Assembly (NCBI GenBank): GCA_965203315.1
Contig: CBDBCE010000004.1
Location: forward strand, 224,001 to 288,000
DNA from: Nitrosopumilus sp.
GTDB lineage: Archaea; Thermoproteota; Nitrososphaeria; Nitrososphaerales; Nitrosopumilaceae
Length of the DNA stretch: 64,000 bases
Reading direction: 5' to 3'
In this document: positions 1 through 64,000 of the stretch, piece by piece
Layout of the letters: every line of letters starts with the position of its first letter
Position numbering within the stretch: position 1 is the stretch's first letter
Notes under the pieces: model-generated
Seen by the model: the letters and a program-made list of their open reading frames with translations, nothing else
Database searches by the model: none
Told to the model about the DNA's origin: nothing
Position numbers and translations under genes: made by a program

Positions 1-905
1 CTGGAGTTCATTCTGGTGATGCAATGATGTGTATTCCACCATGGCGACTTGGCAACAAGATCATCGAGACCATCAACGAGTATACGGAAAAGATTGCGTT
101 GACGTTTAATGTGCGTGGTCCATTTAATCTACAGTTTTTGATACACGATGATCATGTATATGTAATAGAACTGAATATACGTGCATCACGTTCCATGCCT
201 TTTGTATCAAAACTTGTAAAGACAAATCTCATATCATTGGCATCACGAGCGATCTTGAATAAACCCCTTCCAGCGATACCTAAGAATCATTGGCAAAAGA
301 TCAACAACTTTGGAATCAAAGTTCCACAGTTCTCGTTTATGCAACTAGATGGCGCAGATATTGCATTGGGCGTTGAGATGCAGTCTACTGGTGAGGCTGC
401 ATGCTTTGGTACTAGCTTTTATGATGCTCTATCAAAAGGACTGACCTCTGTAGGGTATAATTTGCCAGAGAAGGGTACAGCGCTAGTTACCGTCGGCGGT
501 GCACAGAACAAGGAAAAGCTAGTCGCATCGATCGCCAAGCTTCGAGATTTAGGATTCAAGATCTTGGCGACTGAACACACTGCAGAATTTTTAGAGTCAA
601 AGATAGGTTCAGTAGAGATCGTTCACAAGATATCAGAGCCGGATCGAAAGCCAAACATTGCAGATCTCTTGTACGAGCGCAAGATAGACTTTATCATCAA
701 TATACCAAGCACGTCAACTCTGGAAAAATATGTGGGAATGCTATACGACGAGTATCAGATACGACGCAAGTCTCTGGAGTTGGGTATCCCGGTACTGACT
801 ACACTCGAACTCGCAGACTCTTTTGTAAAGACCCTCGAGTGGCTGAGAAACAACAATACAACAAAAGATGCTATAGAGCCATACGATGATGTTGATCTTA
901 GATGA
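1..905 (+). CDS. carB: Carbamoyl-phosphate synthase large subunit, C-terminal part (5' end outside window)
   Basis: GVHSGDA in frame upstream of the ORF, IELNIRASRSMPFVSK ATP-grasp motif, GVEMQSTGE, C-terminal MGS domain. Confidence 0.95.
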   Translation, partial: GVHSGDAMMCIPPWRLGNKIIETINEYTEKIALTFNVRGPFNLQFLIHDDHVYVIELNIRASRSMPFVSKLVKTNLISLASRAILNKPLPAIPKNHWQKINNFGIKVPQFSFMQLDGADIALGVEMQSTGEAACFGTSFYDALSKGLTSVGYNLPEKGTALVTVGGAQNKEKLVASIAKLRDLGFKILATEHTAEFLESKIGSVEIVHKISEPDRKPNIADLLYERKIDFIINIPSTSTLEKYVGMLYDEYQIRRKSLELGIPVLTTLELADSFVKTLEWLRNNNTTKDAIEPYDDVDLR

Positions 906-1644
906 CTTTACTAATGACTGCCTCGTCTCCGATTATGATTCCATCTAGTGTCATGATCCTTCCTCTTGACATCTCTGATACTCTGTTTATTATGGGTGAT
1001 ATCGATCGTTTATGATTGGTCTTGTGTGACGCATAAAAGTATCGATTAAACGACGGAACTATTGTGAGTTCTATATGGCCACTCCTGCTTGAGAATATGT
1101 TTGATCTGTTGGTCTGAAATGATACCCATACTCGCTGTCCATTCATTACCGAGTTCTCTTGAAAGAATACTGGATGCAGATGACCCATTACAATCTTGTC
1201 GACATAGCCTAGGCTATCTTGTGGCATTGCATGTCCATGTGTCAATAGTACATTCTCAAGTACCATCCCTGTCGTACTGATCATCGTAACCTCTCTAGGG
1301 ATCAATCTATCTATGCCTGTGTCGTGATTTCCAGGAACTATGACTACATCACACATCTCTGATATTGCAGATAAAAATTTGGGTACCTCTCTCCACTCAA
1401 ACTCTGTGATGTGAGTTACACTCGACTTGATATCTCCTAACAGAACAACCATGTCTGGTCTATGTGCTGATATGATATCGCTCAACTCTGTAATGGTCTC
1501 ATCTGTAGTCGAGTTTACATGGATCTCGTTGGTTGTCATCGTACTCTCAAATCCTATATGTATGTCAGTTACTACTAGACTACGTTGCTCACCCTCTAGT
1601 AGCAGAGCTGGTTTTGATGGAATGATCTTTGCACGTAACATCAA
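898..1644 (-). CDS. Calcineurin-like metallophosphoesterase
   Basis: DIHIG, LLGD, PGNHD, THGH and GHLHP motifs. Confidence 0.9.
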   Translation of the reverse strand: MMLRAKIIPSKPALLLEGEQRSLVVTDIHIGFESTMTTNEIHVNSTTDETITELSDIISAHRPDMVVLLGDIKSSVTHITEFEWREVPKFLSAISEMCDVVIVPGNHDTGIDRLIPREVTMISTTGMVLENVLLTHGHAMPQDSLGYVDKIVMGHLHPVFFQENSVMNGQRVWVSFQTNRSNIFSSRSGHIELTIVPSFNRYFYASHKTNHKRSISPIINRVSEMSRGRIMTLDGIIIGDEAVISKVI

Positions 1645-1675
1645 GATTATAGTATGGTTGTGACATTAAATCCTT

Positions 1676-1978
1676 GTGCGATACGGATCGAGTAGATTGG
1701 ATGATATGCTGATCGAGGGGCGTGTAAAACTACACATATTTGAACCAAGTATGAGAAAGATATGGACGGTTGTAGGTACCAACAGAGAACACTGGGCAGA
1801 TCCTACCATCTCGTACTGTTCATGTAGTGGCTTTTATTTTGCAAAACTTGGTGGAAAGAATCGATGTTATCATTTGGATCTGATACAGTTGGCAGAACGT
1901 CATGACCATGTTGATACAATACATTTTGCAGATGAAGAGTTTGTAAATTTTGTATCCGCAATGATTCATGACATGTAA
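1676..1978 (+). CDS. SWIM zinc-finger protein
   Basis: CSC-x(n)-CYH SWIM pattern. Confidence 0.75.
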   Translation: MRYGSSRLDDMLIEGRVKLHIFEPSMRKIWTVVGTNREHWADPTISYCSCSGFYFAKLGGKNRCYHLDLIQLAERHDHVDTIHFADEEFVNFVSAMIHDM

Positions 1979-1985
1979 TTCTAGT

Positions 1986-2100
1986 GGATCTCTTCTGTTT
2001 ACGTGAGATACGGTTACAGAAAAAGCACGACAAGACTCTACAAGTGAAAATTATGGAAAACGCCTTACGAAAAACCATCTCATGTAAATCCAAGAGATCA
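1986..2100. mobile_element. MITE-A copy (about 115 bp); a further partial right end at about 2203-2229
   Basis: Terminal inverted repeats GGATCTCTTCTGTTTACGTGAGAT / ATCTCATGTAAATCCAAGAGATCA; body shared with many copies in the window. Confidence 0.85.
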
Positions 2101-2356
2101 CTATTATCGTCTTTTAGAGACATGCATAGTCGATCATAGTTGACCATTTCATAAACAGAACAATCAGATTAATGACTTCATAATCGACTTGACCTGATGA
2201 AATATCATCCCATGTAAATCAGAGATCACTCACATGGACAAATATAGCACCTTTTAAGTAAACTTTGTAATTACATATCATGCCATATGAAGAAGTATAC
2301 ATTCAGAGGTTACGTGAAGACGATCCCGAAGAGTATGACCAACTCTTATCTGAGAG

Positions 2357-2674
2357 CTAGTCATTACGTCTGCCAGGACCTACCACGTCCTCTGGTTTGA
2401 TTCGATTATCCCAATCTCCTCTGGCACCTTTTACTAGTGATATCACTCCTGCGCCTATGAGACCAATCACCAGTGCAAAGAAGACAGTCTGATCTAAAAC
2501 TTTGTATGAACATTCGATCTCAAGTGGAGGGCTAGTATCTGAATATTCAAAACATGTTCCAAACTCATCTGCCTCTAGAGTTGCTGCTTGATACTGACCA
2601 CCAAAGACTCCCAGTACACCAAACCCTGCAAAGATCATACCAACACCAATCAATACAAATCGCATATCACTCAT
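2357..2674 (-). CDS. Small membrane protein with two hydrophobic segments
   Basis: Two TM-like stretches; 105-aa ORF with host-like codon style. Confidence 0.7.
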   Translation of the reverse strand: MSDMRFVLIGVGMIFAGFGVLGVFGGQYQAATLEADEFGTCFEYSDTSPPLEIECSYKVLDQTVFFALVIGLIGAGVISLVKGARGDWDNRIKPEDVVGPGRRND

Positions 2675-2841
2675 GTTGAGTATTGTGTTGATATTCTATT
2701 TACGTTTTAGTCGCACAGCATTGTATTGGCACTATTGTCCATAAAGCATCTTTATCTCAATCTAGTATGTGAAATAGAATTACTGTACTCATACCAACTT
2801 GCACATGTAAATATACATGTAACTAGAGTTGTTGATCTGTC

Positions 2842-4149
2842 ATGGATGCGCGATTCTATCCGTCTAAATTATGTGGTAGTGTACATGTGCCAGGTTCCAA
2901 GTCATATACACATAGAGTTGTGATGGCTGCATCTCTATATGGTGGCAATATCAAGATCAAGAATCCATCCAACTCTGATGCAAACAAGGCAATGATAAAA
3001 CTCTGTCAACAGTTTGGCGCCAAGATAAGATGGGACAACTCTGATCTCTACGTAGATGGAGTTGCAGGGCGACCTACCGGTGGTGGCACAATAAATGTTG
3101 GCAACTCTGGCACTGCATTTAGAATATCTATCTCTCTAGCTATCCTTGCTGACGCAGACTCTATCATAACAGGTGATCCCTCACTTCAGAGTAGACCTGC
3201 AGGGCCACTCTTGAATGCACTTGTAATGCTGGGCGCAGATATCCGTGGAACAGATCGTAATGGTATCACATGTGCGCCAATCTACATCAAATCCGACGGC
3301 AATCTAGATGGTGGTGAGACACATATCTCTTGTGCCGAGAGCTCACAGTATCTGACATCGTTACTACTTGTCGCAAACTTTGCAAACAGAGATGTCACAA
3401 TTCATGTTACTGATAGACTGGTATCAAAACCATACATTCGTATGACTCTGGAGGTGTTACGTAACTTTGGAATCAAGTTCAATGTACTAGATGACATGCT
3501 GTATACAATACCTGCTAGGCAGTCGTATACTTGTCCATCTACATATGTTGTACCTGGCGACTATTCTCAATCTGCATTCTTTTTAGCAGCTGCATGTCTA
3601 GTAGAGTCTGATCTTCGTATCAAAGGACTAGATGCTCAAGATCAACAGGGGGATAAACGTATAGTTGATATCCTAAGAGAGATGGGAGCTGTAATAGATC
3701 AAGACGGTTCTGATCTGGTGATACGAGGTCCATTTGATCTAGATGGAGTACAAATAGACCTGGTGGACACACCAGATCTCTTTCCCGTATTGGCGGTTCT
3801 TGGTGTATATGCTCGTGGTACCACTAGGCTATACAACATGCCACAGATCCGTAGCAAAGAGACTGATCGAATCTCGGTAATGATGCGTGAGTTGAGCAAC
3901 TGTGGTGTAATAGTAGAATCTAAATCTGACGAGATGACCATTCACCATACTGACATGAATGTGAGAGATCACGTGTTTGATGCCAAGGGCGCAAAGGGCG
4001 TAACTGATCACCGAATAGCAATGGCACTATCTCTGATAGGTATACGAGATGGTCCAGTTCTAATATCTGATGCAGACAAGATTGCGATATCATACCCTGA
4101 CTATATTCGTGATATGCGACAGATTGGTGCTCGCATAGATACTATTTGA
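2842..4149 (+). CDS. aroA: 3-phosphoshikimate 1-carboxyvinyltransferase (EPSP synthase)
   Basis: PGSKSYTHR, GNSGTAFR, SSQYLTSLL, KETDRI and DHRIAMA motifs. Confidence 0.95.
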   Translation: MDARFYPSKLCGSVHVPGSKSYTHRVVMAASLYGGNIKIKNPSNSDANKAMIKLCQQFGAKIRWDNSDLYVDGVAGRPTGGGTINVGNSGTAFRISISLAILADADSIITGDPSLQSRPAGPLLNALVMLGADIRGTDRNGITCAPIYIKSDGNLDGGETHISCAESSQYLTSLLLVANFANRDVTIHVTDRLVSKPYIRMTLEVLRNFGIKFNVLDDMLYTIPARQSYTCPSTYVVPGDYSQSAFFLAAACLVESDLRIKGLDAQDQQGDKRIVDILREMGAVIDQDGSDLVIRGPFDLDGVQIDLVDTPDLFPVLAVLGVYARGTTRLYNMPQIRSKETDRISVMMRELSNCGVIVESKSDEMTIHHTDMNVRDHVFDAKGAKGVTDHRIAMALSLIGIRDGPVLISDADKIAISYPDYIRDMRQIGARIDTI

Positions 4150-4591
4150 TGTATCTCTCCAACTCGGACTTTAATTTAGCAAGCGAGTCTTGATAAAACA
4201 TCTTCATGTCTTTTACCGTCTTGTCAAACTTTGATCTAGTCGTGTCTTCACTCTTTAGGAATGATTGCCAATTGACTCTCGTGTGATCTGATTCGTCTAT
4301 AACGTTGATGCTAGCCATATATGCGCAGAGCGGTAATCCTCTAGTTGCAATATAGGTAAAACTGAACCTAGACCACTGTATCATGTATTCTTCGACATCG
4401 TCAGCATTCTCAAATACTATTACTCTACCTGCTCCTACACCAAATCTCTTTGTTGTTGTATATTTGACGTCTGTCACACCTACTGCCCAATCCTTCATCG
4501 ATCTGATATCTCTCAGTCTCTGCCAGACTATGTTTGACTCTGCATTGATAGTTATATCATGTGATATTCTATCTGTATGTGATCCCATCAT
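4142..4591 (-). CDS. SRPBCC (polyketide cyclase/dehydrase-like) family protein
   Basis: ITINA..IVW..L.D...W..GV, GVGAGR, C-terminal LAKLKSELE helix. Confidence 0.8.
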   Translation of the reverse strand: MMGSHTDRISHDITINAESNIVWQRLRDIRSMKDWAVGVTDVKYTTTKRFGVGAGRVIVFENADDVEEYMIQWSRFSFTYIATRGLPLCAYMASINVIDESDHTRVNWQSFLKSEDTTRSKFDKTVKDMKMFYQDSLAKLKSELERYIK

Positions 4592-4759
4592 TTATCGTAT
4601 ATCTGATCTACAATATGATTCTAAGTTGATTGATGCACTCTGATTGCATGTTTGACACATGATCTAAATCTACACATTGTACGACACGTTGTGCAATACA
4701 TTGTACAGCAAGATTGTTTAAACGGATCTTTTCGGTTTGTGTGGAATAGAACGGGTACA

Positions 4760-4900
4760 AGACTGTATGCGTATTTCTTACACCATACGCACATTTTAAG
4801 GTACAATAAAACACAGGTGTAATTTCCAGAGGCAAATTGATTTATTGCTGTCATGTTTGATGATTGAACGTGGGCACTCTTAATAATACACATACAGTCT
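4760..4900. mobile_element. MITE-B copy (141 bp)
   Basis: TIR AGACTGTATGCGTATT / AATACACATACAGTCT; flanks aca (left) and ttt (right). Confidence 0.9.
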
Positions 4901-5059
4901 TTTGTTTCAGATCTACAAAATGCTTTCAGGTCAGCACTGGTACCATGACTACGATTTCAGAATGTTTTTATGTCGTTATACAGATGAAATAACACGGCAA
5001 TAGATACTGCAACTCTAGAGATCAGTGAACTCGAAAAGTACATACTTTTACTCGTATAT

Positions 5060-5608
5060 GTGGATAACGAGCCCATATACGGTAGGCAAAAGCTCCAAGT
5101 CTTGATGTACATGCTAGGTGCTCCATATCCAGAGATCAGAGAGTGGTGTGATTTTACAATAAAGGATGATGGTCCATACAGTGCAGTTTTAGACGATACT
5201 TTGGAGCGTCTTGTAGACATGGATATACTAGTCGAAAAAAACAACACTATTCAATTAACCAAGCATAGCATAGAGTATGCCAGAATGATTGGAGAAGAGA
5301 AGGGCGGTTTCCCAGAAATTCCAGACCTACTTGACCGAAAGATGTCATGGGTATTTCACAACTATAAAGATATTCTAAATGACGTAACTATTCCAGAGAT
5401 GTTATCCTTCATGTATTGTGAGTATCCAGATATGACCAAAAACTCTACAACATACGAGAAACTCAAGCCAGATATTGAAGAACATATATTTTCAATCATT
5501 GCAAAAGAAAAGATTAGTGGTGGACGAGGAGGAGAGTTGTTGGGCGAAACTGCATACGATATGCAACATAAGTTGCTTGACAGAGGATTGCTGAAACTAG
5601 AGTTATGA
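5060..5608 (+). CDS. Putative antitoxin (N-terminal wHTH-like region, C-terminal UPF0175-like segment); frame is open from about 4994, where ACG may be a mutated ATG
   Basis: GRQKLQVLMYML..GPYS N-terminal motif; KISGGRGGELLG resembles UPF0175 KISLGKAAELLG; stop overlaps the start of a PIN gene. Confidence 0.6.
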   Translation: MDNEPIYGRQKLQVLMYMLGAPYPEIREWCDFTIKDDGPYSAVLDDTLERLVDMDILVEKNNTIQLTKHSIEYARMIGEEKGGFPEIPDLLDRKMSWVFHNYKDILNDVTIPEMLSFMYCEYPDMTKNSTTYEKLKPDIEEHIFSIIAKEKISGGRGGELLGETAYDMQHKLLDRGLLKLEL

Positions 5609-6402
5609 AGATATTAGACGCGTCTGTGTTGATTGGAATATTTGATCTTATCCATAGACCGGATGTCTTTGATGATATTTTAAAGTTGGGACATGAACTA
5701 GTAGACCCTATTCATAATTCGGTTCTTTCTTGACACTTAGCACGATCATCCCAAGCATAAACCAAAACACACCCTCATCATTATGCATATCTCTTGTTTA
5801 GTTGAATATTGATTAAAGTTATCGACGAAATGTTTGATATCCTAGAGGTAAATTTACAATATGTTGTGAATTTATAGATCTGCATACATATTAAAACTTG
5901 ACATAAATGGAATAGTCCAAATCACACACGTGGCACAAAAATATTCAAACTCCAATATTGGCCAAAATTGAATTATGAATACGGTCTAGTGGTACCAAAA
6001 TATGTTCAAAAAGAGTTAGAGGCTAAGCCATCAAATATAGATGTACAAGAATTAATCAAACAAGGCAAACTCACCAGTTCAGAAAAAAATTCATTGGTAG
6101 AGATTAATGTATTTAACCAAGATGCACAAAATTTAAAATTTGGTGAGATAGATGTAATCTTGACCTATCTGAAACTGGGCGGATACAAAAATAACGTCTA
6201 TTGTGTATTGGATGATGGTAATGCACGAAAAGTAGCCTCAAGATCAAAAATAAAACATAGAGGATTAATTGGATTGATCATAATGTTGGAAGATAAAGGA
6301 ATTAAAAGCTTTGACGAGGCTGATGAGATTCTAACCCTACTGTATAATTCAAAATTCCACATGCCTAAAGATTTTAAACATGTTCGCAGATATCCCAGAT
6401 AG
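5605..6402 (+). pseudogene. PIN-domain (DUF3368-like) toxin interrupted by MITE-E
   Basis: MKILDASVLIG..GHEL|VVPKYVQKEL..GEIDVI..LDDGNARKVA..GLIGLII; the halves rejoin in frame when 5703-5987 and one agt are removed. Confidence 0.85.
5703..5987. mobile_element. MITE-E (285 bp)
   Basis: TIR AGACCCTATTCATAATTC / GAATTATGAATACGGTCT; 3-bp TSD agt. Confidence 0.9.
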
Positions 6403-6634
6403 CACTTTTTGAACAAAACACTATTCTCTTGACTAGTTATTCTTAATATAAACAACTAGCTATACATGAACCAAATAACTTGTAGCAGTTACGACAGATG
6501 CCATGAACGAATGTCATTAATGTTCCACTCAATGCCTCGATTGCAGCTGACGATAACACAAGCACTCTAAATAATACGTCACAAGGATCAGAACCAGACA
6601 AAGCAGAACCCTAGTTGGATTAATTCAAGACTTT

Positions 6635-6775
6635 AGACTGTATGCGTATTTCTTACACCATACACACATTTTAAGGTACAATAAAACGTAGGTGTAATTT
6701 CCGGAGGCAAATTGATTCATTGCTGTCATGTTTGATGATTGAACGTGGACACTCTTAATAATACGCATACCGTCT
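6635..6775. mobile_element. MITE-B copy (141 bp), direct repeat of 4760-4900
   Basis: Near-identical to 4760-4900; flanks ttt (left) and aca (right). Confidence 0.9.
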
Positions 6776-7012
6776 ACAGAAAAAGCACTACAAGATTCTA
6801 CAAGGAAAATTGTGGAAAAAGCCTTAAGAAATTCCATCCCACGTAAATCGAAAAGATCCGTTTAAACAATACAAAAGATATCCAATCATGTTTGTATCTT
6901 GGATGTATAGCATATGCTGCATCGAGATTACCGATCTGTAGAGTTCGTATCTGTGTCGTTTTATCTCTATTTGAGGTATCATTTTTAATCCCCTTTATGA
7001 TCATTTATCGCA

Positions 7013-8275
7013 ATGGTATTTGGTTGGGGTAAGAAACATCAAGCTGAAGCTCCGACACAGAAAGAGATCTCTATACATGATATCAGAGATATGGTATCTG
7101 ATCTCAAGTCTCGCCGTGCCTCACAGACTATTGCCGATGCGCAACGTATTGGAGATATGACGAGACCGCTGCTTAAACAACTGATCGATATAGCTGCACA
7201 TCTAGATCGAGATAGTCTCAACGTAGACGACGTCGACAAGAATGTGGGAGTTCTTATCAAACGTGGTAAAAAGCAAGTCATCTATGTAATACGTAAAGAG
7301 GTGTCGGTTATGGATGATATCATCACCATTGATGACGCATTTGATGTAGCTCGAACTCTGGGATCAATTCTCAAAAAGTTGGGTGATGTCCTAGGTAGGC
7401 AGACTCGTGTAATTCATCTCTTTGCTAAAAAGTATGCAAATCAACTAAAACACAATCTCGAAGATCTCAAATTACATCATGCAGAACTAGAAAGTATCTT
7501 GAACAATTATACCGCGACTAGAGATGGCGCAGAACGTATCTTTGATCTACTCGACAAGATCAAGGATAAAGAGACTCTTATCACAAAGACTAGTGATAGA
7601 ATATCTGCGATTCATTTAGAGATAAAACAACTTGTTGCTAAAATTAATGATCTAGAGGCAGATATTCAAAGAGAGAGAGAGTCTGTCAAGTATGCTGAAT
7701 ATCTATCTCTATCTAAATCCCGTGACTCGCTTGACTCTCAAAAGTCAGATCTTCGCAATACGATAAACTCACAATTTACAAAAATATCCCGTCCTCTTGG
7801 AAGATATGAGTATGGCTCATCACTAGAAAAGTCGCAGCGTCCAATACTAGAACAATTAATTCATGATCCGTTTGTTGTTATGACACAAAATAATAGAAGC
7901 GATATCACTACAATTTTAGAGAATGTTAAAAAGGGGATCGAGTCTGGTTCTATATCTGTCAAAGATATCACAAAGTCTCTGTCGCATATGGGCGAGACTT
8001 TTTCACTACTCGATGAATTCATCTCACAAGTTGATGAACTTGAAAATAGATACGATAAAGTAGATCAAAGCATAAGATCATGTAATCTTGATACACTACG
8101 CAGACTAGAGTCTGATCTAGCACAGTCCAAGTCATCTATAACTTCTCTAAACCATACATTGACATCATATAATGAAGAGTTGGAGATCAATCGCCCTCTA
8201 CGTAAGGATCTCATATCTGATCTAGAATCTTCTCTTCGACATTTTTCAAATACACAGTATGTAGTGGAGACATGA
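7013..8275 (+). CDS. Coiled-coil hypothetical protein
   Basis: 420-aa ORF rich in heptad helices; no catalytic motif seen. Confidence 0.7.
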   Translation: MVFGWGKKHQAEAPTQKEISIHDIRDMVSDLKSRRASQTIADAQRIGDMTRPLLKQLIDIAAHLDRDSLNVDDVDKNVGVLIKRGKKQVIYVIRKEVSVMDDIITIDDAFDVARTLGSILKKLGDVLGRQTRVIHLFAKKYANQLKHNLEDLKLHHAELESILNNYTATRDGAERIFDLLDKIKDKETLITKTSDRISAIHLEIKQLVAKINDLEADIQRERESVKYAEYLSLSKSRDSLDSQKSDLRNTINSQFTKISRPLGRYEYGSSLEKSQRPILEQLIHDPFVVMTQNNRSDITTILENVKKGIESGSISVKDITKSLSHMGETFSLLDEFISQVDELENRYDKVDQSIRSCNLDTLRRLESDLAQSKSSITSLNHTLTSYNEELEINRPLRKDLISDLESSLRHFSNTQYVVET

Positions 8276-8276
8276 C

Positions 8277-8678
8277 GTGATATTCAAGGTTAAAAAGTTA
8301 GAGCGTAGGGTCTTTTTAAAACGCGACGTACTAGACAGTATACTCTCTTTCTGTCAGATGAAGCATCCCAATGAAGGAATACTGATCCTAAAGGGTAAAT
8401 CTAAACAAGGACAGATCCATGTAGATGGATTGGTCATTCCACCGTTCAGTTATACCGGTCCCACGTTTGCTGGATTTCCGCACTCTTTTCTTCCGTTTGA
8501 TCTAAGCTATGTTGGTCTAGTTCACTCTCATCCTAGTGGTTCAGCTAGACCATCTGTTACTGATCTTCACAACTTTTTTGGTCTAGTGTCTATCATAGTG
8601 CAGGCACCATACAAGAACGACTGTATATTTGCATGGGATAGTAGTGGCAATACCGTTCCACTAGATATCGTAGACTAG
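8277..8678 (+). CDS. JAMM/MPN+ (Mov34) metalloprotease
   Basis: PNE..L and HSHPSG..PSVTD JAMM motif. Confidence 0.9.
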   Translation: MIFKVKKLERRVFLKRDVLDSILSFCQMKHPNEGILILKGKSKQGQIHVDGLVIPPFSYTGPTFAGFPHSFLPFDLSYVGLVHSHPSGSARPSVTDLHNFFGLVSIIVQAPYKNDCIFAWDSSGNTVPLDIVD

Positions 8679-8759
8679 ATACAATTCCACCGTTGATGAG
8701 TGATATCCGTATTGGGTGGACGTTGATAAGTTCCACTAGATATCGTAGACTGGATACAA
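8655..8759 (+). repeat. 30-bp direct repeat duplicating the 3' end of the JAMM gene
   Basis: GTTCCACTAGATATCGTAGACTRGATACAA at 8655-8684 and 8730-8759. Confidence 0.85.
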
Positions 8760-8865
8760 ACCCATCTCTTATTATATACAAATCTTGATTCTCTTAATTT
8801 GACTAGAGTTGTTCATGTATATCTTTGAACGTAACCGGTTACACAGAACTCAATACAAAGATTAT

Positions 8866-9117
8866 ATGATACAAAAACCAACAAATGGTATGAAAACGCT
8901 TCGTGTAATCATGTACAAGACTCCTGAGGGATATGTTGCCCAATGTCCAAACAATCGTGGAATTATTGTAGGTGGCGAAACCAAGGCAGAGGTCAAATCT
9001 GAATTAAAACAGTTTATCCATGGCTATGCACAAGCATTCCCAGACGAAAAACATAAATTTTTTAAAAATGACAAGATGGTGAAGTTGAGTTTTGAAGATA
9101 AACTGGCACCACTTTAA
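8866..9117 (+). CDS. HicB-family antitoxin
   Basis: EGYVAQCP..RGIIVGGETKAEVKSEL HicB pattern. Confidence 0.8.
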   Translation: MIQKPTNGMKTLRVIMYKTPEGYVAQCPNNRGIIVGGETKAEVKSELKQFIHGYAQAFPDEKHKFFKNDKMVKLSFEDKLAPL

Positions 9118-9319
9118 ACAAGTACTCTTAACTCTTGGGTATGTCGAACGTCCAGATGGTTTGCCTGGCATAATATATTTTGAACATTTGACAATGGGTA
9201 GGATCGGAATTCAAAAAAGGAACTCATACCAACCGTTTCAAATACAAAGATATCTTTACGCAATGAGACTACCAGAGGCGTTTTTTGAACCAATCTACAA
9301 GAAATGCACAGATCATTGA
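9092..9319 (+). CDS. Putative HicA-like toxin (divergent)
   Basis: 75 aa, overlaps hicB; KINW..FKQVLLTLGYVER..G...F layout; the canonical GSH His is not evident. Confidence 0.5.
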   Translation: MKINWHHFKQVLLTLGYVERPDGLPGIIYFEHLTMGRIGIQKRNSYQPFQIQRYLYAMRLPEAFFEPIYKKCTDH

Positions 9320-9354
9320 TTGTCAGTTAACGCAAATATGTCTCCTTTCCTAGT

Positions 9355-9378
9355 GGATCTCTTCGGTTACATGGGATC
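9355..9378. mobile_element. MITE-A solo end
   Basis: GGATCTCTTCGGTTACATGGGATC matches the MITE-A TIR. Confidence 0.6.
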
Positions 9379-9540
9379 GAATGGTTACCTTTGAACTCTT
9401 CAAGATGCCAAGATTCCTTTATGCTGGTGGCTCTATCATTTGATTCCGAAATGTACATTCTATGGACTCGTCAACCCGAGAATCCACCCCTTGTTATCCC
9501 ACAACATGACGTTAAACAACAAAACTTTATAATATAATTT

Positions 9541-9870
9541 GTGCTACGATTATTGTTGTTTACCAAGTCTTACATGATAATTCTATTTGCAACTCTGGCA
9601 ATCAGTCTTGCTATTCAAATGATCTTGCCCTTTCCATACGGTTTGATCATCGCAATATCGCTCTTTGTCCTGTTTCCACTATTCTTGAGACGCCGTTACA
9701 TGAGTAGGATGAGAAGCGGATATGGTGGTAGTGATTCTGGTGGGTTCTTTGGGATGGGAAACCCTAGCGGTTCACGTAGCGTACGATATGTCTGCCTTGT
9801 ATGTAACAACAAGCACAAGGGTGGAACATGTCCACGTTGTGGCTCCAAGATGCAAAGAGCTGACTTTTAG
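9541..9870 (+). CDS. Membrane protein with C-terminal zinc ribbon
   Basis: Two TM helices, Gly-rich linker, CLVC..CPRC. Confidence 0.75.
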   Translation: MLRLLLFTKSYMIILFATLAISLAIQMILPFPYGLIIAISLFVLFPLFLRRRYMSRMRSGYGGSDSGGFFGMGNPSGSRSVRYVCLVCNNKHKGGTCPRCGSKMQRADF

Positions 9871-9872
9871 AC

Positions 9873-10190
9873 ATGCAACTAGACTCTCTCAAAGCCAAGG
9901 TGATATTTCACAATTCAATAGATGTGTGGATAGCTGCATGCCAAGAGAGAGGACTGGTGTGGAACGACACATCAGAGTATCGTAGATTTATCTCATATCT
10001 GTTAGACAACAAGATAAATCTAAAATCATTCAATCTCTGTTCGCACGAAGCAGGTGCTACAGAAGAAGAGAAGACAAAGTTTGCAGAACTCTTGGCAGAG
10101 ATCAAAGACGAACCAAACTCGCAGACCTATACAGTAAAACTCATAGATGACACCATCGATACGATTCGTAAATTTTGGTCATCTAGCTAG
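9873..10190 (+). CDS. Hypothetical protein
   Basis: 105-aa ORF directly after the previous gene; host-like composition. Confidence 0.65.
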   Translation: MQLDSLKAKVIFHNSIDVWIAACQERGLVWNDTSEYRRFISYLLDNKINLKSFNLCSHEAGATEEEKTKFAELLAEIKDEPNSQTYTVKLIDDTIDTIRKFWSSS

Positions 10191-11543
10191 TTTTGGATTG
10201 ACTATCTTGTCTAGAGCGTTTCCTATAAACACAAAACCCAATCCAGCTATTGCAATCATGATACCTGGCGGAACTATCCACCACCAAAGTCCTCTCGAAG
10301 CTGCACCAAACGAGTCTGCATCATGTAATATTTGACCCCATGTTGGAAATGACGGATCGCCTAAGCCAAGAAAACTCAGACCAGCTTCTGTCGTTATAGC
10401 TGCTGGAACAGAGATTGCGATACTCGCAAACGCATACGGCAAGAGCTGTGGTAGTATGTGTCTTAGTATGATCTTTCTATCTCTCTGACCCATTATCTTT
10501 GCTGCATCTACATACCCACTAGTCTTGATCTGCAATGACATGCTTCTAGATACTTTGGCGACACCTACCCATCCAAAGATCATCAAGAATCCGATCATGA
10601 CAAATATGCTGTTGCTGATAGTAACCGACAGTATTATCAGAAATGGTAGAGCTGGCAGCGCATAGATTACGTCGTTGAATCTCATCATGACCTCGTCGGT
10701 TTTTTTACCTCGATATCCTGCATATACTCCATATATCAGGCCCATCACAACCGACGCAATTGCAACCACCAATCCAATAAAGAGAGCTAGTGGTGTTCCC
10801 CACAACAATCCAACTGCTAGATCGCGTCGCAACTCGTCTGTACCCATTATGCCAAAAACTTTGCCTCCAATCAACAGTCTCGAGTCAGAGAGCGTAACCT
10901 CGTTTTGTGCATATATGTCAACAGTAAATACATACTGGCCTTTGAGTGGCATGTTTGTGTCTAGCTGCGAGAATATTATGTTCTCCGATGATAGCTGACT
11001 GATATCAAAGTCAAAGATATCAGAGTTTAGCTTGAGATTCTTCACTATGTGTTGATCTGTTGAGAATATGCGCGATTGATGTTTGGTATATTCTGATGAA
11101 TATGGAATTGACGTCGCAAGTATGGTCATCTGAGTATCGTCTGGACGATCAACTGTTATCTGAATCAGGGGCGTACCTACATAACTTGCTGTAAACTCGT
11201 AGATAAAGTCATTTGGAAATCCATCATATGTGTAATCTATTGTGTATCGCTGTGAGGTGAGATGTGTATCCTGATATGTATCTGCACCTATCTGATAGTC
11301 TTGTATGATCTGATGCTCTGGAATTCTAAACGTTGTGATATAATTTATCCAAATTGGTGGAGCTGCCTTTGGATATGATATCCAGTTCTCGGGATTGTTC
11401 CACTGTTGAAACGTCTCTAGTGGAATTACGATGACCGATACTATCGATACTAGGACTAGTCCGGCAAGAATCAGTACGCCTGCCATTCCCGTCTTGCTCT
11501 TGAGAAACTCACGCTTTATGTCACTAAATCCAACATTACTCAA
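10179..11543 (-). CDS. dppC: Peptide/nickel ABC transporter permease (DppC/OppC-like)
   Basis: GTDELRRD, YVDAAKIMG EAA loop, EAGLSFLGLG. Confidence 0.9.
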   Translation of the reverse strand: MSNVGFSDIKREFLKSKTGMAGVLILAGLVLVSIVSVIVIPLETFQQWNNPENWISYPKAAPPIWINYITTFRIPEHQIIQDYQIGADTYQDTHLTSQRYTIDYTYDGFPNDFIYEFTASYVGTPLIQITVDRPDDTQMTILATSIPYSSEYTKHQSRIFSTDQHIVKNLKLNSDIFDFDISQLSSENIIFSQLDTNMPLKGQYVFTVDIYAQNEVTLSDSRLLIGGKVFGIMGTDELRRDLAVGLLWGTPLALFIGLVVAIASVVMGLIYGVYAGYRGKKTDEVMMRFNDVIYALPALPFLIILSVTISNSIFVMIGFLMIFGWVGVAKVSRSMSLQIKTSGYVDAAKIMGQRDRKIILRHILPQLLPYAFASIAISVPAAITTEAGLSFLGLGDPSFPTWGQILHDADSFGAASRGLWWWIVPPGIMIAIAGLGFVFIGNALDKIVNPKLAR

Positions 11544-11550
11544 AAGATCA

Positions 11551-12603
11551 CTATCCTGTTCTTACTCTTGGATCAAAGTAGCCGTACAATATATCTGCGA
11601 TAAATACACTGATCAGAAAAAAGACCGTAAGAATGTACGTTGCCCCAATTATTACTGGCAAGTCTAGTACAGATATTGCTTCAAAGTAGAGTCTTCCCAT
11701 TCCTGGCCAATCAAATACTGCTTCTGTGATTATTGCGCCTCCTAGTGAACCTGATAGGCTTAGCGCTAGAATCGTTACTATTGGCGGCGCTGCATTCTTT
11801 AGTGCATGTGTGTAAATTATTCTGCGTTGTTTGATGCCGATCGTTCTCTTTGCAGCAATGTAATCTTCACTCATTATTCCTATCATAAAGTTTCTTACCA
11901 AGTATGCCCACGAACCGAATCCGATCATTACTATTGTGATCAGCGGCAGTGTCATGTGGTATAGTAACGACAGATAGTATTCTGGATCTGATGGTGGAAT
12001 ATCTGGTGTGGCTCTTGCCGGAAATATCTGGTACATAAATGCAAATACAAAGATCATCAACATTCCTATCCACCATACTGGAAAACTAGAACTGATTACG
12101 GCAAACGATGATACCACTCTATCTAGTGCTGAGCCTGCTTTACTACTTGCAAGTGCACCAAGAAATATTCCAATTATCGATATGATTATCGTTGCAGTTG
12201 TAAACAACAGTATGGTTCGTGGCATCTTTTCAAATATGATATCTTTTACATCCGTAGAGCCTGTATCACTTGTAAGAAACGTTGCATGTCCAAAATCTAA
12301 TATCAGTATCTTGTACATGGTGACACCTATACGTTGTGGTGCATACCAAGGTTCATCAAGACCTAGATCGCTTGAGCGTTGATCGATTATAGATTGAACG
12401 AATGTCTCAAACTCTTCAACCGTATTAAAGCTCTCTGCAATGGATGGATCTTGGGCCATCTCGGCACGAACCTGAAATACGATACTCTGTTTTAGAATTG
12501 TATCCATGTTGGAACCGATCAGTGATATTGTGATTAGGAGTGTCGCTATCAACACAACAAACATTGTTGCTGAGCGAGTTGCTACATATCGTTTTATGCC
12601 CAA
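11551..12603 (-). CDS. dppB: Peptide/nickel ABC transporter permease (DppB/OppB-like)
   Basis: DYIAAKRTIG..HALKNA, GAIITEAVFDWPGMG. Confidence 0.9.
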   Translation of the reverse strand: MGIKRYVATRSATMFVVLIATLLITISLIGSNMDTILKQSIVFQVRAEMAQDPSIAESFNTVEEFETFVQSIIDQRSSDLGLDEPWYAPQRIGVTMYKILILDFGHATFLTSDTGSTDVKDIIFEKMPRTILLFTTATIIISIIGIFLGALASSKAGSALDRVVSSFAVISSSFPVWWIGMLMIFVFAFMYQIFPARATPDIPPSDPEYYLSLLYHMTLPLITIVMIGFGSWAYLVRNFMIGIMSEDYIAAKRTIGIKQRRIIYTHALKNAAPPIVTILALSLSGSLGGAIITEAVFDWPGMGRLYFEAISVLDLPVIIGATYILTVFFLISVFIADILYGYFDPRVRTG

Positions 12604-12739
12604 TCTAGATTTGTGTCATTGTGATAATATTAGACAGTTTCTATATTGTTGAATGATCGTGTTTTAGACTCTGTATGGTGCGTAAAGTGTTCATGAATAT
12701 GTCGACTAGGTTGATCTAGTAAACAGTCACTTGTATTGT

Positions 12740-12806
12740 AGACTATATGCGTATTTCTTACATCATACTCACGTTTAAGGTATAATAAAACACAAGTGTA
12801 ATTTCT
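12740..12806. mobile_element. MITE-B left half, truncated by the IS66 end
   Basis: AGACTATATGCGTATTTCTTACATC..GTGTAATTTCT followed directly by GTAAGCG. Confidence 0.8.
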
Positions 12807-13144
12807 GTAAGCGGTTAGCCTGACAACGATCTTGTGGGGTTCTTTTAACTTAATGGGGGGTTAAGATTAAGTTGTAGGTATTTCGAGAAACGCACGGTAT
12901 GCAACTTAAAACAGCAATAATCTACAATGGGTGATCTAACCATTTTTCATGACTTGTAAAATTTTGAGAGAATGTTGCGTGAAAACTATCGACCCCCCCG
13001 TTAAGTTAACCATATGTGAAGAAGTCGATCAGAGTACATTCAGATGATACAAAGCATGCAGGTCGATCCAAGCGATCATCTGTAAAGCGATCTAAAAGAG
13101 GAAATGCAAACAAACAGATTACCCATCCAAAAAGTAAAAACAAG

Positions 13145-14152
13145 ATGATCTATATCGGAATAGATGCACATAAGAGATTTCTGCAAATTGCAGCAATGGA
13201 TCAGGATGGCAAGCGTCTACTCAATGAGCGTGTTGCCACAGATCATGACAGTCTAAAAAAATTCTTTGCGCAGTTTACACCACTCAATACACGTTGTGTG
13301 ATGGAGTCATCGTCAGTATGGTATTGGTTGTATAGATACTTGACAGATGAATTGGGATTTGGTGTAGTGTTATCGAATCCATATCAAACAAAGGCTATTG
13401 CAGAATCAAAGAAAAAGACAGACAAGGTGGATGCATGGACACTGGCAGATCTTTTAAGAGGAAATTATATCTCGCCTTGTTTTGTTCCTAGTGAATACAT
13501 TGTTAAATTGAAACAGTTGGTTCGACATAGAGATATAATTGTAAAAGGAAGAACGCGATACAAGAATCTTATACATGGGATATTACTGCAATATGGAATT
13601 AAAATACCTGGTTCAAGTTTTAGCAAGTCATTTAGAGAGGAATTGAAGAAACTCGAGGATTATAGAATAGATAACTATTTGGACATGATAAACCTCTCTG
13701 ACGAAAAGATTCGACAGTTGGATATTAAAATGCATAAAGAAGTAAAGAGATCACATGATGCGCAGTTGTTAAAGACAATTCCGGGAGTTGGAAACTTTGT
13801 TGCACTTGTTGTAATATCCAGCATTGGAGATGTCAAGAGATTCCCAAATGTACGCAAAATGTGTTCGTATGCAGGAATAGTGCCGTCTGTTCGCAATTCA
13901 GCTGGTAAACAAAATCACGGACGTATAACGAGGAAAGGTGATAAAATACTTAGATGGGCATTGACCGAAGCAGTTCATGTACACATAAAATGTGAACCCC
14001 ATAGCTACATTACAAAATTTTATACTAGAATTAAAAAGAGACGCGTGACAAGCAAGGCAACTGTTGCAACTGCCTCCAAGCTACTCCGATTGATGTACCA
14101 TATGCTTATAGATAGGGATGATTATGTCACACATTGTAGTCGAAATCATTAA
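13145..14152 (+). CDS. IS110-family DEDD recombinase/transposase
   Basis: IGIDAHK, MESS, KTDKVDA (DEDD), IPGVG, SYAGIVPSVRNSAG with catalytic Ser; probable start MIYIGID. Confidence 0.95.
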   Translation: MIYIGIDAHKRFLQIAAMDQDGKRLLNERVATDHDSLKKFFAQFTPLNTRCVMESSSVWYWLYRYLTDELGFGVVLSNPYQTKAIAESKKKTDKVDAWTLADLLRGNYISPCFVPSEYIVKLKQLVRHRDIIVKGRTRYKNLIHGILLQYGIKIPGSSFSKSFREELKKLEDYRIDNYLDMINLSDEKIRQLDIKMHKEVKRSHDAQLLKTIPGVGNFVALVVISSIGDVKRFPNVRKMCSYAGIVPSVRNSAGKQNHGRITRKGDKILRWALTEAVHVHIKCEPHSYITKFYTRIKKRRVTSKATVATASKLLRLMYHMLIDRDDYVTHCSRNH

Positions 14153-14345
14153 CGTACGGGTTCTGTTTGAGATATCACTCGGCAAGTTAAATGTACAGAT
14201 TTTGACGAATGGACGAAGAATGATACTGAGTTAACCACTCGAATGGATATATGTTCGCAGTCCTTTACATGGGAACACATCCCTAGCGTAAGCTATACAC
14301 AATAGTCGTGAATCAGAGTAAATCTTTATAAGCTATTCACATGGA
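14153..14345 (+). ncRNA. Putative bridge/seek RNA in the IS110 3' non-coding region
   Basis: Internal loop with GGGTTCT (14158-14164) and AAGTTAA (14184-14190) matching both halves of the target; second loop with ATGGATA (14243-14249) matching the right end. Confidence 0.7.
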
Positions 14346-14356
14346 TAAAAGAACCC

Positions 14357-14623
14357 AACGAAGCTTGTCGTAAATTCGGAGTTCATTTAGCTAATGCTGC
14401 AGATGATCTATACACGTTTGTGCTATACTATGGTATGGAATACACAAACAACAGAGCAGAGCGCGCTATACGACCAATGGTACTATTCCGCAAGGTAACT
14501 CAACGTATCGTATCTGAGGAGAGTAAAAGACGAGTTGGCAATATCTTTACATGTGTAACAACATGGGAGCAACAAGGTCTCAACGTCTATGATACACTCC
14601 TAAAAGTTGTGCATGAGACCTAA
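14357..14623 (+). pseudogene. IS66 transposase C-terminal fragment
   Basis: DLYTFV..EYTNNRAERAIRPMVLFRKVT motif. Confidence 0.85.
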
Positions 14624-14631
14624 CCTCATAC

Positions 14632-14664
14632 AAAAAATCCATCCAACGTAAATCGAAAAGATCC
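14632..14664. mobile_element. Solo right end of the IS6 parent / MITE-A
   Basis: AAAAAATCCATCCAACGTAAATCGAAAAGATCC, identical to 27392-27424. Confidence 0.85.
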
Positions 14665-14807
14665 GTATGAAACGCAGGAAAAAGCGATCTTTAGTACGTA
14701 ACATGTATAACACAAAGGGTGTAGAAGGGTCTAGAACACCTTCTACTAAGTTGTTAAGTACAACTTGTCGCCAATAGATACTAATAGATGTAGTTATATT
14801 AATTTTT

Positions 14808-14894
14808 GGGCATGTGCCAGAGCACGGTTAAATGGGACTTGTCGCCAACAAGTTGTTAAGTACTTCGTGGGTTCGAATCCCACCATGCCCACCA
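14808..14894 (+). tRNA. Non-canonical class II tRNA-like gene: GCC anticodon, long variable arm, A73, encoded CCA
   Basis: Acceptor GGGCATG/CATGCCC, T-arm GTGGG-TTCGAAT-CCCAC, anticodon stem ACTTG/CAAGT with loop TC-GCC-AA, 13-nt variable region, 3' ACCA. Confidence 0.85.
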
Positions 14895-14923
14895 AATATT
14901 CTGATTCACGTTCAGACGTCTCA

Positions 14924-15062
14924 AGACTGTATGCGTATTTCTTACATCATACTCACGTTTTAAGGTACAATAAAACACAAGCGTAATTTCTAGAGTCAAA
15001 TTGATTCATTGCTGTCATCTTTGATGTTGGTGTGGGCATTCTTAATAATATGCATACAGTCT
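14924..15062. mobile_element. MITE-B copy
   Basis: AGACTGTATGCGTATT..AATATGCATACAGTCT; flanks do not form a TSD. Confidence 0.9.
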
Positions 15063-15171
15063 ATTAGTAAAATACATAATCCCCTAATCTGACGATACAT
15101 GCAATGAGTATCTGCATAGAGTTAGAACAATATGTGAAAGAAACTAGTTGCCTACAGATGACGCGATTCGC

Positions 15172-15328
15172 TATCCATTATCCATTATCCATTATCCATT
15201 ATCCATTATCCATTATCCATTATCCATTATCCATTATCCATTATCCATTATCCATTATCCATTATCCATTATCCATTATCCATTATCCATTATCCATTAT
15301 CCATTATCCATTATCCATTATCCATTAT
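15172..15328 (+). repeat. Perfect heptanucleotide tandem repeat (TATCCAT)22
   Basis: 22 full units plus 3 bp, ending 32 bp upstream of the RM gene start. Confidence 0.95.
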
Positions 15329-15360
15329 ATGATGACACAAAGTTTGAGGGGTGCCTCTAG

Positions 15361-18300
15361 ATGGGCACCTCAAAGGCATCAATCTTTGATGATGTGCTAT
15401 GTATAATACGAGCATCTGCGACTAGTACCTCTGATCTCGGTAAACGGTTCGAGAGACTGACCAAAGACTTTTTCAAGATAGATTCAATGTATAGTAGACG
15501 ATTCAGACGCGTCTATCTGTGGTCAGAGTGGCCCAAACGAGACGGCACAGACACGGGAATCGATATTGTGGCAGAACAGTTTGATGGTACACTCTGTGCT
15601 GTACAGTGCAAGTGCTATGATGACTATGCCGGTCTAGACATGAAGTCGGTTGCCAAGTTTCTGGCCAAAGCAAACTCGCTTGGTATAGAGAACAAGATTC
15701 TAGTGTATACAGGCGATACATTTACTAGTCATGCACAAAAGTTATTGCTTGATTCCAAGTGTTCCATAATAGATCAAGAACACTTTCGTAGTTCTAGTAT
15801 CGATTGGAGTGATTATCCAAAACTTGTACGAGTCAAAGATCAAAAACAGCTCAGACCTCATCAGGTATCTGCACTAAAAGACGTGATACATGGATTTCAA
15901 AAATATGATCGTGGTAAACTGATCATGGCGTGTGGTACAGGCAAGACTCTAACAGCACTGCACATTGCAGAAGAACAGGTCGGTACAGGCGGTATCGTAC
16001 TGTATGTTGTACCTTCTATCTCTCTGATACTACAGAGTATGCGAGAGTGGTCCGACAACGGTACCATACAACATAGTTACATGGCTGTATGTTCAGATAA
16101 ATCAACAGGCGAGGATGGTTCCATAACAGAACTAGAGTCACCTGTATCTACAGATCATACTACCTTGCGACCATACATTGTATCACGACCAAAAGATGCA
16201 ATGACGGTAATATTCTCTACGTATCATTCTATAGACGTTATAAAACAAGCTGCAAAAAATATACAGTTTGATCTGATACTATGTGACGAAGCTCATCGTA
16301 CAACAGGAGTAGAAGACAAGTCGTTCTTTACAGCTGTACACAAGGACACAAACATACACGGCAAGAAACGACTCTACATGACTGCTACACCTCGTGTGTA
16401 CAGCGATATTATACAAGCCAAGATGGGCAAGGTAATCTATTCTATGGATGATGAAGAGAGATATGGACCAACATTCCATAGACTGAGTTTTACAGCTGCA
16501 GTACAACAAAAGGTGCTCTCTGACTTTAGAGTCAAGATTGCAATCGTACCAGCTGATAAGATAGACGCACAGTTTCAGCAATCGGTAACAGACGAGGACC
16601 ACTCCATACCGTTAGACGAACGTACGTTACTTGCAGCTGTATGGCACGGCATACAGTATCCAGATGATAATAAAACACCAAAACTGTTACAACGTGTTAT
16701 TGCATTTGCAAATCGTATAGACCGTTCTCAAATGTTTGCAGGCGAGATAACAGACGGAAACAACATTGATCGTAGTTTTGCAAGTATCGTATCACAGTAT
16801 GAAGAAAAAAAGAACACAGGACATAAAGTCCAAGTCAAACACATGGACGGCAAGACTAGGGCAATAGAACGCAGAGACAAACTACGTTGGTTAGACGAGA
16901 GTACTGATGATCCCAACACTTGTAGAATAGTCTCTAATGCCCGATGTCTATCTGAGGGTATAGACGTACCTGCTCTGGACGGTGTAATCTTTTTAAATCC
17001 GCGCAAGTCTCGAGTCGATGTAGTCCAGTCTGTAGGTCGAGTCATGCGTAGATCAGCTGGTAAGAAATATGGCTATGTGATATTGCCGGTTGCGATCCCA
17101 GCTGGTGTAGAATACCACAAGGCACTAGACAACAACAAGACCTTTGCTGTCGTATGGCAGGTACTGAACGCACTACGATCACATGACGAGTCGTTTGGTG
17201 CCGAGATCAACAGTCTGATACTGGACAAAAACACAGAGAATACGAGTCCCACTCCTAGAATCAGTGTATCTGTTTTAGATGATACATTTGTCGAGAGTGA
17301 ACCGATTACAAAGTTCTTTGATCATGTAAAGTCTCAACTGGTCAAAAAGGTAGGAGATGTAGACTATTATGACAAGTATGGTGAAAAGATTGGTTCTGCA
17401 GCTAGTACGATACAGTCTAGAATCGAAAATCTGCTAAAGACAAATGATACCATACAACACGAGGTATCTAAATTTCATAAATCACTACAAGATCTGATAA
17501 ACGATACCATATCTGAATATGATACTGTACAGGCCCTAGCACACCACATGGTACTTGCTCCTGTATTTGATGGGCTATTTACAGGACAGTTCACATCATA
17601 CAATCCGATATCTAGAGCATTTGAAGATATCATACGTACCATGGGACTACGCGAAGAGCTCGAGATCTTGGAGGAATTTTATGATGAGGTACAGCAAGAG
17701 ATCAAGAACATCAATACCGGTACAGCAAGACAAGAGTTCATCAAGAGAATATATGGAAATTTCTTTGAATCTGCTGATAAAAAAGGAACTGAACAACACG
17801 GTATCGTATACACACCTGTACAGATCGTCGATTTTATAATACATAGTGTACAGTATATTCTCAAGAAGGAATTCAACACCGAATTTGCAGACCGACAAGT
17901 CAAAGTTCTAGACCCATTCACAGGCACAGGAACGTTCCTTGCACAACTGATAAACTCGGGATATCTGGGTGAGAACATTTATGAAAAATACAAACACGAC
18001 CTGTACGCAAATGAACTGATCCTACTAGCGTATTATGTTGCAACCGTAAACATCGAGACGGTATATTCCAGTGTACGAAACGGACACAGACATGTTCCGT
18101 TTGACGGTATCAGTTACACAGATACTCTAAAGATAAATCCACTATATCGCACAGACGAGAGACATAGAATACAACTCAAACCATTCACAGGTCAGTTCAA
18201 ACAGGCACACGAACGCGTACATGCACAACGGTGGTCTCATTTACACGTGATAATGGGGAATCCACCTTATTCTGCCAAACAAAGCAACTACAATGATCAA

Positions 18301-20022
18301 AACCAAAACATACAGTATCCTGATCTCGACAAAAGAATTGGAGATACATATCTCAAAAGAGTCAAAGAGATCAACCCAAACATTGGACTAACGACATCAC
18401 TACGAGATTCTTATCTTCGTTCACTCCGTTGGGCATCAGATAGAATCGGCGAATCAGGCATAATTGGCTTTGTAACAAACGCAGGATTTATCAGATCTGA
18501 CGCTGGTGCAGGCGTCCGCGCCTCTCTCCACGAAGAATTCACAGACATTTACTGCTTTGACCTGCGTGGAAATCAACGAACGCAGGGAGAAATATCAAAG
18601 AAAGAAGGAGGAAAAATATTCGGTTCAGGCTCGCGCGCACCAGTCGCCATCACAATACTAGTCAAAAACCCAAACAAGAAAAAACACACCATACATTACA
18701 AAGATATCGGCGACTATCTATCCAGAGAAGAAAAACTAGACACAATATCAAAATACAAATCCATCCAACATATCAAAGACTGGGATACCATCACACCCGA
18801 CAAGCACCACGACTGGGTTGGTCAACGCTCCGACGAGTTTGAACAGTACACAGCAATGGGCAACAAAGAGACCAAGGCTGGTAAAGAGGTCACTGCAATG
18901 TTCAAGTTATATTCGAGTGGTGTAAAAACACATCGCGACGTATGGGTTTACAATTCATCCAAAGAAATTTTATCAAAAAATATGAAACGAACCATTGATT
19001 ACTGCAACAAACAAGATTTGTCAAATCCCATACTTGATCCCAAATTTGTAAAATGGAGTCCAGGACTCACAGATAGATTAAATAAAACTAAACCAAAGTT
19101 TGATAATTCACAAATTCGACTTTTAGCATACAGGCCATTTTTTAAACAATATGTATATTTCGATAAAACATTCATTGAAGTACTATCACTCACTCCAAAA
19201 TTCTTCCCAGACAAAACATCTAAAAATCTAGTAATTATTGTACCATATCGACACGGAGGATTACCCTCTACATTCATAACTAATGTAGTTCCAGATTTAC
19301 AGACCATTCAAAATGATCAATGCTTTCCTTTGTACACATACGAGAATGATAAGAAAACAATCAACATTACAGATTACATATTAACACAATACCAAGATCA
19401 CTACAACGACAAGGCAATAACCAAAGAGGACATCTTTTACTATACGTATGGTCTATTACACCATGAAAAATACAAAAAGAAGTTTGCAAGCAATCTGTCC
19501 AAAGAACTACCAAGAATTCCAATGGCTCCAAACTTTCAAGCATTTGTCACAGCTGGACGCAAACTAGCAGATCTACATCTAAACTACGAGACCTGCAAAA
19601 AGTACCCACTCAAACCTAAAGCCAAATTTGGCAAGCTAGTAAAGATGGCATTCCCCAAAGTAACAAAAAACGGTAAAAAGATTCCAGACAAGACACGACT
19701 ATTCATAAACGGCATCGAAGTCTTTGACCTACCTGAAATAAAATACACAGTAAACGGCAGAACCCCAATCGAATGGATCATAGACCGATACCGCAGAACC
19801 GTAGATAAAGACAGTGGCATAGTAAATGATCCAACTGAAACAATGACTGAAGAAAAGACAATAGCAATGATTCAACGACTCGTACACGTAAGTGTCGAAT
19901 CTGACAAGATCATCAAAGAACTATCCGAAGAAGAGTTTGAACCGAAAGCGTGGAAACCGAAACCCTCTGGTCTAGATAGATACACCAACTCTAAAAACTA
20001 TCAATCAAAATTAAGAGGTTGA
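15361..20022 (+). CDS. Type ISP single-polypeptide restriction-modification enzyme (LlaGI/LlaBIII-like)
   Basis: Mrr-like nuclease (GIDIVA..AVQCK), SF2 helicase (MACGTGKT, DEAH, TATP, QSVGRVMR), N6-adenine MTase (DPFTGTG, GNPPY), C-terminal target-recognition region. Confidence 0.93.
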   Translation: MGTSKASIFDDVLCIIRASATSTSDLGKRFERLTKDFFKIDSMYSRRFRRVYLWSEWPKRDGTDTGIDIVAEQFDGTLCAVQCKCYDDYAGLDMKSVAKFLAKANSLGIENKILVYTGDTFTSHAQKLLLDSKCSIIDQEHFRSSSIDWSDYPKLVRVKDQKQLRPHQVSALKDVIHGFQKYDRGKLIMACGTGKTLTALHIAEEQVGTGGIVLYVVPSISLILQSMREWSDNGTIQHSYMAVCSDKSTGEDGSITELESPVSTDHTTLRPYIVSRPKDAMTVIFSTYHSIDVIKQAAKNIQFDLILCDEAHRTTGVEDKSFFTAVHKDTNIHGKKRLYMTATPRVYSDIIQAKMGKVIYSMDDEERYGPTFHRLSFTAAVQQKVLSDFRVKIAIVPADKIDAQFQQSVTDEDHSIPLDERTLLAAVWHGIQYPDDNKTPKLLQRVIAFANRIDRSQMFAGEITDGNNIDRSFASIVSQYEEKKNTGHKVQVKHMDGKTRAIERRDKLRWLDESTDDPNTCRIVSNARCLSEGIDVPALDGVIFLNPRKSRVDVVQSVGRVMRRSAGKKYGYVILPVAIPAGVEYHKALDNNKTFAVVWQVLNALRSHDESFGAEINSLILDKNTENTSPTPRISVSVLDDTFVESEPITKFFDHVKSQLVKKVGDVDYYDKYGEKIGSAASTIQSRIENLLKTNDTIQHEVSKFHKSLQDLINDTISEYDTVQALAHHMVLAPVFDGLFTGQFTSYNPISRAFEDIIRTMGLREELEILEEFYDEVQQEIKNINTGTARQEFIKRIYGNFFESADKKGTEQHGIVYTPVQIVDFIIHSVQYILKKEFNTEFADRQVKVLDPFTGTGTFLAQLINSGYLGENIYEKYKHDLYANELILLAYYVATVNIETVYSSVRNGHRHVPFDGISYTDTLKINPLYRTDERHRIQLKPFTGQFKQAHERVHAQRWSHLHVIMGNPPYSAKQSNYNDQNQNIQYPDLDKRIGDTYLKRVKEINPNIGLTTSLRDSYLRSLRWASDRIGESGIIGFVTNAGFIRSDAGAGVRASLHEEFTDIYCFDLRGNQRTQGEISKKEGGKIFGSGSRAPVAITILVKNPNKKKHTIHYKDIGDYLSREEKLDTISKYKSIQHIKDWDTITPDKHHDWVGQRSDEFEQYTAMGNKETKAGKEVTAMFKLYSSGVKTHRDVWVYNSSKEILSKNMKRTIDYCNKQDLSNPILDPKFVKWSPGLTDRLNKTKPKFDNSQIRLLAYRPFFKQYVYFDKTFIEVLSLTPKFFPDKTSKNLVIIVPYRHGGLPSTFITNVVPDLQTIQNDQCFPLYTYENDKKTINITDYILTQYQDHYNDKAITKEDIFYYTYGLLHHEKYKKKFASNLSKELPRIPMAPNFQAFVTAGRKLADLHLNYETCKKYPLKPKAKFGKLVKMAFPKVTKNGKKIPDKTRLFINGIEVFDLPEIKYTVNGRTPIEWIIDRYRRTVDKDSGIVNDPTETMTEEKTIAMIQRLVHVSVESDKIIKELSEEEFEPKAWKPKPSGLDRYTNSKNYQSKLRG

Positions 20023-20078
20023 ACTATCGATGTGGTGTTTGAATAACTTGTTATCTCACACTGCATTAGACCTATAAG

Positions 20079-20116
20079 TGAAATATTCGCCCCGCTATGA
20101 CCGTAGTCCGGACACC
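20079..20116 (+). repeat. Solo IS3-like terminal motif, also at about 22771-22813 and 63543-63583
   Basis: TGAAATATTCGCC..CAGTCAGGACAC consensus in three places. Confidence 0.55.
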
Positions 20117-20118
20117 GT

Positions 20119-20236
20119 GGATCTTTTCTATTTACGTAGGATGATTTTTTGCAAGGATTTTTTCATAATCTTCCTTTATGGATTCTTGTAGTGATTTTTC
20201 TATACCTCTTCTATCTCACGTAAGTCGAAAAGATCC
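20119..20236. mobile_element. MITE-A copy (reverse orientation)
   Basis: GGATCTTTTCTATTTACGT..ACGTAAGTCGAAAAGATCC. Confidence 0.9.
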
Positions 20237-20283
20237 TAATACACAAAGAATTTATGTCTTAAATAATAGATATTAGATCAGAA

Positions 20284-20691
20284 TTGGCTACTGTTCAAGT
20301 AAAGATTAAAGAAAAATCAGATATTGATAGAGTTCTATCTCATATCAAGCAATTGCAAACTAGTATGACCCAACTACAAACTAGCATAGATAGACTCGCT
20401 CAACAAAACATAGACATGAAGAGCATAAAACCAAAGATTGTCGATGCACTTGATGTCGATTTTGTAAAACAGGTATGTTATGAGAATAACTTTGATTGTA
20501 ATGTAATAAAATTGATTGTGATTTATAAGCACGACGATTATGACTTTGTAATTGATACAATATTTGAAAGATTTGGCAAATTGGAAGATCAATTTCCAGA
20601 CTTGGATCTACAAATGTTATTTTTTGATGTATCTAAAATTAAACCAAGTCGCTTAGATAACACAACCACTGTTTTTAAGAAAGAAGAGTAA
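20284..20691 (+). CDS. Putative antitoxin (degenerate MNT-like) of HEPN pair 1
   Basis: Paralogue of 23122-23526 (DFVKQVCYENN..IKL.VIY.HDD); directly upstream of a HEPN-like gene. Confidence 0.6.
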   Translation: MATVQVKIKEKSDIDRVLSHIKQLQTSMTQLQTSIDRLAQQNIDMKSIKPKIVDALDVDFVKQVCYENNFDCNVIKLIVIYKHDDYDFVIDTIFERFGKLEDQFPDLDLQMLFFDVSKIKPSRLDNTTTVFKKEE

Positions 20692-20694
20692 TTC

Positions 20695-21029
20695 ATGTCA
20701 TGGCATTACAAAAGGTATAAACGTAATAAGGAACTATTTGAACAGTTACGTAAGAACGAATTAAACTGTTATGACTGGCAAGTAACAATACTATTTTATG
20801 CGGCATTACATTTGGTTAATGACTTTTTTGAACGAAATGGATACATATCACCTGATAATCGTAAACTACGAAAAAAGATAATAAAAAACATCTCTCATAT
20901 TTGAAGAATAGCTATAATTTTTTATTTGATCTAAGTATACTTGCTCAATATGAAGAATTGGAGATAACTGTAAAAGACAGAGATAAAGCACTGACTGCTT
21001 CATCAATTTTAGAATCAAAAATTGGATAG
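20695..21029 (+). pseudogene. HEPN-like toxin, frameshifted
   Basis: DWQVTILFYAALHL; adding one A in the A-run at about 20883-20888 restores a reading frame collinear with 23532-23867 to TAG at 21029. Confidence 0.8.
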
Positions 21030-21147
21030 TGTCTGTCTTGTCTCAAGTATGCATAATTTGTTCTGATCAGTATACTGATTCAAGATAGTGTGCGACAACT
21101 AGATCTTATCAGATGCCACACTGTTTATTTTATCTAGCCGAGATTAC

Positions 21148-21262
21148 GGATCTTTTCGATTTACTAGAGATAGTGTTTCACAAAACTTTTTCTGCAATTT
21201 TCCATTATGGTGATGTAATGCTTTTTCCATAACCCTTCATCACACGTAAACCGAAAAGCTCC
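21148..21262. mobile_element. MITE-A copy (reverse orientation)
   Basis: GGATCTTTTCGATTTAC..ACGTAAACCGAAAAGCTCC. Confidence 0.85.
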
Positions 21263-21318
21263 TTTCAATTGATATGATGTTAATTTCCTATCTCTCTTCA
21301 ATACAGATTCTATCAATA

Positions 21319-21645
21319 TTATATGTCCAATCTACAGGCTTGCCCATAACAAGCATAAATACTCCAATACACCAATATGGCAAAAGAGACATAGCAAGAC
21401 AGTGATGCTATATCACTAGTTTTGTTGTTAGAAAATTGTCCCAGGATTATAGGAATCCATGCTGGAAAACTAACAAGAAACACGATAAATCTAAGATCAG
21501 ACATCCCAGAAAGTACATCACCTGAAGCAAACAAATAAAAAGAATTGAGAAGAACAACATTGGATAAAATAACACAAAGACCAACCCCATTCATTTTACG
21601 CAGATGAGAAAAAATAGAACTAGTATTTGGCATGCCACAACGCAA
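21319..21645 (-). CDS. Small 3-TM membrane protein (candidate immunity protein)
   Basis: Three hydrophobic segments; overlaps or abuts the 3' end of the secreted-protein gene. Confidence 0.55.
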   Translation of the reverse strand: MRCGMPNTSSIFSHLRKMNGVGLCVILSNVVLLNSFYLFASGDVLSGMSDLRFIVFLVSFPAWIPIILGQFSNNKTSDIASLSCYVSFAILVYWSIYACYGQACRLDI

Positions 21646-22495
21646 CGTAAGGACCCCACCAATATGCAGGCCAAGAATAAATTAGCACTTCAGGATTAGG
21701 TTCTGGGCTTTGTGAGTTATAATAATATCCGTTTTCGCCTTTATATATAAAAGCTTGACTTCGCATCTCATTATTGCTACAACCATGATATGTCGTACCT
21801 TTAGCATAATCCATACCGTATGAAAATGTAGCATATAATGCAACTACGTGGTATCCATTAGAGACTAGTAATGATTTTACTTTAACTAGTGAAGTGTAAT
21901 CGATACTAGCAACTATGGGAGGGGATGTATGAGGATCATTGAATCCTCCACCGCATGCAGTATCTGGTGCACCGTGATGTATAGGAACAATACTATCTAT
22001 ACCAAAAACAGTCACAATTGGTGTTTGTAAATAGTCATAGTACGCTGGAGTTATATCGTTTGTAGAACCGATTGCAAAATTGGTAAATAGTGCCTTAAAC
22101 TTTCCAGACTGAAACTCTTGTAAAGCACGTTCGAGTTCTACGTTGCTTGTTCCTAATTCATTTACCTTACCCACTGAACCAACTGTTGCGTTCATTATTG
22201 CATTATTATGTATTGCAAAATCTAACGCAACGTCAATGTCTTTTTGTGTTATTTTAGGATCTTTTATTGCAGATGTGTCAAATTCGATGTTCTTATTTTC
22301 TTCATATATGACAAAAGGTTCCATGACTCTGAATGCATGATTGATCTCTTGTAATGTATAATCTTGCAGTATATCGTCTAATTCCTCTGTTTGTGTTTGA
22401 TTAGATACGCCCGTATCGATGTTTTGTGCCAATACTGTGCCGGGCACTAAGAGTATGGCGAACAGACGTGATGTAGTAATTTGTACCTTGTTCAT
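21620..22495 (-). CDS. Secreted protein with signal peptide, acidic N-region and Trp/Cys-containing C-terminal domain
   Basis: MNKVQITTSRLFAILLVPGTVLA-Q signal; C-terminal EPNPEVLIYSWPAYWWGPYVALWH. Confidence 0.75.
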   Translation of the reverse strand: MNKVQITTSRLFAILLVPGTVLAQNIDTGVSNQTQTEELDDILQDYTLQEINHAFRVMEPFVIYEENKNIEFDTSAIKDPKITQKDIDVALDFAIHNNAIMNATVGSVGKVNELGTSNVELERALQEFQSGKFKALFTNFAIGSTNDITPAYYDYLQTPIVTVFGIDSIVPIHHGAPDTACGGGFNDPHTSPPIVASIDYTSLVKVKSLLVSNGYHVVALYATFSYGMDYAKGTTYHGCSNNEMRSQAFIYKGENGYYYNSQSPEPNPEVLIYSWPAYWWGPYVALWHAKY

Positions 22496-22656
22496 GTTAT
22501 TAATTGTTGCATAACTTTTTTACTATATATGGAAGTCGTATCTATGATACGTAATGTTTTTATATGTGCCCTAGAAGAGTCGATTCTGTCCGCTTACTAA
22601 TCTTGATATATCTACCAATTATCAATAAATTTCGTAAACATTAGACGACTCAAGGT
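22412..22656 (-). promoter_or_regulatory. Promoter plus signal-peptide module shared with 39583-39838
   Basis: About 245 bp of clear homology; TATAAAAA box followed by the near-palindrome CGTATCATAGATACG. Confidence 0.75.
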
Positions 22657-22886
22657 CTGATCGTAACATGTATTGCCACAACAAACCACAAAGATCATAT
22701 GCTACTAATCCTTCTACAAAACAACTGTGATCTGCATTCGTTTTAGTTAAGGGAGACAAGGATCTACGAGTGAAATATTCGCCTCAAACTCGACCCACAG
22801 TCAGGACACTTTCTCTCGCCATGAATCAACTCACACGACACACAACAGAACTCGATTGGCGATTTGTTAGTATTAGGGGTATTCGA

Positions 22887-22964
22887 AGATCTTTTCAATT
22901 TACATGAGATGGCATCTCGCAAGGTTTTCTGTACCGATTCACTCCACGTAAACCGAAAAGATCC
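22887..22964. mobile_element. MITE-A short variant (reverse orientation)
   Basis: AGATCTTTTCAATTTACATG..CACGTAAACCGAAAAGATCC. Confidence 0.85.
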
Positions 22965-23121
22965 AGTCTAGATCAATATATTGAAAATTCGAGCTAGTGT
23001 ATGAACGTTATCTATATCGCAGAATATCTATGTTGTGCTGTTTCTGGGCTAAAAACGGCATGGATGTCATACATAAAGTATTTATGTATTATGCGGTAAA
23101 TGTCTTTGGTGCAATTAGAAA

Positions 23122-23526
23122 ATGACTAGTGTTGAGCTAAAAAAGCCTGAAAAATCAGAAATAAGTGAGGTGTTGGCCAACAACAAACATCTACTAGACA
23201 CAACGAATAAAATACAAATTACAGTGGGAGTAGATCAAAGCCGAAAACCAAACATGGATAAAATAAAACCAAAAGTTATCGAAGCGTTTGATCTTGACTT
23301 CATAAAACAAGTATGTTATGAAAATAATGTCAATTATGATACTATAAAACTGCTTGTAATTTACGAACATGATGATGACGAGATTGCTGTAGATGCAATA
23401 TTTGATCAATTTCATAAATTAAATAAACAATTCCTAGACTTGAATATAGAGATGGCTTGGTATAACACATCTGAAATTAAATCTAGTGATCTAAATAACA
23501 CCACTATGATTTTTAAGAGAGACTAG
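23122..23526 (+). CDS. Putative antitoxin (degenerate MNT-like) of HEPN pair 2
   Basis: Paralogue of 20284-20691. Confidence 0.6.
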   Translation: MTSVELKKPEKSEISEVLANNKHLLDTTNKIQITVGVDQSRKPNMDKIKPKVIEAFDLDFIKQVCYENNVNYDTIKLLVIYEHDDDEIAVDAIFDQFHKLNKQFLDLNIEMAWYNTSEIKSSDLNNTTMIFKRD

Positions 23527-23531
23527 TACTC

Positions 23532-23867
23532 ATGACATGGCACTACAAAAAATATAGACACAACAAGAAATTATTTGATTATCTACACAAAAATACATCG
23601 AATTTTTGTGACTGGGAAGTAATTACATTGTTTTATTCAGCGTTGCATCTAATCAACGACTACTTTACAAAAAATGGACCTAACGTTCCTATAAATCACA
23701 GCACTAGAAATATAATGATAAAGCAACATCTTTCAGATATAACAGATGAATATTATACTCTATACTTACTAGGTAGACATGCACGATATAACCGATTCAA
23801 AATAACTGAAAAGCGTAGAGATATAGCATTAAATGCTTTCTTAACCTTAGAATCAAAAATTAGATAG
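23532..23867 (+). CDS. HEPN-like toxin (intact frame)
   Basis: DWEVITLFYSALHL, NHSTR and GRHARY motifs typical of HEPN-like nucleases. Confidence 0.7.
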   Translation: MTWHYKKYRHNKKLFDYLHKNTSNFCDWEVITLFYSALHLINDYFTKNGPNVPINHSTRNIMIKQHLSDITDEYYTLYLLGRHARYNRFKITEKRRDIALNAFLTLESKIR

Positions 23868-23888
23868 TATGCCTAGTTCCAAGTCGCA

Positions 23889-24037
23889 GGATCTTTTTGA
23901 TTCCGGTGGAATGGCACTTTGCAAGGTTTTCTAATTTTCCTTTATAGATCTTGTAGTGGATCTTTTCGGTTTACGTGGAGTGAATCGGTACAGAAAAAGC
24001 CTTGCGAAATACCATCCCACGTAAATCGAAAAGATCC
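23889..24037. mobile_element. Truncated MITE-A (23889-23957, reverse) abutting a short MITE-A (23958-24037, forward)
   Basis: Two GGATCTTTT starts; the second ends CCATCCCACGTAAATCGAAAAGATCC. Confidence 0.85.
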
Positions 24038-24094
24038 CTTTGTACTATTATTTCGCTTTAAATTCAATTCTACACATTACAGTATGATGTCAAG

Positions 24095-24268
24095 GGTTCT
24101 GTTAACATGACGGCGGTTGGCATTTTCTGCACAAAATTTTCGAAAAATTTTGCAAAATATAGAAACGACACCATATCGGCTATCGTAAATTACTATTGTG
24201 AGTCTCATGTTGTGCGTTCTTTGAGATAACGTCATCACGATCTTGACCACTGTCAATTGAACAGAACC
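24095..24268. mobile_element. MITE-D (IS6-like GGTTCTGTT ends)
   Basis: TIR GGTTCTGTT / GTCAATTGAACAGAACC; reverse-complement homologue at 53620-53796. Confidence 0.85.
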
Positions 24269-24901
24269 GATTATTAGAATTTATATATATTCATAACCGA
24301 ATTTCTCTTTCTTGTGATAATCTTTCATGTTTCCTGAGTCTATCTCTCGTGTACCTGTGATGCTACGCTGTCGCGGATTTTCCAAAATGAATTTTTTTAT
24401 TTTACGTTCTATAACTTTCATGGGATGTTTTCGATTTACGTTGGATGGTTTTTTAGACGACTTTTTCCTAAAACTACCCAACACTTCAAAAATAAAACAA
24501 TTGTGTGATATTTACTAGATTTCTATTTGTAATTTAGTATATGATAGAAAACTTTAAATGAATAAAATATTTTTAACTAAAAAATTAACTTTTTTTAAAA
24601 AAAGTGGTATATACTAGTATATTTCTACTACACATGTGAAGCAAAATCTAGAGCAAATCTGCATGTCTGATGCTACAAAAGAGTATTTGGAAATGTGCAA
24701 GTGTGTCAAAAAAGTACAAGATAACCACTACAAAGTCAAGATTCAAACAGGAGATGAAACATACGATGTTATGGGTGAACCAGGAAATTGGTTTTGCACT
24801 TGTAAAGGCTACAAGTTTGGAAAAAAGAGATGCAAACATGTCAAAATGGTTGATATCGTAGTGGAGGTTGGGACAAAAACAAAAGAAACTACGCTAGAGT
24901 C

Positions 24902-26393
24902 AGCCCTGTCGGATAAATAGGCGTAAAATGGAGAAAAGTGGCATCATGGAGACGATATCACCCCCAATGTTGTAGAGATCGGGCTCAATTTGAGTCAGAT
25001 TGGCTGAATTATGGATGTGTGTTTGCCTTGATAAGAAAATTTTGCCCAAACAATCTACTCATTAGATCTAATTTATTTACGCAAATTATTAATGTTACTT
25101 GATTACCATAGTTATAAAATAAAACTGTCAACAGTTGACAATGACGATTCATTCGATGGTACTTGTTAATCAAGTGGTCAAGGCAGCAAAGAAAGCGACG
25201 AAAAAACGTGCCAAGAAAATTGAAAAGAAATTAGGCTGTTCTGGAATAGGACGAAAGCTCACCAAAGCTACAAAACAAATTATGTACGTTATGAGTGCAG
25301 ATCCAGAGAAATGGCGTAAAGATTTGAAAAAAGAGAACAAGAAAAAGGGTAGGGGTAGACCTCACAAATATCCTGAATCATTGTTTGAGAAATTGGCAAT
25401 GGTACAAGAGTATTTTGATTTGACATATAGAGACTTGGAAGGATTTGCGTTAGAATGTTATGGAAAAGAATTTGCTCCAGATCATGATACGCTACAAGCA
25501 AGAATTTCTAATATGAAAGTAGATACAAGAAAACATATTAAACTTGAATCTGCGAAAATTACACTAGCAATCGACAGTTCAGGCCTGGTACAACATGCAG
25601 GTGGATTTTGGATTGAACATAAACACCATGTTGAGAAGAAAGGATTTGTAAAATTACACATTTGTATAGACGTAAAAACGCTAAAAATTCTAGAGTTTTC
25701 AGTAACTACAGATGAAGTTCATGACAATTCACAGCTACAAAAACTGGTAGGTGATTCAATAGCACAGATCAAAGATTATAATGATATTGAAGAGCTTTTA
25801 GCAGAGCTCTTGGCAGATGGTGCGTATGACGCAAATGATAATCATGTATTTTGCAAGGAAAATAACATCATAAATAAAATCAAAGTAAGAATAAGTTCGG
25901 TTATTGGTGATTGTGAAGAAAGAAACAAGGCGGTTATTGCACAGCTCTTAAATAACAAAAACATGGATTTGAGTGAATTAACTAAAGAACAAAAACTCGA
26001 AAATCGTGCAAAATGGAAGAAACGAGTAGGATACGGTAAACGTTCGCTAGTAGAAACAGTATTTTCGATGTTCAAAAATCTGTTTGGTGAACATGTTCGA
26101 TCAAGAAAATGGGAAAATATTGTTCAAGAGTTACGTTTGCGAGTTGCAACGTATAATCATTTGATAGATTTAGCTGCATAACTAGAAATTAATACTTCAA
26201 CAAAGTATTGATTTACAACTCTGTTATCTTGCATGAATTGTTGTTTGTGAATCATCAAATCATGACATAGCTAAAACGACTATCACTGCATGCAAATATA
26301 CGATCGGCTTGAGATGAGGTCTCGTAGTCCGATCTTGACGTCCAATATCCAGTAAATTTGCCACTTTTAGTGATTTTATTATCCGACAGGGCT
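24902..26393 (+). mobile_element. IS5-family (IS903-like) element
   Basis: TIR AGCCCTGTCGGATAA / TTATCCGACAGGGCT; 8-bp TSD CTAGAGTC. Confidence 0.92.
25135..26181 (+). CDS. IS5-family DDE transposase
   Basis: GRGRP, AIDSSG, KLHICID, ADGAYD, GYGKRSLVETVFSMFK. Confidence 0.92.
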   Translation: MTMTIHSMVLVNQVVKAAKKATKKRAKKIEKKLGCSGIGRKLTKATKQIMYVMSADPEKWRKDLKKENKKKGRGRPHKYPESLFEKLAMVQEYFDLTYRDLEGFALECYGKEFAPDHDTLQARISNMKVDTRKHIKLESAKITLAIDSSGLVQHAGGFWIEHKHHVEKKGFVKLHICIDVKTLKILEFSVTTDEVHDNSQLQKLVGDSIAQIKDYNDIEELLAELLADGAYDANDNHVFCKENNIINKIKVRISSVIGDCEERNKAVIAQLLNNKNMDLSELTKEQKLENRAKWKKRVGYGKRSLVETVFSMFKNLFGEHVRSRKWENIVQELRLRVATYNHLIDLAA

Positions 26394-28338
26394 CTAGAGT
26401 CACTAAATGATGGCAAGATTTGTTGTAAACATTGTGGCACACTAGAGACTGTAAAAAATGGCATCAGACCTAACAAAAATTATGATAATCAAAAATATTA
26501 CTGCAAGATATGCGAGGTATCGTTTTCTGGAAATGTGGGATTTGAGGGACTAGCCGCGTCACCAGAGCATGTAACTGATGCAATACATTTACATCTTACA
26601 GGATCTAGCTTGAGTGAAGTCGTACAATTTTTGGCAAAGAAAGGTGTCAAAGTTGGGTGTACCACCATTCACGACTGGACTGTAAGATACGTCAAATTGA
26701 TGGATGAGTACATTTCAACACTCGCACCTCAAATTGGTGAGATATATCATGCTGATGAAGTGTGGTTCGAGATCAATGGCAAACTGCATTATCTCTTTGC
26801 GATGCTGGATCGTAAAACAAGGTTTTGGCTAGGCAGTCAAGTTGGCAAGAAGAAAAATAAAGCACAAGTCAATAAATTATTTAAAGAAGCAGAAAAGATT
26901 GCACAAAAAACACCATCTGTGCTGATAACTGATGGCGCAGCTTGTTATGAAGCATCGTTTAAGAAGATATTTGCAAAAGCAAAATCAGGCAAGTCATCTA
27001 TTCACATTAGAGAAATTCACATGGCAGGTGATCATGTACACAACAATGAGATTGAGAGTTTTAATGGAAAGTTTAGACATGTTGAACAAAAAATCAAAGG
27101 CTTCAAAAATGCTTTTCTTATTAGTGGAATTAGAATACATTACAATTACATTAGACCACATATGGGTTTAAACAGTGACACACCAGCCGACAGAGCTGGA
27201 ATTATCATAAAAGGAGCAAATAAATGGCGCACATTAATACTGAACGCAGTGAAAACTCTGTATAATTTTAAATTTGTCTAGTAAATTCTAACAGAATTAA
27301 ATAACAAGTGTTTTTTTAATTGACATTTTAATACAAAGTTTGAATATTTCGCTTCAATAATTCCATCAAGTCTTGCAATGATGAGTCTGTAAAAAAATCC
27401 ATCCAACGTAAATCGAAAAGATCCCTTTCATGTTTCCAGTAGGGGGTCTAGTATCTGATTTAACTATTTCGTCTATGTTCTTTTTCAACATCTTTATTGT
27501 TTTATCATGTAGGCACAAGCCAGAGTCCGAAATACATGCTCGTAAAAGTGTGTCATCGCTAACAACCCTTCGACCACATTCCTCTAACCAACTAAAGTAT
27601 TTTTGAGTGAATACTTTTATCATTTCTATCTCTGGCTTTGTACGCATATCTGTCGCGATCTCTACTATTCTATATCTAAAATGATGATGAGAATCCCATG
27701 CTAGTCCTTCATCGTCAGTCCAATAGTCTTCTGCATGTTCAAGGTCATATTCATTTGCATTAACATTGCGCTCATCAACATATTCACTCAATCTTTTAGC
27801 AATCTTGTTGGGGTCTTCTTTACGCAGTTCAGTGTACGAACAACTCTCGTCGTCTTCATGTTTACAAGGTTTCACTCTAGGCTAGACTTGGTACTATACA
27901 CATTATTAGTATTTCGTCACTATTCTAGTGGATATTGTGACAATTACACAAACTCTGGAAACTAACAATAAACCCAAAAAACATACATTTATGATCTAGA
28001 AAATACTTTTAGCTATTCGGTGGGTGGACTTGGTCAATATGACAATCTCGCAGATATAATCAATTTAATATGAGGCCAAGATTTGTGCTAATTAATAATA
28101 CCATTAAATCAAAAATCTTCCAATTTCACAACTGTTGAGTCAATACCTGTCTCTAACTCATGTCTACAACTACACGTTGTGGTATGTTTAGCATGTTTGA
28201 TGAAAATTTGACCACATATCTACTGATCCGATATTTGACCAAGTTAATCTGTGGATTGGTGACTATCTCACCTCTGTCTTTTAAACTAGCCTGTCCTGAT
28301 CTGTAAGCATAAATACCACTCACCGTTGATTGTGATCT

Positions 28339-28950
28339 ATGTCAAAACTCGTAATGTCGTATCCGGGATATGTCTGTGCACCATATCTGCATAACCATGA
28401 CTCTGTTGAGTTAAAGGAGACATGGCTCAAGTCTACAAATATAAAAAAACTGTTCTTTGTGACGGGAACATTCTCTAATGAGAGCAAGCCGTTCTTTACT
28501 GCGTCTGCTAATCACTATCTCCTTGCAAAATTTAAAGACAATGCCAAGATTGTCAAAGATCTAGACAGATACAATCAAAGCAAGATGACGTTTGTATTTG
28601 ATATACGTGATGAACTCTTTGAGCGTCAAGTACAAGGCAATGCCAATCTTATCTCTATGTACTATTTGGATTATGGGACAAAAGATGATGATCTAAATGA
28701 GATTGCCAACCTCTTACTAAAACGAGAAAAGATAGCTAGGGCGGGATTTGGTAGCCTGAGTACATTTTGTACTGTTCCTTCTAAATTCACATTTCCTTAT
28801 ACTGACAATGTGGTTGTAATAGAGGTCGTTGGAGAGAAGGGCTATCCTAGTGTCAACAAGTACTGTGAACAGACTCGCAGAGATGCAAATCGAAAGGGAC
28901 TAACCATGACAAATATGTTGAGCTTGTCACTCTTGGATCATCTAAAATGA
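28339..28950 (+). CDS. Hypothetical protein (backbone)
   Basis: 203-aa ORF with host-like composition; upstream TATA-like box. Confidence 0.7.
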   Translation: MSKLVMSYPGYVCAPYLHNHDSVELKETWLKSTNIKKLFFVTGTFSNESKPFFTASANHYLLAKFKDNAKIVKDLDRYNQSKMTFVFDIRDELFERQVQGNANLISMYYLDYGTKDDDLNEIANLLLKREKIARAGFGSLSTFCTVPSKFTFPYTDNVVVIEVVGEKGYPSVNKYCEQTRRDANRKGLTMTNMLSLSLLDHLK

Positions 28951-29017
28951 TCTATTCTGTTGGAGTGTCTGCGTCATCTTTCAAAGGGTTAAATATTCCA
29001 CTAGAGTCTGACTTGAC

Positions 29018-29428
29018 ATGAGCAAGCCCTCTGATCTAGGTTCATTAAAGATTGGTTCATACATACTATTACCTCACTCTGATCAACCTAGTGGCGAACC
29101 TTGTCGTATAGTTGAATATGATACATCAAAACCAGGCAAGCACGGTGCTGCAAAAGCTAGAATTGTTGCAGAAGGAATCTTTGATAAACAGAAACGTCCT
29201 CATGTAGGTCCTGTAAGTATGCAAGTTCATGTTCCGATGATCAACAAAAAGATGGGTCAGATCATCTCTATCAACGGTGACATAGTTCAGGTAATGGACT
29301 CTGAGACCTTTGAGACTATTGATATAACATTAATTGATGATGATGTACAAGGCAAGCTAGAGAACGGTCAAAATGTCGAATATTGGCTGGTCATGGATAA
29401 GACTAAAATTATGCGTATAAAGAACTAG
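29018..29428 (+). CDS. eif5a: Translation factor aIF-5A
   Basis: SKPGKHGAAK hypusine motif. Confidence 0.97.
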   Translation: MSKPSDLGSLKIGSYILLPHSDQPSGEPCRIVEYDTSKPGKHGAAKARIVAEGIFDKQKRPHVGPVSMQVHVPMINKKMGQIISINGDIVQVMDSETFETIDITLIDDDVQGKLENGQNVEYWLVMDKTKIMRIKN

Positions 29429-29517
29429 ATGCGGATGCTGATGATGACTGGAAAAGCCGTCTGAGTTTTGATGAAGATTATGAGTAATGAAGCATCCCAA
29501 CCAGAGTCTGTTCTGCT

Positions 29518-30207
29518 ATGAAGTTGGCAGCCCTCTTTTCAGGCGGTAAAGACAGTACATATGCATTACATGTATCTAATAGTCTTGGACATCAAGTAAA
29601 GTGTCTATTGAGCATATCTCCCAAGTCTGACTCTAGCATGCTACTTCACTATCCTAACATAGATCTGACATCTATGCAGGCGAAACTCTTGAATATACCT
29701 CATCTGTATGCGTCATCTGACTCTGATGATACAGATGAACAGATCGCATCTCTAGAATCACTACTACTCCAAGCCAAGAGAGACTATGATGTTAAAGGTC
29801 TAGTCCATGGAGGAATAGCAAGCAGATTTCAACTATGTAACTTTGAGTCGGTCTGCTCTAAGATTGGACTAGAGGTACTATCTCCTCTATGGGGACTAGA
29901 TGCATATCAATACATGCACGATCTGATCACTGGAGGTTTTGTGTATATCATAACATCTGTATCTGCTGACGGCCTAGATCAACGATGGTTAGGTCGGGCA
30001 ATAACATTAGACGAACTTGATGATCTAGCAGTATTGTCCAAAAAGTTTGGGTTCAATCTAAACTTTGAGGGTGGTGAGGCAGAGACACTAGTGCTCTCAT
30101 GTCCTCTGTTTAATGGTAGTATCAGAGTATCTCACTCTCAGATATACTGGGATGGATACATAGGAAGGTTTGAAATATTGGACGCGTACACAACGTATGA
30201 TGCTTGA
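29518..30207 (+). CDS. dph6: Diphthine-ammonia ligase
   Basis: LFSGGKDS PP-loop, EGGEAET. Confidence 0.9.
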   Translation: MKLAALFSGGKDSTYALHVSNSLGHQVKCLLSISPKSDSSMLLHYPNIDLTSMQAKLLNIPHLYASSDSDDTDEQIASLESLLLQAKRDYDVKGLVHGGIASRFQLCNFESVCSKIGLEVLSPLWGLDAYQYMHDLITGGFVYIITSVSADGLDQRWLGRAITLDELDDLAVLSKKFGFNLNFEGGEAETLVLSCPLFNGSIRVSHSQIYWDGYIGRFEILDAYTTYDA

Positions 30208-31525
30208 TCAACTAAAGAACAATCTGAGTGCTGCAATCAAACGTGTTGTAAAGTCTTCCGGCGTTGATGAAGAACTCGTAAAAGATCTAGCACATGATGT
30301 CCAGTCGGCATTGTTACGTTCTGATGTAGATGTGATGTTGGTGTCAACGATATCAAAGAATCTGACACATAGAGCCCTAAACGAGAAACTTCCTCCAGGC
30401 TTGTCTAGAAAGGATCACATAGTCAAGATCCTATACGACGAACTCACAAAGCTCTTGGGTACAGAGTCCAACTTTGAGTTCAAGCCAGGCAAGCAGAACA
30501 AGATAGTCCTACTCGGAATTCAAGGAAGTGGCAAGACCACTGTTGCATCCAAACTTGCAAAGTTTCTGACTAGGCAGGGTTACGCTGTTGGGGTGATCGG
30601 CGCTGATACGTATAGGCCTGGAGCTCTAGTTCAACTACAGACAATGTGCGAGAGAGCAAAGGTTGAGGTATATGGTGAGCCGAACAGTAAAGATTCACCT
30701 GGAATAGTAAAGAATGGTCTCGCTCACTTTGCAGATGAGCCACTAGACGTAATCTTGATCGATACAGCTGGGAGGCACAAACAAGAGCAAGACTTGCTTG
30801 ACGAGATGCAAAAGATCGATGCTGTAGCTGATCCAGATCTGGCCCTGCTTGTCATAGATGGAACGATAGGCCAAACATGTTTTAAACAAGCTGAAGCATT
30901 TCACAAGACGATACGTGTTGGTGGCATAGTCGTTACAAAGCTAGATAGTTCTGCCAACGGTGGAGGTGCTCTTGCTGCATCTGCTGCGACCGGAGCTCGC
31001 GTCATGTATATTGGAACTGGTGAACGAATAGACGATCTAGAAAAGTTCTCTCCTACTAGATTTGTAGGTAGACTACTTGGGATGGGTGATGTTCAAGCGA
31101 TTCTAGATCTAGCGAAGCGACTCGAAGATGAGAGTGATGATGTAAGGATGAAACGCATCATGCATGGCAAGATGAACATGGATGACTTTTTGTATCAGAT
31201 TGAAGAGATCACAAAGTCTGGATCGCTCCAGTCTATTCTTGAGAGTATGCCTGGTCTCTCTGGTATGGTAAAAGCAGATCAAACAGAACAGATGGAAGAT
31301 AACATATCAAAGTGGCGATACATAATTCAAAGCATGAACAATGACGAAAAGGCCAACCCTGATATCATCAATGCATCTAGAGTGAAACGTATCGCACGAG
31401 GATCCGGATGGTCTGAGAGTGATGTCAAGACTCTGCTACAGAGATACAAGTCTTCCAAAAAGATAATGAAGTCTGCCAAAGGACGTCAGATGCAAGGAGC
31501 ACTCAAACGAATGGGTCTGGGATGA
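30200..31525 (+). CDS. srp54: Signal recognition particle protein SRP54
   Basis: GIQGSGKTT, DTAGR, TKLD, M domain with RIARGSG. Confidence 0.97.
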   Translation: MLDQLKNNLSAAIKRVVKSSGVDEELVKDLAHDVQSALLRSDVDVMLVSTISKNLTHRALNEKLPPGLSRKDHIVKILYDELTKLLGTESNFEFKPGKQNKIVLLGIQGSGKTTVASKLAKFLTRQGYAVGVIGADTYRPGALVQLQTMCERAKVEVYGEPNSKDSPGIVKNGLAHFADEPLDVILIDTAGRHKQEQDLLDEMQKIDAVADPDLALLVIDGTIGQTCFKQAEAFHKTIRVGGIVVTKLDSSANGGGALAASAATGARVMYIGTGERIDDLEKFSPTRFVGRLLGMGDVQAILDLAKRLEDESDDVRMKRIMHGKMNMDDFLYQIEEITKSGSLQSILESMPGLSGMVKADQTEQMEDNISKWRYIIQSMNNDEKANPDIINASRVKRIARGSGWSESDVKTLLQRYKSSKKIMKSAKGRQMQGALKRMGLG

Positions 31526-32673
31526 CTATACCCAATGATATAGTCTCTTTAGCAAAAGATATCCAAGATAGATATCCTCTCTGTGATCAATGTTTGGGTC
31601 GCCTGTTTGCAAAGAAACTGCACCGCAAGTCTAATCGTCTCTTGGGTCAAAGATTGCGTACACGACACGAGCGTTGCTACATATGTAGAGACACCTTTGA
31701 TAATCTGAACTACTATCTAGACATGATGATACGATCTTTGCAATCAATATCGTTCTCAACATTTAGTATAGGTACAATAATCAAACCATCATTTGCTGAT
31801 CGTGACGATCAAGTACGTTCCAAGTATCATCTACAAGGGATAGATAGTCTCAAGTCTGATATCACTGCGACCCTTGCAAAGTTCTTTGCAAGACGTACAA
31901 GAAAATGTCTAGATCTCTTGGACCCGGATATCACGATCACGATCAACCTCAAAACAACCAGTTGTGACGTCCGCTCCAAGTATGTTGTACTTGGGGGCGA
32001 GTACCTTAAACTAGAACGTAATATACCTCAACGTCAAAGTCCATGTCCAAACTGTTCTCGAAAGGGATGCCGTACATGTAACAATCATGGAATCAACAAG
32101 TTTGATAGCGTTGAGGGTTTTATATCTAGACTCGTCTTTGAGCGACTCGGTGGAACTGTGGCCAAGTTTATTTGGGTTGGGGGCGAAGATAGGACTAGTC
32201 TCGTACTTGCAAGACGTCCATTCTATATCAAATTATGTAATCCTCAGAGACGGACTCTCGAGTCAATCGATATGATCACCGACTCTATTCATGTCTATAA
32301 TCTACGTACTATACCATCTCTCCCAAAACAACCGATACAGTTTCGATCAACTTGTCGTGCTCTTGTATGTACAAATGACATCATCGACTCTACAGTACTG
32401 CAAAGACTCACTACCTTGACCAAGCAACAGATCATCGTATATTCAAGATCTGGCAAGCGTAAAACAAAGACCATTCACTCGTTACGTTACAGACGTAGAT
32501 CTGATAGAGAGTTTCTACTCACAATCGACATAGATGGTGGACTATCAATCAAACGACTCATCACAGGTGATGATGTCTCGCCTAGCGTTAGTTCTATCTT
32601 GGGCATGTCATGTCATGTAAAACACATTGATATCATTGGCACGAATATAATAGATAATAACAATTTTAACTAA
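31522..32673 (+). CDS. pus10: tRNA pseudouridine synthase Pus10-like
   Basis: N-terminal CDQCLGR, THUMP-like region, GEYLKL.R.IPQ, GGED, DGGLSIK. Confidence 0.85.
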   Translation: MTIPNDIVSLAKDIQDRYPLCDQCLGRLFAKKLHRKSNRLLGQRLRTRHERCYICRDTFDNLNYYLDMMIRSLQSISFSTFSIGTIIKPSFADRDDQVRSKYHLQGIDSLKSDITATLAKFFARRTRKCLDLLDPDITITINLKTTSCDVRSKYVVLGGEYLKLERNIPQRQSPCPNCSRKGCRTCNNHGINKFDSVEGFISRLVFERLGGTVAKFIWVGGEDRTSLVLARRPFYIKLCNPQRRTLESIDMITDSIHVYNLRTIPSLPKQPIQFRSTCRALVCTNDIIDSTVLQRLTTLTKQQIIVYSRSGKRKTKTIHSLRYRRRSDREFLLTIDIDGGLSIKRLITGDDVSPSVSSILGMSCHVKHIDIIGTNIIDNNNFN

Positions 32674-32691
32674 TCTCAAGTAAAATACACT

Positions 32692-32784
32692 ATGCCATTG
32701 AGAAAGAAAGGTAAACATCAAAGACGCGCCGATCAACGTGCAAAGACGCGAAGAGTAAAAAAGACTGGCAAACCACGTTCATAA
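32692..32784 (+). CDS. Very basic 30-aa protein (not in the ORF track)
   Basis: MPLRKKGKHQRRADQRAKTRRVKKTGKPRS; fills the gap between pus10 and the next gene. Confidence 0.6.
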   Translation: MPLRKKGKHQRRADQRAKTRRVKKTGKPRS

Positions 32785-32796
32785 TCTCCAACTCTG

Positions 32797-33513
32797 GTGA
32801 TGATACTGGATCCTCTAGCTCGACTCAAAGATGCTCATACAAAGGGAGTCATACCTAATACTATCTATGATACCATTACAGAACGTTTCTCTATAATGGT
32901 TGGCGGTATCGATAGAATTGAAAAGGCTGCCAAGATGGCATACCCGATAGCATACGTAGAACCATCACTTATCATGTCTACTCCAAATCCTAACTCGTAT
33001 GGTTCTGCAATCTTTTTTGCACGAACCATTCCTATCATCCTCGATGAAAGGTTTAATGTTGTAGTACAAGTATCTGCTCCTCTCGTCTTGTGTGGTCTCA
33101 AAGGAACGATCCATGCAATTCTTGCTCACGAGTTTCTTCACTATCTTGAACTTGTACGCAAGATTGTAAAGATGGATATACTCTCTGATGAGATATCTGG
33201 AAATATCTTTGAGAATGTATATGCTGACGAGACAAGGCTCTTTGAACCCAGAGCAGTATTCTCGGATCAGACTCTGCTGTCACATATAACTAGACGATTT
33301 CCTGCTGGATTTAGAGATCATAAACTTGAAGACAAGGTCATAAAGCTTTGGTACGATCGAGGTCTTCCACGAACAGATATCGCTCTTGATACAAATACCA
33401 CTAGGATATCTGCTGACTCGATATCCAAGATAAGGTTCAAGCCAGAGATGGTTGCCAAGATCGACGAACTAGAGCAAAAGAGCATAAAGATTCGTAGGAG
33501 AAGACTCAGTTAA
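32797..33513 (+). CDS. Hypothetical protein with HExxH motif
   Basis: ILAHEFLHYLE. Confidence 0.7.
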   Translation: MMILDPLARLKDAHTKGVIPNTIYDTITERFSIMVGGIDRIEKAAKMAYPIAYVEPSLIMSTPNPNSYGSAIFFARTIPIILDERFNVVVQVSAPLVLCGLKGTIHAILAHEFLHYLELVRKIVKMDILSDEISGNIFENVYADETRLFEPRAVFSDQTLLSHITRRFPAGFRDHKLEDKVIKLWYDRGLPRTDIALDTNTTRISADSISKIRFKPEMVAKIDELEQKSIKIRRRRLS

Positions 33514-33676
33514 ATTCCGTCAGTCCACATCTCCCACAAGTGTGTCTGTCCTTGTGGTTTGACATGAATACTCCCTTTCCACAACGCGAGCATATCTTTC
33601 TTTGATGTGTGGTCGTCTCTCCTTCAACTTTGTAATACGTGTGGATCTTTGGACTGTATCCCTTTCTACCTGCCAT
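33506..33676 (-). CDS. rps27ae: 30S ribosomal protein S27ae (not in the ORF track)
   Basis: YYKVEG..CSRCGKGVFMSNHKDRHTCGRCG; overlaps the S24e stop codon. Confidence 0.95.
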   Translation of the reverse strand: MAGRKGYSPKIHTYYKVEGETTTHQRKICSRCGKGVFMSNHKDRHTCGRCGLTEFN

Positions 33677-34008
33677 CATTTGGCCTCCTCTGTTTGAGGC
33701 GTCTCTTTGGACTCTGCTAGTTTTGCTTTGGATCTTTCTAGTCTTGTAAATACGGTTGGATTGACATGACGTTTTGCCAAAGCCTCGTCATCATATACAT
33801 AAAACGTTCCAGTAACACCTTGTTGTCCTACACGAGTTCGTAGGTTTATAGGAATCACAAACTTGCTAGCCAGATCAAACTCTTTTACAATCATGCTTAT
33901 GGCATCTAGCTTTCCGAGTTGTCCACCTAGACCAGCAAAGTTGCACACAATCTCTCTCCTTGAGAGAAAGGTATTGTTTACATCCGTTATGGTCTCAATC
34001 ATTGACAT
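33676..34008 (-). CDS. rps24e: 30S ribosomal protein S24e
   Basis: NTFLSRREI..G.FYVYDD; adjacent to S27ae. Confidence 0.9.
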   Translation of the reverse strand: MSMIETITDVNNTFLSRREIVCNFAGLGGQLGKLDAISMIVKEFDLASKFVIPINLRTRVGQQGVTGTFYVYDDEALAKRHVNPTVFTRLERSKAKLAESKETPQTEEAK

Positions 34009-34413
34009 GTACTCAAATTTTTTAGATATTTTATATAAATCTTGATTGATGATTCTAACGTGATCTGACGCACTAGATCATAGGACTTACACATCTCTAG
34101 TTTAGACGTTCATCTTACAATATGGAACAACTATTTTATATAGTCACGAACGGAATTGTTTTCTTGTTTACTCCTGCATATGTGTGGTCAGAGACGGAAT
34201 TTGCCTCTGGCAGAAGATGACACCAAATTGTGATACAACACTAGGAAAATTATTATGTTCACGACTATACAATCCATAATCTTGTACAATCCATGAATGT
34301 CTAAATCGCATATTGACGTTGATGTGCTAGTGTGTCTAAAAGTCAGTTTTGAAACTTTATGATTTGTATTGATTGCATTTGTCTTGTATGAACGTGTTAT
34401 ACTCCAATCTGAC

Positions 34414-35411
34414 TGTCTTAGACGGAAATCATTTCATATATAAACTCGAAATAAAACCATTGGTAAAGGATGCTGAATGAAAAACAAATAGCGTATATAA
34501 TTAGAGAAATGCGTAAAGGCACAAGCTCATCCATCATAGCAGAGAGAATGAAGGTAACTCCCAGACGTGTGTATCAAATTTATGAATATTATATTCAGAC
34601 AGGTTCAGTTCCAAAACAGCTCAATGCAGGAAGACCAAAGATAGAACCAACACCAAAACAGATTCAAATTGTAACTGCAGCATACAATGATGATCCTCGA
34701 GGTGCTATTTTTATTGCAAAACATCTGCGCTCTGCCCGCATACAAATAAGCTACAACACTGTAAAGAAGATCATGAAAGCAAAAGGTTTAGCATCTCCAG
34801 CATCTACAAACCGAACGCGTCACAAATGGATTCGCTTTGAACGAAAGTACTCTAACGCAATGTGGCATGTAGACTGGCATGTCATAAAAGACTCCAGATG
34901 GCAAAATCTATACCTAATTTGCTACCTAGATGATGCATCCAGATGTATTACGGGCTTTGGAGTCTTTCAACATCCCACAACAGAGAATGCACTACTTGTA
35001 TTAGACAAAGCAATTAAGACGTTTGGAAGACCTGCACAGATACTATCTGATCATGGCCCCCAGTTTACATCTAACAAAGAACCAAAGAAAGGTAAAAAGA
35101 AACCTACGCACTTTGAAAGAGCTTTACAAAAGCGTAAAATTACTCACATACTTGCAGGAGTGGGTCGTCCACAAACCAATGGTAAGATAGAGAGATTCTT
35201 TGGAACATTTGAAAATGAGGTTGAACATCATGCCAGAATTGATGAATACATTAGTCATTACAATGAAAAAAGACCACACTTTGCTCTAGATATCGATAAC
35301 GGAGAAACACCGCTTATTGCTTTTAGAGCAAAACAAGCTAGTGCTGAGATTAGAAAAAACCCAAAATGGGCAGATCTTGACTTATATATGAAATGATTTC
35401 CGTCTAAGACA
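34414..35411 (+). mobile_element. IS481-family element, intact
   Basis: Perfect 30-bp TIR TGTCTTAGACGGAAATCATTTCATATATAA; 15-bp TSD ATACTCCAATCTGAC. Confidence 0.95.
34470..35396 (+). CDS. IS481-family (rve) transposase
   Basis: HTH, WHVD, DDASR, SDHGPQF, PQTNGKIERF, YNEKRPH. Confidence 0.93.
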   Translation: MLNEKQIAYIIREMRKGTSSSIIAERMKVTPRRVYQIYEYYIQTGSVPKQLNAGRPKIEPTPKQIQIVTAAYNDDPRGAIFIAKHLRSARIQISYNTVKKIMKAKGLASPASTNRTRHKWIRFERKYSNAMWHVDWHVIKDSRWQNLYLICYLDDASRCITGFGVFQHPTTENALLVLDKAIKTFGRPAQILSDHGPQFTSNKEPKKGKKKPTHFERALQKRKITHILAGVGRPQTNGKIERFFGTFENEVEHHARIDEYISHYNEKRPHFALDIDNGETPLIAFRAKQASAEIRKNPKWADLDLYMK

Positions 35412-35461
35412 ATACTCCAATCTGACGAAGAGATTTAAGAACTGTACATTGAACTAGAGAT

Positions 35462-36022
35462 ATGGAGCGATATATGGTCCATTTGAATAATACTAGCTAT
35501 CTACCATCTGATTCTCGTAAGATAGTGTACAAGGCAAGGGATCTTGTGTCTGGTATGTCTGCAACCATTAGAGTTGCTCGCATTGCTACAACGTTTGTAG
35601 AACTAGATGTGTCTGTTGCAGCTACAGACTTGGATGATCTATTGGAACATCTCTTGCCTATAGGTTCTGTCGATAATGTGCGACATGTAATGGAAGAAGA
35701 GATTGACAAGGAGCAAGGGATCAAAGATGGCGTCTATTACTTTAACAACGAGCGTTTCTGGGAGAGTCACGAGTCTTTTGAAGGAGTTTGGAAAAAGTGT
35801 TTTGGACGTGAGAAAGAGTTGGTTCAAGGAATAATTCTACTAGCTGTGGCATTTGCTCATGCGCAGAAAGACGAACCGGATATTGGTATGGGTGTGTTGA
35901 GGCGTGCATTAGAAAAGTTAGGTAACTCTCCTGCCGTATATCATAGTATCGATGTAGATCGTATACGAACCAAGACGCGTCACATGCAGCAATCCAACAA
36001 TCTAGCTATCTTTGAGATCTGA
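35462..36022 (+). CDS. DUF309-domain protein
   Basis: FNNERFWESHESFEGVW..QGIILLAVAF.H. Confidence 0.85.
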   Translation: MERYMVHLNNTSYLPSDSRKIVYKARDLVSGMSATIRVARIATTFVELDVSVAATDLDDLLEHLLPIGSVDNVRHVMEEEIDKEQGIKDGVYYFNNERFWESHESFEGVWKKCFGREKELVQGIILLAVAFAHAQKDEPDIGMGVLRRALEKLGNSPAVYHSIDVDRIRTKTRHMQQSNNLAIFEI

Positions 36023-37289
36023 TCAAATCTAAACTAGTCGACAAGACCTGAGAACCCTCCAAGAGCCCAATACTACCACGTTTTGCTTGTTGTTCCGTCA
36101 TTCTTGTTGTTCCGTCATTCTTGATATGATCAATTGATACTAGGATCGGTACTGGATCATCACTGTGTCCTTTGTTTATACATGGTGTAGAGTGATCTGC
36201 TGATACAACGATGGCAACCTTGTCTGTGTCAATATTGTCAACAAGTGTCTTAAAGAATCTCTTATCGATCTCTTCTATGTTTCGCATCTTGCCTACTGCA
36301 TCGCCGTCATGTCCAAATTCATCAGGACCTTTTAGATGCACATATATTGCATTCTGAGTCTGCATGGCATCTGCTGCAACCTTGGCCTTCGTCTCATAGT
36401 CTGTAAGGCCTCCTGCTTGAAACGTCTTCATCTTTAGGATCTTTGCTATTCCGATCTCTACTGGCATATCCACTATGCATGAAAATTCCATACCGTACTT
36501 TTCATTGATTGGAGTAACTCTTGGATAACTGTTTCCTGCATCTCTGAGTAGTATGCAGCTCAGTTCTTTCTTTCCTTGTAATCTACGCCTCTCATTTATC
36601 TTGCTGTTCTGTAGTATGGCCTTTGAGTGATCTGCAAACTCGTTTACTAGATCAGATGTCTGTTTTGCTTGAACAGAGTCTTCTAGGGGGAGACATCTCT
36701 CAATCTTTAAAAAGTCGCCTACTGCCTTTGCGACTCCCATTCCGCCAATGTTACTATATGCGGGATCGGTGTTTGTGATCTTGGAAGAGAGACGATTCTT
36801 ATTTCTAATTCTAACTGTTACTCTATGACCTATCGTTGGAGCAACCGCCACCCGAGTTGTATCGTCTGAGAATTTGATCTCTGACTCAATCTCTGTGGCA
36901 ACACTATGCGCATCATCTCGTTCAATATGTCTTCCTGCTCTTCTATCTGTGATTATATTTTGATCATCTAGCGTTGCAAAGTTTCCTCGAAGCGCAAGAT
37001 CACCATCTTTAAAGTCTATTCCAATCCCTACTGCCTCGATGACTCCACGACCTGAATATTCTGCATGATTAAACTTGTATCCCAACATGTTAAACACAGC
37101 AATATCTGATTCAGGAGCTATTCCTCTTCCAACCGATATGACTTGGCCTATGACACCATTGTTTGCAATCCTATCTAGCGTTGGAGTCGTAGCGGCAGCT
37201 AGTGGAGTCTTGCCATCTAGATCTGGATGAGCAAGATCACCCACTCCATCTAGCAGAACATAGATCATGTGGATGTCTTGATTACTCAT
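36006..37289 (-). CDS. apgM: 2,3-bisphosphoglycerate-independent phosphoglycerate mutase (archaeal)
   Basis: LLDGVGD, PESD, DEFGHDG, ADHSTP, HSDDPVP. Confidence 0.93.
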   Translation of the reverse strand: MSNQDIHMIYVLLDGVGDLAHPDLDGKTPLAAATTPTLDRIANNGVIGQVISVGRGIAPESDIAVFNMLGYKFNHAEYSGRGVIEAVGIGIDFKDGDLALRGNFATLDDQNIITDRRAGRHIERDDAHSVATEIESEIKFSDDTTRVAVAPTIGHRVTVRIRNKNRLSSKITNTDPAYSNIGGMGVAKAVGDFLKIERCLPLEDSVQAKQTSDLVNEFADHSKAILQNSKINERRRLQGKKELSCILLRDAGNSYPRVTPINEKYGMEFSCIVDMPVEIGIAKILKMKTFQAGGLTDYETKAKVAADAMQTQNAIYVHLKGPDEFGHDGDAVGKMRNIEEIDKRFFKTLVDNIDTDKVAIVVSADHSTPCINKGHSDDPVPILVSIDHIKNDGTTRMTEQQAKRGSIGLLEGSQVLSTSLDLIRSQR

Positions 37290-37407
37290 AGCTGTTGTCC
37301 TGATCTGAATTGTATAAATCTTTGATCAAATTCTGCTTACTTGTCTTTGTATCTGCAATGTGATTCACATCTAGTAAACATTTTAACAGGTTGTACAAAA
37401 TTTAATC

Positions 37408-38421
37408 TTGATGGGGAATATTCGTAAGGATTATGTTTCAGAACGTTTTATGATTGTATCCAAGAGTGATGCTATCTATGATGCAAAACTATCTCCTTTT
37501 GCACCAGGACACGAATCCATGACAAATCCTTCTGTACTGTCTCTTGTAGCAAAAGATGGTATACTGAAACGACTTCAAGATAATGAAGACGCATATGTGA
37601 AGGATTGGTCAATCCGTGTCTTTGAGAGAAACGATCCGATTGTGTCTGTGGAAGCAGAAAACTTGTACGACGATAAACCGTTTTACAGTGAGCCAGCTTA
37701 TGGTTATCACTATATTGTAGTTACATCCACCAACATCGACGATACGTTTGCAAGCATCGATACTGAACAGTGGTCAAATATTCTAGTTGCGATTCAAGAT
37801 AGATATCGATGGCTCTACACACAAAGAGGAGTCAAATATGTATCCATATATGCAGATCATAATGCTGACGAGCACAACCATCTCCACCCAAACATCAATA
37901 TGATAGCTCTCTCTGTAGTCCCTCCCACAATCGAGGGAGAAGCAAACGCTTCAAACAAGATACTTAACGAGAGAGGTTTGTGTCCCATGTGTCAGATTGT
38001 AACTGATGAGACTAGAGGTCCTAGAGAGATTTTACAAACAGAGAGTTTTATTGCATTTTGTCCATGGTCTCCAACATATCAATACGAGTTTTGGATAGTA
38101 CCAAAGAGACATACTACTAGCTTCGCAAAGAGTAGTCAGAAAGAGATCAACGATCTAGCAATGATCCTCAGATCTACTCTTGGCGGGCTAGAACACACAA
38201 TAAAGAACGTCTCGTACAGCTTTGCATTCCATCTGTCTCCTGAAAAAAAGAACACACGTCAAATTCATTGGCACGTTGAGGTGTATCCTGTTACTCAGTC
38301 TTGGTCAGGCCTTGAACGTGGCTATGGAATCTACCTCAACTCTATCTCACCTGAACAAGCTGCAAAAAAACTAGGCTCTGCATGTAGACGTGAATTTGCA
38401 AATCTAGTTGGACTCACATAA
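37408..38421 (+). CDS. galT: Galactose-1-phosphate uridylyltransferase-like (HIT fold)
   Basis: PFAPGHE, AYGYHYIVV, CPMC, EFWIVPKRH, HWHVEVYP. Confidence 0.8.
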   Translation: MMGNIRKDYVSERFMIVSKSDAIYDAKLSPFAPGHESMTNPSVLSLVAKDGILKRLQDNEDAYVKDWSIRVFERNDPIVSVEAENLYDDKPFYSEPAYGYHYIVVTSTNIDDTFASIDTEQWSNILVAIQDRYRWLYTQRGVKYVSIYADHNADEHNHLHPNINMIALSVVPPTIEGEANASNKILNERGLCPMCQIVTDETRGPREILQTESFIAFCPWSPTYQYEFWIVPKRHTTSFAKSSQKEINDLAMILRSTLGGLEHTIKNVSYSFAFHLSPEKKNTRQIHWHVEVYPVTQSWSGLERGYGIYLNSISPEQAAKKLGSACRREFANLVGLT

Positions 38422-38489
38422 TTATTTCTGTATGATGTCAACCTGTCGAGATCTTTGATTTACGCGCAACAAATTATCAAAACAACTAG

Positions 38490-38768
38490 TTAGACACGAT
38501 CTGATCTCTGTTTTCTAAGAATGTATATGCCAGCAAGTAATATTGGAATACCTACTAGAGGTCTAACCAAAAAACTAAAGATATCAGTTTGTTCAAAATC
38601 TATGCTGTGTTTTATACTAGCTCTAAATAAAATATTATGCAATAAAACAAGAGCGATTAAAACATGCACCCATAAAAAATAACACGATAAAACTATCAGG
38701 CCACTGCCTATGATTTTTAATAGATTCATGGTATTGAAAAAATAAGGATTATGAGCCAAATGGCTCAA
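38490..38768 (-). CDS. Small membrane protein (candidate immunity protein)
   Basis: Two hydrophobic helices; abuts the 3' end of the secreted-protein gene. Confidence 0.55.
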   Translation of the reverse strand: MSHLAHNPYFFNTMNLLKIIGSGLIVLSCYFLWVHVLIALVLLHNILFRASIKHSIDFEQTDIFSFLVRPLVGIPILLAGIYILRKQRSDRV

Positions 38769-39666
38769 CCCAAATAGTTCCCAATTGTGATGTTCTTTGG
38801 TCTGTAGATGAAGTGTATGTATTCATTATTGTAATCAGCGTGACTCGACTTGGACCAAATGCGTTACATTGTACTTCATCTGTGTCATGCGGAGTTGTTC
38901 CTGTAAGAGTACATGCCTGAGCCTTTACCTGACCTGATCCTGGAATAATATTCGCCAATACATCATGTCGTTTGATAGTCTTACTGTGCTCAAACTCGAC
39001 GCATTGGTGGTTTCTCCGATCAACAATTTTCTCATTAATTTCTGCCGGGTACGTAAAAGTTCCAGTAATCTTTGCTTTACCGTTTGTATATGATATGAGT
39101 GTAGATGATGCAGAACCGCTAACTACTTTCTTATGTTTACAATCCCATTGCTGTTGCTGGCCGTTATGAGTTTTGTACACATTTATGGATACGCTGTTGC
39201 TCATTGTATTTACTTCATTTACTTGATTACTTGTGGCAACATAATTTACTTTAATAGGTCTTGAATTGTCTACAGAACTATCAAGATCTTCTGATTCATA
39301 TGTTGCATCAAGAAGATCAAACAACTCTTCAATAGTTTTTTCTCGATATTGCTCTTCAATGTCAGACGAGTTTCTTGAAACTAAAAGTATTGCCTTGGCA
39401 ATCTCTAATCTCTCAACTACATTTTCCAAGTAATCTATGTCGTCAGAATCAGCTTCAAGTTCTAGGTATTCTTTATAGTCTTTAATTACTGATTCCATAA
39501 GTTCTATGCCTCCTGTATTTCCCACTGGTCCAATAGAGCCATCTTTTGGTTCAATCTCTGATTCGAGTTTATTTAACATATTTGTGTCGGTGTTTTGCGC
39601 CAATACTATGCCTGGAACTAAGAGTATAGTGACCAGACATGATGTGGCAATTTGTATCTTATTCAT
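38749..39666 (-). CDS. Secreted protein with the same signal peptide as 21620-22495 and an unrelated Cys-containing C-terminal domain
   Basis: MNKIQIATSCLVTILLVPGIVLA-QNTDT. Confidence 0.75.
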   Translation of the reverse strand: MNKIQIATSCLVTILLVPGIVLAQNTDTNMLNKLESEIEPKDGSIGPVGNTGGIELMESVIKDYKEYLELEADSDDIDYLENVVERLEIAKAILLVSRNSSDIEEQYREKTIEELFDLLDATYESEDLDSSVDNSRPIKVNYVATSNQVNEVNTMSNSVSINVYKTHNGQQQQWDCKHKKVVSGSASSTLISYTNGKAKITGTFTYPAEINEKIVDRRNHQCVEFEHSKTIKRHDVLANIIPGSGQVKAQACTLTGTTPHDTDEVQCNAFGPSRVTLITIMNTYTSSTDQRTSQLGTIWVEPFGS

Positions 39667-39854
39667 GTTATTAATTGTTGCATAACTTTTTTACTATATG
39701 TGGAAGTCGTATCTATGATACGTATCTATGATACGTAATGTTTTTATATGTGCCCTAGACGAGCCGATTCAGTCCACTTGATTGATCTTGATGTGTCTAA
39801 TTATCAATAACTTTTGTAAACATTAGATGATTAAAGGTAAACGATTGTCCTTGT

Positions 39855-39973
39855 AGATCTTTTTAATTTACGTGGTATGTGGGCGGTTACAGAAAAAGCA
39901 CTACGAGATTCTATAAGTGAAAATTACAGAAAAAGCCTTGCGAAACACCATCCCACGCAAATCGAAGAGATCC
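39855..39973. mobile_element. MITE-A copy; a small MITE-A end fragment also at about 38449-38466
   Basis: AGATCTTTTTAATTTACGTGG..CCATCCCACGCAAATCGAAGAGATCC. Confidence 0.85.
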
Positions 39974-40055
39974 CTGGTATCATCTCAAGCATTTACCGAG
40001 TTTGTATCTTGCAAAACCTTGAAGATTTAATTATAAACAGCACACGGTATAGACT

Positions 40056-40496
40056 GTGAGGCTAGAGTTTTGGCTTGCTATTGGTGGCATAGCTCTGTTT
40101 GGAATGTTTGTCGGTGAGATGTTGTCTGTATATTTTTTCATGACGTCTGTTCCTGATGACTTTGATTATGCACAGGCGTTCGCCCCAGAACCCAAGATAC
40201 TACAGTTTATCTCGATAGGTGTTGCACCTGCTGGAGTACTATCTGCCATCGCATTCATCATGTCAAAGAGATATGGCTCTAAAGTGGTTGGTACTCTGAT
40301 AATAGTTGGTGGAATCATCCTACTTGTCGGTATGTCTTACTGTTATACACTGGTATCTGATATTCCATCAGATTATGTATCATTTACTGTACAGAATATT
40401 CCTCTCTTGTTTGCTGGCTTGTCTTTTACTGTAATTGGAGTTGGTTCGTACCTCTTGCGACAGCGAAAGAGACGTCCAATAAAGGAGTACTTTTAG
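40056..40496 (+). CDS. 4-TM membrane protein
   Basis: Four hydrophobic segments, basic C-terminal tail. Confidence 0.75.
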   Translation: MRLEFWLAIGGIALFGMFVGEMLSVYFFMTSVPDDFDYAQAFAPEPKILQFISIGVAPAGVLSAIAFIMSKRYGSKVVGTLIIVGGIILLVGMSYCYTLVSDIPSDYVSFTVQNIPLLFAGLSFTVIGVGSYLLRQRKRRPIKEYF

Positions 40497-40921
40497 TTGT
40501 GGTCAAACCGCATCTCTGTCCCATGTTCCACAAATCCAATCTTTTCATAAAACGGTTTCACGTCACTGCTGCAATCGAGAATGGTCTTGTAACATCCTCT
40601 ATCTGCTGCCTTGTTTAACAGATACTCTATGATCTCTCTTCCAATTCTCTTTCCTTGATAGTCTTGATCAACTACGACATCTTCTATGTGGCCGGCTATT
40701 CCTCCACCATGAATGAACTTTGGTTCTATGAGTAGTGTCGCAGCTCCAACAACTCTACCATCTACTTCGGCAACGGCTATGATGTGATTCTTGTTTACAT
40801 CAATATCCTCAAAGATCTCTTTAGCCAACTCTCTGCTGATATTGCTTGTAGTTCGTAACGTATCTAGCGAACTTAGAAATCCATTCCAGAGATCTCCTAG
40901 TTGTAACTCTCGGACTATCAT
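40493..40921 (-). CDS. GNAT acetyltransferase (glucosamine-phosphate N-acetyltransferase-like)
   Basis: IEPKFIH, GHIEDVVV..YQGKRIG, CYKTILDC, FYEKIGF; probable start MIVREL. Confidence 0.9.
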   Translation of the reverse strand: MIVRELQLGDLWNGFLSSLDTLRTTSNISRELAKEIFEDIDVNKNHIIAVAEVDGRVVGAATLLIEPKFIHGGGIAGHIEDVVVDQDYQGKRIGREIIEYLLNKAADRGCYKTILDCSSDVKPFYEKIGFVEHGTEMRFDHN

Positions 40922-40922
40922 A

Positions 40923-41624
40923 CTAGATCTTGCCCAGTCTTCTAACGTACTTTTCATGTGCTTGCTTGTATGCTGCCTTGTTGCCGATATCCATGAATCC
41001 TGTCTTGACGACAAAACTATCTACACGCATCTTGTTCTTTATTGCTTGTTTGATGACATTGTCCATTCCATATGGTTTATTCGCTGGGATATATCCTAAA
41101 ATGTTTGGTTCCATTACATAACAGCCTGTATTGATCATCGCCTTGATCTCTGGCTTTTCATTCCAGCCTATAACTCGTCCTGACTTTGATGTCTCGATCA
41201 CTCCATATTGTAGATTTGATTTATACTCGTAAAGACTCATTGTTGCAAACGAGCGTTGTTTGATGTGTTGCTCTACCATCTCACGAAGTTTAAAGTTGTA
41301 TATCGAGTCTCCATACATACAAACAAAAGACTCGTCAAGCATCCGTTCAGCTGACTTTAACTGGCCAGCTGTTGCTAGTGGCTTGTTTGATGCAGCATAC
41401 TCTATCTCTACCCCAAATCTACTCCCGTCTTCGAAATAGTCTTCTATTGTCTTTCGTAGATAACTCACACACAAGACTATTGAACGGATTCCATTCTTTC
41501 TGGTCCAATCAATCAAGTGCTCTAGAATGGGCTTCTCGCCCAACGGCAACATGGGCTTTGGAAGAAACGTCGTATATGGCTGTAGTCTGGTTCCTAATCC
41601 TCCTGCTAGAATTACCGCTTTCAT
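40923..41624 (-). CDS. Sugar-phosphate nucleotidyltransferase
   Basis: AVILAGGLGTRL.P..PKPML. Confidence 0.92.
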   Translation of the reverse strand: MKAVILAGGLGTRLQPYTTFLPKPMLPLGEKPILEHLIDWTRKNGIRSIVLCVSYLRKTIEDYFEDGSRFGVEIEYAASNKPLATAGQLKSAERMLDESFVCMYGDSIYNFKLREMVEQHIKQRSFATMSLYEYKSNLQYGVIETSKSGRVIGWNEKPEIKAMINTGCYVMEPNILGYIPANKPYGMDNVIKQAIKNKMRVDSFVVKTGFMDIGNKAAYKQAHEKYVRRLGKI

Positions 41625-41665
41625 GTAAAACTGACCGGTGTGTTATTATTTATGTTCGATGTTGA

Positions 41666-42964
41666 TCATGTCTCTGTAATCAGCTTTGATAGTTTTTGTA
41701 GAACATTGTCTGGTCTAGTCCCAAATATTATGATCATGGGCTCTTTTCCCAAGTCTCCTGTATGGTATATGATATCTGGAGATTCGGTTGCATCGCGAAT
41801 TGCTTCTTGTACGCCCCAACTGATGCTAGAGCCTCCGACTCTGATATCTGTAGGCTCTGACTGTCGATCGTACTCTAGTACAACCATGCCGCTACTTGCT
41901 GCTCTCTTTATGATATCTATATTATACATGATGTTTATTGCAGATCGAATATCTGGAAATCTCTTATTGACAGTAACTATCGCTGTTGCAACATGTTTTG
42001 ATCCTCCATATACGATATCGCCTGCAATTACAACTCTCTTTCCAGACTTTACTATTCTGCCTCGGACTCCTACAACATCATTTAGACTCTGAGGTCTCTT
42101 TCTTGCATATACAAAGTTTGTCTGACATTCTGGAATATGGTTTGATACATGATCCATCTTGACAAGCTCTAGTATATTGTATGTGATATCTCTTGTGATA
42201 TCATCTACTAGACGAGTATTTGTTATGGGTATTCCTTGACCTAGATGTACTGCAGACTTTATTCCTTCCAGCGTCATCTTTTTTGCATAAAGAGCTGCAT
42301 CATATACTGTCATCTTTGATCCGAGACCGACTGCTATTGCTGTCGCAAAGTTACAACCGCTACCATGATTCTCACCAGGAACCTGTACCCCTGTGATGTA
42401 TCTGATCTGATCTCGTTCTGCAATCAGATCTACAATCTCGTCTCTAATGTGAATACCAGTAATGATGACGTTTGGCACTCTGGTGTCTAGTATTGACGTT
42501 GCAATCTCTTCTGGTGTACTGTGATCGAGTTTCATCCCTGCAAGTATCTCAGCTTCAGTTATGTTTGGCGTCACTATTGTACTATCTGCTACGAGCCGTC
42601 TGAGATCCTTGATTGCAGACTCTGTTATCAACATGCCCCCTGTGGTTGATCTGATTACTGGATCAACTATTATTGGTACATCAATCTCTGCTATGTAGTG
42701 TCGTATGATATCGATCGTCTCTGTATTGTATACCATTCCTATCTTTATCGCATCGATCTCAAAATCATCTGTTACTGCATCGAGTTGACTCTTGATCATT
42801 CTTGGTGATACTGTCTCGATCGTCGCAAACTGTCTTGTGTTCTGTCCAGTTATTGCAGTAACTATGCAAAGACAATGTACTCCTATATCTGATGTCGCTT
42901 TAATGTCTGCCTGTACTCCTGCACCAGATGTTGGATCAGATCCGCCTATAGTTAGGAGGTTCAT
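41666..42964 (-). CDS. thiD: Bifunctional HMP/HMP-P kinase ThiD - thiamine-phosphate synthase ThiN
   Basis: GGSDPTSGAGVQAD, TPN..EA, HGSGC; C-terminal IPECQTN..GGSKHVA..GKEPM. Confidence 0.93.
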   Translation of the reverse strand: MNLLTIGGSDPTSGAGVQADIKATSDIGVHCLCIVTAITGQNTRQFATIETVSPRMIKSQLDAVTDDFEIDAIKIGMVYNTETIDIIRHYIAEIDVPIIVDPVIRSTTGGMLITESAIKDLRRLVADSTIVTPNITEAEILAGMKLDHSTPEEIATSILDTRVPNVIITGIHIRDEIVDLIAERDQIRYITGVQVPGENHGSGCNFATAIAVGLGSKMTVYDAALYAKKMTLEGIKSAVHLGQGIPITNTRLVDDITRDITYNILELVKMDHVSNHIPECQTNFVYARKRPQSLNDVVGVRGRIVKSGKRVVIAGDIVYGGSKHVATAIVTVNKRFPDIRSAINIMYNIDIIKRAASSGMVVLEYDRQSEPTDIRVGGSSISWGVQEAIRDATESPDIIYHTGDLGKEPMIIIFGTRPDNVLQKLSKLITET

Positions 42965-43375
42965 AGATCAAATCATGATCTCTGTATTAATCTGCCTTTC
43001 TAGTTGGACTCATGATGCTTGTTTTGCACAATCAAATGAACAGAAATTATCTATGTCACTATGAAACTCTCGACCACAATGTTTACACTCTCTCACAGTT
43101 CTCATACTATAATATAATCACGATAGCATATAAGATCAATGCTGTCTCTCAAACCTGATACCAAGTATGTGGTATCTGATCTGTGCGCCTCTCCGCAACG
43201 TTATTACGCGATTTTGAGAGTTATGTACTGTCATGTCCCCGGCTGTGCATTGCAGAACCAACCATGATGAAAGATTGATGACTTTATCTAAACATCAATT
43301 TTGACACATGCTTTGCGATCTGCAATGAGAATTGTGTGAACACTTGTCAACATAGAATGTAACAAACCTCTGGTG

Positions 43376-43484
43376 ATGTTCTCTTCGATTTATGTGGAAT
43401 GCATTTTACAAGACTTGTCCGTTCCTATGAAGTCTTGTACTTTTTTTCTGTCAAAATTCTATCTCAAGTAAACCGAAGAGATTC
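43376..43484. mobile_element. Degenerate MITE-A copy
   Basis: TCTCTTCGATTTATGTGG..AAGTAAACCGAAGAGA. Confidence 0.7.
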
Positions 43485-43544
43485 TCTCAAAATGCTCTCA
43501 TGCTTGTTACTTGAACTGGTGCCGTACTAGAACCTACAAGATAC

Positions 43545-43569
43545 TTTTATAAGATACGGGGGGGGGGGG
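43545..43569 (+). promoter_or_regulatory. TATA box followed by a G12 homopolymer
   Basis: TTTTATAA at 43545-43552; 12 G at 43558-43569; TTG start at 43578. Confidence 0.7.
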
Positions 43570-43577
43570 AGTAATTA

Positions 43578-46500
43578 TTGTATAAGCGTCATCTGATCCC
43601 TGTTCTAGCTTTGGCAATAATTGTACCATTCTTACTAGTTGATCTAGATGATGCGTTTGGGGCGGTTATACCTCCATACAACTATTTGAATCCTGGTTTA
43701 AATCCCTCAACAGGTTGGCGTACTGATACGGCGAGCTTTTCATCTCCTCTTACCATACATGACAACAATAGTGCAACTCTTGTTATTAGTACTAGTTTTA
43801 ATCACATTAGACATGGCGCCGCCTATCAACCTGAAGGAGACATCACCATAGATAAAGGAACAAAGATACTACCAAACTCTGTATTTGCATCAATTGGTTG
43901 TACAGTCCAGTTTGCAGTGACCAACGTTGGTTCCAATCCATCTAATGATGATTCCCTTCATGACTATGCTACTCTACCTACTAACGTATATAGCAACATC
44001 TGGACTAATTTACCTGGCAGTGATGTTAAAGTAATAGGTGTAGACTTTAAAGAATACACCTCTAGTACTTGTGACGTCTCTGCTCTTACCACTAAAAACT
44101 CTACCAATGAACCACTACTCACAGACAAATCGATGAGAGTTACCCTTTATGGTCAGGCTGGCAAAAAGGCGTTCTTTACCTCACACTTTGAAAATATCAC
44201 CACGGCTCAACTGATCCCAGAATGTACTAGTGCAAACTTTGACAACACTACCAAGCAACTCAAAGGACAAACTCGTATGTGTTATGGTACCTATGTTGAT
44301 AGTACTACTAATAATTCTATCTTACCTTATAAGCGTGGTAATCATCTGATTATAATAACAACACAGATTGGAGAGTATGGTGCTACTAGTACAATTCTTC
44401 CACCAGATACACTGCCTATACTACCGCCTAGTGGTTTTCCTACTTCACTCATTACTAATGACGTCCCATACCTGAAAAGCAGTCCTAATATAGACAATGG
44501 AACAATTGGTGCTACCAGTGGCAATCGATATCAGATAGACGGTACTCAGGCCGGTGCACTGGTTAAGGCAGGTGATATCCATATACAAGGTACGACAACG
44601 ATACTCTCAAATCCGATACTCTTAGGTCTCTCAACAACATGCGCTTTTAATATAATGTCACTTCCTACTCTAAGTACTGCTTTTCCGACCAACGCACAAC
44701 CGGCAGGCAACGCAACCAATCCGGCTTCGATGACATTTCGTGGACAATCCAGTTGTGCAAACTGGTCTCCTACACATCCAATGATAACAGACAAAGAGAT
44801 GCGAATCACTCTAACCAATAAAACGGGCAGTAAGGCATGGTATGCATCACCTCGTCAGGGTATAACCGAAGCGCAACCAATTCCTGCGTGTACTACAGAT
44901 ATGATATATCTGAACAATGGTACCCTCAAAGGCAACACAAAGATGTGTTATGGTGTGTATAGTGATCATTTAATAATTATCACAAAGAGATTCTTTGGAC
45001 AATATGGATCTGCTGACACAATCACAACTCCACAGAATCCGGTAGATCTTGATTCAGACAAACCTATGCAAACTATGCCTCCATCCACTACATCACTAGC
45101 TCCTCCACAAAACTTTGCAAGTCTGTCGCCACAGTTTACGGCATTTGGGATCATCCCACGTGGCGCAAGCATAGGTGGCGATATCAACGTGAACACTGAT
45201 ACTCGATTTGGTCCACCAAACAGCAAAGGTGACGTGGTGATACAGGCCAATACAAAGATAAAGCCTGCAGCTCTATTTGACACTGACGTCGGAAGACCTT
45301 GCATCAGCGTCAACTTTAGAGATCCCGCAATCTTGATAACTCCTCCTACTGTTCTACGAGGTGCAGATGCAATGGGATTTGACTTGTCAACATCTACTGG
45401 TCTGACTCCTGTATGTACGATAAATCCTACAGCATTCAACGGAACTCTATTAACAGACAAAGAGCTGCGTATAACACTATATCCAAACGCAACCACCGAT
45501 ACAATAGCGCCGCACTTTTTCTCACAAGAACAAGGTAACTCTGCCACCAAGCCGATACCTCTGTGTACTAGTACGAACATGCACGCCAACCAGACTCTGA
45601 TAGGCGACACAGAGATGTGCTATGGCACACACGACAACAACACCATAATCATATCAAAGCGCATTGGCATATACAGTGCAAATGCACCAACAGGAACTAT
45701 TGTTCCAGATCCTGTATCTACACCAGTAAATACGGTCAACGGTACAATATCGTTCACAGTATCAGGCGCATGGACACCAGGTGAGCAAGCTACAGTATCA
45801 ATATCTGATGCAGATCAAAACAAGAACAGTGCAGCAGACGACGATCAAACTATATCGAATGCAAAATCTAGAATTCCAACACTGATAACAGGTGATCCAC
45901 ATACGCTAAAAGATGGCGATACAGATCAAATATACGCATATACGGGACGAGGCAGCACATGGATACCATTCCTTCAAGATCCCAGTCAAAGCTACATACA
46001 TCAATTAAACTATAAAACAGATGACAGTCATCGTGGTATAATATCGTGGACTGGTGGTGATCTATCAAACAACGCAGAGACTCTATCACTTGGAGGTGCT
46101 GGAGTAGGACCAATGCTTGCGATACCTCTGGGTACGCTAGGTGATCTCCGCGACTCCATAAACGACGACGACCTCAACGGTACAGGCAACTTTACAGGAC
46201 GAAACCTGATAAACTATGACTTTGGTTCACTGACCCCAAACATCCGAAAGAGTCAACTTACCATAGTGAATAGTGCTGGAACTTATTTGTACAGTGGCGT
46301 ATTTGCAAGTGATGATACGAGATTCCCAAACCATAATGCTAAATCTGACATACTAGATATTACCGGTTTTACAGTTGCGCATCAGACTGGTACCGACTAT
46401 GTACTGACAGGCCCTGATCTATTATCTCAACCTAATGTAAACGACAACAGTCAAGTTTTATGGATAATAGAGTTCAGCGAGAGTCTAGTGCTTACAGAAG

Positions 46501-49500
46501 GTATAGAATATCCAATCGTACTGGACTTTATCTCGTACGGATTCTATGGTGATGGTGACAGTACAGATGAGCGTATAGCCAACCAGATAATACGAATACA
46601 AGCAGAAGAGACCGGTGTAAACACTGGTACATTTACAGGTACGATATCATATATCCTGATAAATCAACTAGACACTATAGTACACGATGACATTTACTGG
46701 AATTCAGGACAGACTCAGATACTAGAGACTCCTTACATCTATGAAACAATCACACCAACAGGCAAGGATGCAACATTTATCGCATTTGAAGGCATGACAG
46801 CTCAAGTAAACTATACAGATATCAACTCTAACGGTGTCGATACCGTACTGTCTGCTCAGCAAGATATCATTACAAACACAGGTACGGTATCTCTCAATAA
46901 TACAAGCTATGATACAGGCGATGCAGTAACTATAACACTCGTCGATCCCGATCTAGACAGAGATACTAGCACAGCTGACGTCTATAATGTATTTCAGGAT
47001 AGTACAGATCCCGATAGAGATCTAGTAGGCAAGAACGCACAGGGTTCACAAGAGACTCTACTGTCTGGCAGATCGTTGGGAATGTTACTCGAGGTAACAC
47101 TAAATGGCACAAAATGGCAGTCTGGTACGTGTACTTTATCTGGTGGTACACCAAACGGACTAGGCGGTACAACCTTTGCATTACAAGAGACTGGCCCCAA
47201 TACAGGTACCTTTACGGGTACATTCTATGTACCGGCCCAGTTTTGTGATGGTGCTGATACCGTATATACAAACGGTACAAATATCGGTGTAACATATCTA
47301 GACTTTAGAAATGCTACCGGTAGTATCGTCACAGCTAGTGATACAGCTAGTATCGCTGCAGCTGTGACCACTCCAACTCCCCATGTGACTCCGCCCCCAA
47401 TCACAATTCCTAATAATCTATTAACAATACCGCCACTAACCAATTCGAGCAGTTCTGCTGGAATGAATTTTGATTCAGACACAGAACACGATGGTTCGAT
47501 ATACTATGATGGCGACACTAGGAGATACACAGACGACAGTGGCAACGACGCCACTGCTGATCTCTATCTGGCACGAGGTACTGAAACACTACCACGTGCT
47601 ATGTTTGAAGGCACTGGTGATTATCAGTGTACTGGAAATTTTGAACGTGTTAAATTCCTCGACAAAAAACGTGTTCCAGGCTTTGCTATCCCAGATAATG
47701 TAACTCCTACTAAAAAGGGTAAACTAGCTGCATATGGACTAGATTTTTACAACAAGAGTTCAACAATATCGTGCTCACCAAATCCTGAAGCCGTCTCTGA
47801 TCAAACACTGATAACCGACACTGCACTGCGAATCACCATATATGGCAAGGCAGACAAAAAGCCTATCTACTTTTCACCGCGTGACGGAATACTCAAGGCT
47901 CAACCAATTCCAATGTGTACAACTGATATGATCGACACGAGCAACAACAATGCTCTCAAGGGTAACAATACTGTATGTTATGGCGTACACGGTAATGACA
48001 TGGTCATCGTTACAAAACGACTGACTGGGTTTTATGGTGCAGCAGACAGCGTTACAACACCCGCAAATCCGATAGACCTCAATCCAACTACAGTCATTAA
48101 TATCGATCCAAACATATTGTCTATACCATCAATAATCGAAACGAAACGTGCTGGTCAAGCGACTTTTGAGTCAAATTCAGCTAATGACGGCAAGATATTC
48201 TATGCCGGACCCTCTTCTAGACTCACCGATCATGGTACAAAACCAACTGGTGATATCTATCTCGTACAAGATACTACAACACTCGTACATCCGCTGTTCA
48301 GAGGCGCCGGCGACTATAGATGTTTTGCAAGTTTAGCACATGTTGTAACTCTCAACACAACCATGGTCCCAGGCTTTGCCCTGCCAGATAATATCGTTCC
48401 TAAGACACCTCTGCGTAGTGTATATGCATACGGACTAGACTTTTTTAACAGCATTAGTAATAAAACAGCAAAATGTTCACCCGATCCCGAGGCTGTACAT
48501 AGCCAACCACTAGTAACCGACAAAGAGATGCGATATACGATATATGGCAAGGCAGACAAAAAACCCTACTACTTTTCTCCACGTGACGGAATAACAGAGG
48601 CTCAACCAATTCCAATGTGTACCACCGATATGATCGACACAAGCAATAATGCTCTCAAGGGTAACAATACTGTATGTTTTGGTAGAAACGGCACAGATAT
48701 GGTCATTATCACAAAACGACTGACTGGGTTTTATGGCGTAGCAGACAGCGTTACAACACCTACAGATCCAACAGATCTCAATGCCGCTATACCTGTTGTA
48801 TCTCTTACCAATTCCATAACCGGTAAAATACAAACACACGAATACTATACTGAAAAGATAAACAGTACATCTCTGATAGAATATCCCAACCCTGTCTTTT
48901 TGTACAACACATTACCTCTTTGCGAGGACTCTGTTCATGGCACACATCAGACAATACAAATGACAACAAAAGGAGATATTTTGTTCAAGTATGCTCTAAA
49001 CGGAGTACAGTTTGACGGCAGGCTATTCCTGACTCTGACAGATCATACTCCCAAAAAGACCATATCGCTAGACTCTAACTTTGTCCAACAGCGTGGTAAT
49101 TGGTACAACTATAACAGTACTCTTCCAAAGAGTATACTGGATCAGTTTGGCAACTTTACCAGCATAAACGCCAGACTGTTTGTGACCAATGACACCATAC
49201 CAAACAAAAACATATTCAGCAACAGCTCTACAGGTTCACCTCTATACTATAAAAGCCAGAAAAAGGCTATCATGGAGTTGCCAGATGCTGCAGATACAGT
49301 AACCTTTGTACCTGGTAAAGTACCAGGTGTCCGTGGTAATGTACATGTTCCACAAGGTGATACCGTACCACTAACCGCAGAGATACTGTGCCAGTTTGGT
49401 CATATACAACCATCCCCATCAGCTCAGGTATTTGATCTAGGTATATCTGCAGATAACGCAACAAACGGTCTCGAGATAAAGTATGAATTTACATCAAAGA

Positions 49501-52500
49501 CGTTCTATCAAGGTGCAAAGGAACAGAAACCGACAAAGTTCTTTTGGATTGCAACCGACTCTGACGGCAACTCTGTCAACGGTGATACAACTCGTACCAT
49601 AACCAATTCATACAACTTTGTCATTCCTCAAAGTACATCTGGTACATATGATATAGTGATATACGGCTCTGATGCTGAACGTACACTAATAGGTACACAT
49701 GCAGGTTCGTACACGTTTGCAGCTGCATCTGCACCAGTGACCAACCCTCCATCAACATCTGGTATACTAACGATACCCAAGCCTGACAACCTTGAGATAT
49801 CTACTGATTATGATCTACAGACCATAACCACTACTAATGGTGATCGGCAGACTACGTTCATGGTCCGAGATGAAGCCAATGAAAAGTATGTATTTACTCC
49901 TGTGGCATTTGAGAACGAACCTAATGGCAAGGTAGGTGATGTGTACATACCCACTCCTACACGTACAGAGTCCAACCCAATATTTTTCAACTCTGTAACC
50001 AACTCTTATGCTAATACTGACTGTGATGTAGATGTCTGGTCTATAACAGAGCTGGCCAAGACTACTAACGTTCCATCGTTTACCATACCAAACAACATAA
50101 ACACAACTAGTCCAAACGGTATAATCGGACTGGCACTCGACTTTGGTCCTGTTGGCGGTAGTTGTGCTGTAGATATGGACGTCAAATCACCAAATCCTAT
50201 ATTCACAGAGAAAGAGATGAGATTCACAATATACGACACAACCAAACAACCGTACTATTTCTCACCTCGTGACGATATCACCACAGCTGTCCAGATACCT
50301 GCATGTACCACCGATATGATCCATCTGAACAACCAATCTCTCAAAGGTGACACAAAGATGTGTTATGGCAAGAACGGTGACGATATCGTAATTATAACAA
50401 AGAGAGTTGCATTCTATGCAGTCGCGGGTGTACCACGGGACTCAACTCCGACCAAGGTTATAGATCCAACTCTACTAACAATACCACCACTAGACAACTC
50501 TGTAGTTTTTGGTGCTCTGAACTTTAATTCAGACAGCGCTAATGACGGTCGTCTATTTAGTTCACATCCTGATAATCGATACAGAGATGCTGACAGTACA
50601 GGTGATCTATACATAAAACAGGATACTCGTACACTCGTAACCAAGCTATTCACCGGTGTTGGTGATTATAGTTGTAGTGCAGGAGTTGATAATGTCCCCA
50701 CTTTGATCAATGACAACCGTGTTCCAAATCTTGCAATACCAAATAACATTAACCCCAATACTGCTGAAAGTATAGTTACAGTTGGATTGGACTTTTACAA
50801 CGGCTCTGATAGGACATCATCATGTTCACCAGATATAGAGGCTACTTCTGACCAACCGCTAATAACCGACAAGGATATGAGAATCACCATATACAACAAT
50901 ATAGACAAAAAGCCATACTATTTCTCACCACGTGACGGAATACTAGAGGCACAACCAATTCCTGCATGTACAACTGATATAGTAGATATAAACAACAACC
51001 ATGCCCTCAAAAGTAACAATTCAATGTGTTATGGCGTAAATGGAACTGGAAATACTGCATCTATTGTTATAGTTACAAAACATTTGACTGGATTTTATGG
51101 CGTTGCAGACTCTATCACTCCCCCAACAAATCCTATGAAATTTCAGTATGGCGGAGCAACTGTACCTCCTGTAGATAAAAGTACACTGGTATCAATACCG
51201 CCAATAAGCAGCTTGACACCCAAATTTGGTACTATGCAATTTAGATCAGACACTAGTAATGACGGTCAGATATATCAGGCGCAGCCCACCGCTAGATACT
51301 TCAATTCTGATAAAAAATATGATATCTATATGGAACAGAATGCGCGTACACTCGTAACCGATCTATTCACAGGTGTTGATGATCTTAGTTGCCTTGCAAT
51401 GCTTACTCATATTCCAGGCTTGATCACTGACAACAAGGTTCCAAATCTTGCAGCTCCTTCCAACATACAACCTAGACTTGTTAGCAGTCTAGATGCAGTT
51501 GGACTAGACTTTTACAACGCTACTGGTTCATCATCATGTTTACCAAATATAGAGACTCCTTCTAAACAACCGCTAGTACTCGACAAGGATATGCGAATCA
51601 CCCTTCCTGACACCGGCAACAGTCTCTACTATTTCTCACCACGTGACGGAATAACCGAGGCTCAACCAATTCCTGCATGTACATCTGATATAATCGATAC
51701 AGACAACAACAATGCTCTCAAAGATGGCAATACAATGTGTTACGGCGTAAATGTAACCACAGGTCCGCAATCTTTTGTTGTAATCACAAAGTGTCTGACT
51801 GGATTTTATGGTACAACTGATACACTCTTTGTACCTACAAGATCTGTAAATCCTAACAACATGTGTGGAAGCGGTGACCCTAAAGACAGCGATGATTATC
51901 TGGCCACTGCACCAACCTTTGGCGTCTCACAACTCACAGGTGAACAGCTGGTAACATGTGGTTATAAAATGGACGACACTTGCCGTGATATCACTGCATA
52001 TCATGTCCAGTACGAACGCGACACGATACAAACTAACACGACACACACATTTGCAATAAAGACACTGGCACCAAACATGTTGCACAATGTTATACTGGCA
52101 TTTAGTGTACCAAATGTGGGCGCTCCAGTGAGTACAGCAGAAGCATACATCTCTGTACATCTTGGAATAAACTATAGCGAACCGTCACACCACTATATCA
52201 CAGATGTTACTATACATGACCCAAACAACATCATCGACTATGACACACAAAACACAACAGTATCTGCTGCATCTTGTTCTGGTACCGAGCTACAATGTAC
52301 GCAAATAACACTCCCAGACGTACTATTCCGTGATGTAATGAACCATGAACCATTTGCAATACAAGTAACTGATACTCTACGATTCACATCCATAAACTAC
52401 ATGAACGAAGGTGTCTTTGTTAAAGGTACATCACTAAACGCACCACCAACTGCACAGCCAGGACTCACACTATCTGGTGACGATGGTCGACCAATAAACT

Positions 52501-52835
52501 TGGTGTTGGTCCGTACAGACAAGGTCTCTGATCTATGGGCAGACGCATTCGGCAATACGTGGAGTCGCAACTCGTTTGGTCATTTCATAATAGTACAGTA
52601 TGCACCATACGCAGGTACTACTCCCGTATGTACAGACATCAACGATAGAATATGTGCACCATTCAAGGCTAAACTCGATTGGCACAATCAAAAGATGATC
52701 GAACTACGTGACTCGCTATACGATGCATACAAGACAAAAGCATACGCCGAGATCGACAATATCTTTACCTACGAGTTTGGTGATGTAGACTCTCGCACTA
52801 GAACACTGATCAATCTAGGCTGGCTAACAGAGTAG
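43578..52835 (+). CDS. Giant secreted/surface protein with eight Cys-containing repeats of about 200 aa and an S-layer-like internal block
   Basis: Signal peptide; motif TDK.MR.T..YFSPRDGI.EAQPIP.CT..LKG...MCYG eight times; ETG.NTGTFTG motifs in the central block. Confidence 0.85.
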   Translation: MYKRHLIPVLALAIIVPFLLVDLDDAFGAVIPPYNYLNPGLNPSTGWRTDTASFSSPLTIHDNNSATLVISTSFNHIRHGAAYQPEGDITIDKGTKILPNSVFASIGCTVQFAVTNVGSNPSNDDSLHDYATLPTNVYSNIWTNLPGSDVKVIGVDFKEYTSSTCDVSALTTKNSTNEPLLTDKSMRVTLYGQAGKKAFFTSHFENITTAQLIPECTSANFDNTTKQLKGQTRMCYGTYVDSTTNNSILPYKRGNHLIIITTQIGEYGATSTILPPDTLPILPPSGFPTSLITNDVPYLKSSPNIDNGTIGATSGNRYQIDGTQAGALVKAGDIHIQGTTTILSNPILLGLSTTCAFNIMSLPTLSTAFPTNAQPAGNATNPASMTFRGQSSCANWSPTHPMITDKEMRITLTNKTGSKAWYASPRQGITEAQPIPACTTDMIYLNNGTLKGNTKMCYGVYSDHLIIITKRFFGQYGSADTITTPQNPVDLDSDKPMQTMPPSTTSLAPPQNFASLSPQFTAFGIIPRGASIGGDINVNTDTRFGPPNSKGDVVIQANTKIKPAALFDTDVGRPCISVNFRDPAILITPPTVLRGADAMGFDLSTSTGLTPVCTINPTAFNGTLLTDKELRITLYPNATTDTIAPHFFSQEQGNSATKPIPLCTSTNMHANQTLIGDTEMCYGTHDNNTIIISKRIGIYSANAPTGTIVPDPVSTPVNTVNGTISFTVSGAWTPGEQATVSISDADQNKNSAADDDQTISNAKSRIPTLITGDPHTLKDGDTDQIYAYTGRGSTWIPFLQDPSQSYIHQLNYKTDDSHRGIISWTGGDLSNNAETLSLGGAGVGPMLAIPLGTLGDLRDSINDDDLNGTGNFTGRNLINYDFGSLTPNIRKSQLTIVNSAGTYLYSGVFASDDTRFPNHNAKSDILDITGFTVAHQTGTDYVLTGPDLLSQPNVNDNSQVLWIIEFSESLVLTEGIEYPIVLDFISYGFYGDGDSTDERIANQIIRIQAEETGVNTGTFTGTISYILINQLDTIVHDDIYWNSGQTQILETPYIYETITPTGKDATFIAFEGMTAQVNYTDINSNGVDTVLSAQQDIITNTGTVSLNNTSYDTGDAVTITLVDPDLDRDTSTADVYNVFQDSTDPDRDLVGKNAQGSQETLLSGRSLGMLLEVTLNGTKWQSGTCTLSGGTPNGLGGTTFALQETGPNTGTFTGTFYVPAQFCDGADTVYTNGTNIGVTYLDFRNATGSIVTASDTASIAAAVTTPTPHVTPPPITIPNNLLTIPPLTNSSSSAGMNFDSDTEHDGSIYYDGDTRRYTDDSGNDATADLYLARGTETLPRAMFEGTGDYQCTGNFERVKFLDKKRVPGFAIPDNVTPTKKGKLAAYGLDFYNKSSTISCSPNPEAVSDQTLITDTALRITIYGKADKKPIYFSPRDGILKAQPIPMCTTDMIDTSNNNALKGNNTVCYGVHGNDMVIVTKRLTGFYGAADSVTTPANPIDLNPTTVINIDPNILSIPSIIETKRAGQATFESNSANDGKIFYAGPSSRLTDHGTKPTGDIYLVQDTTTLVHPLFRGAGDYRCFASLAHVVTLNTTMVPGFALPDNIVPKTPLRSVYAYGLDFFNSISNKTAKCSPDPEAVHSQPLVTDKEMRYTIYGKADKKPYYFSPRDGITEAQPIPMCTTDMIDTSNNALKGNNTVCFGRNGTDMVIITKRLTGFYGVADSVTTPTDPTDLNAAIPVVSLTNSITGKIQTHEYYTEKINSTSLIEYPNPVFLYNTLPLCEDSVHGTHQTIQMTTKGDILFKYALNGVQFDGRLFLTLTDHTPKKTISLDSNFVQQRGNWYNYNSTLPKSILDQFGNFTSINARLFVTNDTIPNKNIFSNSSTGSPLYYKSQKKAIMELPDAADTVTFVPGKVPGVRGNVHVPQGDTVPLTAEILCQFGHIQPSPSAQVFDLGISADNATNGLEIKYEFTSKTFYQGAKEQKPTKFFWIATDSDGNSVNGDTTRTITNSYNFVIPQSTSGTYDIVIYGSDAERTLIGTHAGSYTFAAASAPVTNPPSTSGILTIPKPDNLEISTDYDLQTITTTNGDRQTTFMVRDEANEKYVFTPVAFENEPNGKVGDVYIPTPTRTESNPIFFNSVTNSYANTDCDVDVWSITELAKTTNVPSFTIPNNINTTSPNGIIGLALDFGPVGGSCAVDMDVKSPNPIFTEKEMRFTIYDTTKQPYYFSPRDDITTAVQIPACTTDMIHLNNQSLKGDTKMCYGKNGDDIVIITKRVAFYAVAGVPRDSTPTKVIDPTLLTIPPLDNSVVFGALNFNSDSANDGRLFSSHPDNRYRDADSTGDLYIKQDTRTLVTKLFTGVGDYSCSAGVDNVPTLINDNRVPNLAIPNNINPNTAESIVTVGLDFYNGSDRTSSCSPDIEATSDQPLITDKDMRITIYNNIDKKPYYFSPRDGILEAQPIPACTTDIVDINNNHALKSNNSMCYGVNGTGNTASIVIVTKHLTGFYGVADSITPPTNPMKFQYGGATVPPVDKSTLVSIPPISSLTPKFGTMQFRSDTSNDGQIYQAQPTARYFNSDKKYDIYMEQNARTLVTDLFTGVDDLSCLAMLTHIPGLITDNKVPNLAAPSNIQPRLVSSLDAVGLDFYNATGSSSCLPNIETPSKQPLVLDKDMRITLPDTGNSLYYFSPRDGITEAQPIPACTSDIIDTDNNNALKDGNTMCYGVNVTTGPQSFVVITKCLTGFYGTTDTLFVPTRSVNPNNMCGSGDPKDSDDYLATAPTFGVSQLTGEQLVTCGYKMDDTCRDITAYHVQYERDTIQTNTTHTFAIKTLAPNMLHNVILAFSVPNVGAPVSTAEAYISVHLGINYSEPSHHYITDVTIHDPNNIIDYDTQNTTVSAASCSGTELQCTQITLPDVLFRDVMNHEPFAIQVTDTLRFTSINYMNEGVFVKGTSLNAPPTAQPGLTLSGDDGRPINLVLVRTDKVSDLWADAFGNTWSRNSFGHFIIVQYAPYAGTTPVCTDINDRICAPFKAKLDWHNQKMIELRDSLYDAYKTKAYAEIDNIFTYEFGDVDSRTRTLINLGWLTE

Positions 52836-52950
52836 GTTTGTATTCGAGATATGTGATATCAAAAATTGTTCATCATTCATCTGACGTGACATTTACTTTG
52901 TATTGACTATTCAATTTGCTTCTTTTGGCATTTTTAGATAACGTCTCAGC

Positions 52951-53208
52951 GGATCTTTTCGATTTATGTGGAGTGGCGTTTTGTAAGGTTTTTTATAATA
53001 GACTGTATGCGTATTATTAAGAGTACCCATACCAATCATCAAATATGACAACAATGAATCAATTCGCCTCTAGAAATCATGCCTGTGTTTTATTGTACCT
53101 TAAAATGTGCATATGATAAGAAATACGCATATAGTCTAATCTTTCATTATAGAATCTCGTAGTGCTTTTTCTGCAACAATTCGTATCTCATGTAAACCGG
53201 AAAGATCC
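52951..53208. mobile_element. MITE-A with nested MITE-B
   Basis: GGATCTTTTCGATTTATG..ATGTAAACCGGAAAGATCC. Confidence 0.88.
53000..53137. mobile_element. MITE-B copy (reverse orientation)
   Basis: AGACTGTATGCGTATT..ATACGCATATAGTCT; 3-bp TSD aat. Confidence 0.9.
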
Positions 53209-53215
53209 GTAGACT

Positions 53216-53509
53216 GTGCTAATTATGTACAAAAAATCGTTGACCGGGAGGTATTCTGAGAAACGTATTGGGTTTAATTATTCTGCAAATCAGAATAAAT
53301 TGATGGCATGTATTACTGATATTATGATAAAAAACATGGAGTGTTCAACCGATCAAGAATTAGCATTACCTGCAATAATATTTGAAGGTGAAGATGCAAA
53401 ATTTTTTGATGAATATAACAAGAGGCCTAGGACAGAACATGAAAAGGCATTGTTAGTAGAAGCAGATAGAATATATGCTTCTATGTGCAACGTAGATGGA
53501 AACGATTAA
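53216..53509 (+). CDS. Small hypothetical protein, possible antitoxin (true start may be downstream)
   Basis: PAIIFEGEDAKFFDEYNKRP; overlaps a downstream disrupted ORF. Confidence 0.4.
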   Translation: MLIMYKKSLTGRYSEKRIGFNYSANQNKLMACITDIMIKNMECSTDQELALPAIIFEGEDAKFFDEYNKRPRTEHEKALLVEADRIYASMCNVDGND

Positions 53510-53824
53510 TACGATTTCAAAAACGCGCTGACATAAGAGCGTACAAACCCGATGACAAAATCTCAAGTTTGGACTTCACAGTAGACGGCTCGGATCCACT
53601 ACATGTAGATGCTTTTTTTGGTTCTGTTCAATTGACGGGGGTTGAGATCGTGATGACGTTATCTCAAAGAACGTACAATATGAGACTCAAAACAGCAACA
53701 ATTTGCGATAGCCCATATGAGGCCGTTTCCATATTTTGCAAAATTTTTCGAGAATTTTATGCAGAAAATGCCAACCACCATTAATTGAACAGATCCAAAA
53801 AGGACGACTTTGATATTCTATCTA
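53485..53824 (+). pseudogene. Remnant ORF (possible GNAT-type toxin N-terminus) interrupted by MITE-D
   Basis: IRAYKPDDKISSLDF..DPLHVDAFF, then MITE-D at 53620; the rest of the listed ORF is MITE sequence. Confidence 0.4.
53620..53796. mobile_element. MITE-D copy
   Basis: GGTTCTGTTCAATTGAC..ATTAATTGAACAGATCC; reverse-complement homologue of 24095-24268. Confidence 0.85.
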
Positions 53825-53941
53825 GTGTCTCTTCGGTGTACGTGGGATAAAACTTTACAGAAAAAAATACTATGGAATTCTGTAGGGAAAATTTAGTGAC
53901 AAGTCTTGTAAAATACCATCCCACGTAAACCAAAAAGATCC
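53825..53941. mobile_element. MITE-A copy
   Basis: GTGTCTCTTCGGTGTACGTGGGAT..CCATCCCACGTAAACCAAAAAGATCC. Confidence 0.85.
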
Positions 53942-53983
53942 TCCGGTGATGATATTTAAATCAGGCAAGTTGTTGTATATATT

Positions 53984-55300
53984 ATGGCAACACAGATGAG
54001 TGCAGCACGTAGGGGTGTGGCAACCGATGAGATGCGTCAAGTTGCGAGAGATGAAGATGTCTCATTAGATTGGTTGATCCCAAAGATTGCTAACGGTTCG
54101 ATAATAATTCCTAGTAACAACTCTAGGCCTCAAGAGATCCACAATGTAGGTATAGGCAAAGGACTAAAGACAAAGGTAAACGTCAACATTGGTACATCTA
54201 CTAACAACATAGATCTGGATGCTGAGATAGAGAAAGCAAAGGTTGCTGTAAAGTATGATGCTGACACTATAATGGATCTGAGTGATGGTGGTGACGTTAA
54301 ACATATACGTCGCACACTACTTGCTACTGCGCCAATAACCTTTGGAACGGTTCCGATATACGAAGCATACAACTATGCGACCACGCCACCTAGAACCAAT
54401 CCTCTAGACCTTACTGAAGACGACTATCTTGACGCATTTGAGAACAATGCCAAAGATGGTGTTGATTATACTACAATTCACTGTGGAATAACCAAAGATA
54501 TCGCAAAACGAATCTTAAAAGTTCGTCGTCATGGCGGAATCGTAAGCAAAGGTGGAACGATCACTGCCGCGTGGATGTTGAAACATGATAAAGAGAACCC
54601 GTATCTCACACACTATGACTATCTTGTAGAGATTGCCAAGAAATACGATGTAACGTTCAGTCTAGGTGATGCACTGCGACCAGGCTCTATACTCGACTCA
54701 CACGATGAACTCCAGGTACAAGAGATGATCAACGTTGCTCAATTAACAAAACGTGCACATGAGCAAGATATTCAGGTGATGGTAGAGGGTCCTGGACATG
54801 TTCCATTAAACGAGGTTGCCGCAAATGTTCGCTTGGCAAAGTCACTCATAGGTGATGTTCCTTACTATGTCTTGGGTCCACTAGTAACTGATGTTGCATC
54901 TGGTCATGATCATATCGCAAGTGCAATAGGTGCTGCAGTCTCTGCAAGTGAGGGCGTAGACCTCTTGTGCTATCTGACTCCTGCTGAACACCTCGCGCTT
55001 CCTAACGCCGAAGAGGTCAAAGATGGATTGATCGCGTATAGGATTGCAGCACATGCTGCAGATCTTGTAAAGATCAGAGACAAGGCAATAAAATGGGATG
55101 CTGAGATGAGTGAAGCTAGACGCACTCTGGATTGGGAACGCCAACTTGCACTGTCTATAGATCCAGAACGGGCTGCTCTAATTCATAGCCGAACTGGTCA
55201 ACATCCTGGAAATAACGTTCCATGTACAATGTGTGGTGGCGCGTGTGTGTATATGGTATTTCCACAACAAAAGAACTATCAACTAGAGCATACTGTCTAG
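53984..55300 (+). CDS. thiC: Phosphomethylpyrimidine synthase
   Basis: KVNVNIGTS, SLGDALRPG, EGPGH, CTMCG..C. Confidence 0.97.
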   Translation: MATQMSAARRGVATDEMRQVARDEDVSLDWLIPKIANGSIIIPSNNSRPQEIHNVGIGKGLKTKVNVNIGTSTNNIDLDAEIEKAKVAVKYDADTIMDLSDGGDVKHIRRTLLATAPITFGTVPIYEAYNYATTPPRTNPLDLTEDDYLDAFENNAKDGVDYTTIHCGITKDIAKRILKVRRHGGIVSKGGTITAAWMLKHDKENPYLTHYDYLVEIAKKYDVTFSLGDALRPGSILDSHDELQVQEMINVAQLTKRAHEQDIQVMVEGPGHVPLNEVAANVRLAKSLIGDVPYYVLGPLVTDVASGHDHIASAIGAAVSASEGVDLLCYLTPAEHLALPNAEEVKDGLIAYRIAAHAADLVKIRDKAIKWDAEMSEARRTLDWERQLALSIDPERAALIHSRTGQHPGNNVPCTMCGGACVYMVFPQQKNYQLEHTV

Positions 55301-55681
55301 TATCTCATAGAGTTTGGGTACTGTGTCATATTTGATGATATCTCTTGCAGGTACCCACCTATACTCATCATTCTCCCAGTTGAGGCGTATATTTTTGTGT
55401 CTTACATTGAACAGAAAGGGATGTATCATCCACGTATCTCCGTAATCTGGGGTATCGGCTAGAGTGATCTGACCTGAACCTGCCAAAGTTATCTCTTTTG
55501 AACTAACTTTGGTCTCTTCGTATATCTCGATCATGGCTCGTTCTAGTGGGGACTCGCCAGGCTCGATCGTACCACTAACAGCTGACCACAAACCTCTCAT
55601 CGTTTTGACACTAGCACTACGCTTGAGTATCAAGATGTCTCTTTTGTATCTCAAAAACGATGTAGCTACTCTGTGTTGCAT
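55283..55681 (-). CDS. NUDIX hydrolase
   Basis: GTIEPGESPLERAMIEIYEET Nudix box. Confidence 0.9.
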   Translation of the reverse strand: MQHRVATSFLRYKRDILILKRSASVKTMRGLWSAVSGTIEPGESPLERAMIEIYEETKVSSKEITLAGSGQITLADTPDYGDTWMIHPFLFNVRHKNIRLNWENDEYRWVPARDIIKYDTVPKLYEILDSML

Positions 55682-56533
55682 TTACTTTTCAATAACTTTG
55701 AACATTCGAGTCATATTCTTGTATGAACGATCAAGGTCTGCATGTTCACCCAATCGTTCTTGGCACTCTTTGATATAACTTGTCACCTCTTCTGTCTTGG
55801 ACTCTTGGACCGCAGTGAGTAGTCTGCCGATATCTTTCCACAACTCTTCTGCAACCTTTCGTATCTCGGGATTTGCTATGATTGTCTCGATCAACTCTGG
55901 TGATTCCGTCATTATGCTCTCGGCAAGCGTCTTTTGAATCTTGAATGTCGTTCCAGACATCTTTTCAGTGAGTAACACCTTTTCATCTTTTGATATAATA
56001 TTTGCAAATACTAGGTTCATCAAATGTACTAGTCCAAGTATCACTGCAATCTTTTTGTCATGTTCTGCTGAATCAATAGTCACAAAGTTTGCACCTTCAA
56101 AGAGCGACTTTGTGGTGGCAAGCTCTTTCTTTGCGTCCTTTATTGGAACTGATATTATGTTCTGACCTTTGATCGTCTTGATACCTGGTCCAAACATTGG
56201 ATGTATACATATTGGGTTGATCTTTGCAGGCATCTTTGATAGTGATGTCGAAACTTTGGATTTCTCAGATGATATCTCGATCAGATGTGTGCCTCGTTTC
56301 ATCTCTTTTGCAATGAGTCTGATTATCTCGGGTGTTCGTCTAGTTGGCGTACACAACACCACATAGTCTGCTTTGAGGATCGAACCTACCAGTGACTCTG
56401 ATACGATGATGTTTCTTCCAGGTACCTTGTTCTCAGAGTCGTAGCCAGTAACCTCATATCCTTTGTTTGCAAAGTATCTTGCAAACCATTGGCCCATCTG
56501 ACCACCGGCTCCTATTACGGTTACTTTTTTCAT
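55682..56533 (-). CDS. tyrA: Prephenate/arogenate dehydrogenase
   Basis: IGAGGQMG, HPMFGP, EHDK..A...GL.H. Confidence 0.92.
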   Translation of the reverse strand: MKKVTVIGAGGQMGQWFARYFANKGYEVTGYDSENKVPGRNIIVSESLVGSILKADYVVLCTPTRRTPEIIRLIAKEMKRGTHLIEISSEKSKVSTSLSKMPAKINPICIHPMFGPGIKTIKGQNIISVPIKDAKKELATTKSLFEGANFVTIDSAEHDKKIAVILGLVHLMNLVFANIISKDEKVLLTEKMSGTTFKIQKTLAESIMTESPELIETIIANPEIRKVAEELWKDIGRLLTAVQESKTEEVTSYIKECQERLGEHADLDRSYKNMTRMFKVIEK

Positions 56534-57876
56534 ACTGTACTCTCCATTATACTCTCTAGTATATTCATTCCCTCAATTAGTGTCTTTTCATTCTGACAAG
56601 CTGATAATCTGACAAATTTATCATAATCTCCAAATCCTTCGCCTGGCGCAACCGCTAGTCCATGTTCAAGTGCATCTTTGGCAATCTTTGTACCACTGTC
56701 TTTGGTTCGTACAAATAGATACATGGCACCACTTGGTGGAACAAACTCTAGCTTCATATCTGTTGCCATCTTGGTTAATAGATCCAATCTCCTCTTGATT
56801 ATGTTGGCATAGTCTACATTTACATCTAGTGCTTTAACTGCTGCATATTGGATCGGCGACGAGACGCTTGTCAGACATAGCGCTGCAAGTTTTGACATAC
56901 GTTGTATGATATCGGGACTGGACACCGCATATCCTATACGAAGTCCGGTCATCGCATGAGATTTGGAGAATGACTGGGTTATGATACTCTTTGGATATCC
57001 ATAACTCAAGATACTCTTGTGTCTGACCGACGTATATGTAGAGTATATCTCATCACTGAGAAGATACAGTTGGTTGTCTCTTGCAATGTCTGCTATTCCG
57101 TCTTGTGTCTCTATGGGCAAGACTTTTCCTGTAGGGTTGTTTGGATAGTTTAGCACGATCATCTTTGTATGTTGGTTTATCAGACTCTGTATCTGATCTA
57201 GTGACGGTTCCCATCCGTCCTCAAGTGTTGTGTGAACTATACGTACCTTGACTCCTGACTCAAATGCACAGCTCTTGTACGCAGGCCATGCAGGTTCGAT
57301 CACGATCATCTCGTCGCCAGGATTGAGTAGTGTCTTTATTGCAGAGAATACTGCAAACCTAGCTCCTGGACTTGCCATGATGTTATCTGCTGTTGTGTCG
57401 TATCCCAACTTTGTTGCAACGCTCTCTCGAAACTCTTTCGTACCTGTGGGTGATCCATACTTTACATGTCCCAGGTCTACGGCTGATGACAGTCCTTGTT
57501 GTACTACACTAGGTGGGGCAAAGTCAGGCTCGCCTACTTCCATGTGTATTATCTCTCTGCCTTGTTGCTCAAGCTCTTTTGCTTTGAGAAATATTCCGAG
57601 GTGCGTCTGTTTATTGGCAGATTGGATCTTTATTGACTCGTTTAGAAGAATATTTAGGAATCTTGTTGCAGTCGACTCGTCCATATCTATCTCTTTACAC
57701 AATGCTAAGACTTTGCTGCGTAAACTATGCTCTCTTGACTCGTCTGTCACTCCTTTACCTATGTGCTCTTTTACCTTGCCAATGTCTGCGGCCAAAGTAT
57801 TACGAGTCTTGAGTAATCGGATCATACTGAGTGTAGTCTGATCCATCTTGTCTCTGAGATCTCTGATATCTGACAT
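56530..57876 (-). CDS. Chorismate mutase - class I/II aminotransferase fusion
   Basis: N-terminal AroQ-like helices (LRDKMD..R..IGKVK..D.SRE); NYPNNPTG, SDEIY, SFSKSHAMTGLRIG. Confidence 0.9.
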   Translation of the reverse strand: MSDIRDLRDKMDQTTLSMIRLLKTRNTLAADIGKVKEHIGKGVTDESREHSLRSKVLALCKEIDMDESTATRFLNILLNESIKIQSANKQTHLGIFLKAKELEQQGREIIHMEVGEPDFAPPSVVQQGLSSAVDLGHVKYGSPTGTKEFRESVATKLGYDTTADNIMASPGARFAVFSAIKTLLNPGDEMIVIEPAWPAYKSCAFESGVKVRIVHTTLEDGWEPSLDQIQSLINQHTKMIVLNYPNNPTGKVLPIETQDGIADIARDNQLYLLSDEIYSTYTSVRHKSILSYGYPKSIITQSFSKSHAMTGLRIGYAVSSPDIIQRMSKLAALCLTSVSSPIQYAAVKALDVNVDYANIIKRRLDLLTKMATDMKLEFVPPSGAMYLFVRTKDSGTKIAKDALEHGLAVAPGEGFGDYDKFVRLSACQNEKTLIEGMNILESIMESTV

Positions 57877-58973
57877 TATAGTACTGGCTTGATAACTCCT
57901 GCCATTAATGCGTGGTCTGCTAGTGTTAGAGATACAAGAGCGTCAACCACCGGTGGCGCTCTAGGGACGACACATGGATCATGTCTTCCTTTGACCTCTA
58001 GCGTGGTGATCTCTCTTGTTTTTATATCTACAGTACTCTGACTCTGTGGTATTGATGATACCGGTTTGAATGCAACTCGCATAACTATGGGCATTCCATT
58101 TGATATGCCTCCTAGTATTCCTCCTGCGTTGTTTGTTTTAGTTATGATCTTGTCTTGTTCTATTGTGTATAGATCGTTGTTCTCTGATCCAAACAACTCT
58201 GAACCACGAAATCCGGATCCAAACTCGACTCCTTTGACAGAAGGTATAGAAAATATTGCTCTACTCAGATCAGACTCTAGCGAGTTAAATATCGGTTCGC
58301 CAAGTCCTACTGGAACGTTGGTTGTGGTAGACTCGATTATTCCACCTAGAGAATCTCCTGCCTTCTTTGCAGCAAGAATATCGTCATGCATAACTTTTGC
58401 CGTCTTGGTATCTGGACATCGTGTATCACTATTGTATATTCTATCTATCATTGTATCATCAAAACTTTGTAACATCTTGGTCTTGCCGATCTGTATCGTA
58501 TACGCATGAGTTTCCATGTTGAGAACTTGTTTGACAAGCTTGCGTGCTATTGCTCCACCCAATACATGAGTTGCAGTTAATCTACCGGAGAATCGTCCTC
58601 CTCCACGATAGTCATTTTGATAATTGTATTTTATCATTGCAGTATAATCAGCATGTCCGGGTCTGAGTTTTGTTCTAAGGGCATCATAATCTTTTGATCT
58701 ATGATCACTGTTGCGTATCATCATCGTTATTGGAGCTCCAGTTGTATGTCCACGAAACGTACCTGATACTATCTCTACTGTATCCCCCTCTCTCCTCTGT
58801 GTTGAGATGATGCTCTGACCAGGTCTACGCTGATCCAACATTGGTTGTATGTCGTGTTCGTCAATACTCAATCCTGCAGGACACCCATCTAGTACCGCAC
58901 CTATAGCTATACCATGACTCTCACCGAAACTTGTCAAGACCAGTCGTTGACCAATAGAACTACCAAACAACAT
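57876..58973 (-). CDS. aroC: Chorismate synthase
   Basis: GESHG, RPGHAD, RGGGRFSGR, GRHDPC. Confidence 0.96.
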   Translation of the reverse strand: MLFGSSIGQRLVLTSFGESHGIAIGAVLDGCPAGLSIDEHDIQPMLDQRRPGQSIISTQRREGDTVEIVSGTFRGHTTGAPITMMIRNSDHRSKDYDALRTKLRPGHADYTAMIKYNYQNDYRGGGRFSGRLTATHVLGGAIARKLVKQVLNMETHAYTIQIGKTKMLQSFDDTMIDRIYNSDTRCPDTKTAKVMHDDILAAKKAGDSLGGIIESTTTNVPVGLGEPIFNSLESDLSRAIFSIPSVKGVEFGSGFRGSELFGSENNDLYTIEQDKIITKTNNAGGILGGISNGMPIVMRVAFKPVSSIPQSQSTVDIKTREITTLEVKGRHDPCVVPRAPPVVDALVSLTLADHALMAGVIKPVL

Positions 58974-59181
58974 TATGTCTCGTGTATGATCACGTTTATA
59001 ATTCCTCATTATTTCGTAGATTCTGTCAATGTCGTACGGTTTACAGTTTTTCTCCTTTACAAAATTCTTGATTTTGCAAAATGTAAAATGATTACAGGCG
59101 ATCTAGTTTGTTGTTTTGAATCAGATTGTATACACTCAGATATCATCTAAATCTCACTTTTCATCAGATTAATGTAACCGA

Positions 59182-60036
59182 CTAGTCGTCGATCTGAACA
59201 ACTGCCTTTTGATTGTTGATCTTTGATACGATTATTCTCCCATCCATCTCACGAAATACACTCTCTACTGCACTAGTGTCATGTTGTTTTACAATTGCAG
59301 CTAATGCGGGACCGTTACCGGATACCGACGCAGCTATTGCTCCTGCCTCTAGGAGATCAGTTACTATCTTTGGCTCAGAGCCTAGTATTTTAGCAGCTGC
59401 AAGGCCGTTTATGTTCATCGCCTTCCAGTATCTTTGATCTCGTGCTAGATGCCACGCACTTTCAAACGCCGGTCTCAGTACCTCTAACTCTTTGACCTTT
59501 CCACGTCTCCTGTTCCTTGGCAGAAATATTACCGAAAGCATATCTGTTGGTCCAGGCTCCTGTCTGACTCTCTCACATCTTTCGTTATCTGTTACGTTGA
59601 ATCCTCCGTAATAACAAGAACAAGCATCATCATATGCTCCTGTAATGCTGACGCCAGCTGATATTGACGCTCTGACACCGGCAACGAGTATCTCTTGATC
59701 TGTCATATTTGGTTTAAAGATCTTGGCTGTCGCCATTGCAATTGCCGATGATATCGCGCTAGAACTCTTTAGACCGTATCCTGCTGGAATCTCTGAGTCT
59801 AGTTCAACTAGTATCTCGTTTGACTCTATCTCTGAACTAGAAACTATCTCTGATATTGTACTCTGTACCAACCGTAGACTCGTACTCTTGTCATCGGATT
59901 GTATGGTGATACCGTGCCCTCTGGTCTTTGTTACTGTTGCCCTCACAGTCAGATCTATGCCCAGAGTTGCTCCTCGTCTAGCAGCTATGGCATTTACTAT
60001 TGATATTGCCCCATGTACTGTACTGGTCGCCTTCAT
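59182..60036 (-). CDS. aroK: Archaeal shikimate kinase (GHMP family)
   Basis: IPAGYGLKSSSA, TGAYDD, SGNGP. Confidence 0.93.
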   Translation of the reverse strand: MKATSTVHGAISIVNAIAARRGATLGIDLTVRATVTKTRGHGITIQSDDKSTSLRLVQSTISEIVSSSEIESNEILVELDSEIPAGYGLKSSSAISSAIAMATAKIFKPNMTDQEILVAGVRASISAGVSITGAYDDACSCYYGGFNVTDNERCERVRQEPGPTDMLSVIFLPRNRRRGKVKELEVLRPAFESAWHLARDQRYWKAMNINGLAAAKILGSEPKIVTDLLEAGAIAASVSGNGPALAAIVKQHDTSAVESVFREMDGRIIVSKINNQKAVVQIDD

Positions 60037-60855
60037 TCACACTCCTCCCAACAATGCACGTCTCATAGCTTTGTAGGGTGCTTTGATGCCGTGCCATATC
60101 TCAAATGCCCGCACAGCTTGTCCCAACAACATCTCGTATCCTAGTATGACTGTGGCACCGTTTGCTTTTGCTTTCTGTACAAAGTCGGTGTTCATCGGCA
60201 TATACACAATATCATACGCTATGATCCCTGACGCGTGCTCAAACTTTACTAGGCTGGGCTCGTTTTGTAGCCCAAGCGGTGTTGCATTGATTACAATATC
60301 ATATCCGTTTACATTTGACACATCAGATATGTTTGATACTGTTGCATCTAGATCCAACTTTGTAGCAAACTCTGCAAGTACATCTGCATTATGTTGAGTT
60401 TTATTTGCAATTGTTATACTAGATATGTTCTCCATAGCTAGTCCTGCAACTATTGCTCGCGCCGCTCCACCCGCACCTAGTATCAACACTCTCTTGTTCT
60501 TTAGATCAATCTCTCTCTGCTTGAATGGTGCCAAAAAACCATCCATGTCTGTGTTGTACCCTTTTAGTATTCCATCTTGATTTACAACTGTATTGACCGC
60601 ACCGATGAGACTCGCTGACTCGTCCGTGATGTCTATGTATCGCATCATATCGATCTTGTGTGGGATGGTAACATTGAATCCACTTATTCTGATCTTCTTT
60701 AGTCCTTCTATTCCCAATGCGAGTTCGCCTCGAGGAATCCTATACGCAATATATGAGCAATCTAGATCCAATTCACGAAATGCAGCACTATGGATGTTTG
60801 GTGATAGTGAGTGATTTATCGGATCGCCAATCACAGCAAATGTCTTGGACATCAT
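60037..60855 (-). CDS. aroE: Shikimate dehydrogenase
   Basis: HSLSP, NVTIPHK, GAVNT, NTD, GAGGAA. Confidence 0.96.
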   Translation of the reverse strand: MMSKTFAVIGDPINHSLSPNIHSAAFRELDLDCSYIAYRIPRGELALGIEGLKKIRISGFNVTIPHKIDMMRYIDITDESASLIGAVNTVVNQDGILKGYNTDMDGFLAPFKQREIDLKNKRVLILGAGGAARAIVAGLAMENISSITIANKTQHNADVLAEFATKLDLDATVSNISDVSNVNGYDIVINATPLGLQNEPSLVKFEHASGIIAYDIVYMPMNTDFVQKAKANGATVILGYEMLLGQAVRAFEIWHGIKAPYKAMRRALLGGV

Positions 60856-60871
60856 CTCGTATGTTATGAGA

Positions 60872-61546
60872 TTAGCGATTTAAATCAAGAGTTATTATCT
60901 TGTTCATCTCGTCTAAACTAAACTGGCCTGGTGCAACTGGTTTACCTTGTGACACATATGTGTACGGGCTGCCCAAATACAAACTCAAGATCCTTGTGAT
61001 TCGACCTTGATCCCCCATCGCAAATGATATGAGATTTATCGAGTTGTCTCTATACAGAGATAGCATCTTTGTTGCGTCGTGTATGGTTCTAGCATTGCAT
61101 ACGATTTTTACATAGTTTGAGAATAGTTTCATCTGTTCCAATCTTCTTTTGAGTATATTGATACTGGGTGTAGATTTAAAGTTGTGCCAAGATATCAACA
61201 TGTTTGTTCTGGTTGTCTTTATGTAATCTGCAAGACTCTTGTCTCTTCGTATTGTGTTGTATTCTATATCTAGTAAAAACGGTTCATACTCTGCCACCAG
61301 TTTCAATATGGATGTGCGTTCTCTCTCACTGCCTGCAAACTCTCCTCCTTCATATTTAGATCTGACTGTACAAACCGTTCTAGGTAGATACTCTTTGATC
61401 ATCTCCAAGGCTGTCGGAATGTCTTTTGGTCTTAAGAAATCCAGTCTCGCCTCAACATATGTTGATCTCTGCAGTACTTTGGATGCAATCTGTCTAATTA
61501 TAGACGGACTAGTCTCTGCAATCGTTACACAAGTCTTGTATCTCAT
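60872..61546 (-). CDS. aroD: Type I 3-dehydroquinate dehydratase
   Basis: EARLD, TVR..EGG, SWHNF, FAMG..G..TR, APGQ. Confidence 0.93.
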   Translation of the reverse strand: MRYKTCVTIAETSPSIIRQIASKVLQRSTYVEARLDFLRPKDIPTALEMIKEYLPRTVCTVRSKYEGGEFAGSERERTSILKLVAEYEPFLLDIEYNTIRRDKSLADYIKTTRTNMLISWHNFKSTPSINILKRRLEQMKLFSNYVKIVCNARTIHDATKMLSLYRDNSINLISFAMGDQGRITRILSLYLGSPYTYVSQGKPVAPGQFSLDEMNKIITLDLNR

Positions 61547-62592
61547 TTCTCTAGTATGTACTCGTCTGATACTTGCATTCCAAAATGTCTTCCTGCAGCA
61601 GGTTTTGCATGAACCATTACCATGTCACCTCTCTTTAGGTGTGTTACCGAGACTAGATCGCCATCTGGTCTCACAAAACGTATCGTCTCTGCATCTTGTG
61701 CTATAATTCCCCCCACCTCTGATTTTACAACTGCCTTGATCATCAACATTGGTCTACGTTCTATCTTTGATCTGCCTACTGCTGCTCGCCGTGCTTGACC
61801 CTTTGCGTTCAAGATCAATACCTCGGATCCAGTCTCTATCTCTGATAGATAACTAGTTGTTCCATCTGGTAGTAGAGTGTAGCAGTGAACTGCACCTGCA
61901 TTCACTCGAAAAGGTCGCGGTGATGTAAATGATGAACCGACTGCTTCGTTGTGTACTAGGAACATAAAGTTTGATCTACTGCCCACAAGCATTCCTTCAC
62001 CTATACGTAACATCGAAGCTGTATCTACACATACGCGCTCACCGTCACCTACCTCTTTTATCTCGGTTATCTCTGCTGGTGTCATCTCAAAGTCTCTACT
62101 GCCCATGTATGTCATAGCTTCTCTAACTTGATCTATGGATGTTGCTGTGAATATTACCCCATCTACTCCTACCTCTAATATCGAGAACATCTTTCTGACC
62201 TCTTTTGGAGTATCTGCTATGGCAAATATCTTGGTGTGAATCTTGTGTAGTTTCGCAATGATATTCTCGAGTGGGATTATCTTCCAATCTTTAACATCTA
62301 CTATTACAAAACTGAGACCGCTCTCTGCCGCATCGTACAGTCCTTGAATGTCTGTATTTGATGATATCGAAAACCGTCTACCGATGTTTCTGTTTTTTGA
62401 TCTAGATGATCCATCTAGTACAATCATATCTGCTTTGTTTGATGTGTACATTGTTTGTAGTTTGGTCTTTTGGAGTCTTTTGGGATCTAGATATATCATC
62501 TCTATTCCCTCTGATTCAAGTTGTGCAAGGAACTTTGGCAACTGTGATTGAGGTACTTTGGGTACAATAACCAACTCTTTTGTCTTACTCAA
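61543..62592 (-). CDS. aroB': 3-dehydroquinate synthase II
   Basis: DWKIIPLEN, GERVCVD, RPFRVNAG, GRHFG. Confidence 0.94.
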   Translation of the reverse strand: MSKTKELVIVPKVPQSQLPKFLAQLESEGIEMIYLDPKRLQKTKLQTMYTSNKADMIVLDGSSRSKNRNIGRRFSISSNTDIQGLYDAAESGLSFVIVDVKDWKIIPLENIIAKLHKIHTKIFAIADTPKEVRKMFSILEVGVDGVIFTATSIDQVREAMTYMGSRDFEMTPAEITEIKEVGDGERVCVDTASMLRIGEGMLVGSRSNFMFLVHNEAVGSSFTSPRPFRVNAGAVHCYTLLPDGTTSYLSEIETGSEVLILNAKGQARRAAVGRSKIERRPMLMIKAVVKSEVGGIIAQDAETIRFVRPDGDLVSVTHLKRGDMVMVHAKPAAGRHFGMQVSDEYILEK

Positions 62593-63367
62593 ATCTCTTC
62601 ATTGCTTCCTTTGCTGAATGTCTTCTAAATACTATCTCGGATAGAGCTTCGACCATCTTTTCTGGTCTCTTGTGTGCAAATATGTTTCGACCATAAGTAA
62701 CTCCTTTAGCACCTGCTGCCATCACATCTTCGGTCATCTGTAAAATATCCATATCTGTCTCTGTCTTTGGTCCCCCCGCGACAACTATTGGTACGGGTGT
62801 ACTCTTTACAATATTTGTAAACGAGTCAATATCTCCTGTGTATACCGTCTTTACAATGTCTGCCCCACACTCTGCACCTATGCGTGCAACATGACCTACT
62901 ATGTCTGGATCATGTGGATTTGAGACATTCTCGCCTCTAGGATACATCATTGCCAAGAGTGGCATTCCCCACTGATGGCACTGTGTTGATATTGTTCCTA
63001 GCTGTTCTAACATCTCTGGTTCTTCCTTGCCTCCTATATTGATGTGGAGTGATACGCCATCTGCTCCCATCGCAACTGCCTCTTTTACAGTTCCAGTTAG
63101 CATCTTCCGATTGGGTGATACTGATAGTGATGTACTAGTAGAAAAATGGATCAAGACTCCTGCACGTATGGGTCTTGGTAGTGCTTTCAACACGCCTTTG
63201 TTTATTATTATGCTAGATAGTCCATGTCCGTCACATCTCTGAATCATCGATACAGGATCTTCAAGACCTTTTATGGGACCGTTTGATATTCCGTGATCCA
63301 TAGGGATGCAGAGCATCTTTCCTCTCCGCATTATGCGATCAAGTCTTATCTGATTCCCTGACACCAT
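62585..63367 (-). CDS. aroA': 2-amino-3,7-dideoxy-D-threo-hept-6-ulosonate synthase (class I aldolase)
   Basis: PMDHG, MYPRG, GADIVKT, AGGPK, GRNIF; first gene of the aro operon. Confidence 0.92.
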   Translation of the reverse strand: MVSGNQIRLDRIMRRGKMLCIPMDHGISNGPIKGLEDPVSMIQRCDGHGLSSIIINKGVLKALPRPIRAGVLIHFSTSTSLSVSPNRKMLTGTVKEAVAMGADGVSLHINIGGKEEPEMLEQLGTISTQCHQWGMPLLAMMYPRGENVSNPHDPDIVGHVARIGAECGADIVKTVYTGDIDSFTNIVKSTPVPIVVAGGPKTETDMDILQMTEDVMAAGAKGVTYGRNIFAHKRPEKMVEALSEIVFRRHSAKEAMKRFE

Positions 63368-63700
63368 GAATACTCTGATTTGATATATCCTATTTAAAAA
63401 TAGGCGATTAGCTACCTGGGACCCCTAACAGATACTGGATCATCGAATCAGAGCACGATCTTGGTTATCGTATTTCCACTCCATCTCCTAGATGATTGCC
63501 GGTACTAGTTTTCGTTCAACGTCATTATAAAATATCTATTCCTGAAATATCCGCCTCGTACTAGAACTACAGTTAGGACACTTTCAATAGGACATAGAAC
63601 ACATCATAACTAAATCAAAATAAAAAGAGGGCTAGCTCAAAGGTAGAACTAACTTTGTTGTCAGCAATGTATTCTACACATATACCATAATTAAAGGTCG

Positions 63701-63717
63701 TGGACCGGAAGGGATTC
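63701..63717 (-). other. Possible att site: isolated tRNA 3'-end fragment
   Basis: Minus strand GAATCCCTTCCGGTCCA resembles a T-loop end plus acceptor 3' strand; no upstream tRNA body. Confidence 0.45.
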
Positions 63718-64000
63718 TGTGGGATGTTATTTGTTGCTCATACTCAGATTCTACCATAGTTGTTTGATTAGCGGTTCTGCGAAATAAGCTTTATCGTCGC
63801 AGTAGAGATCAATTAATGTTCGCAGTCGAGTTGTTAATTTAATATCGTCAATCTTGTTGACGTTGTCTTTTCTATCTGGTTTGAAGAGATATAGATATAC
63901 TCGTACTCGTCCATCATTGATATTATTTGCCATCGAATCCCATAGATCTTGTTCTACATAAGCATGAATAGCAAGATCTCGTACATAGTCAGAATATCAC

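Follow-up and report, generated by a model that had tools for sequence, protein, structure and literature searches.

In the genome of a Nitrosopumilus sp. (GCA_965203315.1), we analysed a window of 64,000 nt (contig CBDBCE010000004.1, positions 224,001-288,000, forward strand) that holds a gene pair enclosed by two copies of a 141-bp element, MITE-B, the whole lying inside a copy of another element, MITE-A. From left to right, the order is GTTTAAAC, MITE-A left, ACA, MITE-B1, TTT, cargo, TTT, MITE-B2, ACA, MITE-A right and GTTTAAAC again, and these parts lie where the initial annotation of this DNA, which had read the flanks of the two MITE-B copies as swapped, had placed them. Their coordinates, with those of the cargo features and of the flanking genes, are as follows:

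4142..4591, minus strand: left flanking gene, an SRPBCC/Polyketide_cyc2 protein of 149 aa (PF10604, 1.3e-12)
4716..4723: GTTTAAAC, left 8-bp target-site duplication (TSD) of MITE-A
4724..4759, plus strand: left part of MITE-A, whose terminal repeat begins GGATCTTTTCGG
4757-4759: ACA, left copy of the 3-bp TSD, closing the left part of MITE-A
4760..4900, plus strand: MITE-B1, 141 bp, termini AGACTGTATGCG...CATACAGTCT
4901..4903: TTT, inner half of a TSD, adjoining B1 on the right (a single TTT at array junctions)
4904-6631: cargo between the TTT halves, 1728 bp
4904..4948, plus strand: 409-aa gene, 3'-end remnant, distal part, closing with TGA at 4946-4948
4994..5608, plus strand: homologue of the 204-aa array gene (putative partner/antitoxin)
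5605..5702, plus strand: 5' part of the DUF3368/PIN-like gene, closing with AGT at 5700-5702, the left TSD of MITE-C
5703..5987, plus strand: MITE-C, 285 bp, termini AGACCC...GGTCT, within the PIN-like gene
5988..6402, plus strand: 3' part of the DUF3368/PIN-like gene, stop codon at 6400-6402
5988-5990: AGT, right TSD of MITE-C, opening the 3' part of the PIN-like gene
6481..6631, plus strand: 409-aa gene, 3'-end remnant, proximal part
6632..6634: TTT, inner half of a TSD, adjoining B2 on the left
6635..6775, plus strand: MITE-B2, 141 bp, in direct orientation relative to B1
6776-6778: ACA, right TSD half
6779-6859, plus strand: right part of MITE-A, ending ...CGAAAAGATCC
6860..6867: GTTTAAAC, right copy
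7013..8275, plus strand: right flanking gene, a 420-aa coiled-coil protein

Contigs of public runs, some perhaps made from the same data as the assembly, cross both ends of the locus without differences. Those of two studies (P1: X1, X4; P2: X2) run out of the left flank and into B1 (4300-4785), and those of P1 and P3 (X1, X5) extend from the cargo end through B2 and the right part of MITE-A into the right flank (6605-7300 and 6483-7300). Five public runs contain this stretch; in the contigs of the four that were compared, each joint listed was traced to a paralogous locus. A 288-nt skip corresponds to paralogous PIN-like genes lacking MITE-C, a 2026-nt skip (6 letters between) to other MITE-A copies, the joints 4900>5702 and 5994>4760 to B/MITE-C neighbours at C5:329086-329530, and the joint 4904/6634, considered as evidence of a circle, to an array junction already present in the assembly. 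In keeping with the integration proposed in the initial annotation, relatives do not show the cargo as ancestral at this locus: three of them carry the flanking genes ~90 bp apart, with no cargo. DNA matches in 18 same-genus genomes, which at 66-83% identity in genes are too distant to hold an empty MITE-A allele, cover the flanking genes only, and among the matches listed none lies within 4716-6867.

The element families at the locus

MITE-B is 141 bp long, has no coding capacity and carries terminal inverted repeats with arms of 17-20 nt. A BLAST search of the genome returned 75 matches; three partial matches were dropped, and the counts given here use the 72 near-full copies. The 3-bp flanks agree at all three positions in 37 of these, at two in 15, at one in 10 and at none in 10, the last group including both B1 and B2. 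With an expected chance rate of 0.019-0.059 for a perfect match, 37/72 is far above chance, and MITE-B does generate the 3-bp TSDs on which the reading of swapped flanks depended; it is a real non-autonomous element family. Its commonest TSDs are ATT, TAT and AAT. Since two other pairs of copies are 100% identical, the family has moved recently. B1 and B2 differ at 8/141 positions (94.3% identity over 141 nt, 68th of 2556 pairs, with a pair median of 87.2%), are mutual nearest neighbours among the 72 copies, and are the only copies to carry all of six rare states, of which the next-best copy has 3/6. They are sister copies, as predicted if B was duplicated together with its array unit, and gene conversion between the two, which lie 1.7 kb apart, could imitate this sisterhood.

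The autonomous IS closest to MITE-B is 1.53 kb long, has termini AGAC...GTCT (11 of the first 13 nt identical to B) and shows 3-bp TSDs in the five copies listed. It encodes, at L010 368-1627 on the minus strand, a 419-aa protein with DDE_Tnp_4 (PF13359, 7.9e-21) plus HTH_Tnp_4 domains, of IS5/Harbinger type, and the genome holds 26 DDE_Tnp_4 matches. Cut-and-paste is the usual chemistry of IS5/Harbinger elements, and under it two correctly oriented ends make a compound transposon. As MITE-B resembles this IS solely at the termini, with no internal similarity, the IS is a candidate rather than a proven source of the acting transposase. A search for an autonomous element with the 14-nt termini of MITE-B (at most 2 mismatches, 160-6000 bp) found none, returning MITE-sized pairs plus five longer pairs that are all IS or MITE nests. 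The stretch C1:535596-540294, with CTA/CTA flanks, was considered as a second compound element and proved to be an IS nest in which a B copy is truncated and the 241-bp element is of another kind; a pattern search of the assembly for tandem B (B ends 0-15 nt apart) gave noise only. MITE-B resembles Tourist-type MITEs and the elements of the PIF/Harbinger and IS5 groups in its shortness, its lack of coding sequence, its terminal inverted repeats, its 3-bp TSDs and the presence in the genome of a DDE_Tnp_4 transposase partner, but Tourist elements are eukaryotic, and MITE-B follows no strict TAA/TTA rule in its TSDs.

The MITE-A family, 117 bp long, counts 86 full-length copies in the genome and has GG tips, an 8-bp TSD and an IS240-type parent (PF13610, 2e-15); 8/8 matching 8-bp flanks were found in 5/86 copies, the GTTTAAAC-flanked copy included. 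The left and right parts at the locus total 117 bp, the same as intact copies. At the corresponding site, the motif ACAGAAA occurs once in 54 of the 86 copies, the exact 7-mer is missing in 32, and none has it twice. Therefore, ACA is duplicated at this locus only. The IS6/IS26-family derivative at the locus is MITE-A, which is only the passive target. MITE-C, the third element, has seven near-full copies with 3-bp TSDs and a parent-like IS that ends in AGAGCCCATTCATAATTC; array units carry a single AGT at its insertion site.

The donor array and its cargo

The donor is a three-unit tandem array in the same genome (C1:622588-627057), each unit made up of two genes, one of 204 aa and one DUF3368/PIN-like, plus a remnant derived from the 3' end of the upstream 409-aa gene, whose intact copy precedes the array (L009 6014-7243, minus strand). 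An intact gene pair of the array lies at L009 1832-2332 and 2329-2943, likewise on the minus strand. The cargo in the window is exactly one array period and a circular permutation of contiguous array sequence, the TTT site falling in the remnant of the 409-aa gene. Because the array junction sequence encodes the C-terminus of the intact 409-aa gene beside unit 1, the array context is the ancestral one. The window remnant is 93-95% identical to the internal array-junction remnants vs 74.8% to the real end of the 409-aa gene (cargo2 488-602 to C1:627126-627238), and the closest array unit matches the cargo at 90.6% overall, with parts of unit 1 reaching 93-95%.

The cargo has decayed, neither gene of the window copy being intact. 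The first gene starts with ACG in place of the ATG of the array units (paralogous contigs read T at 4995), and the longest open reading frame that is left of the 204-aa homologue spans 5060-5608 (182 aa), while the PIN-like gene is split by MITE-C. The initial annotation had called the pair a toxin-antitoxin module, and its sequence does suggest a likeness to type II systems with a PIN (VapC-like) toxin, in that two small genes are joined by an ATGA overlap, the PIN-like ATG overlapping the upstream stop, and the second is DUF3368/PIN-like. For this 166-aa protein, Pfam PIN and PIN_4 gave E values of 0.04-0.05, below the cut-off, PF11848 (DUF3368) was precomputed on 23/26 proteins listed (the query's own entry included), PADLOC returned PDC-S70 at 4.4e-12, and Atlas clusters named PIN/DUF3368 scored 0.95. 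The label finds partial support: the 204-aa protein matched no Pfam or NCBIfam family and no antitoxin family above threshold, which sets it apart from type II partners, as does the defective state of the window pair. Leads only for this protein are clusters bearing SocA_Panacea (0.89-0.90) and weak PADLOC matches (E 0.004-0.03). Searches of the window's own cargo ORFs against Pfam and NCBIfam, and of the cargo proteins against PDB sequences, returned nothing useful, the latter giving no match for the PIN-like protein. The gene-pair family is expanded, with 24 loci in the genome.

Probable relocation of one array period and its possible routes

The left flank of each of the 35 MITE-B copies with unmatched TSDs was joined to the right flank of another, and uninterrupted counterparts were found for the B1/B2 pair only. 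The left flank of B2 joined to the right flank of B1 gives a sequence that is matched 53/53 at both C1:624010-624062 and C1:625455-625507 and 45/45 at C1:627033-627077; for the left flank of B1 joined to the right flank of B2, the counterparts are 10 intact MITE-A copies. Each swapped flank is a genuine half of a TSD, and the swap, about which the initial annotation had cautioned that the inner TSDs are only 3 bp, is supported well beyond those three bases. The genome-wide survey of MITE-B flanks that had been suggested with it brought up no other pair with a bridging counterpart site. Two candidate reciprocal 3-mer swaps, C1:1484744 with C1:1912877 and C1:1628868 with C5:148561, had no bridging match and are about the number expected by chance. 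Elsewhere, the B copies at C1:1626087 and 1628868 lie in direct orientation with AGT/AGT outer flanks and unlike inner flanks, which is suggestive only of a second possible case.

It is very probable that one array period was relocated into a MITE-A on C5 and that this depended on MITE-B ends. The opposing view, that MITE-B relocated nothing and that the locus reflects either two B insertions made independently, with flanks that match by chance, or a misassembly at repeats, can point to the weakness of three-base matches by themselves, to the two reciprocal coincidences just described among the 35 copies, and to a very repeat-rich genome. However, independent insertions yield X-B-X and Y-B-Y and never swapped flanks, chance cannot give the 53/53, 45/45 and 10 MITE-A matches, and public-run contigs cross both ends of the locus without differences, so that this view is very improbable.

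As to the route, we tentatively prefer a compound transposon, of the form B-unit-B, that arose within the array. The locus has the architecture of one: B1 and B2 are direct repeats, the outer flanks are ACA/ACA, and intact MITE-A has a single ACA. On this account, MITE-B would have inserted at TTT in the remnant within the array, generating the TTT TSD, and unequal crossing-over may then have duplicated the B-bearing unit to give B-TTT-unit-TTT-B. A DDE_Tnp_4 transposase acting in trans, presumably supplied by a genomic IS with matching termini, would have used the outer B ends to move a compound transposon of ~1.6-1.9 kb into the single ACA of the resident MITE-A, duplicating ACA. Later, excision repair or a contraction would have cleared the array of its B copies, and decay of the cargo, through loss of the start codon and entry of MITE-C into the PIN-like gene, may have come afterwards or partly before. 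Since a BLAST search of the genome found no MITE-B in present-day array units, the B-unit-B donor is hypothetical, and as the closest unit is less similar to the cargo (90.6%) than B1 is to B2 (94.3%), the sister unit in the array would have been lost or overwritten by conversion. The B-unit-B block has one copy only in the genome, the contigs of four public runs show no occupied/empty polymorphism, and it is from this single insertion that we infer its movement as a unit. The 8/141 differences between B1 and B2, together with the decayed cargo, indicate that the event is old; the locus is a fossil rather than an active element.

The initial annotation had instead proposed the fusion of a circle of about 1.9 kb, and the size holds, with 141 + 3 + 1728 = 1872 bp including the 285-bp MITE, which is maybe a later insertion. 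The circular permutation of the cargo is likewise as this model predicts, but the donor is the C1 array and no independent circular replicon. Because that donor is a tandem array, a duplicated B-bearing unit could move as a compound transposon and a circle is not required; the final structure being identical for both, the sequence cannot discriminate between them. A looped-out circle as intermediate, its two routes taken together, both of them named in the initial annotation, is plausible though somewhat doubtful. In one, after a MITE-B had entered the array with TSD TTT, a circle of one unit and one B would have looped out through recombination of adjacent units and then recombined, in Campbell fashion, with a solo MITE-B (TSD ACA) resident in MITE-A. 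The product flanks are exactly as predicted, the loop-out would take the B-bearing unit away, so that a B-less array needs no further steps, and a resident B is plausible since solo B copies sit in MITE-A elsewhere, for example with TSD ATT between MITE-A segments at C5:277000-277137. We nevertheless hold this route to be rather unlikely: the resident B and the circle B must be near-identical sisters sharing the six states over the full length of the element, or have been converted later; they would offer only 141 bp of homology vs 1.4 kb between the circle and its own array; a circle that does not replicate must recombine before it disappears; and no circle, solo-B or other alternative allele was found in the contigs of four public runs, although contigs cannot show absence.

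The other circle route, in which replicative (copy-in) transposition of MITE-B would join a one-unit, one-B circle to the ACA target, giving a transposase-made cointegrate, takes the fewest steps. It would duplicate B and create the ACA TSD at once, and would account together for B1 and B2 being sisters, for the ACA TSD and for TTT as the inner flank on both sides; moreover, IS903, a member of the IS5 family, yields cointegrates at a low rate. However, the related transposase is a DDE_Tnp_4 protein of IS5/Harbinger type, for which cut-and-paste is the rule, the enzyme must work in trans on a MITE within a transient circle, and among the 35 unmatched-TSD copies no other B pair combines matching inner flanks with an uninterrupted counterpart. 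We therefore consider this route improbable.

Relation to known mobile units and biological meaning

The compound-transposon reading has a precedent in Acinetobacter, where class 1 integrons lying between two identical MITEs have been described as MITE-bounded compound transposons (PMC10969869). The likeness lies in two non-autonomous MITE copies flanking passenger genes, a TSD of the element's own length bounding the block and a transposase acting in trans (PMC10969869). The present locus differs from those integrons in its archaeal host, in its IS5/Harbinger-type MITE, and in a passenger that is an array period of the same genome; its inner flanks are the two halves of one TSD, its target is another MITE, and both uninterrupted counterpart sites persist in the same genome.

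The initial annotation had also likened the locus to IS26 translocatable units, a comparison that stands in structure and not in kinship. In these units and in IS6 pseudo-compound transposons (PMC4196232, PMC7986276), as here, the bounding copies are direct, outer and inner flanks stem from two different insertions, and what moves would be a single element together with the DNA beside it. MITE-B is unlike them in that it is not of the IS6 family, has a DDE_Tnp_4 relative and makes a TSD of 3 bp vs 8 bp, and no circle was found in the public contigs; the IS6-type element at this locus is MITE-A. That MITE-B behaves in this archaeon as IS26 does in its translocatable units, by DDE_Tnp_4 copy-in fusion in trans of a circle of ~1.6-1.9 kb looped out from an array unit with one MITE-B, strikes us as quite unlikely. 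If true, arrays of defence/TA-like gene pairs would seed new loci via MITE-tagged circles, and the excess of gene pairs near MITE-A (10/24 paralogous pairs within 500 bp of a copy vs 2.2 expected) could be a trace of such traffic.

Gene movement by MITE pairs is documented for a few bacterial resistance integrons, and our literature search found no archaeal case. Since the same genome still holds donor, target and product, the event can be retraced at single-base level, and the locus is a natural record of tiny non-autonomous elements moving genes, as well as a ready substrate to separate cut-and-paste of B-unit-B blocks from copy-in of one-B circles. It shows that a tandem array and one MITE insertion can yield a mobile gene cassette, and suggests a way in which PIN-type gene-pair families that have expanded spread through archaeal genomes rich in IS elements.

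Nested structure and exchanged flanks

The locus has the structure read from it in the initial annotation: a MITE-A is interrupted by two MITE-B copies (B1 and B2), which carry ACA on their outer and TTT on their inner sides and bracket a cargo of two genes (window positions):

4716-4723, 8-bp target site duplication (TSD), left copy, GTTTAAAC
4724-4759, MITE-A left, with ACA at its end (4757-4759)
4760-4900, MITE-B1
4901-4903, inner TTT, beside B1
4904-6631, cargo
5700-5702 and 5988-5990, AGT, TSD of MITE-C
5703-5987, MITE-C, 285 bp, termini AGACCC...GGTCT, within the second cargo gene
6632-6634, inner TTT, beside B2
6635-6775, MITE-B2
6776-6778, right outer ACA
6779-6859, MITE-A right
6860-6867, 8-bp TSD, right copy, GTTTAAAC

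A repeat search of the window returned a 165-nt direct repeat (4760-4924 with 6635-6799) and inverted arms of 39 nt (4713-4751 and 6832-6870), and over the MITE-B proper (141 nt) B1 and B2 are 94.3% identical. Separate MITE-B insertions cannot yield ACA-B-TTT ... TTT-B-ACA. The swap is genuine and extends far beyond 3 bp, since both rejoined flanks have uninterrupted counterparts in the genome: the left flank of B1 joined to the right flank of B2 matches 10 intact MITE-A copies, and the left flank of B2 joined to the right flank of B1 matches contig C1 of the same genome at 624010-624062 and 625455-625507 (53/53 each) and at 627033-627077 (45/45). When flanks of different MITE-B copies were joined in this way genome-wide for all 35 copies with unmatched TSDs, bridging matches were obtained for B1/B2 alone; two further reciprocal 3-mer coincidences among the 35, a number that chance predicts, had no bridging support. 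The motif ACAGAAA occurs once at the corresponding site in 54 of the 86 full-length MITE-A copies, is absent as an exact 7-mer from 32 and is never found twice, and the ACA duplication therefore arose at this locus.

The reading also depends on MITE-B making 3-bp TSDs, and this is indeed its habit. MITE-B has 75 BLAST matches across the 2.47-Mb genome, 72 of them near-full (the 3 partial matches are excluded from the counts), and the flanking triplets agree at 3/3 positions in 37 copies, 2/3 in 15, 1/3 in 10 and 0/3 in 10, against a chance of a perfect match of 0.019 (genome 3-mers) or 0.059 (B-flank 3-mers). Nor is the cargo ancestral here. The locus is flanked by an SRPBCC gene and a gene for a 420-aa coiled-coil protein, which in three relatives' genomes (G014, G010 and G009) are divergent neighbours with ~90 bp between them (tblastn identities 35-42%); the gap in the window is 2421 bp, of which the MITE-A nest and one TSD copy make up 2144 bp. 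All 18 same-genus genomes had matches to the flanking genes only, with no listed match within 4716-6867; these genomes are distant, and an empty MITE-A allele is not to be expected from them.

Origin and state of the cargo

The two cargo halves gave 31 and 29 BLAST matches, merging into 24 loci, among them three head-to-tail copies on the minus strand of C1 (622588-627057). The array units are spaced by exactly the TTT triplet, in the context ...caagacTTTgtttcag..., and the junction sequence is the C-terminus coding part of an intact 409-aa gene ahead of unit 1 (6014-7243 of L009, the C1 stretch with the array), so that each later unit bears a decayed remnant of the 3' end of that gene. Both ends of the window cargo fall in this remnant, and the cargo length is exactly one array period. 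Because the window remnant shares 93-95% identity with the remnants at the internal junctions and just 74.8% with the real gene end, the C1 context is ancestral. The window copy thus stems from an internal unit of the C1 array; its donor was not an independent replicon. The three array units resemble one another in a mosaic pattern (87.4-90.4% identity), and the identity of the window unit to them is 87.2-90.6%.

The 166-aa array protein has sub-threshold matches only to Pfam PIN (E 0.04-0.05), matches the PADLOC candidate-defence family PDC-S70 (4.4e-12) and adjoins Atlas clusters named PIN/DUF3368 (0.95); of the 26 listed proteins, 23 bear a precomputed PF11848, the query's own entry counted. 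The 204-aa protein upstream has no Pfam or NCBIfam family, its only leads being SocA_Panacea-bearing clusters at 0.89-0.90. Stop and start of the two genes overlap (ATGA). The first has ACG (4994-4996) in the window in place of the ATG start codon of the array units, and the second is interrupted by MITE-C; judged from these lesions, the window pair is probably dead. In array unit 1, too, a 133-bp MITE (C1:626078-626208) breaks the PIN-like gene; the ends of this MITE resemble those of another IS family, TAGTCGTGAACATAATAATTTTCCG, and when the window copy is counted, 2 of 4 units have a PIN-like gene disrupted by a MITE. An N6/N4 DNA methylase gene (PF01555, 4.3e-47; L009 357-1412, minus strand, C1:621356-622411) lies directly downstream of the array, and the neighbourhood may be of a defence type. 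Ten of the 24 gene-pair loci have a MITE-A copy no more than 500 bp away (2.2 by random placement; none of 2000 placements reached 10); the placement control is lenient, and both may merely gather in dispensable regions.

Element families and possible routes of transfer

The autonomous element most like MITE-B is a 1.53-kb IS (termini AGAC...GTCT; 3-bp TSDs among the 5 copies shown), identical to it at 11 of the first 13 terminal nucleotides and without internal similarity. Its 419-aa product carries DDE_Tnp_4 (PF13359, 7.9e-21) and HTH_Tnp_4; DDE_Tnp_4 has 26 matches genome-wide, 25 above the cut-off, and MITE-C shares the termini of another such IS, AGAGCCCATTCATAATTC. MITE-A (117 bp; 86 full-length copies out of 152 BLAST rows) shares the terminal repeat GGATCTTTTCG... 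with a 1.5-kb IS, which is assigned to the IS6 family because its 381-aa protein combines DDE_Tnp_IS240 (PF13610, 2e-15) with a SWIM finger; GG tips and 8-bp repeats are given as traits of that family in PMC7986276. The 8-bp flanks of MITE-A are identical at 8/8 positions in 5 of 86 copies, GTTTAAAC at this locus being among the five, and at 7/8 in 2 (5 and 7 with ±2 nt slack; random control, 0 and 0.8). Most full-length copies lack any 8-bp TSD, 63 of 86 resembling the random control, which fits either the IS6 routes (cointegrate and intramolecular) or copies that often recombine with one another.

B1 and B2 are sisters and mutual nearest copies, ranking 68th of 2556 pairs among the 72 copies (median identity 87.2%). 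They share six non-consensus states across alignment columns 23-126, which recur in 5, 6, 3, 32, 3 and 8 other copies, respectively, with at most 3 in any one of them; private differences number 2 in B1 and 6 in B2. MITE-B was therefore duplicated during the event; as an alternative, conversion may have homogenized the pair later.

Very probably, one array period was relocated in a MITE-B-dependent manner. Three routes share this core; each gives exactly the observed product, and sequence does not separate them. We tentatively prefer a compound transposon, in which a MITE-B would insert at TTT inside the array, unequal crossing-over would duplicate it along with its unit, and the B-unit-B block would transpose into ACA. 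The ordinary chemistry to be expected of an IS5/Harbinger-type enzyme would suffice for this, the sister copies are directly explained, and the block is a stable substrate as opposed to a transient, non-replicating circle; on the other side, the present-day array units are free of MITE-B, and the genome holds one such block only. The interpretation originally proposed is partly supported. In a second route, a looped-out circle of one unit and one MITE-B would have recombined with a resident MITE-B in MITE-A; this seems rather unlikely, as the target must then have held a sister copy beforehand, or conversion must have followed. Fusion of the same circle to ACA by copy-in transposition, for which replicative transposition in trans is required, is less probable still.

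Other MITE-B copies and known systems

A ~5.2-kb segmental duplication (90.6-93.5% identical; window 14924-20091, that is, 238924-244091 of the window's contig C5, and C1:722913-727988) begins in both copies at the exact left end of a MITE-B, with unlike left flanks (TCA, GGT); the right flank ATT and all beyond are common to both, the right boundary fading out without a MITE-B terminus. It may represent a one-ended or recombination-mediated MITE-B event. At C1:1626087-1629008, two direct MITE-B copies surround 2.6 kb (a 1.5-kb IS and ~1 kb with ORFs) with outer flanks AGT/AGT and unlike inner flanks (TAT, ACA), suggestive of a compound-transposon signature from two independent insertions (outer-match chance 2-6% per pair). 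The copies at C1:1261403 and C1:1264041 have outer flanks TAT/TAT, yet each has its own 2/3 TSD. Window 12740-15062 (C5:236740-239062) has, in this order, a MITE-B cut off at position 67, an IS nest formed by one element of 1.34 kb and part of another of 1.7 kb, and a complete MITE-B. An inverted pair at C5:148561-149489, 648 bp apart, has matching inner (ACT/ACT) and unlike outer flanks (TGT, CAT), which simple inversion between the copies fails to explain. Another MITE-B (TSD ACT; C1:1736888-1737028) lies inside a paralogue of the 204-aa gene and is 100% identical to that at C1:1626087, indicating recent mobility. ISs abound in the genome (209 merged repeat intervals of at least 499 bp), and the same 17.8-kb sequence opens both contigs (C1:1-17756, C5:1-17756), either through duplication in the assembly or because a large repeat lies at a contig break.

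The likeness to IS26 drawn at the outset holds for the swapped-flank logic, which is that of IS26 translocatable units (PMC4196232), and not for family, as TSD length and transposase family rule out MITE-B as an IS6-family member. MITE pairs mobilizing integrons are described in bacteria (PMC10969869). A full-text literature search, judged by title and start of abstract, found no archaeal MITE composite transposon, and a query on MITE, Thaumarchaeota and insertion sequence gave unrelated papers only. The locus preserves an archaeal case of gene relocation by MITEs as a fossil of unusual completeness.

What the first reader, a model, noticed from the sequence alone, without database searches (positions are those of the whole stretch)
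12837..14356. Archaeal IS110/IS1111 recombinase whose guide RNA appears programmed against a MITE terminal repeat
Seen: removing 13010-14348 restores a TIR (CCCCCCGTTAAGT-TAA-AAGAACCC) complementary to the left TIR GGGTTCTTTTAACTTAATGGGGGG, which fixes the target as AAGTTAA-A-AGAACCC with a TAA core. Just after the recombinase stop, the sequence folds as GTAC-[GGGTTCT]-stem(GTTTGAG/CTCGGC)-[AAGTTAA]-AT-GTAC: one loop strand is the reverse complement of the right target half and the other is identical to the left half. A second unit (TGAG..CTCG-A-ATGGATA) carries the element's own right-end sequence; its partner donor guide is not clear. Established: IS110/IS1111 elements use bridge/seek RNAs with such bipartite loops, and IS4321/IS5075 target transposon IRs. 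Inference: a compact RNA-guided recombinase (about 335 aa, DEDD and Ser intact) that parasitises a multicopy MITE; the left TIR is an unused second target.
Basis: partly seen in the sequence, partly recalled or inferred. Interest (0 to 1): 0.82.

Follow-up and report, generated by a model that had tools for sequence, protein, structure and literature searches.

The report
Archaeal bridge-RNA insertion sequence targets MITEs
An insertion sequence in an ammonia-oxidising archaeon carries, after its recombinase gene, a two-loop guide RNA gene whose loops spell out the end of another transposon, the place where all three identical copies sit; it is a clear natural example of an already known RNA-guided mechanism.

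Summary
Window 13009-14347 is a 1339-bp IS110-family element of the IS1111 type. It encodes a 335-aa DEDD/Ser recombinase and sits 8 bp from the outer end of a MITE terminal repeat. Its 3' non-coding end encodes two internal-loop modules. In the target loop (14154-14196), the 5' arm GGGTTCT complements the right flank and the 3' arm AAGTTAA equals the left flank plus core.

The genome holds 11 full or near-full copies in four guide variants, and each variant's arms match its own flanks. In the 93%-identical sister lineage, 8 of 11 differences in the 3' end fall in the 17 guide positions. That lineage targets the terminal repeat of an IS66-type element instead. Shuffled guide-target pairings never reached the real score, in the first set (0 of 100,000) or in two unseen genomes (0 of 20,000).

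- The core is TA, not TAA.
- The unclear donor guide is AUGAU (14220-14224), which pairs with the left end ACCAT with one mismatch here and covaries in relatives.

RNA expression and activity are untested. This is a new archaeal member of a known kind (seekRNA/bridge RNA; IS4321-like targeting of transposon ends). Interest is moderate.

The parts
12838..13008 (+). MITE, left and central part (about 179 bp when uninterrupted). Left TIR is 12838-12860; the inner part of the right TIR is 12993-13008, ending in the core TA (13007-13008).
   Evidence: One search gives the sequence. In one search, 18 of 29 BLAST rows are 150 nt or longer elsewhere in the genome. Other copies have 8-bp target duplications (CTAGATCA at C1:864640-864817, GCATGATA at C1:227227-227402). 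The ends resemble those of an IS1595-family element.
12838..12851 (-). Second, unoccupied copy of the 14-nt target AAGTTAAAAGAACC, in the left TIR.
   Evidence: One search lists C5:236838-236851 minus strand, which is window 12838-12851. The equivalent left-TIR site is occupied by copy c2 in another MITE.
13009..14347 (+). IS110-family, IS1111-type insertion sequence, 1339 bp, counted from the first base after the left core TA to the right core TA.
   Evidence: Three copies are 100% identical over 1339 bp, six are 93% identical, one 71% and one 67%. Flanks and boundaries come; empty sites.
13009..13020 (+). Left end: ACCAT (13009-13013), the half of the donor paired by the donor loop's 5' arm, then the subterminal inverted repeat ATGTGAA (13014-13020).
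   Evidence: Counting the core, the extension is TAACCAT (7 nt) on the left and GGA (3 nt) on the right, the asymmetry described for the IS1111 family (PMC11187229, Introduction passage).
13145..14152 (+). Recombinase gene, 335 aa: DEDD RuvC-like domain plus Tnp domain. D7, E54, D93, D96 and S252 sit in conserved motifs.
   Evidence: Pfam. NCBIfam NF033542, IS110 family RNA-guided transposase, 263.5 bits against a cutoff of 140. Alignment to ISCro4 (9t56) and IS621 (8wt6); motif positions.
14154..14196 (+). Target-binding loop module. Outer stem GUAC/GUAC (14154-14157 / 14193-14196). 5' arm 14158-14166, in which GGGUUCU complements the right flank AGAACCC. Hairpin 14167-14182. 3' arm 14183-14192, in which AAGUUAA equals left flank AAGT + core TA + A.
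14211..14256 (+). Donor-binding loop module. Outer stem 14211-14215 / 14252-14256. 5' arm 14216-14226, in which AUGAU (14220-14224) pairs with left end ACCAT with one A.C mismatch. Hairpin 14227-14241. 3' arm 14242-14251, in which AUGGAUA (14243-14249) equals the right end.
   Evidence: Archaeoglobi relatives.
14325..14331 (+). TTTATAA, a TATA-box-like hexamer at a fixed place; TTTATA ends 17 nt before the right end and faces outward. It is a candidate promoter that would read into the left end after circle formation (inference).
   Evidence: 11 of 16 distinct right-end tails carry TT[TA]A[AT][AT] at the same offset. The other 5 carry CTTATAA there (sequences).
14336..14347 (+). Right end: subterminal inverted repeat TTCACAT (14336-14342), GGA, and the core TA (14346-14347).
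   Evidence: The repeat covaries between the two ends in relatives (GAA/TTC, GTC/GAC, GG/CC).
14348..14355 (+). Outer 8 nt of the MITE right TIR (AAAGAACC), cut off from the rest of the MITE by the insertion.
14357..14623 (+). Context: C-terminal fragment of an IS66-family transposase gene, into which the MITE is nested.
   Evidence: Pfam DDE_Tnp_IS66 2.4e-5, 24.3 bits against a cutoff of 23.1.

Best explanation
Window 13009-14347 is an intact, recently active IS1111-type member of the IS110 family in an ammonia-oxidising archaeon.

Inferred from the family: the 335-aa DEDD/Ser recombinase excises the element as a circle joined RE-TA-LE and inserts it at a TA core. It chooses the site through a bridge/seekRNA of about 105 nt encoded just after the stop codon.

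Shown by sequence: the RNA gene has two like modules, each an outer stem, an internal loop and a hairpin.
- In the target loop, the 5' arm pairs with the top strand to the right of the core (AGAACCC). [quoted passage not shown]
- In the donor loop, the 5' arm pairs with the element's left end (ACCAT). [quoted passage not shown]

This lineage's guides spell a 14-nt site, AAGT-TA-AAAGAACC, in the terminal repeat shared by MITEs, an IS1595-family element and an IS6-like element. The element therefore lands 8 bp inside those repeats in one orientation. Sister lineages in the same genome carry other guides and sit at other repeated sites, one of them the terminal repeat of an IS66-type element.

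Inferred, not shown: transcription, RNA-protein binding and recombination.
For: 1. Family. Pfam DEDD_Tnp_IS110 and Transposase_20. NCBIfam IS110 RNA-guided transposase, 263.5 bits against 140. The DEDD and Ser motifs align with ISCro4 and IS621. The protein aligns over 97% of its length with IS4321/IS5075/IS5708 transposases.

2. Targeting in this genome. All 3 of 3 identical copies lie in ...GTTAAGTTA|IS|AAAGAACC, in MITEs that differ from one another. One of the three is in the left TIR. 45 exact empty sites exist against 0.05 expected.

3. Four guide variants, four targets:
- A: GGGTTCT / AAGTTAA.
- B: AAGATAT / GACCTAA, with flanks GACCTA|ATATCTT.
- c10: TCGAATA / AAAAATAA, with flanks AAAAATA|TTTTCGA.
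- c11: TAATTC / TCACTAA, with flanks TCACTA|GAATTAC.
Empty sites were found for c4 and c11.

4. A and B differ at 95 of 1339 positions. In the 196-nt 3' end, 8 of the 11 differences fall in the 17 guide positions (Fisher p = 7.5e-8).

5. Across 15 guide sets (4 own, 11 from Nitrosopumilaceae MAGs), the cognate score was 181 against 99.8 +/- 7.3 for shuffled pairings; 0 of 100,000 shuffles reached it. For 13 of 15 guides the cognate target was the single best.

6. Independent set. 40 RNA-model hits were fetched from two other genomes and 35 were parsed. The right-arm match averaged 6.74 against 4.07 +/- 0.31 (n = 31). The left-arm match averaged 5.17 against 4.00 +/- 0.23 (n = 24). In each case 0 of 20,000 shuffles reached the real value.

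7. Donor loop. The 3' arm ATRGATA equals the right end in 17 of 17 elements (11 with G, 6 with A) and in 4 of 4 Archaeoglobi relatives that have other sequences. The 5' arm is a perfect complement of the first 5 nt of the left end in 9 of 17, with covariation: ACGGT/ACCGT, ATAGT/ACTAT, ATGAT/ATCAT.

8. Structure. The outer stem of the target loop has 5 pairs, 4 of them with compensatory changes. The donor stems are predicted by RNAalifold. Each module alone folds as proposed.

9. The arm order and the 3' location equal those of IS1111-type seekRNAs (PMC11187229, sections 6 and 9; PMC11208160, section 12).
Against: - No RNA evidence. No run on record as RNA holds the element.
- Thermodynamics gives no support. 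z-scores are 0.47 for the 199 nt, -0.18 and 0.86 for the two modules, and 0.58 for the 103 nt. The minimum-energy fold of the joined modules swaps the two hairpins.
- In this genome the donor 5' arm has one mismatch with the left end in every copy.
- In some relatives only one arm matches well. L025-type copies share only GTAA on the left. L027 and L031 have right-arm runs of 3. In the independent set the left-arm signal is modest (5.17 against 4.00).
- The loop anchors were set by hand from the RNA sequences, after the flanks had been seen. The parse was automatic.
- The subterminal repeat is only 7 bp, and the Ser motif reads S-A, not S-G.
Confidence: 0.9

Rival explanations
1. The recombinase recognises the terminal repeats through protein-DNA contacts. 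The guide-like matches in the 3' end are by-products and are not used.
For: The A and B recombinases differ at 22 of 335 residues, so a protein-based change of specificity is not excluded by sequence alone. No RNA has been observed.
Against: Differences between A and B in the 3' end are concentrated in the guide positions (8 of 11). Guides track flanks over about 20 further variants in other genomes. One arm is sense and the other antisense, in the order known for the family (PMC11187229, section 9), where RNA dependence was shown by experiment.
Confidence: 0.04
2. The matches are captured target DNA, for example from imprecise excision or nested insertions, in a non-coding tail that is not a functional RNA gene.
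For: Relatives show tandem partial duplications of the right end whose junctions fall at guide-encoding DNA (L023, L024, L032, L020). So the tail does undergo rearrangements with target-like sequence.
Against: Captured flanks would be contiguous and in one orientation. Here the two halves are split by a conserved hairpin, and the right half is reverse-complemented, at fixed positions in every lineage. The stems show compensatory changes.
Confidence: 0.03
3. The three identical copies reached MITEs by movement or recombination of a MITE::IS composite, not by site-specific insertion.
For: The copies are identical, and MITEs are mobile and repeated.
Against: The three host MITEs differ (96% and 92% identity to the window's MITE). 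One IS sits in the opposite TIR. The insertion separates the outer 8 bp from the rest of the TIR, which should hinder MITE mobility (inference).
Confidence: 0.02

Closest known systems
IS1111-group elements with seekRNA (ISEc11, ISKpn4, ISPa11, ISPst6; Siddiquee et al. 2024, PMC11187229)
   Same: - Non-coding region and guide RNA lie downstream of the transposase gene.
- The top-strand match is 5' of the bottom-strand match.
- Subterminal inverted repeats with 7-nt and 3-nt terminal extensions.
- Transposase of 330-350 aa.
- Natural retargeting between close relatives (ISEc11/ISXne4), as between lineages A and B here.
   Different: - The host is archaeal.
- The subterminal repeat is short (7 bp, against the usual 11-13).
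- The Ser motif is S-A.
- A TATA-like box at a fixed place in the right end may stand in for the bacterial junction promoter (inference).
- Nothing here has been tested at the bench.
[quoted passage not shown]
   Same: Orientation-specific insertion into the terminal repeat of another transposon. The protein aligns over 97% of its length (25% identity, E about 1e-14).
   Different: The targets here are repeats of archaeal MITEs and of IS1595-, IS6- and IS66-type elements. Several lineages in one genome each hit a different transposon end.
IS621 / ISCro4 bridge recombinases (IS110 group; Durrant et al. 2024, PMC11208160; PDB 8wt6, 9t56)
   Same: Two internal loops, one for the target and one for the donor. 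Each has two arms that pair with opposite strands and include a core dinucleotide. DEDD and Ser catalytic motifs.
   Different: In IS621 the RNA is in the left end, upstream of the gene, and the 5' arm pairs with the bottom strand. Here the RNA is in the right end and the arm order is reversed. The core is TA, not CT (the IS621 core is recalled, not checked here). Protein similarity is only partial (E 5e-11 to 9e-13).
ISPpu9 and other REP-targeting IS110-family elements (PMC12288879, abstract in search listing only)
   Same: Insertion into a multicopy repeated sequence, with a small RNA gene downstream of the transposase gene.
   Different: The target there is a REP element in Pseudomonas, not a transposon terminal repeat. 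No intact orphan RNA copies were found here: one decayed relic lies at C1:936472-936653, and an RNA-model match at C5:139565-139678 was not inspected.

Membership tests
IS110 family (DEDD recombinase elements) | [quoted passage not shown] | tested here: met
   8e-29 and 4.1e-24, both above Pfam cutoffs. NCBIfam NF033542, 263.5 bits against 140.
IS110 family (DEDD recombinase elements) | Conserved D, E, D, D and Ser residues | tested here: met
   GID(7), ME(54), TD(93)KVD(96) and NS(252)AG align with the same motifs of ISCro4. That these are the catalytic residues is taken from the literature (PMC11208160 passages, name DEDD and a conserved serine without residue numbers).
IS110 family (DEDD recombinase elements) | Insertion without target duplication, at a short core shared by target and element ends | tested here: met
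   Occupied sites compared with empty sites show only the TA core on both sides.
IS1111 group | Long non-coding region and guide RNA downstream of the transposase gene | tested here: met
   3' non-coding end of 195 nt (14153-14347) against a 5' end of 136 nt. The guide loops lie at 14154-14256.
IS1111 group | Subterminal inverted repeats (11-13 bp in PMC11187229; 7-17 bp in PMC11208160) with asymmetric terminal extensions of 7 and 3 bp | tested here: met
   ATGTGAA/TTCACAT is 7 bp, at the low end of the range. The extensions are TAACCAT (7) and GGA (3) when the left core is counted with the element. The repeat covaries in relatives. Archaeoglobi relatives have about 16 bp.
IS1111 group | The seekRNA segment complementary to the top strand lies 5' of the segment complementary to the bottom strand | tested here: met
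   The 5' arm is the reverse complement of the right flank. The 3' arm equals the left flank plus core, in all four own variants and in the relatives.
IS1111 group | C-terminal motif GL-P----S(t)G | tested here: inconclusive
   The sequence is AGIVPSVRNSAG: G--P----S is kept, but the next residue is A, not G. TA variants are mentioned in PMC11187229 section 6; SA is not.
IS1111 group | Placement of the transposase within the IS1111 clade of a phylogeny | not tested
   There is only indirect support: full-length alignment to IS4321/IS5075/IS5708, against partial alignment to IS621/ISCro4. No tree was built.
seekRNA / bridge RNA system | The RNA is transcribed, binds the recombinase and is required for transposition; a circular intermediate forms | not testable with these tools
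   No RNA run was listed. Contigs cannot show circles.
MITE (the target element) | Short, non-coding, terminal inverted repeats, target duplication, many copies, related autonomous element | tested here: met
   About 179 bp with a 23-nt TIR. 18 of 29 BLAST rows are 150 nt or longer. Other copies have 8-bp duplications. The ends match an IS1595-family element at C1:1326125-1327216. The window's own copy has no matching flanks (tcttgtgg against caacgaag).

The most novel reading that the evidence does not exclude
The most novel reading has two parts.

1. Promoter. Archaeal IS1111-type elements may have replaced the bacterial split -35/-10 junction promoter with a complete, outward-facing TATA-type promoter at a fixed distance from the right end (TTTATAA, 14325-14331). 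Transcription of the recombinase gene and guide RNA would then switch on only when the right end is joined to the left end in a circle or tandem. In the integrated state the promoter would fire out through the 8-bp transposon stub into the neighbouring DNA.

2. Ecology. Within single Nitrosopumilaceae genomes the lineage appears to have radiated into a guild of hyperparasites. Their guides track, base by base, the terminal repeats of unrelated transposon families (IS1595/IS6-type with their MITEs, and IS66-type), splitting those repeats and probably disabling them.
Probability: 0.35. Interest if true: 0.6.

Novelty: new member of a known kind. Interest (0 to 1): 0.45.

Why it matters
- One genome gives a clean natural experiment on guide reprogramming. 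Two lineages 93% identical differ almost only in the guide arms of their RNA and sit in the terminal repeats of two unrelated transposon families. Two further lineages hit other repeated sites.
- It extends detailed guide-target-donor maps of the IS1111 type to archaea: Nitrosopumilaceae, with relatives in Archaeoglobi. Searches found no paper describing such maps for these archaea. Supplementary tables of the 2024 papers, which I could not open, may list archaeal elements.
- It supplies a compact candidate system for testing: a 335-aa protein and an RNA of about 105 nt from a mesophile, with a TA core.
- It explains part of the transposon-in-transposon nesting in IS-rich ammonia-oxidiser genomes.

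Tried and rejected
- Rfam: nothing matched 14153-14348 at E up to 1, so no curated family covers this RNA.
- RNA evidence: no RNA holder was listed.
- DNA contigs of four runs laid on 12500-14800: contigs break at the repeats, so they say nothing about circles or empty MITE sites. One joint, 12776 to 14634, appears in one contig each of X1 and X2.
- Thermodynamic folding: not more stable than shuffles.
- Unanchored longest-common-substring test of the whole 280-nt tail against targets: too noisy (cognate mean 12.2 against 10.4). I replaced it with tests anchored on the loop positions.
- In one search the c10 left arm was anchored one base off, so its score of 2 is an underestimate. I left it as it was.
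- MAFFT misaligned the target loop in alignment A1, so RNAalifold saw only the donor loop. The module-only alignment A2 recovered the outer stem.
- The TAA core was rejected.
- Orphan guide RNA genes: the fragment at C1:936472-936653 is a decayed relic. The RNA-model match at C5:139565-139678 was not inspected.
Supplements of the papers were not seen.
- Papers, and what I saw of each:
  - PMC11187229: outline, sections 6, 9, 10, 13 and 14, and passages.
  - PMC11208160: passages and section 12.
  - 10.1101/2024.06.21.599552: passages only.
  - PMC13343696: passages only.
  - PMC12288879 and the rest: search listing only.
- One search returned mostly papers on arthropod mites.
Full report
**What is there.** Window 12838-14355 is a MITE of about 179 bp with an insert of 1339 bp. 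The MITE starts with GGTTCTTTTAACTTAATGGGGGG (12838-12860). Its right repeat is split into ...CCCCCCCGTTAAGTTA (to 13008) and AAAGAACC (14348-14355). The insert holds one ORF, 13145-14152, of 335 aa. It carries Pfam DEDD_Tnp_IS110 (8e-29) and Transposase_20 (4.1e-24) and matches NCBIfam NF033542, "IS110 family RNA-guided transposase", at 263.5 bits against a cutoff of 140. The motifs GID(7), ME(54), TD(93)KVD(96) and NS(252)AG align with the same motifs of ISCro4. The genome (2.47 Mb, 7 contigs, 39% G+C) has archaeal SSU and LSU rRNA and archaeal AmoA at 387 bits. The nearest relatives of the recombinase, at 45-52% identity, are in Nitrosopumilus and Nitrosopumilaceae MAGs; Archaeoglobi follow at about 40%. 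"Archaeal" is therefore right.

**The decisive test was available inside the genome.** A DNA search found 19 matches. Eleven are full or nearly full copies: three 100% identical, six 93%, one 71% and one 67%.

- The three identical copies all sit in ...GTTAAGTTA|IS|AAAGAACC. Their host MITEs differ from one another (96% and 92% identity to the window's), and one copy is in the left repeat of its MITE.
- The 93% copies sit in GACCTA|IS|ATATC(T/A)T.
- The 71% copy sits in AAAAATA|IS|TTTTCGA.
- The 67% copy sits in TCACTA|IS|GAATTAC.

In the alignment of the 3' ends, the two loop arms change with the flanks: GGGTTCT/AAGTTAA, AAGATAT/GACCTAA, TCGAATA/AAAAATAA and TAATTC/TCACTAA. The surrounding stems are kept or change in a compensatory way (GUAC/GUAC to GUCC/GGAC). 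The A and B lineages differ at 95 of 1339 positions. In the 196-nt 3' end there are 11 differences, and 8 of them lie in the 17 arm positions (Fisher p = 7.5e-8).

**Chance and independent data.** The uninterrupted 14-mer AAGTTAAAAGAACC occurs 45 times against 0.05 expected, always at element ends.

I scored 15 guide sets (4 own, 11 from relatives) with two measures. One is an anchored left-arm match. The other is the longest run between the reverse complement of the right arm and the right flank. The real pairing scored 181. Shuffled pairings gave 99.8 +/- 7.3 with a maximum of 144, and 0 of 100,000 reached 181. For 13 of 15 guides the cognate target was the single best. The anchors in that test were set by hand.

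I therefore built a covariance model and searched 151 genomes of the family. Nineteen have the RNA, in 8 of 27 genera; this genome has 14 matches. From two genomes not seen before I fetched 40 hits and parsed them by rule; 35 parsed. The right arm scored 6.74 against 4.07 +/- 0.31 (n = 31) and the left arm 5.17 against 4.00 +/- 0.23 (n = 24). In each case 0 of 20,000 shuffles reached the real value. That control is conservative, because many of those targets are variants of one repeat. Single-base guide variants there often match single-base target variants, for example ...ACG... with ...ACG... in L073 and L087.

**Anatomy.**
- Target loop: outer stem 14154-14157 / 14193-14196, 5' arm 14158-14166, hairpin 14167-14182, 3' arm 14183-14192.
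- Donor loop: outer stem 14211-14215 / 14252-14256, 5' arm 14216-14226, hairpin 14227-14241, 3' arm 14242-14251.

RNAalifold finds the donor stems and the 5-bp outer stem of the target loop, with compensatory changes in 4 pairs. A rule-based parse finds a fully paired 4-bp outer stem in 13 of 15 elements. Each module folds as proposed on its own, but no more stably than shuffled sequence. The structure therefore rests on covariation, not on energy.

**Donor recognition.**
- The donor 3' arm ATRGATA equals the right end in 17 of 17 elements (11 G, 6 A). The same holds in 4 of 4 Archaeoglobi relatives with ATGGGAG, ATAGGAG or ATGGTAG.
ATGGT pairs with the left end ACCAT. It covaries as ACGGT/ACCGT (L020), ATAGT/ACTAT (L022) and ATGAT/ATCAT (L032), and is perfect in 9 of 17 elements.
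- In this genome every copy has ATGAT against ACCAT or AACAT, one mismatch at the second base of the left end.

**Core and ends.** Three exact empty sites TCAC-TA-GAATTAC, with long matching flanks, exist for the 67% copy. The version with TAA has none. In relatives the base after ...GATA varies. The core is therefore TA; TAA is an accident of this target. Counting the left core with the element, the ends read TAACCAT + ATGTGAA ... TTCACAT + GGA. That is a 7-bp subterminal inverted repeat with extensions of 7 and 3 nt, the asymmetry described for the IS1111 family (PMC11187229, Introduction). The top-strand guide lies 5' of the bottom-strand guide, and the RNA lies after the gene. Both are as in IS1111-type seekRNAs and the reverse of IS621 (PMC11187229 sections 6 and 9; PMC11208160 passages and section 12).

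**What the targets are.** The A target lies in the terminal repeat shared by several elements: the 179-bp MITE, other MITEs of 250-470 bp, a 1092-bp IS1595-family element (152 bits) and a 1469-bp IS6-like element (Pfam DDE_Tnp_IS240 6.9e-14; NCBIfam IS6 110.8 bits, below its cutoff of 125). All have 8-bp duplications where I checked. The B target GACC-TA-ATATC is the terminal repeat (GATATTAGGTC) of a 1.69-kb element with a 534-aa IS66-family transposase. Copies c6 and c4 occupy both ends of one such element at C1:231869-236219. The flanks of the 67% copy are also repeated, with 9 and 7 matches. In lineages A and B the right end of the IS faces the outer end of the host transposon.

**Known or new.** RNA guidance, natural retargeting (ISEc11/ISXne4) and targeting of transposon terminal repeats (IS4321/IS5075) are all in print. 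Archaeal IS110 recombinases are known as proteins: 662 are listed in 10.1101/2024.06.21.599552. My searches found no description of guide-target-donor maps for Nitrosopumilaceae or Archaeoglobi elements, nor of an archaeal promoter in such elements. Supplementary tables that I could not open may list some. This is a new member of a known kind.

**An untested lead.** A TATA-like hexamer sits at a fixed place 17 nt before the right end. By a strict pattern it is present in 11 of 16 distinct right ends, and the other 5 carry CTTATAA there. The 136-nt left end has no such box. This suggests expression after the ends are joined, but it is inference.

**Limits.**
- No RNA data.
- No bench test.
- No phylogeny.
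- Left-arm matches are weak in some relatives.
- Anchors were set by hand.

Noticed in passing
G000 C1:231869-236219 (loci L006, L004): Two B-type copies (c6, c4) in inverted orientation occupy both terminal repeats (GATATTAGGTC) of one 1.69-kb IS66-family element with a 534-aa transposase. Outside lies a 12-bp direct repeat, CAAAAAGTG(G/A)TA. The uninterrupted host site is at C1:159050-159140.
   Followed up: partly
G000 C1:575164-576632 (L070) and C1:1326125-1327216 (L071): An IS6-like element (365-aa transposase with a SWIM-like finger) and an IS1595-family element (280 aa) carry the same outer 22-24 nt of terminal repeat (GGTTCTTTTAACTTATCGGGGG). So do several MITE families. Two transposase families sharing one repeat end is unexplained.
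   Followed up: partly
window 12777-14633: The MITE with its IS is nested in what looks like a degraded IS66-family element: GTAAGCGG at about 12808 and a transposase C-terminal fragment at 14357-14623. The MITE's own flanks do not form a target duplication. One contig each in runs X1 and X2 joins 12776 to 14634, which may be an empty site in the population (short side of 33 nt, so weak).
   Followed up: partly
window 14613-14629: GAGACC-TA-ACCTCAT at the stop codon of the IS66 fragment resembles the B-lineage target GACC-TA-ATATCAT. The left half is exact and the right half partial. It is unoccupied.
   Followed up: no
L023 2745-2911, L024 2745-2855, L032 2731-2782, L020 about 2400-2469: In relatives the right end is followed by a tandem partial repeat of the 3' tail. 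In L023 the repeat starts exactly after the TA of the left-target guide in the RNA gene, and in L024 inside the donor-arm sequence. This suggests that guide-encoding DNA can itself act as a pseudo-target.
   Followed up: partly
L027, L028, L034, L025, L031 (segments): The hairpins of the target loop and the donor loop are nearly or fully identical within one element (for example TGGGATTGCATGCCCG twice in L034). The two modules look like duplicates kept alike. In the window's RNA the shared UGAG/CUCG lets the two hairpins swap partners in the minimum-energy fold.
   Followed up: no
G044 and G019 (L072-L111), L021: Different IS lineages in different genomes hit one repeat, ...ATTATGCATAAGGTCTAA..., at two cores 6 nt apart: ...GTCAA-TA-TGCATAAGG in G044 and L021, and ATTATGCA-TA-AGGTCTAA in G019. 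The repeat was not identified.
   Followed up: no
window 14808-14894: tRNA-Gly(GCC), 87 nt with the anticodon at position 37. It is longer than usual and may hold an intron. Rfam gave a sub-threshold tmRNA-clan match at the same place.
   Followed up: partly
window 15104-15406 and 15361-20022: A run of 21-nt tandem repeats (read as HYPLSII eight to nine times in two frames) lies just upstream of, and overlapping the start of, a 1553-aa ORF whose sequence suggests a helicase-methyltransferase. That reading is by eye; no search was run.
   Followed up: no
window 13040-13130 and relatives: The 5' non-coding end has conserved blocks (TTCAGATGATA, ATGCAAACAAACAGATTACCC) across 45-52%-identical relatives. 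Their role is unknown.
   Followed up: no

What the first reader, a model, noticed from the sequence alone, without database searches (positions are those of the whole stretch)
14808..14894. Chimeric tRNA: class II (Leu or bacterial Tyr-like) body with Gly anticodon GCC and C33
Seen: perfect acceptor, T and anticodon stems, encoded CCA, A73, 13-nt variable region, D-loop AGCACGGTTAAA, anticodon loop TC-GCC-AA. Established: tRNA-Gly is class I with a short variable loop, U33 is almost invariant, and archaeal LeuRS relies on A73 and the long variable arm rather than the anticodon. Inference: either a missense tRNA inserting a non-Gly residue at GGC/GGU, or a non-ribosomal tRNA (aminoacyl donor, or decoy for PIN/HEPN anticodon nucleases encoded nearby). 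Intact stems argue against simple decay. It lies in a defence-type island ahead of the Type ISP gene.
Basis: partly seen in the sequence, partly recalled or inferred. Interest (0 to 1): 0.8.

Follow-up and report, generated by a model that had tools for sequence, protein, structure and literature searches.

The report
Mismatched tRNA-like gene with self-matching leader
A well-formed leucine-type tRNA gene with a glycine anticodon is really there, but it is the best-kept copy of a strain-specific repeated unit whose upstream leader carries copies of the tRNA's own two loops, so it looks like an accessory RNA module and not a normal decoder.

Summary
Window 14808-14894 (+) is an 87-nt class II cloverleaf with perfect acceptor, anticodon and T stems, loop UCGCCAA (GCC, C33), A73 and an encoded CCA. 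Its nearest normal relatives are the host tRNA-Leu genes.

It is not a lone chimera. The genome, from an ammonia-oxidising archaeon rich in IS elements and MITEs, holds seven related tRNA-like copies. Most are degenerate. Their loops are GNC-type (GCC once, GUC three times) with C, U or A at position 33.

Stems are kept by compensatory changes: 7 of 20 pairs changed on both sides.

Each better-kept copy has, just 5' of its promoter-like box, exact copies of its own anticodon loop and variable loop. These copies co-vary locus by locus. A single-copy 88-nt class II 'tRNA-Phe' shows a similar self-matching leader.

The family was not found in the 40 relatives or 150 same-genus genomes searched, nor by the exact-pattern scans of viral, metagenome and genome collections.

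Best reading (0.4): an accessory two-part RNA module, an anticodon-mismatched Leu-type tRNA coupled to a cognate leader-encoded RNA. Expression and charging are untested.

The parts
14808..14894 (+). T1: 87-nt class II (Leu-type) tRNA-like gene; anticodon loop TCGCCAA at 14842-14848 (GCC at 14844-14846, C33); A73; CCA at 14892-14894
   Evidence: ARAGORN; Rfam tRNA 48.1 bits; stem pairs listed; nearest normal tRNAs are tRNA-Leu
14837..14848 (+). X: 5' strand of the anticodon stem plus the anticodon loop of T1 (ACTTGTCGCCAA)
   Evidence: Exact 12-mer repeated at 14763-14774
14850..14863 (+). Y: 3' strand of the anticodon stem plus the variable loop of T1 (AAGTTGTTAAGTAC)
   Evidence: Exact 14-mer repeated at 14748-14761; these are the only two copies in the genome
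14656..14807 (+). U1: leader element, one of 7 copies in the genome; it ends exactly where T1 begins
   Evidence: nhmmer gives 7 hits at E <= 3e-32; alignments
14721..14746 (+). Leader hairpin 1 (GTAGAAGG ... CCTTCTAC)
   Evidence: Folds; the RNAalifold consensus has 7 pairs and no compensatory change
14748..14774 (+). Leader block Y'-A-X': copies of T1's Y then X in swapped order; forms hairpin 2 (AAGTTG/CAACTT) with the variable-loop copy as its loop and the anticodon-loop copy as a 3' tail
14778..14785 (+). ATACTAAT box at -30..-23 from T1, a candidate TATA box for T1; conserved in the leaders of both subfamilies
   Evidence: Normal tRNA genes of this genome have a TATA-like box at about -34..-24; leader alignments. 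Promoter function is inferred, not shown.
14794..14802 (.). Second AT box, TTATATTAA, at -14..-6; too close to serve T1. It could be a TATA box for a minus-strand RNA starting at about 14771, inside X'.
   Evidence: Sequence and spacing only; inferred
14895..14921 (+). 3' flank shared with copy T2 (82% identity over 57 nt that reach back into the T arm)

Best explanation
T1 is the best-preserved member of a strain-specific, duplicated two-part RNA module. Part one is a tRNA-Leu-derived class II tRNA-like gene with its own tRNA-type promoter box. Its anticodon loop belongs to a family series G34-N35-C36-A37-A38 and is not a Gly-decoding adaptation. Part two is a leader of about 150 nt. Just 5' of that promoter box it carries exact copies of the two exposed loops of its own tRNA-like RNA, the anticodon loop and the variable loop.

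Shown: the fold; the Leu-type ancestry; family membership; compensatory maintenance of the cloverleaf; the locus-by-locus match of leader and tRNA-like gene; and that the family was not found in the relatives searched.

Inferred: T1 is transcribed and 5'-processed, and it keeps what archaeal LeuRS is reported to read (A73, a long variable arm with the UAAG loop). It would therefore be an anticodon-mismatched Leu-tRNA like the nematode nev-tRNAs. The leader supplies a cognate RNA, most simply an antisense transcript. Its 5' tail would pair with the anticodon loop and its hairpin loop with the variable loop, binding or silencing its own tRNA-like RNA. The unit would then behave as an accessory or selfish element in IS-rich variable islands, not as part of the core decoding set.
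For: Fold and score.

Leu ancestry: the nhmmer profile of the family next hits four host tRNA-Leu genes; 62 of 87 identity to tRNA-Leu(UAG); shared variable-loop UAAG, T arm, A73 and CCA. H. volcanii LeuRS uses A73 plus the long variable arm, not the anticodon (PMC9976931, passages).

Family: 7 leader copies (U), 3 leaders of a second subfamily and 7 tRNA-like copies. ARAGORN of the 7 as tRNA (T1 and T2). Rfam gives T1 48.1 bits and T2 31.9 bits.

Structural constraint: on T1, T2 and T4, 57 of 60 cells are paired and 7 of 20 pairs changed on both sides. Only 3 of 500 shuffles reach these values. Slid controls give 35-43% paired and 0-2 double changes (pairs listed).

Leader coupling: exact self-copies of 12 and 14 nt (T1), 11 and 10 nt (T2), 11 nt (T4) and 11 nt (T5). 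Each leader matches its own copy best. The loops differ between loci (TCGCCAA, TCGTCAA, CAGTCAA, CTGTCAA). X'-to-X spacing is 72-75 nt. In subfamily 2 the stems differ while the loops are identical.

Control: among 46 ARAGORN tRNA calls, the longest self-match with the 150 nt upstream is 14 (T1), 12 (the 88-nt 'Phe'), 11 (T2) and 9 (tRNA-Met), and 8 or less for the other 42.

Promoter-like box at the same distance as in normal tRNA genes. Minus-strand leader RNAs fold into a 5' single-stranded tail plus hairpins in 4 of 4 units.

Precedents: nev-tRNAs; irregular and allo-tRNAs near toxin-antitoxin genes and transposons, some toxic when expressed (PMC5389517, passages).
Against: There is no expression, processing or charging evidence of any kind.

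Five of the 7 tRNA-like copies are truncated or degenerate, and 4 of the 7 U leaders have no tRNA-like gene directly behind them. That pattern also fits neutral decay.

The plus-strand leader consensus shows no compensatory pairs. Only 2 of the 4 minus-strand folds have clearly low z-scores (-3.2 and -2.9, against -1.0 and -1.3).

The antisense promoter is inferred from an AT box alone, and in T5 it is weak.

The variable-arm stem of T1 has only 2 bp, so Leu identity is uncertain. T2 and T4 have other variable arms and no CCA.

The covariation test rests on three sequences, and the structure was derived from one of them.

Short-tract gene conversion could produce the leader match without any function.
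Confidence: 0.4

Rival explanations
1. Neutral repeat, or pseudogene family. A tRNA-Leu-derived sequence was copied around an IS/MITE-rich genome together with its flank. T1 is simply the youngest copy. The leader match reflects local duplication and short-tract gene conversion, with no RNA function.
For: Five of 7 copies are degenerate or truncated. The family was not found in 40 relatives or 150 same-genus genomes. T1 sits among nested IS fragments and a MITE. The anticodon varies within the family.
Against: There are compensatory changes in the acceptor, D and anticodon stems between T1, T2 and T4. The same substitutions appear in leader and tRNA-like loops at four loci, with sharply bounded identity blocks of 10-14 nt that skip the stems in subfamily 2. 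An unrelated single-copy class II 'tRNA-Phe' has the same kind of leader.
Confidence: 0.25
2. Plain missense tRNA of the nev-tRNA type. T1 is expressed, charged with leucine and reads GGC/GGU at a low level. The leader is only a promoter region.
For: A73, CCA, the UAAG variable loop and intact stems. Archaeal LeuRS ignores the anticodon. nev-tRNA-Gly decodes Gly codons as Leu in vitro. C33 is carried by the conserved tRNA-Val(GAC) of this genus, so it need not block decoding. The 88-nt class II 'tRNA-Phe' (GAA, U33, G73) elsewhere in the genome is a second candidate.
Against: A normal tRNA-Gly(GCC) exists at C5:74451-74526. The anticodon is not conserved in the family. T1 was not found in relatives. 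This reading does not explain why the leader copies the loops. The variable stem is weak.
Confidence: 0.12
3. Integration scar. The partial copies upstream are att-type repeats left by mobile elements that integrated into a tRNA-like target.
For: Thaumarchaeal integrated elements often target tRNA genes and have short att sites, median 17 bp (PMC6563490, passages). The identity blocks are short and sharply bounded. The locus lies in a variable island.
Against: Only two weak tyrosine-recombinase hits exist in the genome, both far from all nine loci, and there is no SSV-type integrase. No element lies between the repeats, which are 72-104 nt apart. The swapped order Y'-X' ... X-Y is not what one integration gives. 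The same architecture recurs with different sequences at four loci.
Confidence: 0.07
4. Decoy or substrate mimic for a tRNA-targeting nuclease or toxin of a defence system.
For: Several family loci lie near defence or toxin-antitoxin genes: Type ISP (twice), an MmeI-type enzyme, a PLD-SNF2 helicase and ParE.
Against: There is no PIN (PF01850) hit in the window and no HEPN (PF05168) hit in the genome. The neighbours differ from locus to locus. A protein partner cannot explain loops that differ at each locus.
Confidence: 0.06

Closest known systems
[quoted passage not shown]
   Same: A class II tRNA derived from tRNA-Leu that carries an anticodon of a class I amino acid, Gly among them. In nematodes these are charged only with leucine and can decode Gly codons as Leu in vitro.
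   Different: nev-tRNAs are conserved across nematodes, and their expression and charging are shown. T1 is archaeal, was found in one genome only, has C33, belongs to a dispersed and partly decayed repeat family, and has a leader that copies its loops. Nothing is shown about its expression.
allo-tRNAs and irregular tRNAs near toxin-antitoxin genes (PMC5389517, passages seen)
   Same: tRNAs with long variable arms whose anticodons do not fit their identity. They are often near toxin-antitoxin or transposon genes. Many are inactive or pseudogene-like, and some are toxic when expressed.
   Different: allo-tRNAs are defined by an 8/4 or 9/3 acceptor/T arrangement, have Ser identity and are bacterial. 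T1 is 7/5, Leu-like and archaeal. I read no mention of a self-matching leader in the passages seen.
cis-encoded antisense RNA regulators (type I toxin-antitoxin and plasmid copy-control RNAs; recalled, no call)
   Same: This is a 'works like' comparison only. It involves a hairpin loop plus a single-stranded tail complementary to exposed loops of a structured target RNA encoded next to it.
   Different: Here the target would be a tRNA-like RNA and not an mRNA. The regulator is encoded upstream and not overlapping. The two complementary blocks are in swapped order. The antisense transcript is hypothetical.
tRNA gene fragments left by integrating elements (PMC9897764, search listing and start of abstract only; PMC6563490, passages)
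   Same: Partial tRNA-like sequence lies next to a full tRNA-like gene in a mobile-element-rich region.
   Different: T1 is full length. The partial copies lie within 110 nt, are in swapped order and co-vary with the gene. No integrase or inserted element is present.

Membership tests
tRNA (Rfam RF00005) | Cloverleaf that scores at or above the gathering score | tested here: met
   48.1 bits against 29; ARAGORN call
Decoding tRNA-Gly | Class I body with a short variable loop | tested here: not met
   13-nt variable region. The normal tRNA-Gly(GCC) of 76 nt is at C5:74451-74526.
Decoding tRNA-Gly | U33 | tested here: not met
   C33. Caveat: the tRNA-Val(GAC) of this genus also has C33.
Core tRNA set of the lineage | Present in related genomes | tested here: not met
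   In 40 relatives only the T arm matches. 0 of 150 same-genus genomes match the T2 unit, with only 4 candidates scored per genome.
Archaeal tRNA-Leu | A73 discriminator | tested here: met
   the rule comes from PMC9976931 passages
Archaeal tRNA-Leu | Long variable arm with the Leu-type loop and a U at its 3' base | tested here: inconclusive
   The UAAG loop and UUC base are as in host tRNA-Leu, but only 2 bp of stem can form
Archaeal tRNA-Leu | Leu anticodon | tested here: not met
   GCC
Archaeal tRNA-Leu | Charged by LeuRS | not testable with these tools
   Needs an aminoacylation assay
nev-tRNA-like mismatched class II tRNA | Derived from tRNA-Leu, with the anticodon of a class I amino acid | tested here: met
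nev-tRNA-like mismatched class II tRNA | Expressed, leucylated, used by ribosomes | not testable with these tools
allo-tRNA | 8/4 or 9/3 acceptor/T stems | tested here: not met
   7/5
att scar of an integrated element | Integrase and an inserted element between the direct repeats | tested here: not met
   the repeats are 72-104 nt apart
Retro-copied tRNA-derived repeat (SINE-like) | A reverse transcriptase in the genome | tested here: not met
   No PF00078 hit
IS200/IS605-type hairpin element | Y1 transposase or TnpB in the genome | tested here: not met
Antisense-regulated RNA pair | The leader minus strand is complementary to both exposed loops of its own tRNA-like RNA | tested here: met
   This follows from the exact sense copies; folds
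Antisense-regulated RNA pair | The antisense transcript exists and binds | not testable with these tools
   Needs strand-specific RNA data and binding assays

The most novel reading that the evidence does not exclude
The unit is an RNA-only addiction or control module. The mismatched class II tRNA (Leu body with a Gly or Asp anticodon; elsewhere a Ser-like body with a Phe anticodon) would be a toxic mistranslating RNA. The leader would encode a cognate antisense RNA that clamps the tRNA's anticodon loop and variable loop. That would explain the locus-specific co-variation, the mismatch of body and anticodon, the orphan leaders, the decayed copies and the location in variable islands.
Probability: 0.12. 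Interest if true: 0.9.

Novelty: new variant of a known kind. Interest (0 to 1): 0.6.

Why it matters
Class II tRNAs whose anticodon does not fit their body are known from nematodes and from bacterial metagenomes, and their role is still open. This genome offers an archaeal set: T1, T2 and the 88-nt 'tRNA-Phe'. It adds a new, testable feature. Each gene carries copies of its own two exposed loops next to its promoter, and those copies change together with the gene. If that coupling is functional, it points to a way cells or selfish elements could keep a potentially mistranslating tRNA under RNA control. If it is not, it is a clean case of very short-range concerted evolution in an archaeal genome. 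It also warns annotators that the 'tRNA-Gly', 'tRNA-Asp' and second 'tRNA-Phe' calls in this genome are not ordinary isoacceptors.

Tried and rejected
Mis-parsed intron-containing tRNA: ARAGORN with introns gives the same gene. My search for bulge-helix-bulge motifs over 14680-14910 gave 6 weak candidates. The best one rests on the palindrome AGTACT that lies within the repeated Y block. Rejected.

Integrase or att origin: PF00589 gives 2 hits, both far away; PF16795 gives none.

Retro-copy: no reverse transcriptase.

IS200/IS605-type hairpin element: no Y1 transposase and no TnpB.

IS110 bridge-RNA or target idea: IS110 transposase genes lie 420-450 nt upstream of T1 and T5. However, the flanks of about 10 copies give a target GACCT | ATATCTTAC that is unrelated to the unit. 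Rejected.

Plus-strand leader as a conserved structured RNA: the consensus has 7 pairs and no compensatory change. Not supported.

Third-party targets of the copied blocks: the only extra hit outside the family is one 12-mer inside a coding-looking stretch at C1:1640490. I read it as chance.

Small peptides: 7 ORFs of 20-73 aa overlap the unit, none convincing.

Relatives elsewhere:
- A 19-mer of the leader scanned in genome contigs gave 7 unrelated hits: 6 bacterial and 1 Methanotrichaceae.
- The D-arm...T-arm pattern gave 2 viral and 2 metagenome hits. Three are ordinary tRNA-Ser or tRNA-Leu genes in tRNA arrays. The fourth (L034) is a lone 89-nt gene that ARAGORN calls tRNA-Val(tac), which I did not inspect.
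- Three further viral scans gave 0, 0 and 1 hit; the single hit is a chance match in coding sequence.

General rule 'own anticodon loop copied at the BRE position': 4 of 39 tRNA genes have a 7 of 7 copy at -42..-40, against 0.3% of cross pairs. The tRNA-Met copy is conserved in 12 of 13 relatives' loci. The tRNA-Thr copy is private to this genome; relatives show 4-6 of 7. The shared part overlaps a BRE-like RTAACA. I do not claim a rule.

PIN or HEPN nearby: not found.

RNA evidence: no RNA holder was listed. When contigs were laid, only X1 covered T1; in X2-X4 the part 14792-14930 had no cover, which says nothing either way.

The tables of PMC6563490 that list integrated elements, and the supplements of PMC5389517 and PMC3333845, could bear on precedents and I did not see them.

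Searches for earlier descriptions were. In their listings I saw no paper on mismatched class II tRNAs in ammonia-oxidising archaea or on leaders that copy tRNA loops. That is a limited search.

Full report
THE OBSERVATION

The window has exactly one tRNA call, at 14808-14894 on the + strand: 87 nt, anticodon GCC (ARAGORN). The call is unchanged when introns are allowed. Rfam's tRNA model scores it 48.1 bits against a gathering score of 29, E 3.3e-7. It is the only Rfam match at gathering level in the 64 kb.

Read from the sequence:
- acceptor GGGCATG/CATGCCC, T stem GTGGG/CCCAC and anticodon stem ACTTG/CAAGT are all Watson-Crick;
- the loop is U-C-GCC-A-A, so position 33 is C;
- the variable region has 13 nt;
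- the discriminator is A73, and CCA is encoded.

THE ORGANISM AND ITS tRNA SET

The window is C5:224001-288000 of a 2.47-Mb, 39% G+C genome in 7 contigs. The genome has an archaeal amoA and no mcrA, and many tRNA genes have introns. It is therefore an ammonia-oxidising archaeon.

A normal 76-nt tRNA-Gly(GCC) lies at C5:74451-74526. The closest normal tRNAs to the finding are the host tRNA-Leu genes: 62 of 87 identical to tRNA-Leu(UAG). They are also the next hits of an nhmmer profile of the family. The finding shares with them the UAAG variable loop, the UUC at its 3' base, the T arm, A73 and an encoded CCA. Only 2 bp of variable stem can form.

[quoted passage not shown] The 'Leu body, Gly anticodon' description is therefore fair.

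IT IS ONE OF A FAMILY

The roughly 150 nt upstream of the gene (U, about 14656-14807) occur 7 times in the genome at 75-96% identity (nhmmer E <= 3e-32). In 3 of the 7 a tRNA-like sequence follows directly.

A profile of the tRNA-like part finds 7 copies, T1 to T7:
- T1, the finding, is intact.
- T2 (C1:1671758-1671844, minus strand) is called 'tRNA-Asp GUC' by ARAGORN and scores 31.9 bits in Rfam. It has loop UCGUCAA, one acceptor mismatch, A73 and no CCA.
- T4 has loop CAGUCAA and one broken T-stem pair.
- T5 has loop CUGUCAA and is cut off in the T loop.
- T3 shares its 5' half with T1, but its 3' half is unrelated.
- T6 and T7 are degenerate.

T2, T5 and T7 have a second type of leader, present in 3 copies. 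It has the same layout as U.

The family trait is thus G34-N35-C36-A37-A38 with C, U or A at position 33. 'Gly' is the state of one copy.

DISTRIBUTION

In 40 related genomes only the T arm matches. None of 150 same-genus genomes matches the T2 unit at E <= 1e-5, with only 4 candidates scored per genome. Pattern scans of genome, viral and metagenome collections gave only chance hits or unrelated tRNA genes, mostly ordinary tRNA-Ser or tRNA-Leu genes in tRNA arrays.

THE FOLD IS CONSERVED, NOT MERELY INHERITED

I placed the cloverleaf of T1 on an alignment of T1, T2 and T4. In that test 57 of 60 cells form standard pairs, and 7 of 20 pairs have changed on both sides: 3 in the acceptor stem, 1 in the D stem and 3 in the anticodon stem. 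Only 3 of 500 shuffles reach these values. Sliding the 3' partners gives 35-43% paired and 0-2 double changes (pairs listed).

There are only three sequences, and the structure came from one of them, so this is suggestive and not proof. It still argues that these copies diverged under a constraint on the tRNA-like fold.

THE LEADER COPIES THE LOOPS

Upstream of T1, at 14748-14761 and 14763-14774, lie exact copies of 14 nt and 12 nt of T1 itself. The 14-mer (Y) is the 3' strand of the anticodon stem plus the variable loop. The 12-mer (X) is the 5' strand of that stem plus the anticodon loop. In the leader their order is swapped: Y' comes before X'. They form a hairpin whose loop is the variable-loop copy, and the anticodon-loop copy hangs off as a 3' tail.

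The same holds at other loci with other sequences:
- T2: blocks of 11 and 10 nt.
- T4: 11 nt, plus 12 of 15.
- T5: 11 nt, plus 9 of 10.

Each leader matches its own tRNA-like copy best. The spacing from X' to X is 72-75 nt. In the second subfamily the stem of the leader hairpin differs from the anticodon stem while the loops are identical, so it is the two exposed loops that are copied. In the degenerate copies T3 and T7 the match has decayed.

As a control I measured, for all 46 ARAGORN tRNA calls of the genome, the longest exact match between each gene and its own 150 nt upstream. It is 14 (T1), 12 (an 88-nt 'tRNA-Phe'), 11 (T2) and 9 (tRNA-Met), and 8 or less for the other 42.

The 88-nt 'tRNA-Phe' (C1:1424342-1424429) is single-copy and was not found in 40 relatives. 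It is also a class II body with a class I anticodon: GAA, U33, G73, a perfect acceptor stem and a 4-bp variable stem. It carries 12-nt and 8-nt copies of itself upstream. The phenomenon is therefore not limited to one repeat family.

PROMOTERS (INFERENCE)

Normal tRNA genes here have a TATA-like box at about -34..-24. All leaders have a conserved ATACTAAT-like box in that place, at 14778-14785 in the window. X' ends just 5' of it.

A second AT box (14794-14802) lies too close to serve T1. Read on the minus strand, it would start an RNA at about 14771, inside X'. Such an RNA would have a single-stranded 5' tail complementary to the anticodon loop of T1 and a hairpin loop complementary to its variable loop. 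All four minus-strand leaders fold that way, with z-scores of -3.2, -2.9, -1.0 and -1.3. This is the simplest device I can think of that needs the leader to track both loops of its own gene. It remains a hypothesis.

SURROUNDINGS

T1 lies in a patchwork of mobile and repeated DNA:
- an IS110-family element, about 12837-14355 (transposase ORF 13016-14152);
- a fragment of a 12-copy IS (14356-14631);
- a 33-nt end of another IS (14632-14664);
- then U1 and T1;
- a MITE of about 140 nt (14924-15064; 60 or more copies);
- a perfect (TATCCAT)x22.4 array (15172-15328);
- a 1553-aa Type ISP restriction-modification gene (15361-20022).

The other family loci have varied neighbours: a second, IS-disrupted Type ISP copy, an MmeI-type enzyme, a PLD-SNF2 helicase, ParE and UPF0175 proteins, serpin and subtilase genes, and also plain metabolic genes. 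No gene is shared by all loci.

PIN (PF01850) has 4 hits in the genome and none in the window. HEPN (PF05168) has none.

C33

In this genus, however, the canonical tRNA-Val(GAC) has loop UCGACAC. A pattern that allowed C or T at position 33 matched 11 places in 10 of 41 genomes (this one and 9 of 24 of the same genus), and all 11 carry C. C33 before G34 is therefore tolerated in this lineage, and it does not by itself exclude decoding.

WHAT IT MOST LIKELY IS

I commit, at 0.4, to an accessory two-part RNA module. One part is a tRNA-Leu-derived, anticodon-mismatched class II tRNA, the archaeal counterpart of nematode nev-tRNAs (PMC3333845, abstract) and of the irregular tRNAs found near toxin-antitoxin genes and transposons (PMC5389517, passages). 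The other part is a leader that encodes a cognate RNA recognising its two exposed loops.

The rivals are:
- neutral repeat decay with short-tract gene conversion (0.25);
- a plain low-level missense tRNA (0.12);
- integration scars (0.07);
- a nuclease decoy (0.06).

Under 'tried and rejected' I list the intron, integrase, reverse-transcriptase, IS200/IS605 and IS110 ideas that the data did not bear out.

NOVELTY

Mismatched class II tRNAs are known, and I file T1 as a new variant of that kind. I did not find the loop-copying, co-varying leader described in the listings of five literature searches, which is a limited check.

Noticed in passing
G000 C1:1424342-1424429 (+) = L036:4001-4088: An 88-nt class II 'tRNA-Phe' (GAA, U33, G73, perfect 7-bp acceptor stem, 4-bp variable stem) exists beside a normal 75-nt tRNA-Phe. 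It is single-copy, flanked by MITEs, and was not found in 40 relatives. It carries 12-nt and 8-nt copies of its own variable arm and 3' anticodon stem upstream. It is a Ser-like body with a Phe anticodon.
   Followed up: partly
G000 C1:1352350-1352424: The canonical tRNA-Val(GAC) has anticodon loop UCGACAC, that is C33. The same 15-mer with C was found in 9 of 24 same-genus genomes and never with T; 0 of 16 genomes from other genera matched the pattern at all.
   Followed up: partly
window 15172-15328: A perfect tandem array (TATCCAT) x 22.4 ends 33 nt before the Type ISP start codon at 15361. The same array lies next to the second, IS-disrupted Type ISP copy near C1:243 kb. It is a candidate simple-repeat switch for a restriction-modification gene.
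   Followed up: no
G000 C5:42375-42449 and loci L042-L053: Upstream of tRNA-Met, the sequence CTCATAAC (equal to its own anticodon loop) sits directly 5' of the TATA box ATTTTATACC. It is kept in 12 of 13 relatives' loci, and in the relatives an inverted partner GTTATGA lies further upstream. It may be a BRE or operator and the match may be chance.
   Followed up: partly
G000 C1:170832-170909 (-) = within L037: A 78-nt tRNA-like gene has an 8-nt anticodon loop (ARAGORN 'tcgt') and an encoded CCA. Its 80-nt leader holds several 6-8-nt pieces of the gene in scrambled order.
   Followed up: no
window about 12837-14355 (transposase ORF 13016-14152): An IS110-family element is present in about 10 copies. 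Their flanks give an insertion site GACCT | ATATCTTAC. About 200 nt of non-coding DNA after the transposase could hold its guide RNA; I did not examine this.
   Followed up: partly
G000 C1:382705-382853 (U5) = L014:6853-7001: This is an orphan leader copy with no tRNA-like gene behind it. It lies directly 5' of a DUF7557 plus ParE-toxin gene pair. Its anticodon-loop block is identical to that of T1.
   Followed up: no
G000 C5:163332-163425: A 94-nt tRNA-Val(CAC) has about 20 extra nt between the anticodon arm and the T arm. This is probably an intron at a non-canonical position.
   Followed up: no

Follow-up and report, generated by a model that had tools for sequence, protein, structure and literature searches.

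MITE copies at rearrangement joints in a probable accessory-DNA mosaic of Nitrosopumilus

MITE-bounded gene shuttling has been documented mainly for bacterial resistance genes. Among insertion sequences of the IS6 family, IS26 forms arrays of IS copies and passenger segments, and the compound transposons of the family are described in its review as invariably having direct repeats (PMC7986276). The same review counts two IS6-family MITEs, which are thus rare in its reference collection. In bacteria, MITE-flanked class 1 integrons are reported from Acinetobacter, and so is a MITE-297 structure flanking 76 kb (PMC6382973), and in the archaeon Sulfolobus islandicus IS elements, MITEs and toxin–antitoxin (TA) genes, namely HEPN-NT and VapBC pairs, are described as co-enriched in one variable region (PMC3718332).

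Here, we describe positions 20119–24037 of a 64-kb stretch (the window) from a Nitrosopumilus sp., an ammonia oxidiser by its archaeal AmoA match (387 bits). The locus resembles IS26/IS6 pseudo-compound transposons and translocatable-unit arrays in its DDE_Tnp_IS240 parent, its 8-bp duplications and its GG tips, and resembles IS26 arrays in that copies alternate with passengers at joints that lack duplications. Nevertheless, there are clear differences. The bounding units are 115-bp MITEs instead of ISs, their orientation is not consistently direct, and the parent, at 1504 bp and with an N-terminal SWIM finger, departs from the norm of the IS6 family; furthermore, duplication-flanked units with inverted ends occur in this genome, unlike in IS6 compound transposons as the review describes them. 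As in the bacterial composites, where two copies of one MITE are reported to flank passengers and behave as a composite transposon (PMC6382973), copies of one MITE bound the cargo, but the host is archaeal, the cargo comprises TA-like pairs and secreted proteins where the bacterial composites carry resistance genes, many loci lie in one chromosome and the array has no outer duplication. The S. islandicus association is on the scale of a region, whereas here it is confined to within 300 bp of a module and the surrounding 10 kb is not MITE-rich.

The preliminary description of this DNA had called the array integron-like. That likeness is one of look only, small gene units with short repeats between them: the units are delimited by MITEs, whose terminal repeats are those of the parent IS, and not by attC sites, the middle unit lies on the minus strand, and the pair modules have their own conserved upstream region. 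For an IntI-type recombinase, PF00589 gave two matches genome-wide, which lie on contig C1 and not on that of the window, and matched none of the 54 window ORFs scanned. The integron comparison therefore fails; the MITEs mark rearrangement joints, and the stretch is not an integron-like cassette collector. The reading that we favour, as somewhat probable, is an accessory-DNA mosaic at a synteny break, stitched by IS6/MITE-driven transposition and rearrangement.

The MITE family and its parent element

When up to three mismatches are allowed, the window contains 16 occurrences of the terminal repeat GGATCTTTTCGATTTACGTGG, against 0.01 expected, and an element profile search of the whole 2.47-Mb genome found 196 non-overlapping loci, 128 of them full length with a mean identity of 80% to the consensus. 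The MITE was found in no other genome searched, relatives included. It is built from the ends of a 1504-bp IS6-family element, which match model positions 1–50 and 43–117, and it is classed as a MITE by these resident-IS ends, the absence of an ORF, its length of 115–118 bp, its 196 loci and its occasional 8-bp duplications.

Five copies lie in 20119–24037 when shortened and truncated forms are counted. Copy 1 (20119–20236, plus strand) is full length and 82% identical to the consensus, without a flanking duplication; copy 2 lies at 21148–21262 (plus); and copy 3 (22887–22964, plus) has an internal deletion and measures 78 bp. The fourth locus is composite: a truncated plus-strand copy (23889–23957, model positions 1–74) is abutted by an inverted 80-bp short form (23958–24037, minus), which over 41 nt shows 100% complementarity to copy 3 at its right end. 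The preliminary description had reported four delimiters in one orientation, at 20119, 21148, 22887 and 23889; the four loci were found, but the last includes an inverted fifth copy, so the orientation is not uniform. Three full copies and the truncated one are direct with each other and one is inverted. Close by lie MITEs of two further families, a second (about 174 bp, 85 copies) at 24095–24268 and a third (about 141 bp, 74 copies) at 14924–15062, both on the plus strand. In contigs from four public runs, in which rare variants are dropped, the array has one fixed arrangement with no variation.

As previously noted, matching 8-bp flanks are missing at all four loci; no array MITE or pair of array MITEs has a duplication. 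This absence had been offered as a sign of accretion, for which it has no discriminating power, since it is the genome norm: duplications (at most one mismatch) accompany 8 of the 128 full-length copies and are absent from 120, although about 23 would be expected at 80% mean identity. An orientation bias was likewise looked for genome-wide and was not seen, as neighbouring MITEs less than 3 kb apart are direct in 16 cases and inverted in 17.

The parent element that had been placed downstream of the array was located at 24423–27424 (plus), bounded by an 8-bp duplication CTTTCATG; a nested 1.5-kb DDE_Tnp_1 element (24894–26393, plus), with a 9-bp repeat CTAGAGTCA at both edges, interrupts the SWIM-DDE frame of the IS. 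A 307-aa ORF of the IS matches DDE_Tnp_IS240 (PF13610, E 4e-16, 59.8 bits against a cut-off of 27), as in IS240/IS26-type transposases, and the IS ends read GGATG.../...GATCC, with the GG tips of the family. Its 1504 bp and extra SWIM zinc finger exceed the usual 700–890 bp, a range given for most members in the family review, which lists a few longer ones (PMC7986276). Four copies elsewhere in the genome are 100% identical, each with one 380-aa SWIM-plus-DDE frame, and exact 8-bp duplications border 5 of 9 IS or long elements, showing that the parent IS is active; a flank swap between two IS copies shows a 148-kb inversion.

Gene modules between the MITEs

A Type ISP restriction–modification gene of 1553 aa (15361–20022, plus), one of five paralogous loci in the genome, precedes the array, followed at 20069–20115 by a truncated conserved-block remnant, the 3' part of a small minus-strand zinc-ribbon ORF. 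Pair A consists of an MNT-like gene of 135 aa (20284–20691, plus) and a HEPN-like gene (20695–21029, plus) broken into frames of 69 aa and 42 aa; as read from this broken frame, pair A is already decaying. The middle unit carries, on the minus strand, a gene for a 108-aa hydrophobic (membrane) protein (21319–21645) that overlaps the end of a 291-aa gene (21620–22495) with a signal-peptide-like N-terminus; the 291-aa protein matched no Pfam family, and its gene has paralogs at C1 757280–758230 and C1 532432–532911. A 52-aa CxxC...CxxC ORF (22764–22922, minus) with only weak zinc-ribbon matches starts inside MITE copy 3, its 3' part being the conserved block 22761–22886. Pair B is intact in its HEPN-like gene of 111 aa (23532–23867, plus), which follows an MNT-like gene of 134 aa (23122–23526, plus). 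Since pairs A and B share only 65% DNA identity, their duplication is old. The pair modules have a common conserved upstream region, and the second gene is broken or missing in 3 of 9 full modules of this kind.

Neither gene of the pairs matches any Pfam family. In Foldseek searches, the top matches of the MNT-like gene were to MntA (7aer_A, E 2e-4) and those of the HEPN-like gene to HEPN proteins (2hsb, E 0.06, probability 1.0); among 26 profile relatives scanned, one lies above the PF05168 cut-off and three more match PF05168 weakly. The predicted pair complex scored 0.85 against 0.01 for the best control, a score that 116 of 157 solved complexes but only 2 of 215 mismatched pairs reach, with runs agreeing in at least 97% of contacts and a partner pLDDT of 91, although, as solved MntA–HepT complexes exist, this result may reflect likeness to them. 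MNT and HEPN folds thus lie in adjacent genes, and the earlier label antitoxin–HEPN is upheld at the fold level by the Foldseek matches and the predicted complex. The pairs resemble MntA–HepT in being two small adjacent genes, MNT-like then HEPN-like, whose predicted complex passes controls. Unlike MntA–HepT, they are without a Pfam match; the canonical Rx4-6H nuclease motif is not conserved across six HEPN-like paralogs (a histidine follows R59 in only two of the six, whereas H56, R59 and A84-R85-Y86 are invariant), and GS...DxD, the motif looked for in the first gene of MNT–HEPN pairs, was not seen in the MNT-like gene. The pairs are divergent MNT/HEPN-like two-gene modules that are probably TA-like.

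Of 14 MNT/HEPN-like loci, 11 have a MITE within 300 bp, as do 18 of the 30 loci that make up a second two-gene family; for gene proxies the figure is 416 of 2117 (20%), so that TA-like modules are MITE-bracketed at three to four times the rate of ordinary genes. Because of the dependence among paralogous loci, this adjacency is overstated by the binomial p-values (3e-6 and 1e-6). In the 10 kb around the 14 MNT/HEPN-like loci, MITE density is about the mean (1.2 per 10 kb, against 1.1 for the genome).

Paralogy breaks and MITE-cargo-MITE composites

Each segment between the MITEs has its own paralogs elsewhere, and the paralogy stops at MITE ends. At the left, the paralogous match between the Type ISP gene and C1 243754–246798 (95.7%) begins at 15063, right at the end of the third-family MITE, and 15256–20115 is 90% identical to C1 723163–728014 up to 3 bp before MITE copy 1; the block interrupted there does not resume after any later MITE. 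Paralogy of the pair module begins 3 bp after copy 1. Beginning at the outer end of copy 2 and including that MITE, 21147–22157 matches C1 531944–532929 (67%), and the distance from MITE to membrane-protein stop is 56–57 bp in both loci. The match of 22765–22886 to C1 727970–728091 (84%) ends at the left end of copy 3, and the paralogy of pair B ends at the fourth MITE.

In a genome-wide census of 114 low-copy flanks, 38 had paralogy that came to 5 bp or less from a MITE end; uniform intergenic insertion would put about 2–3% of flanks there, a rough estimate rather than a computed one. In 31 of these 38 flanks the paralogy stops, in seven the paralog has a MITE at the same junction, and in none does it continue across, the pattern of a simple insertion, whereas at random positions 501 continue and 66 stop (88% continuing). 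The preliminary description had staked its reading on breakpoints coinciding with MITEs, and in this respect, with 31 stops and no simple insertion, it stands.

In this genome, two MITEs can also move the DNA that they enclose to a new site. Among 139 MITE pairs within 20 kb, four have outer 8-bp flanks that match at no more than one mismatch, two of them exactly, against one match summed over 10 displaced controls, and two of these four duplication-flanked composites have inverted MITEs. One unit (43377–53941), with a 3085-aa ORF and outer flanks TCTGGTGA and TCCGGTGA, fills a gap between ThiDN and ThiC, which adjoin in 20 of 25 congeners; another, C1 1060769–1065753, sits between two genes that adjoin in 22 of 25. 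The window also has a 2136-bp unit at 4724–6859, which is bounded by the perfect duplication GTTTAAAC and consists of a MITE split by a family-3 MITE, a two-gene module and another copy of family 3. The paralogy ends, the adjacency and the composites at sites empty in congeners together bear out the earlier proposal that MITEs are tied to the moving and joining of small accessory modules.

Assembly of the stretch

In the mosaic reading, the IS6 transposase would act in trans on MITE ends, and replicative transposition of the IS6 type within one chromosome would give deletions, inversions and moves of composites in place of simple insertions. These events, with recombination between copies, may leave MITEs at joints without duplications, and could have juxtaposed the Type ISP gene, the two pairs A and B and, between them, the secreted/membrane pair, either by the addition of segments or by the loss of intervening DNA. 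The inverted 8-bp signature expected of replicative inversions was only marginally above the null: the counts were 11 and 12, where the null gave about 7 on average and 10–12 at most. Three tandem copies of the second two-gene family at C1 622.8–626.9 kb have no MITE, so arrays can form without them.

MITEs may instead have inserted singly into tolerant DNA by dispensable modules and have no role in assembly, an explanation that we regard as unlikely though still credible. The pairs are old paralogs at 65% identity; the Type ISP paralog is followed by a pair without any MITE at C1 634.5–639.7 kb, and hence such adjacency need not be MITE-made; the left MITE at C5 219 kb has its own 6-bp flanking repeat. 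MITE–module junctions vary between loci in distance, orientation and even MITE family, the array is unvaried in the contigs of the four runs, and the S. islandicus report places IS, MITE and TA enrichment together in a variable region (PMC3718332). Against this, none of the 38 informative flanks shows the simple-insertion pattern, with 88% continuing at random positions, the share of flanks with paralogy within 5 bp of a MITE (38/114) far exceeds the rough 2–3%, MITE density around the modules is not raised, and duplication-flanked composites exist.

A stronger claim than the mosaic reading, that MITEs are portable ends used by the SWIM-DDE transposase to cut, carry and join conflict modules, with arrays such as 20119–24037 built stepwise as a transposase-driven functional analogue of IS26 resistance arrays or integrons for TA and defence genes, is doubtful. 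What is seen is that MITE copies occupy the seams of duplicated accessory DNA in an ammonia-oxidising archaeon. Were the link causal, a compact archaeal genome would shuffle and spread conflict genes without plasmids or integrons, and it would allow a test of how IS6-type chemistry works on ends that are non-autonomous, among them those of the inverted-end composites, which fall outside the predictions of the IS26 model.

The mechanism put forward in the preliminary description, in which circles of one MITE and a module insert beside a resident MITE to give a direct array without new duplications, is improbable. IS26 is described as forming such arrays (PMC7986276), the IS has the orientation common to the three full copies and the truncated fourth, the MITE with the secreted/membrane pair recurs at C1 532 kb with its 56–57 bp spacing, and the 2136-bp unit resembles a module and family-3 MITE added beside the resident family-3 MITE of a 258-bp variant. 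However, three more copies would match the first in orientation by chance once in eight, close neighbours genome-wide are 16 direct and 17 inverted, the C1 532-kb MITE is opposite to copy 2, and a fifth, inverted copy closes the array. The proposal is not supported, given that orientation count together with the two duplication-flanked composites with inverted MITEs, the left block unresumed after later MITEs, the variable junctions and the MITE-free paralogous locus.

Equally improbable is that MITE-adjacent deletions prune DNA up to a module harmful to lose, such as an addictive TA pair, so that MITEs come to abut such modules: MITE ends do lie 2–23 bp from a conserved promoter-to-terminator unit in pairs A and B and the C5 219-kb locus, enrichment spans two unrelated two-gene families and three MITE families, duplications are absent and paralogy stops at MITEs, but the toxicity of the HEPN-like genes is putative, the second gene is broken or missing in a third of the full modules (3/9), and essential genes should stop such deletions just as well, whereas no more than 20% of genes have a MITE beside them.

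Two further MITE-bracketed cassettes had been proposed in the window. In the supposed gene pair at 53216–53824, most of the second ORF is translated from a MITE copy that belongs to another family. The cassette at 38490–39838 was said to have the MITE on both sides; near 38450 there is only a terminal-repeat remnant of about 18 bp, and on the other side a full MITE lies at 39856–39973.

Anatomy of the array and the origin of its repeats

The array (20119-24037) follows a Type ISP restriction-modification gene (15361-20022) and a 47 bp remnant of a conserved block (20069-20115). It opens with MITE 1 (20119-20236, plus strand) and pair A (20284-21029), the second gene of which is frame-broken; MITE 2 (21148-21262, plus) precedes a 108-aa hydrophobic protein and a 291-aa signal-peptide protein encoded on the minus strand (21319-22495). 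The full conserved block (22761-22886) is followed by MITE 3, an internally deleted 78-bp form (22887-22964, plus), the intact pair B (23122-23867), a truncated MITE (23889-23957, plus), an 80-bp short-form MITE (23958-24037, minus), a copy of the second MITE family (24095-24268) and an IS (24423-27424). The preliminary description counted four delimiters of one orientation; the actual copies number five, of which one has the opposite orientation. The two short-form MITEs around pair B were rejected as sister copies, their flanks mismatching in either sense.

The conserved block encodes, in minus-strand orientation, the C-terminal portion of a small CxxC...CxxC protein and is found at 20069-20115, 22761-22886, contig C1 727970-728091 and contig C5 141368-141424; a MITE lies in or at three of these four copies, in differing positions and orientations. 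The genome holds five paralogous Type ISP loci (15361-20022 and C1 725428, 180141, 246177-250376 and 635750-639705), two of them interrupted, and a relative was found in just 1 of 25 congeners.

The genome (2.47 Mb, 39% G+C, seven contigs) carries archaeal amoA; the window spans 224001-288000 of contig C5. At no more than three mismatches, the window has 16 matches to the terminal repeat GGATCTTTTCGATTTACGTGG, where 0.01 would be expected; across the genome the repeat occurs 174 times. A profile made from 23 copies of MITE family 1 (length 115-118 bp) recovered 196 non-overlapping loci, including 128 of full length, with the strands about equally represented. The two ends of this MITE (model positions 1-50 and 43-117) match those of a 1504-bp IS, which is present in four copies at 100% identity and whose single frame of ~380 aa encodes a DDE_Tnp_IS240 domain together with a SWIM finger. 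Exact 8-bp duplications flank five of nine IS or long elements, and a nested 1.5-kb DDE_Tnp_1 element, bearing the 9-bp repeat CTAGAGTCA on both edges, interrupts the copy at 24423-27424, which has the 8-bp duplication CTTTCATG at its flanks. Since relatives of the transposase elsewhere reach at most 36% identity over a full-length match, no donor lineage can be named. The terminal-repeat pattern found no match in 30 relatives, nor in a one-genome-per-species collection and a metagenome collection, both of which possibly exclude records of this genome.

Neither pair gene matched a Pfam family, and a word-based protein search with both returned own-genome proteins only. The predicted model of the first, MNT-like gene (from 11 paralogs; pLDDT 77, and >83 from residue 41 on) has MntA antitoxins as its best solved-structure matches (7aer_A, E 2e-4), and that of the HEPN-like gene (from six paralogs; pLDDT 83) has HEPN proteins (2hsb, E 0.06, probability 1.0). 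A profile search with the latter gave 2884 representatives at E <=0.001; of 26 that were scanned, one exceeds the HEPN cut-off of PF05168 and another three match it weakly. The canonical Rx4-6H motif is not conserved. The predicted complex of the two proteins scored 0.85 against 0.01 for the best control, passing a mark that solved complexes reached in 116 of 157 cases and mismatched pairs in 2 of 215, with at least 97% contact agreement among runs and a partner pLDDT of 91; this pass may mirror likeness to existing solved MntA-HepT complexes. Members of the family occupy 14 loci of this genome and are absent from 30 relatives, the second gene is broken or missing in three of nine full modules, and pairs A and B share 65% DNA identity.

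Paralogy seams at MITEs and how the array may have formed

We lean towards reading the array as a mosaic in which IS6-derived MITEs form the seams. Paralogy of the Type ISP region with C1 723163-728014 (4.9 kb, 90%) ends at 20115; the paralog goes on with the rest of the conserved block, which is absent after MITE 1, and paralogy of the pair module starts at 20239. Likewise, C1 727970-728091 matches 22765-22886 and ends at MITE 3, C5 141771-141368 matches 22413-22815 and ends at the MITE of the C5 locus, and 21147-22157 matches C1 531944-532929, MITE included.

This pattern was examined genome-wide in 254 flanks of 127 MITE copies. A paralog was found for 140 flanks, compared with 125 of 400 random segments; 24 of the 140 lie in high-copy repeats and for another 76 the MITE lies over 5 bp beyond the end of the paralogy. 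Where it reaches the MITE end (38 flanks), it stops in 31, the paralog junction also carries a MITE in seven and it continues into the other flank in none; the same comparison at 1200 random positions gave 501 continuing flanks and 66 that stop. Replicative inversion would leave inverted 8-bp partner flanks as its signature, and counts of these were just marginally above null.

The alternative that MITEs simply accumulated, without a role in assembling the array, is unlikely. It would suit C1 634.5-639.7 kb, where a pair lies 418 bp after a disrupted Type ISP paralog and no MITE is present, but it does not account for the seams in the array or for the 31 stops and no continuations among the 38 flanks. 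It is also at odds with MITE adjacency: a family 1 or 2 MITE lies within 300 bp of 11 of the 14 pair loci (on both sides at five), and in a second two-gene family 18 of 30 loci are MITE-adjacent and five bracketed, compared with 416 (20%) and 46 (2%) of 2117 gene proxies. The adjacency p-values (3e-6 and 1e-6) are overstated, the paralogs being non-independent. The 10 kb around pair loci holds MITEs at 1.2 per 10 kb; the genome-wide density is 1.1.

Construction by IS26-style targeted addition, as the preliminary description proposed, is improbable and lacks its expected marks. The missing duplications that had been taken as a sign of accretion do not discriminate: only 6 of the 128 full-length MITE copies have exact 8-bp duplications (eight at up to one mismatch). 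Copies average 80% identity to the consensus; were flanks to decay as the MITE does, ~23 would be expected to be duplicated, and in the array the two full-length copies (82% and 79% identical) would mostly have lost theirs anyway. Shared orientation does not discriminate either: among 155 MITE loci neighbours <3 kb apart are direct in 16 cases and inverted in 17, and the MITE 56-57 bp from the membrane-protein gene stop in the window is oriented opposite to its counterpart at C1 532 kb. An integron likeness is not supported: the window's contig has no tyrosine recombinase, transposon ends serve as delimiters and the unit in the middle lies on the opposite strand.

IS26 chemistry inside one replicon leads to deletions or inversions. 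Copy-in transposition inside one replicon would leave MITEs at joints without duplications; IS6 chemistry thus predicts the duplication-free MITE joints that the census shows. Recombination between copies also appears to occur: the inverted, identical IS copies at C1 430005-431508 and 578127-579630 have swapped 8-bp flanks (TGTGAGGA / CTCAACTA), as expected if the two had recombined to invert 148 kb, or else through an assembly alternative. The array may have grown by addition or shrunk by deletion.

Copy-in transposition forming cointegrates is described for the IS6 family (PMC7986276), MITE-bounded composite structures are known in Acinetobacter (PMC6382973), IS, MITEs and TA genes are regionally co-enriched in Sulfolobus islandicus (PMC3718332), and a review of prokaryotic MITEs gives few archaeal cases (PMC10969869). 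In the literature searched, no report turned up of archaeal TA modules bracketed by IS6-derived MITEs.

MITE-bounded units elsewhere in the genome

MITE pairs do move genes in this genome. The outer 8-bp flanks match (up to one mismatch) at 4 of 139 MITE pairs within 20 kb, whereas ten displaced controls gave one match in total; one ground for caution is that duplications are lacking at every MITE and MITE pair of the array. The MITEs are direct and differ by 1 nt in C1 807812-811826 (outer flanks CAACGAAT), and inverted in C1 1060769-1065753 (GTTAAAAG), C1 1691504-1692961 (7/8 matching) and window 43377-53941 (TCTGGTGA / TCCGGTGA). In 22 of 25 congeners the two genes on either side of C1 1060769-1065753 are neighbours separated by 49-399 bp. 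The window unit 43377-53941 sits between ThiDN and ThiC, two genes that are adjacent and ~0.7 kb apart in 20 of 25; in the others they are non-adjacent (two), on different contigs (one) or ThiDN is unmatched (two). The second two-gene family, whose second gene matches the PADLOC candidate PDC-S70 (E 1e-11), is carried by C1 1691504-1692961 and included in C1 807812-811826.

A 12-G run at 43558-43569, 8 bp upstream of the TTG that starts a 3085-aa ORF, may be a slippage switch on expression of that ORF. At 4724-6859, a 2136-bp unit with the perfect 8-bp duplication GTTTAAAC is a family-1 MITE interrupted by three parts in turn: a family-3 MITE, a module of two genes (182 aa and 144 aa; the latter matches PDC-S70, E 1e-11) and another family-3 MITE in direct orientation. 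MITE variants of 250-261 bp contain one family-3 MITE at the same place as in this unit. At C1 622834-626899, three such 182-aa/144-aa modules stand in tandem (period ~1445 bp) with no MITE within 300 bp, which likewise counsels caution.

The second MITE family (~174 bp, 85 copies) has window copies at 24095-24268 and 53620-53796, and ORF 53485-53784 is largely a translated copy. The third (~141 bp, 74 copies), often nested within family-1 MITEs, occurs in the window at 4760-4900, 6635-6775, 14924-15062 and 53000-53137.

Arrangement in public runs and gene neighbourhood

The stretch is present in five public runs of three studies, with no RNA run among those listed. Contigs of four runs (three studies), compared with 18000-28500, show a single arrangement of the array, bridging MITE 1, MITE 2 and pair B to MITE 4 with no differences, a further ground for caution. 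They contain no join across a whole cassette; contigs do not reveal rare circles. A short-sided joint within MITE sequence (21219 to 23992, opposite strands, 31 letters on the shorter side) appears in two runs; such joints most likely come from other MITE copies, though they are indistinguishable from a rare inversion.

No empty-site counterpart of the array was found in relatives: the ABC permease (11551-12603) and diphthamide synthase (29518-30207) are far apart there, so the array stands at a synteny break without an empty site. The interval 12603-29018 separates an ABC-permease block on the left from an aIF5A/diphthamide-synthase block on the right; these blocks being distant from each other in relatives, the array lies at a rearrangement junction. 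The window is syntenic with relatives from ~28 kb onward. Contigs C1 and C5 are identical over positions 1-17739 (17,739 bp), which may be a large repeat or reflect an assembly artefact.
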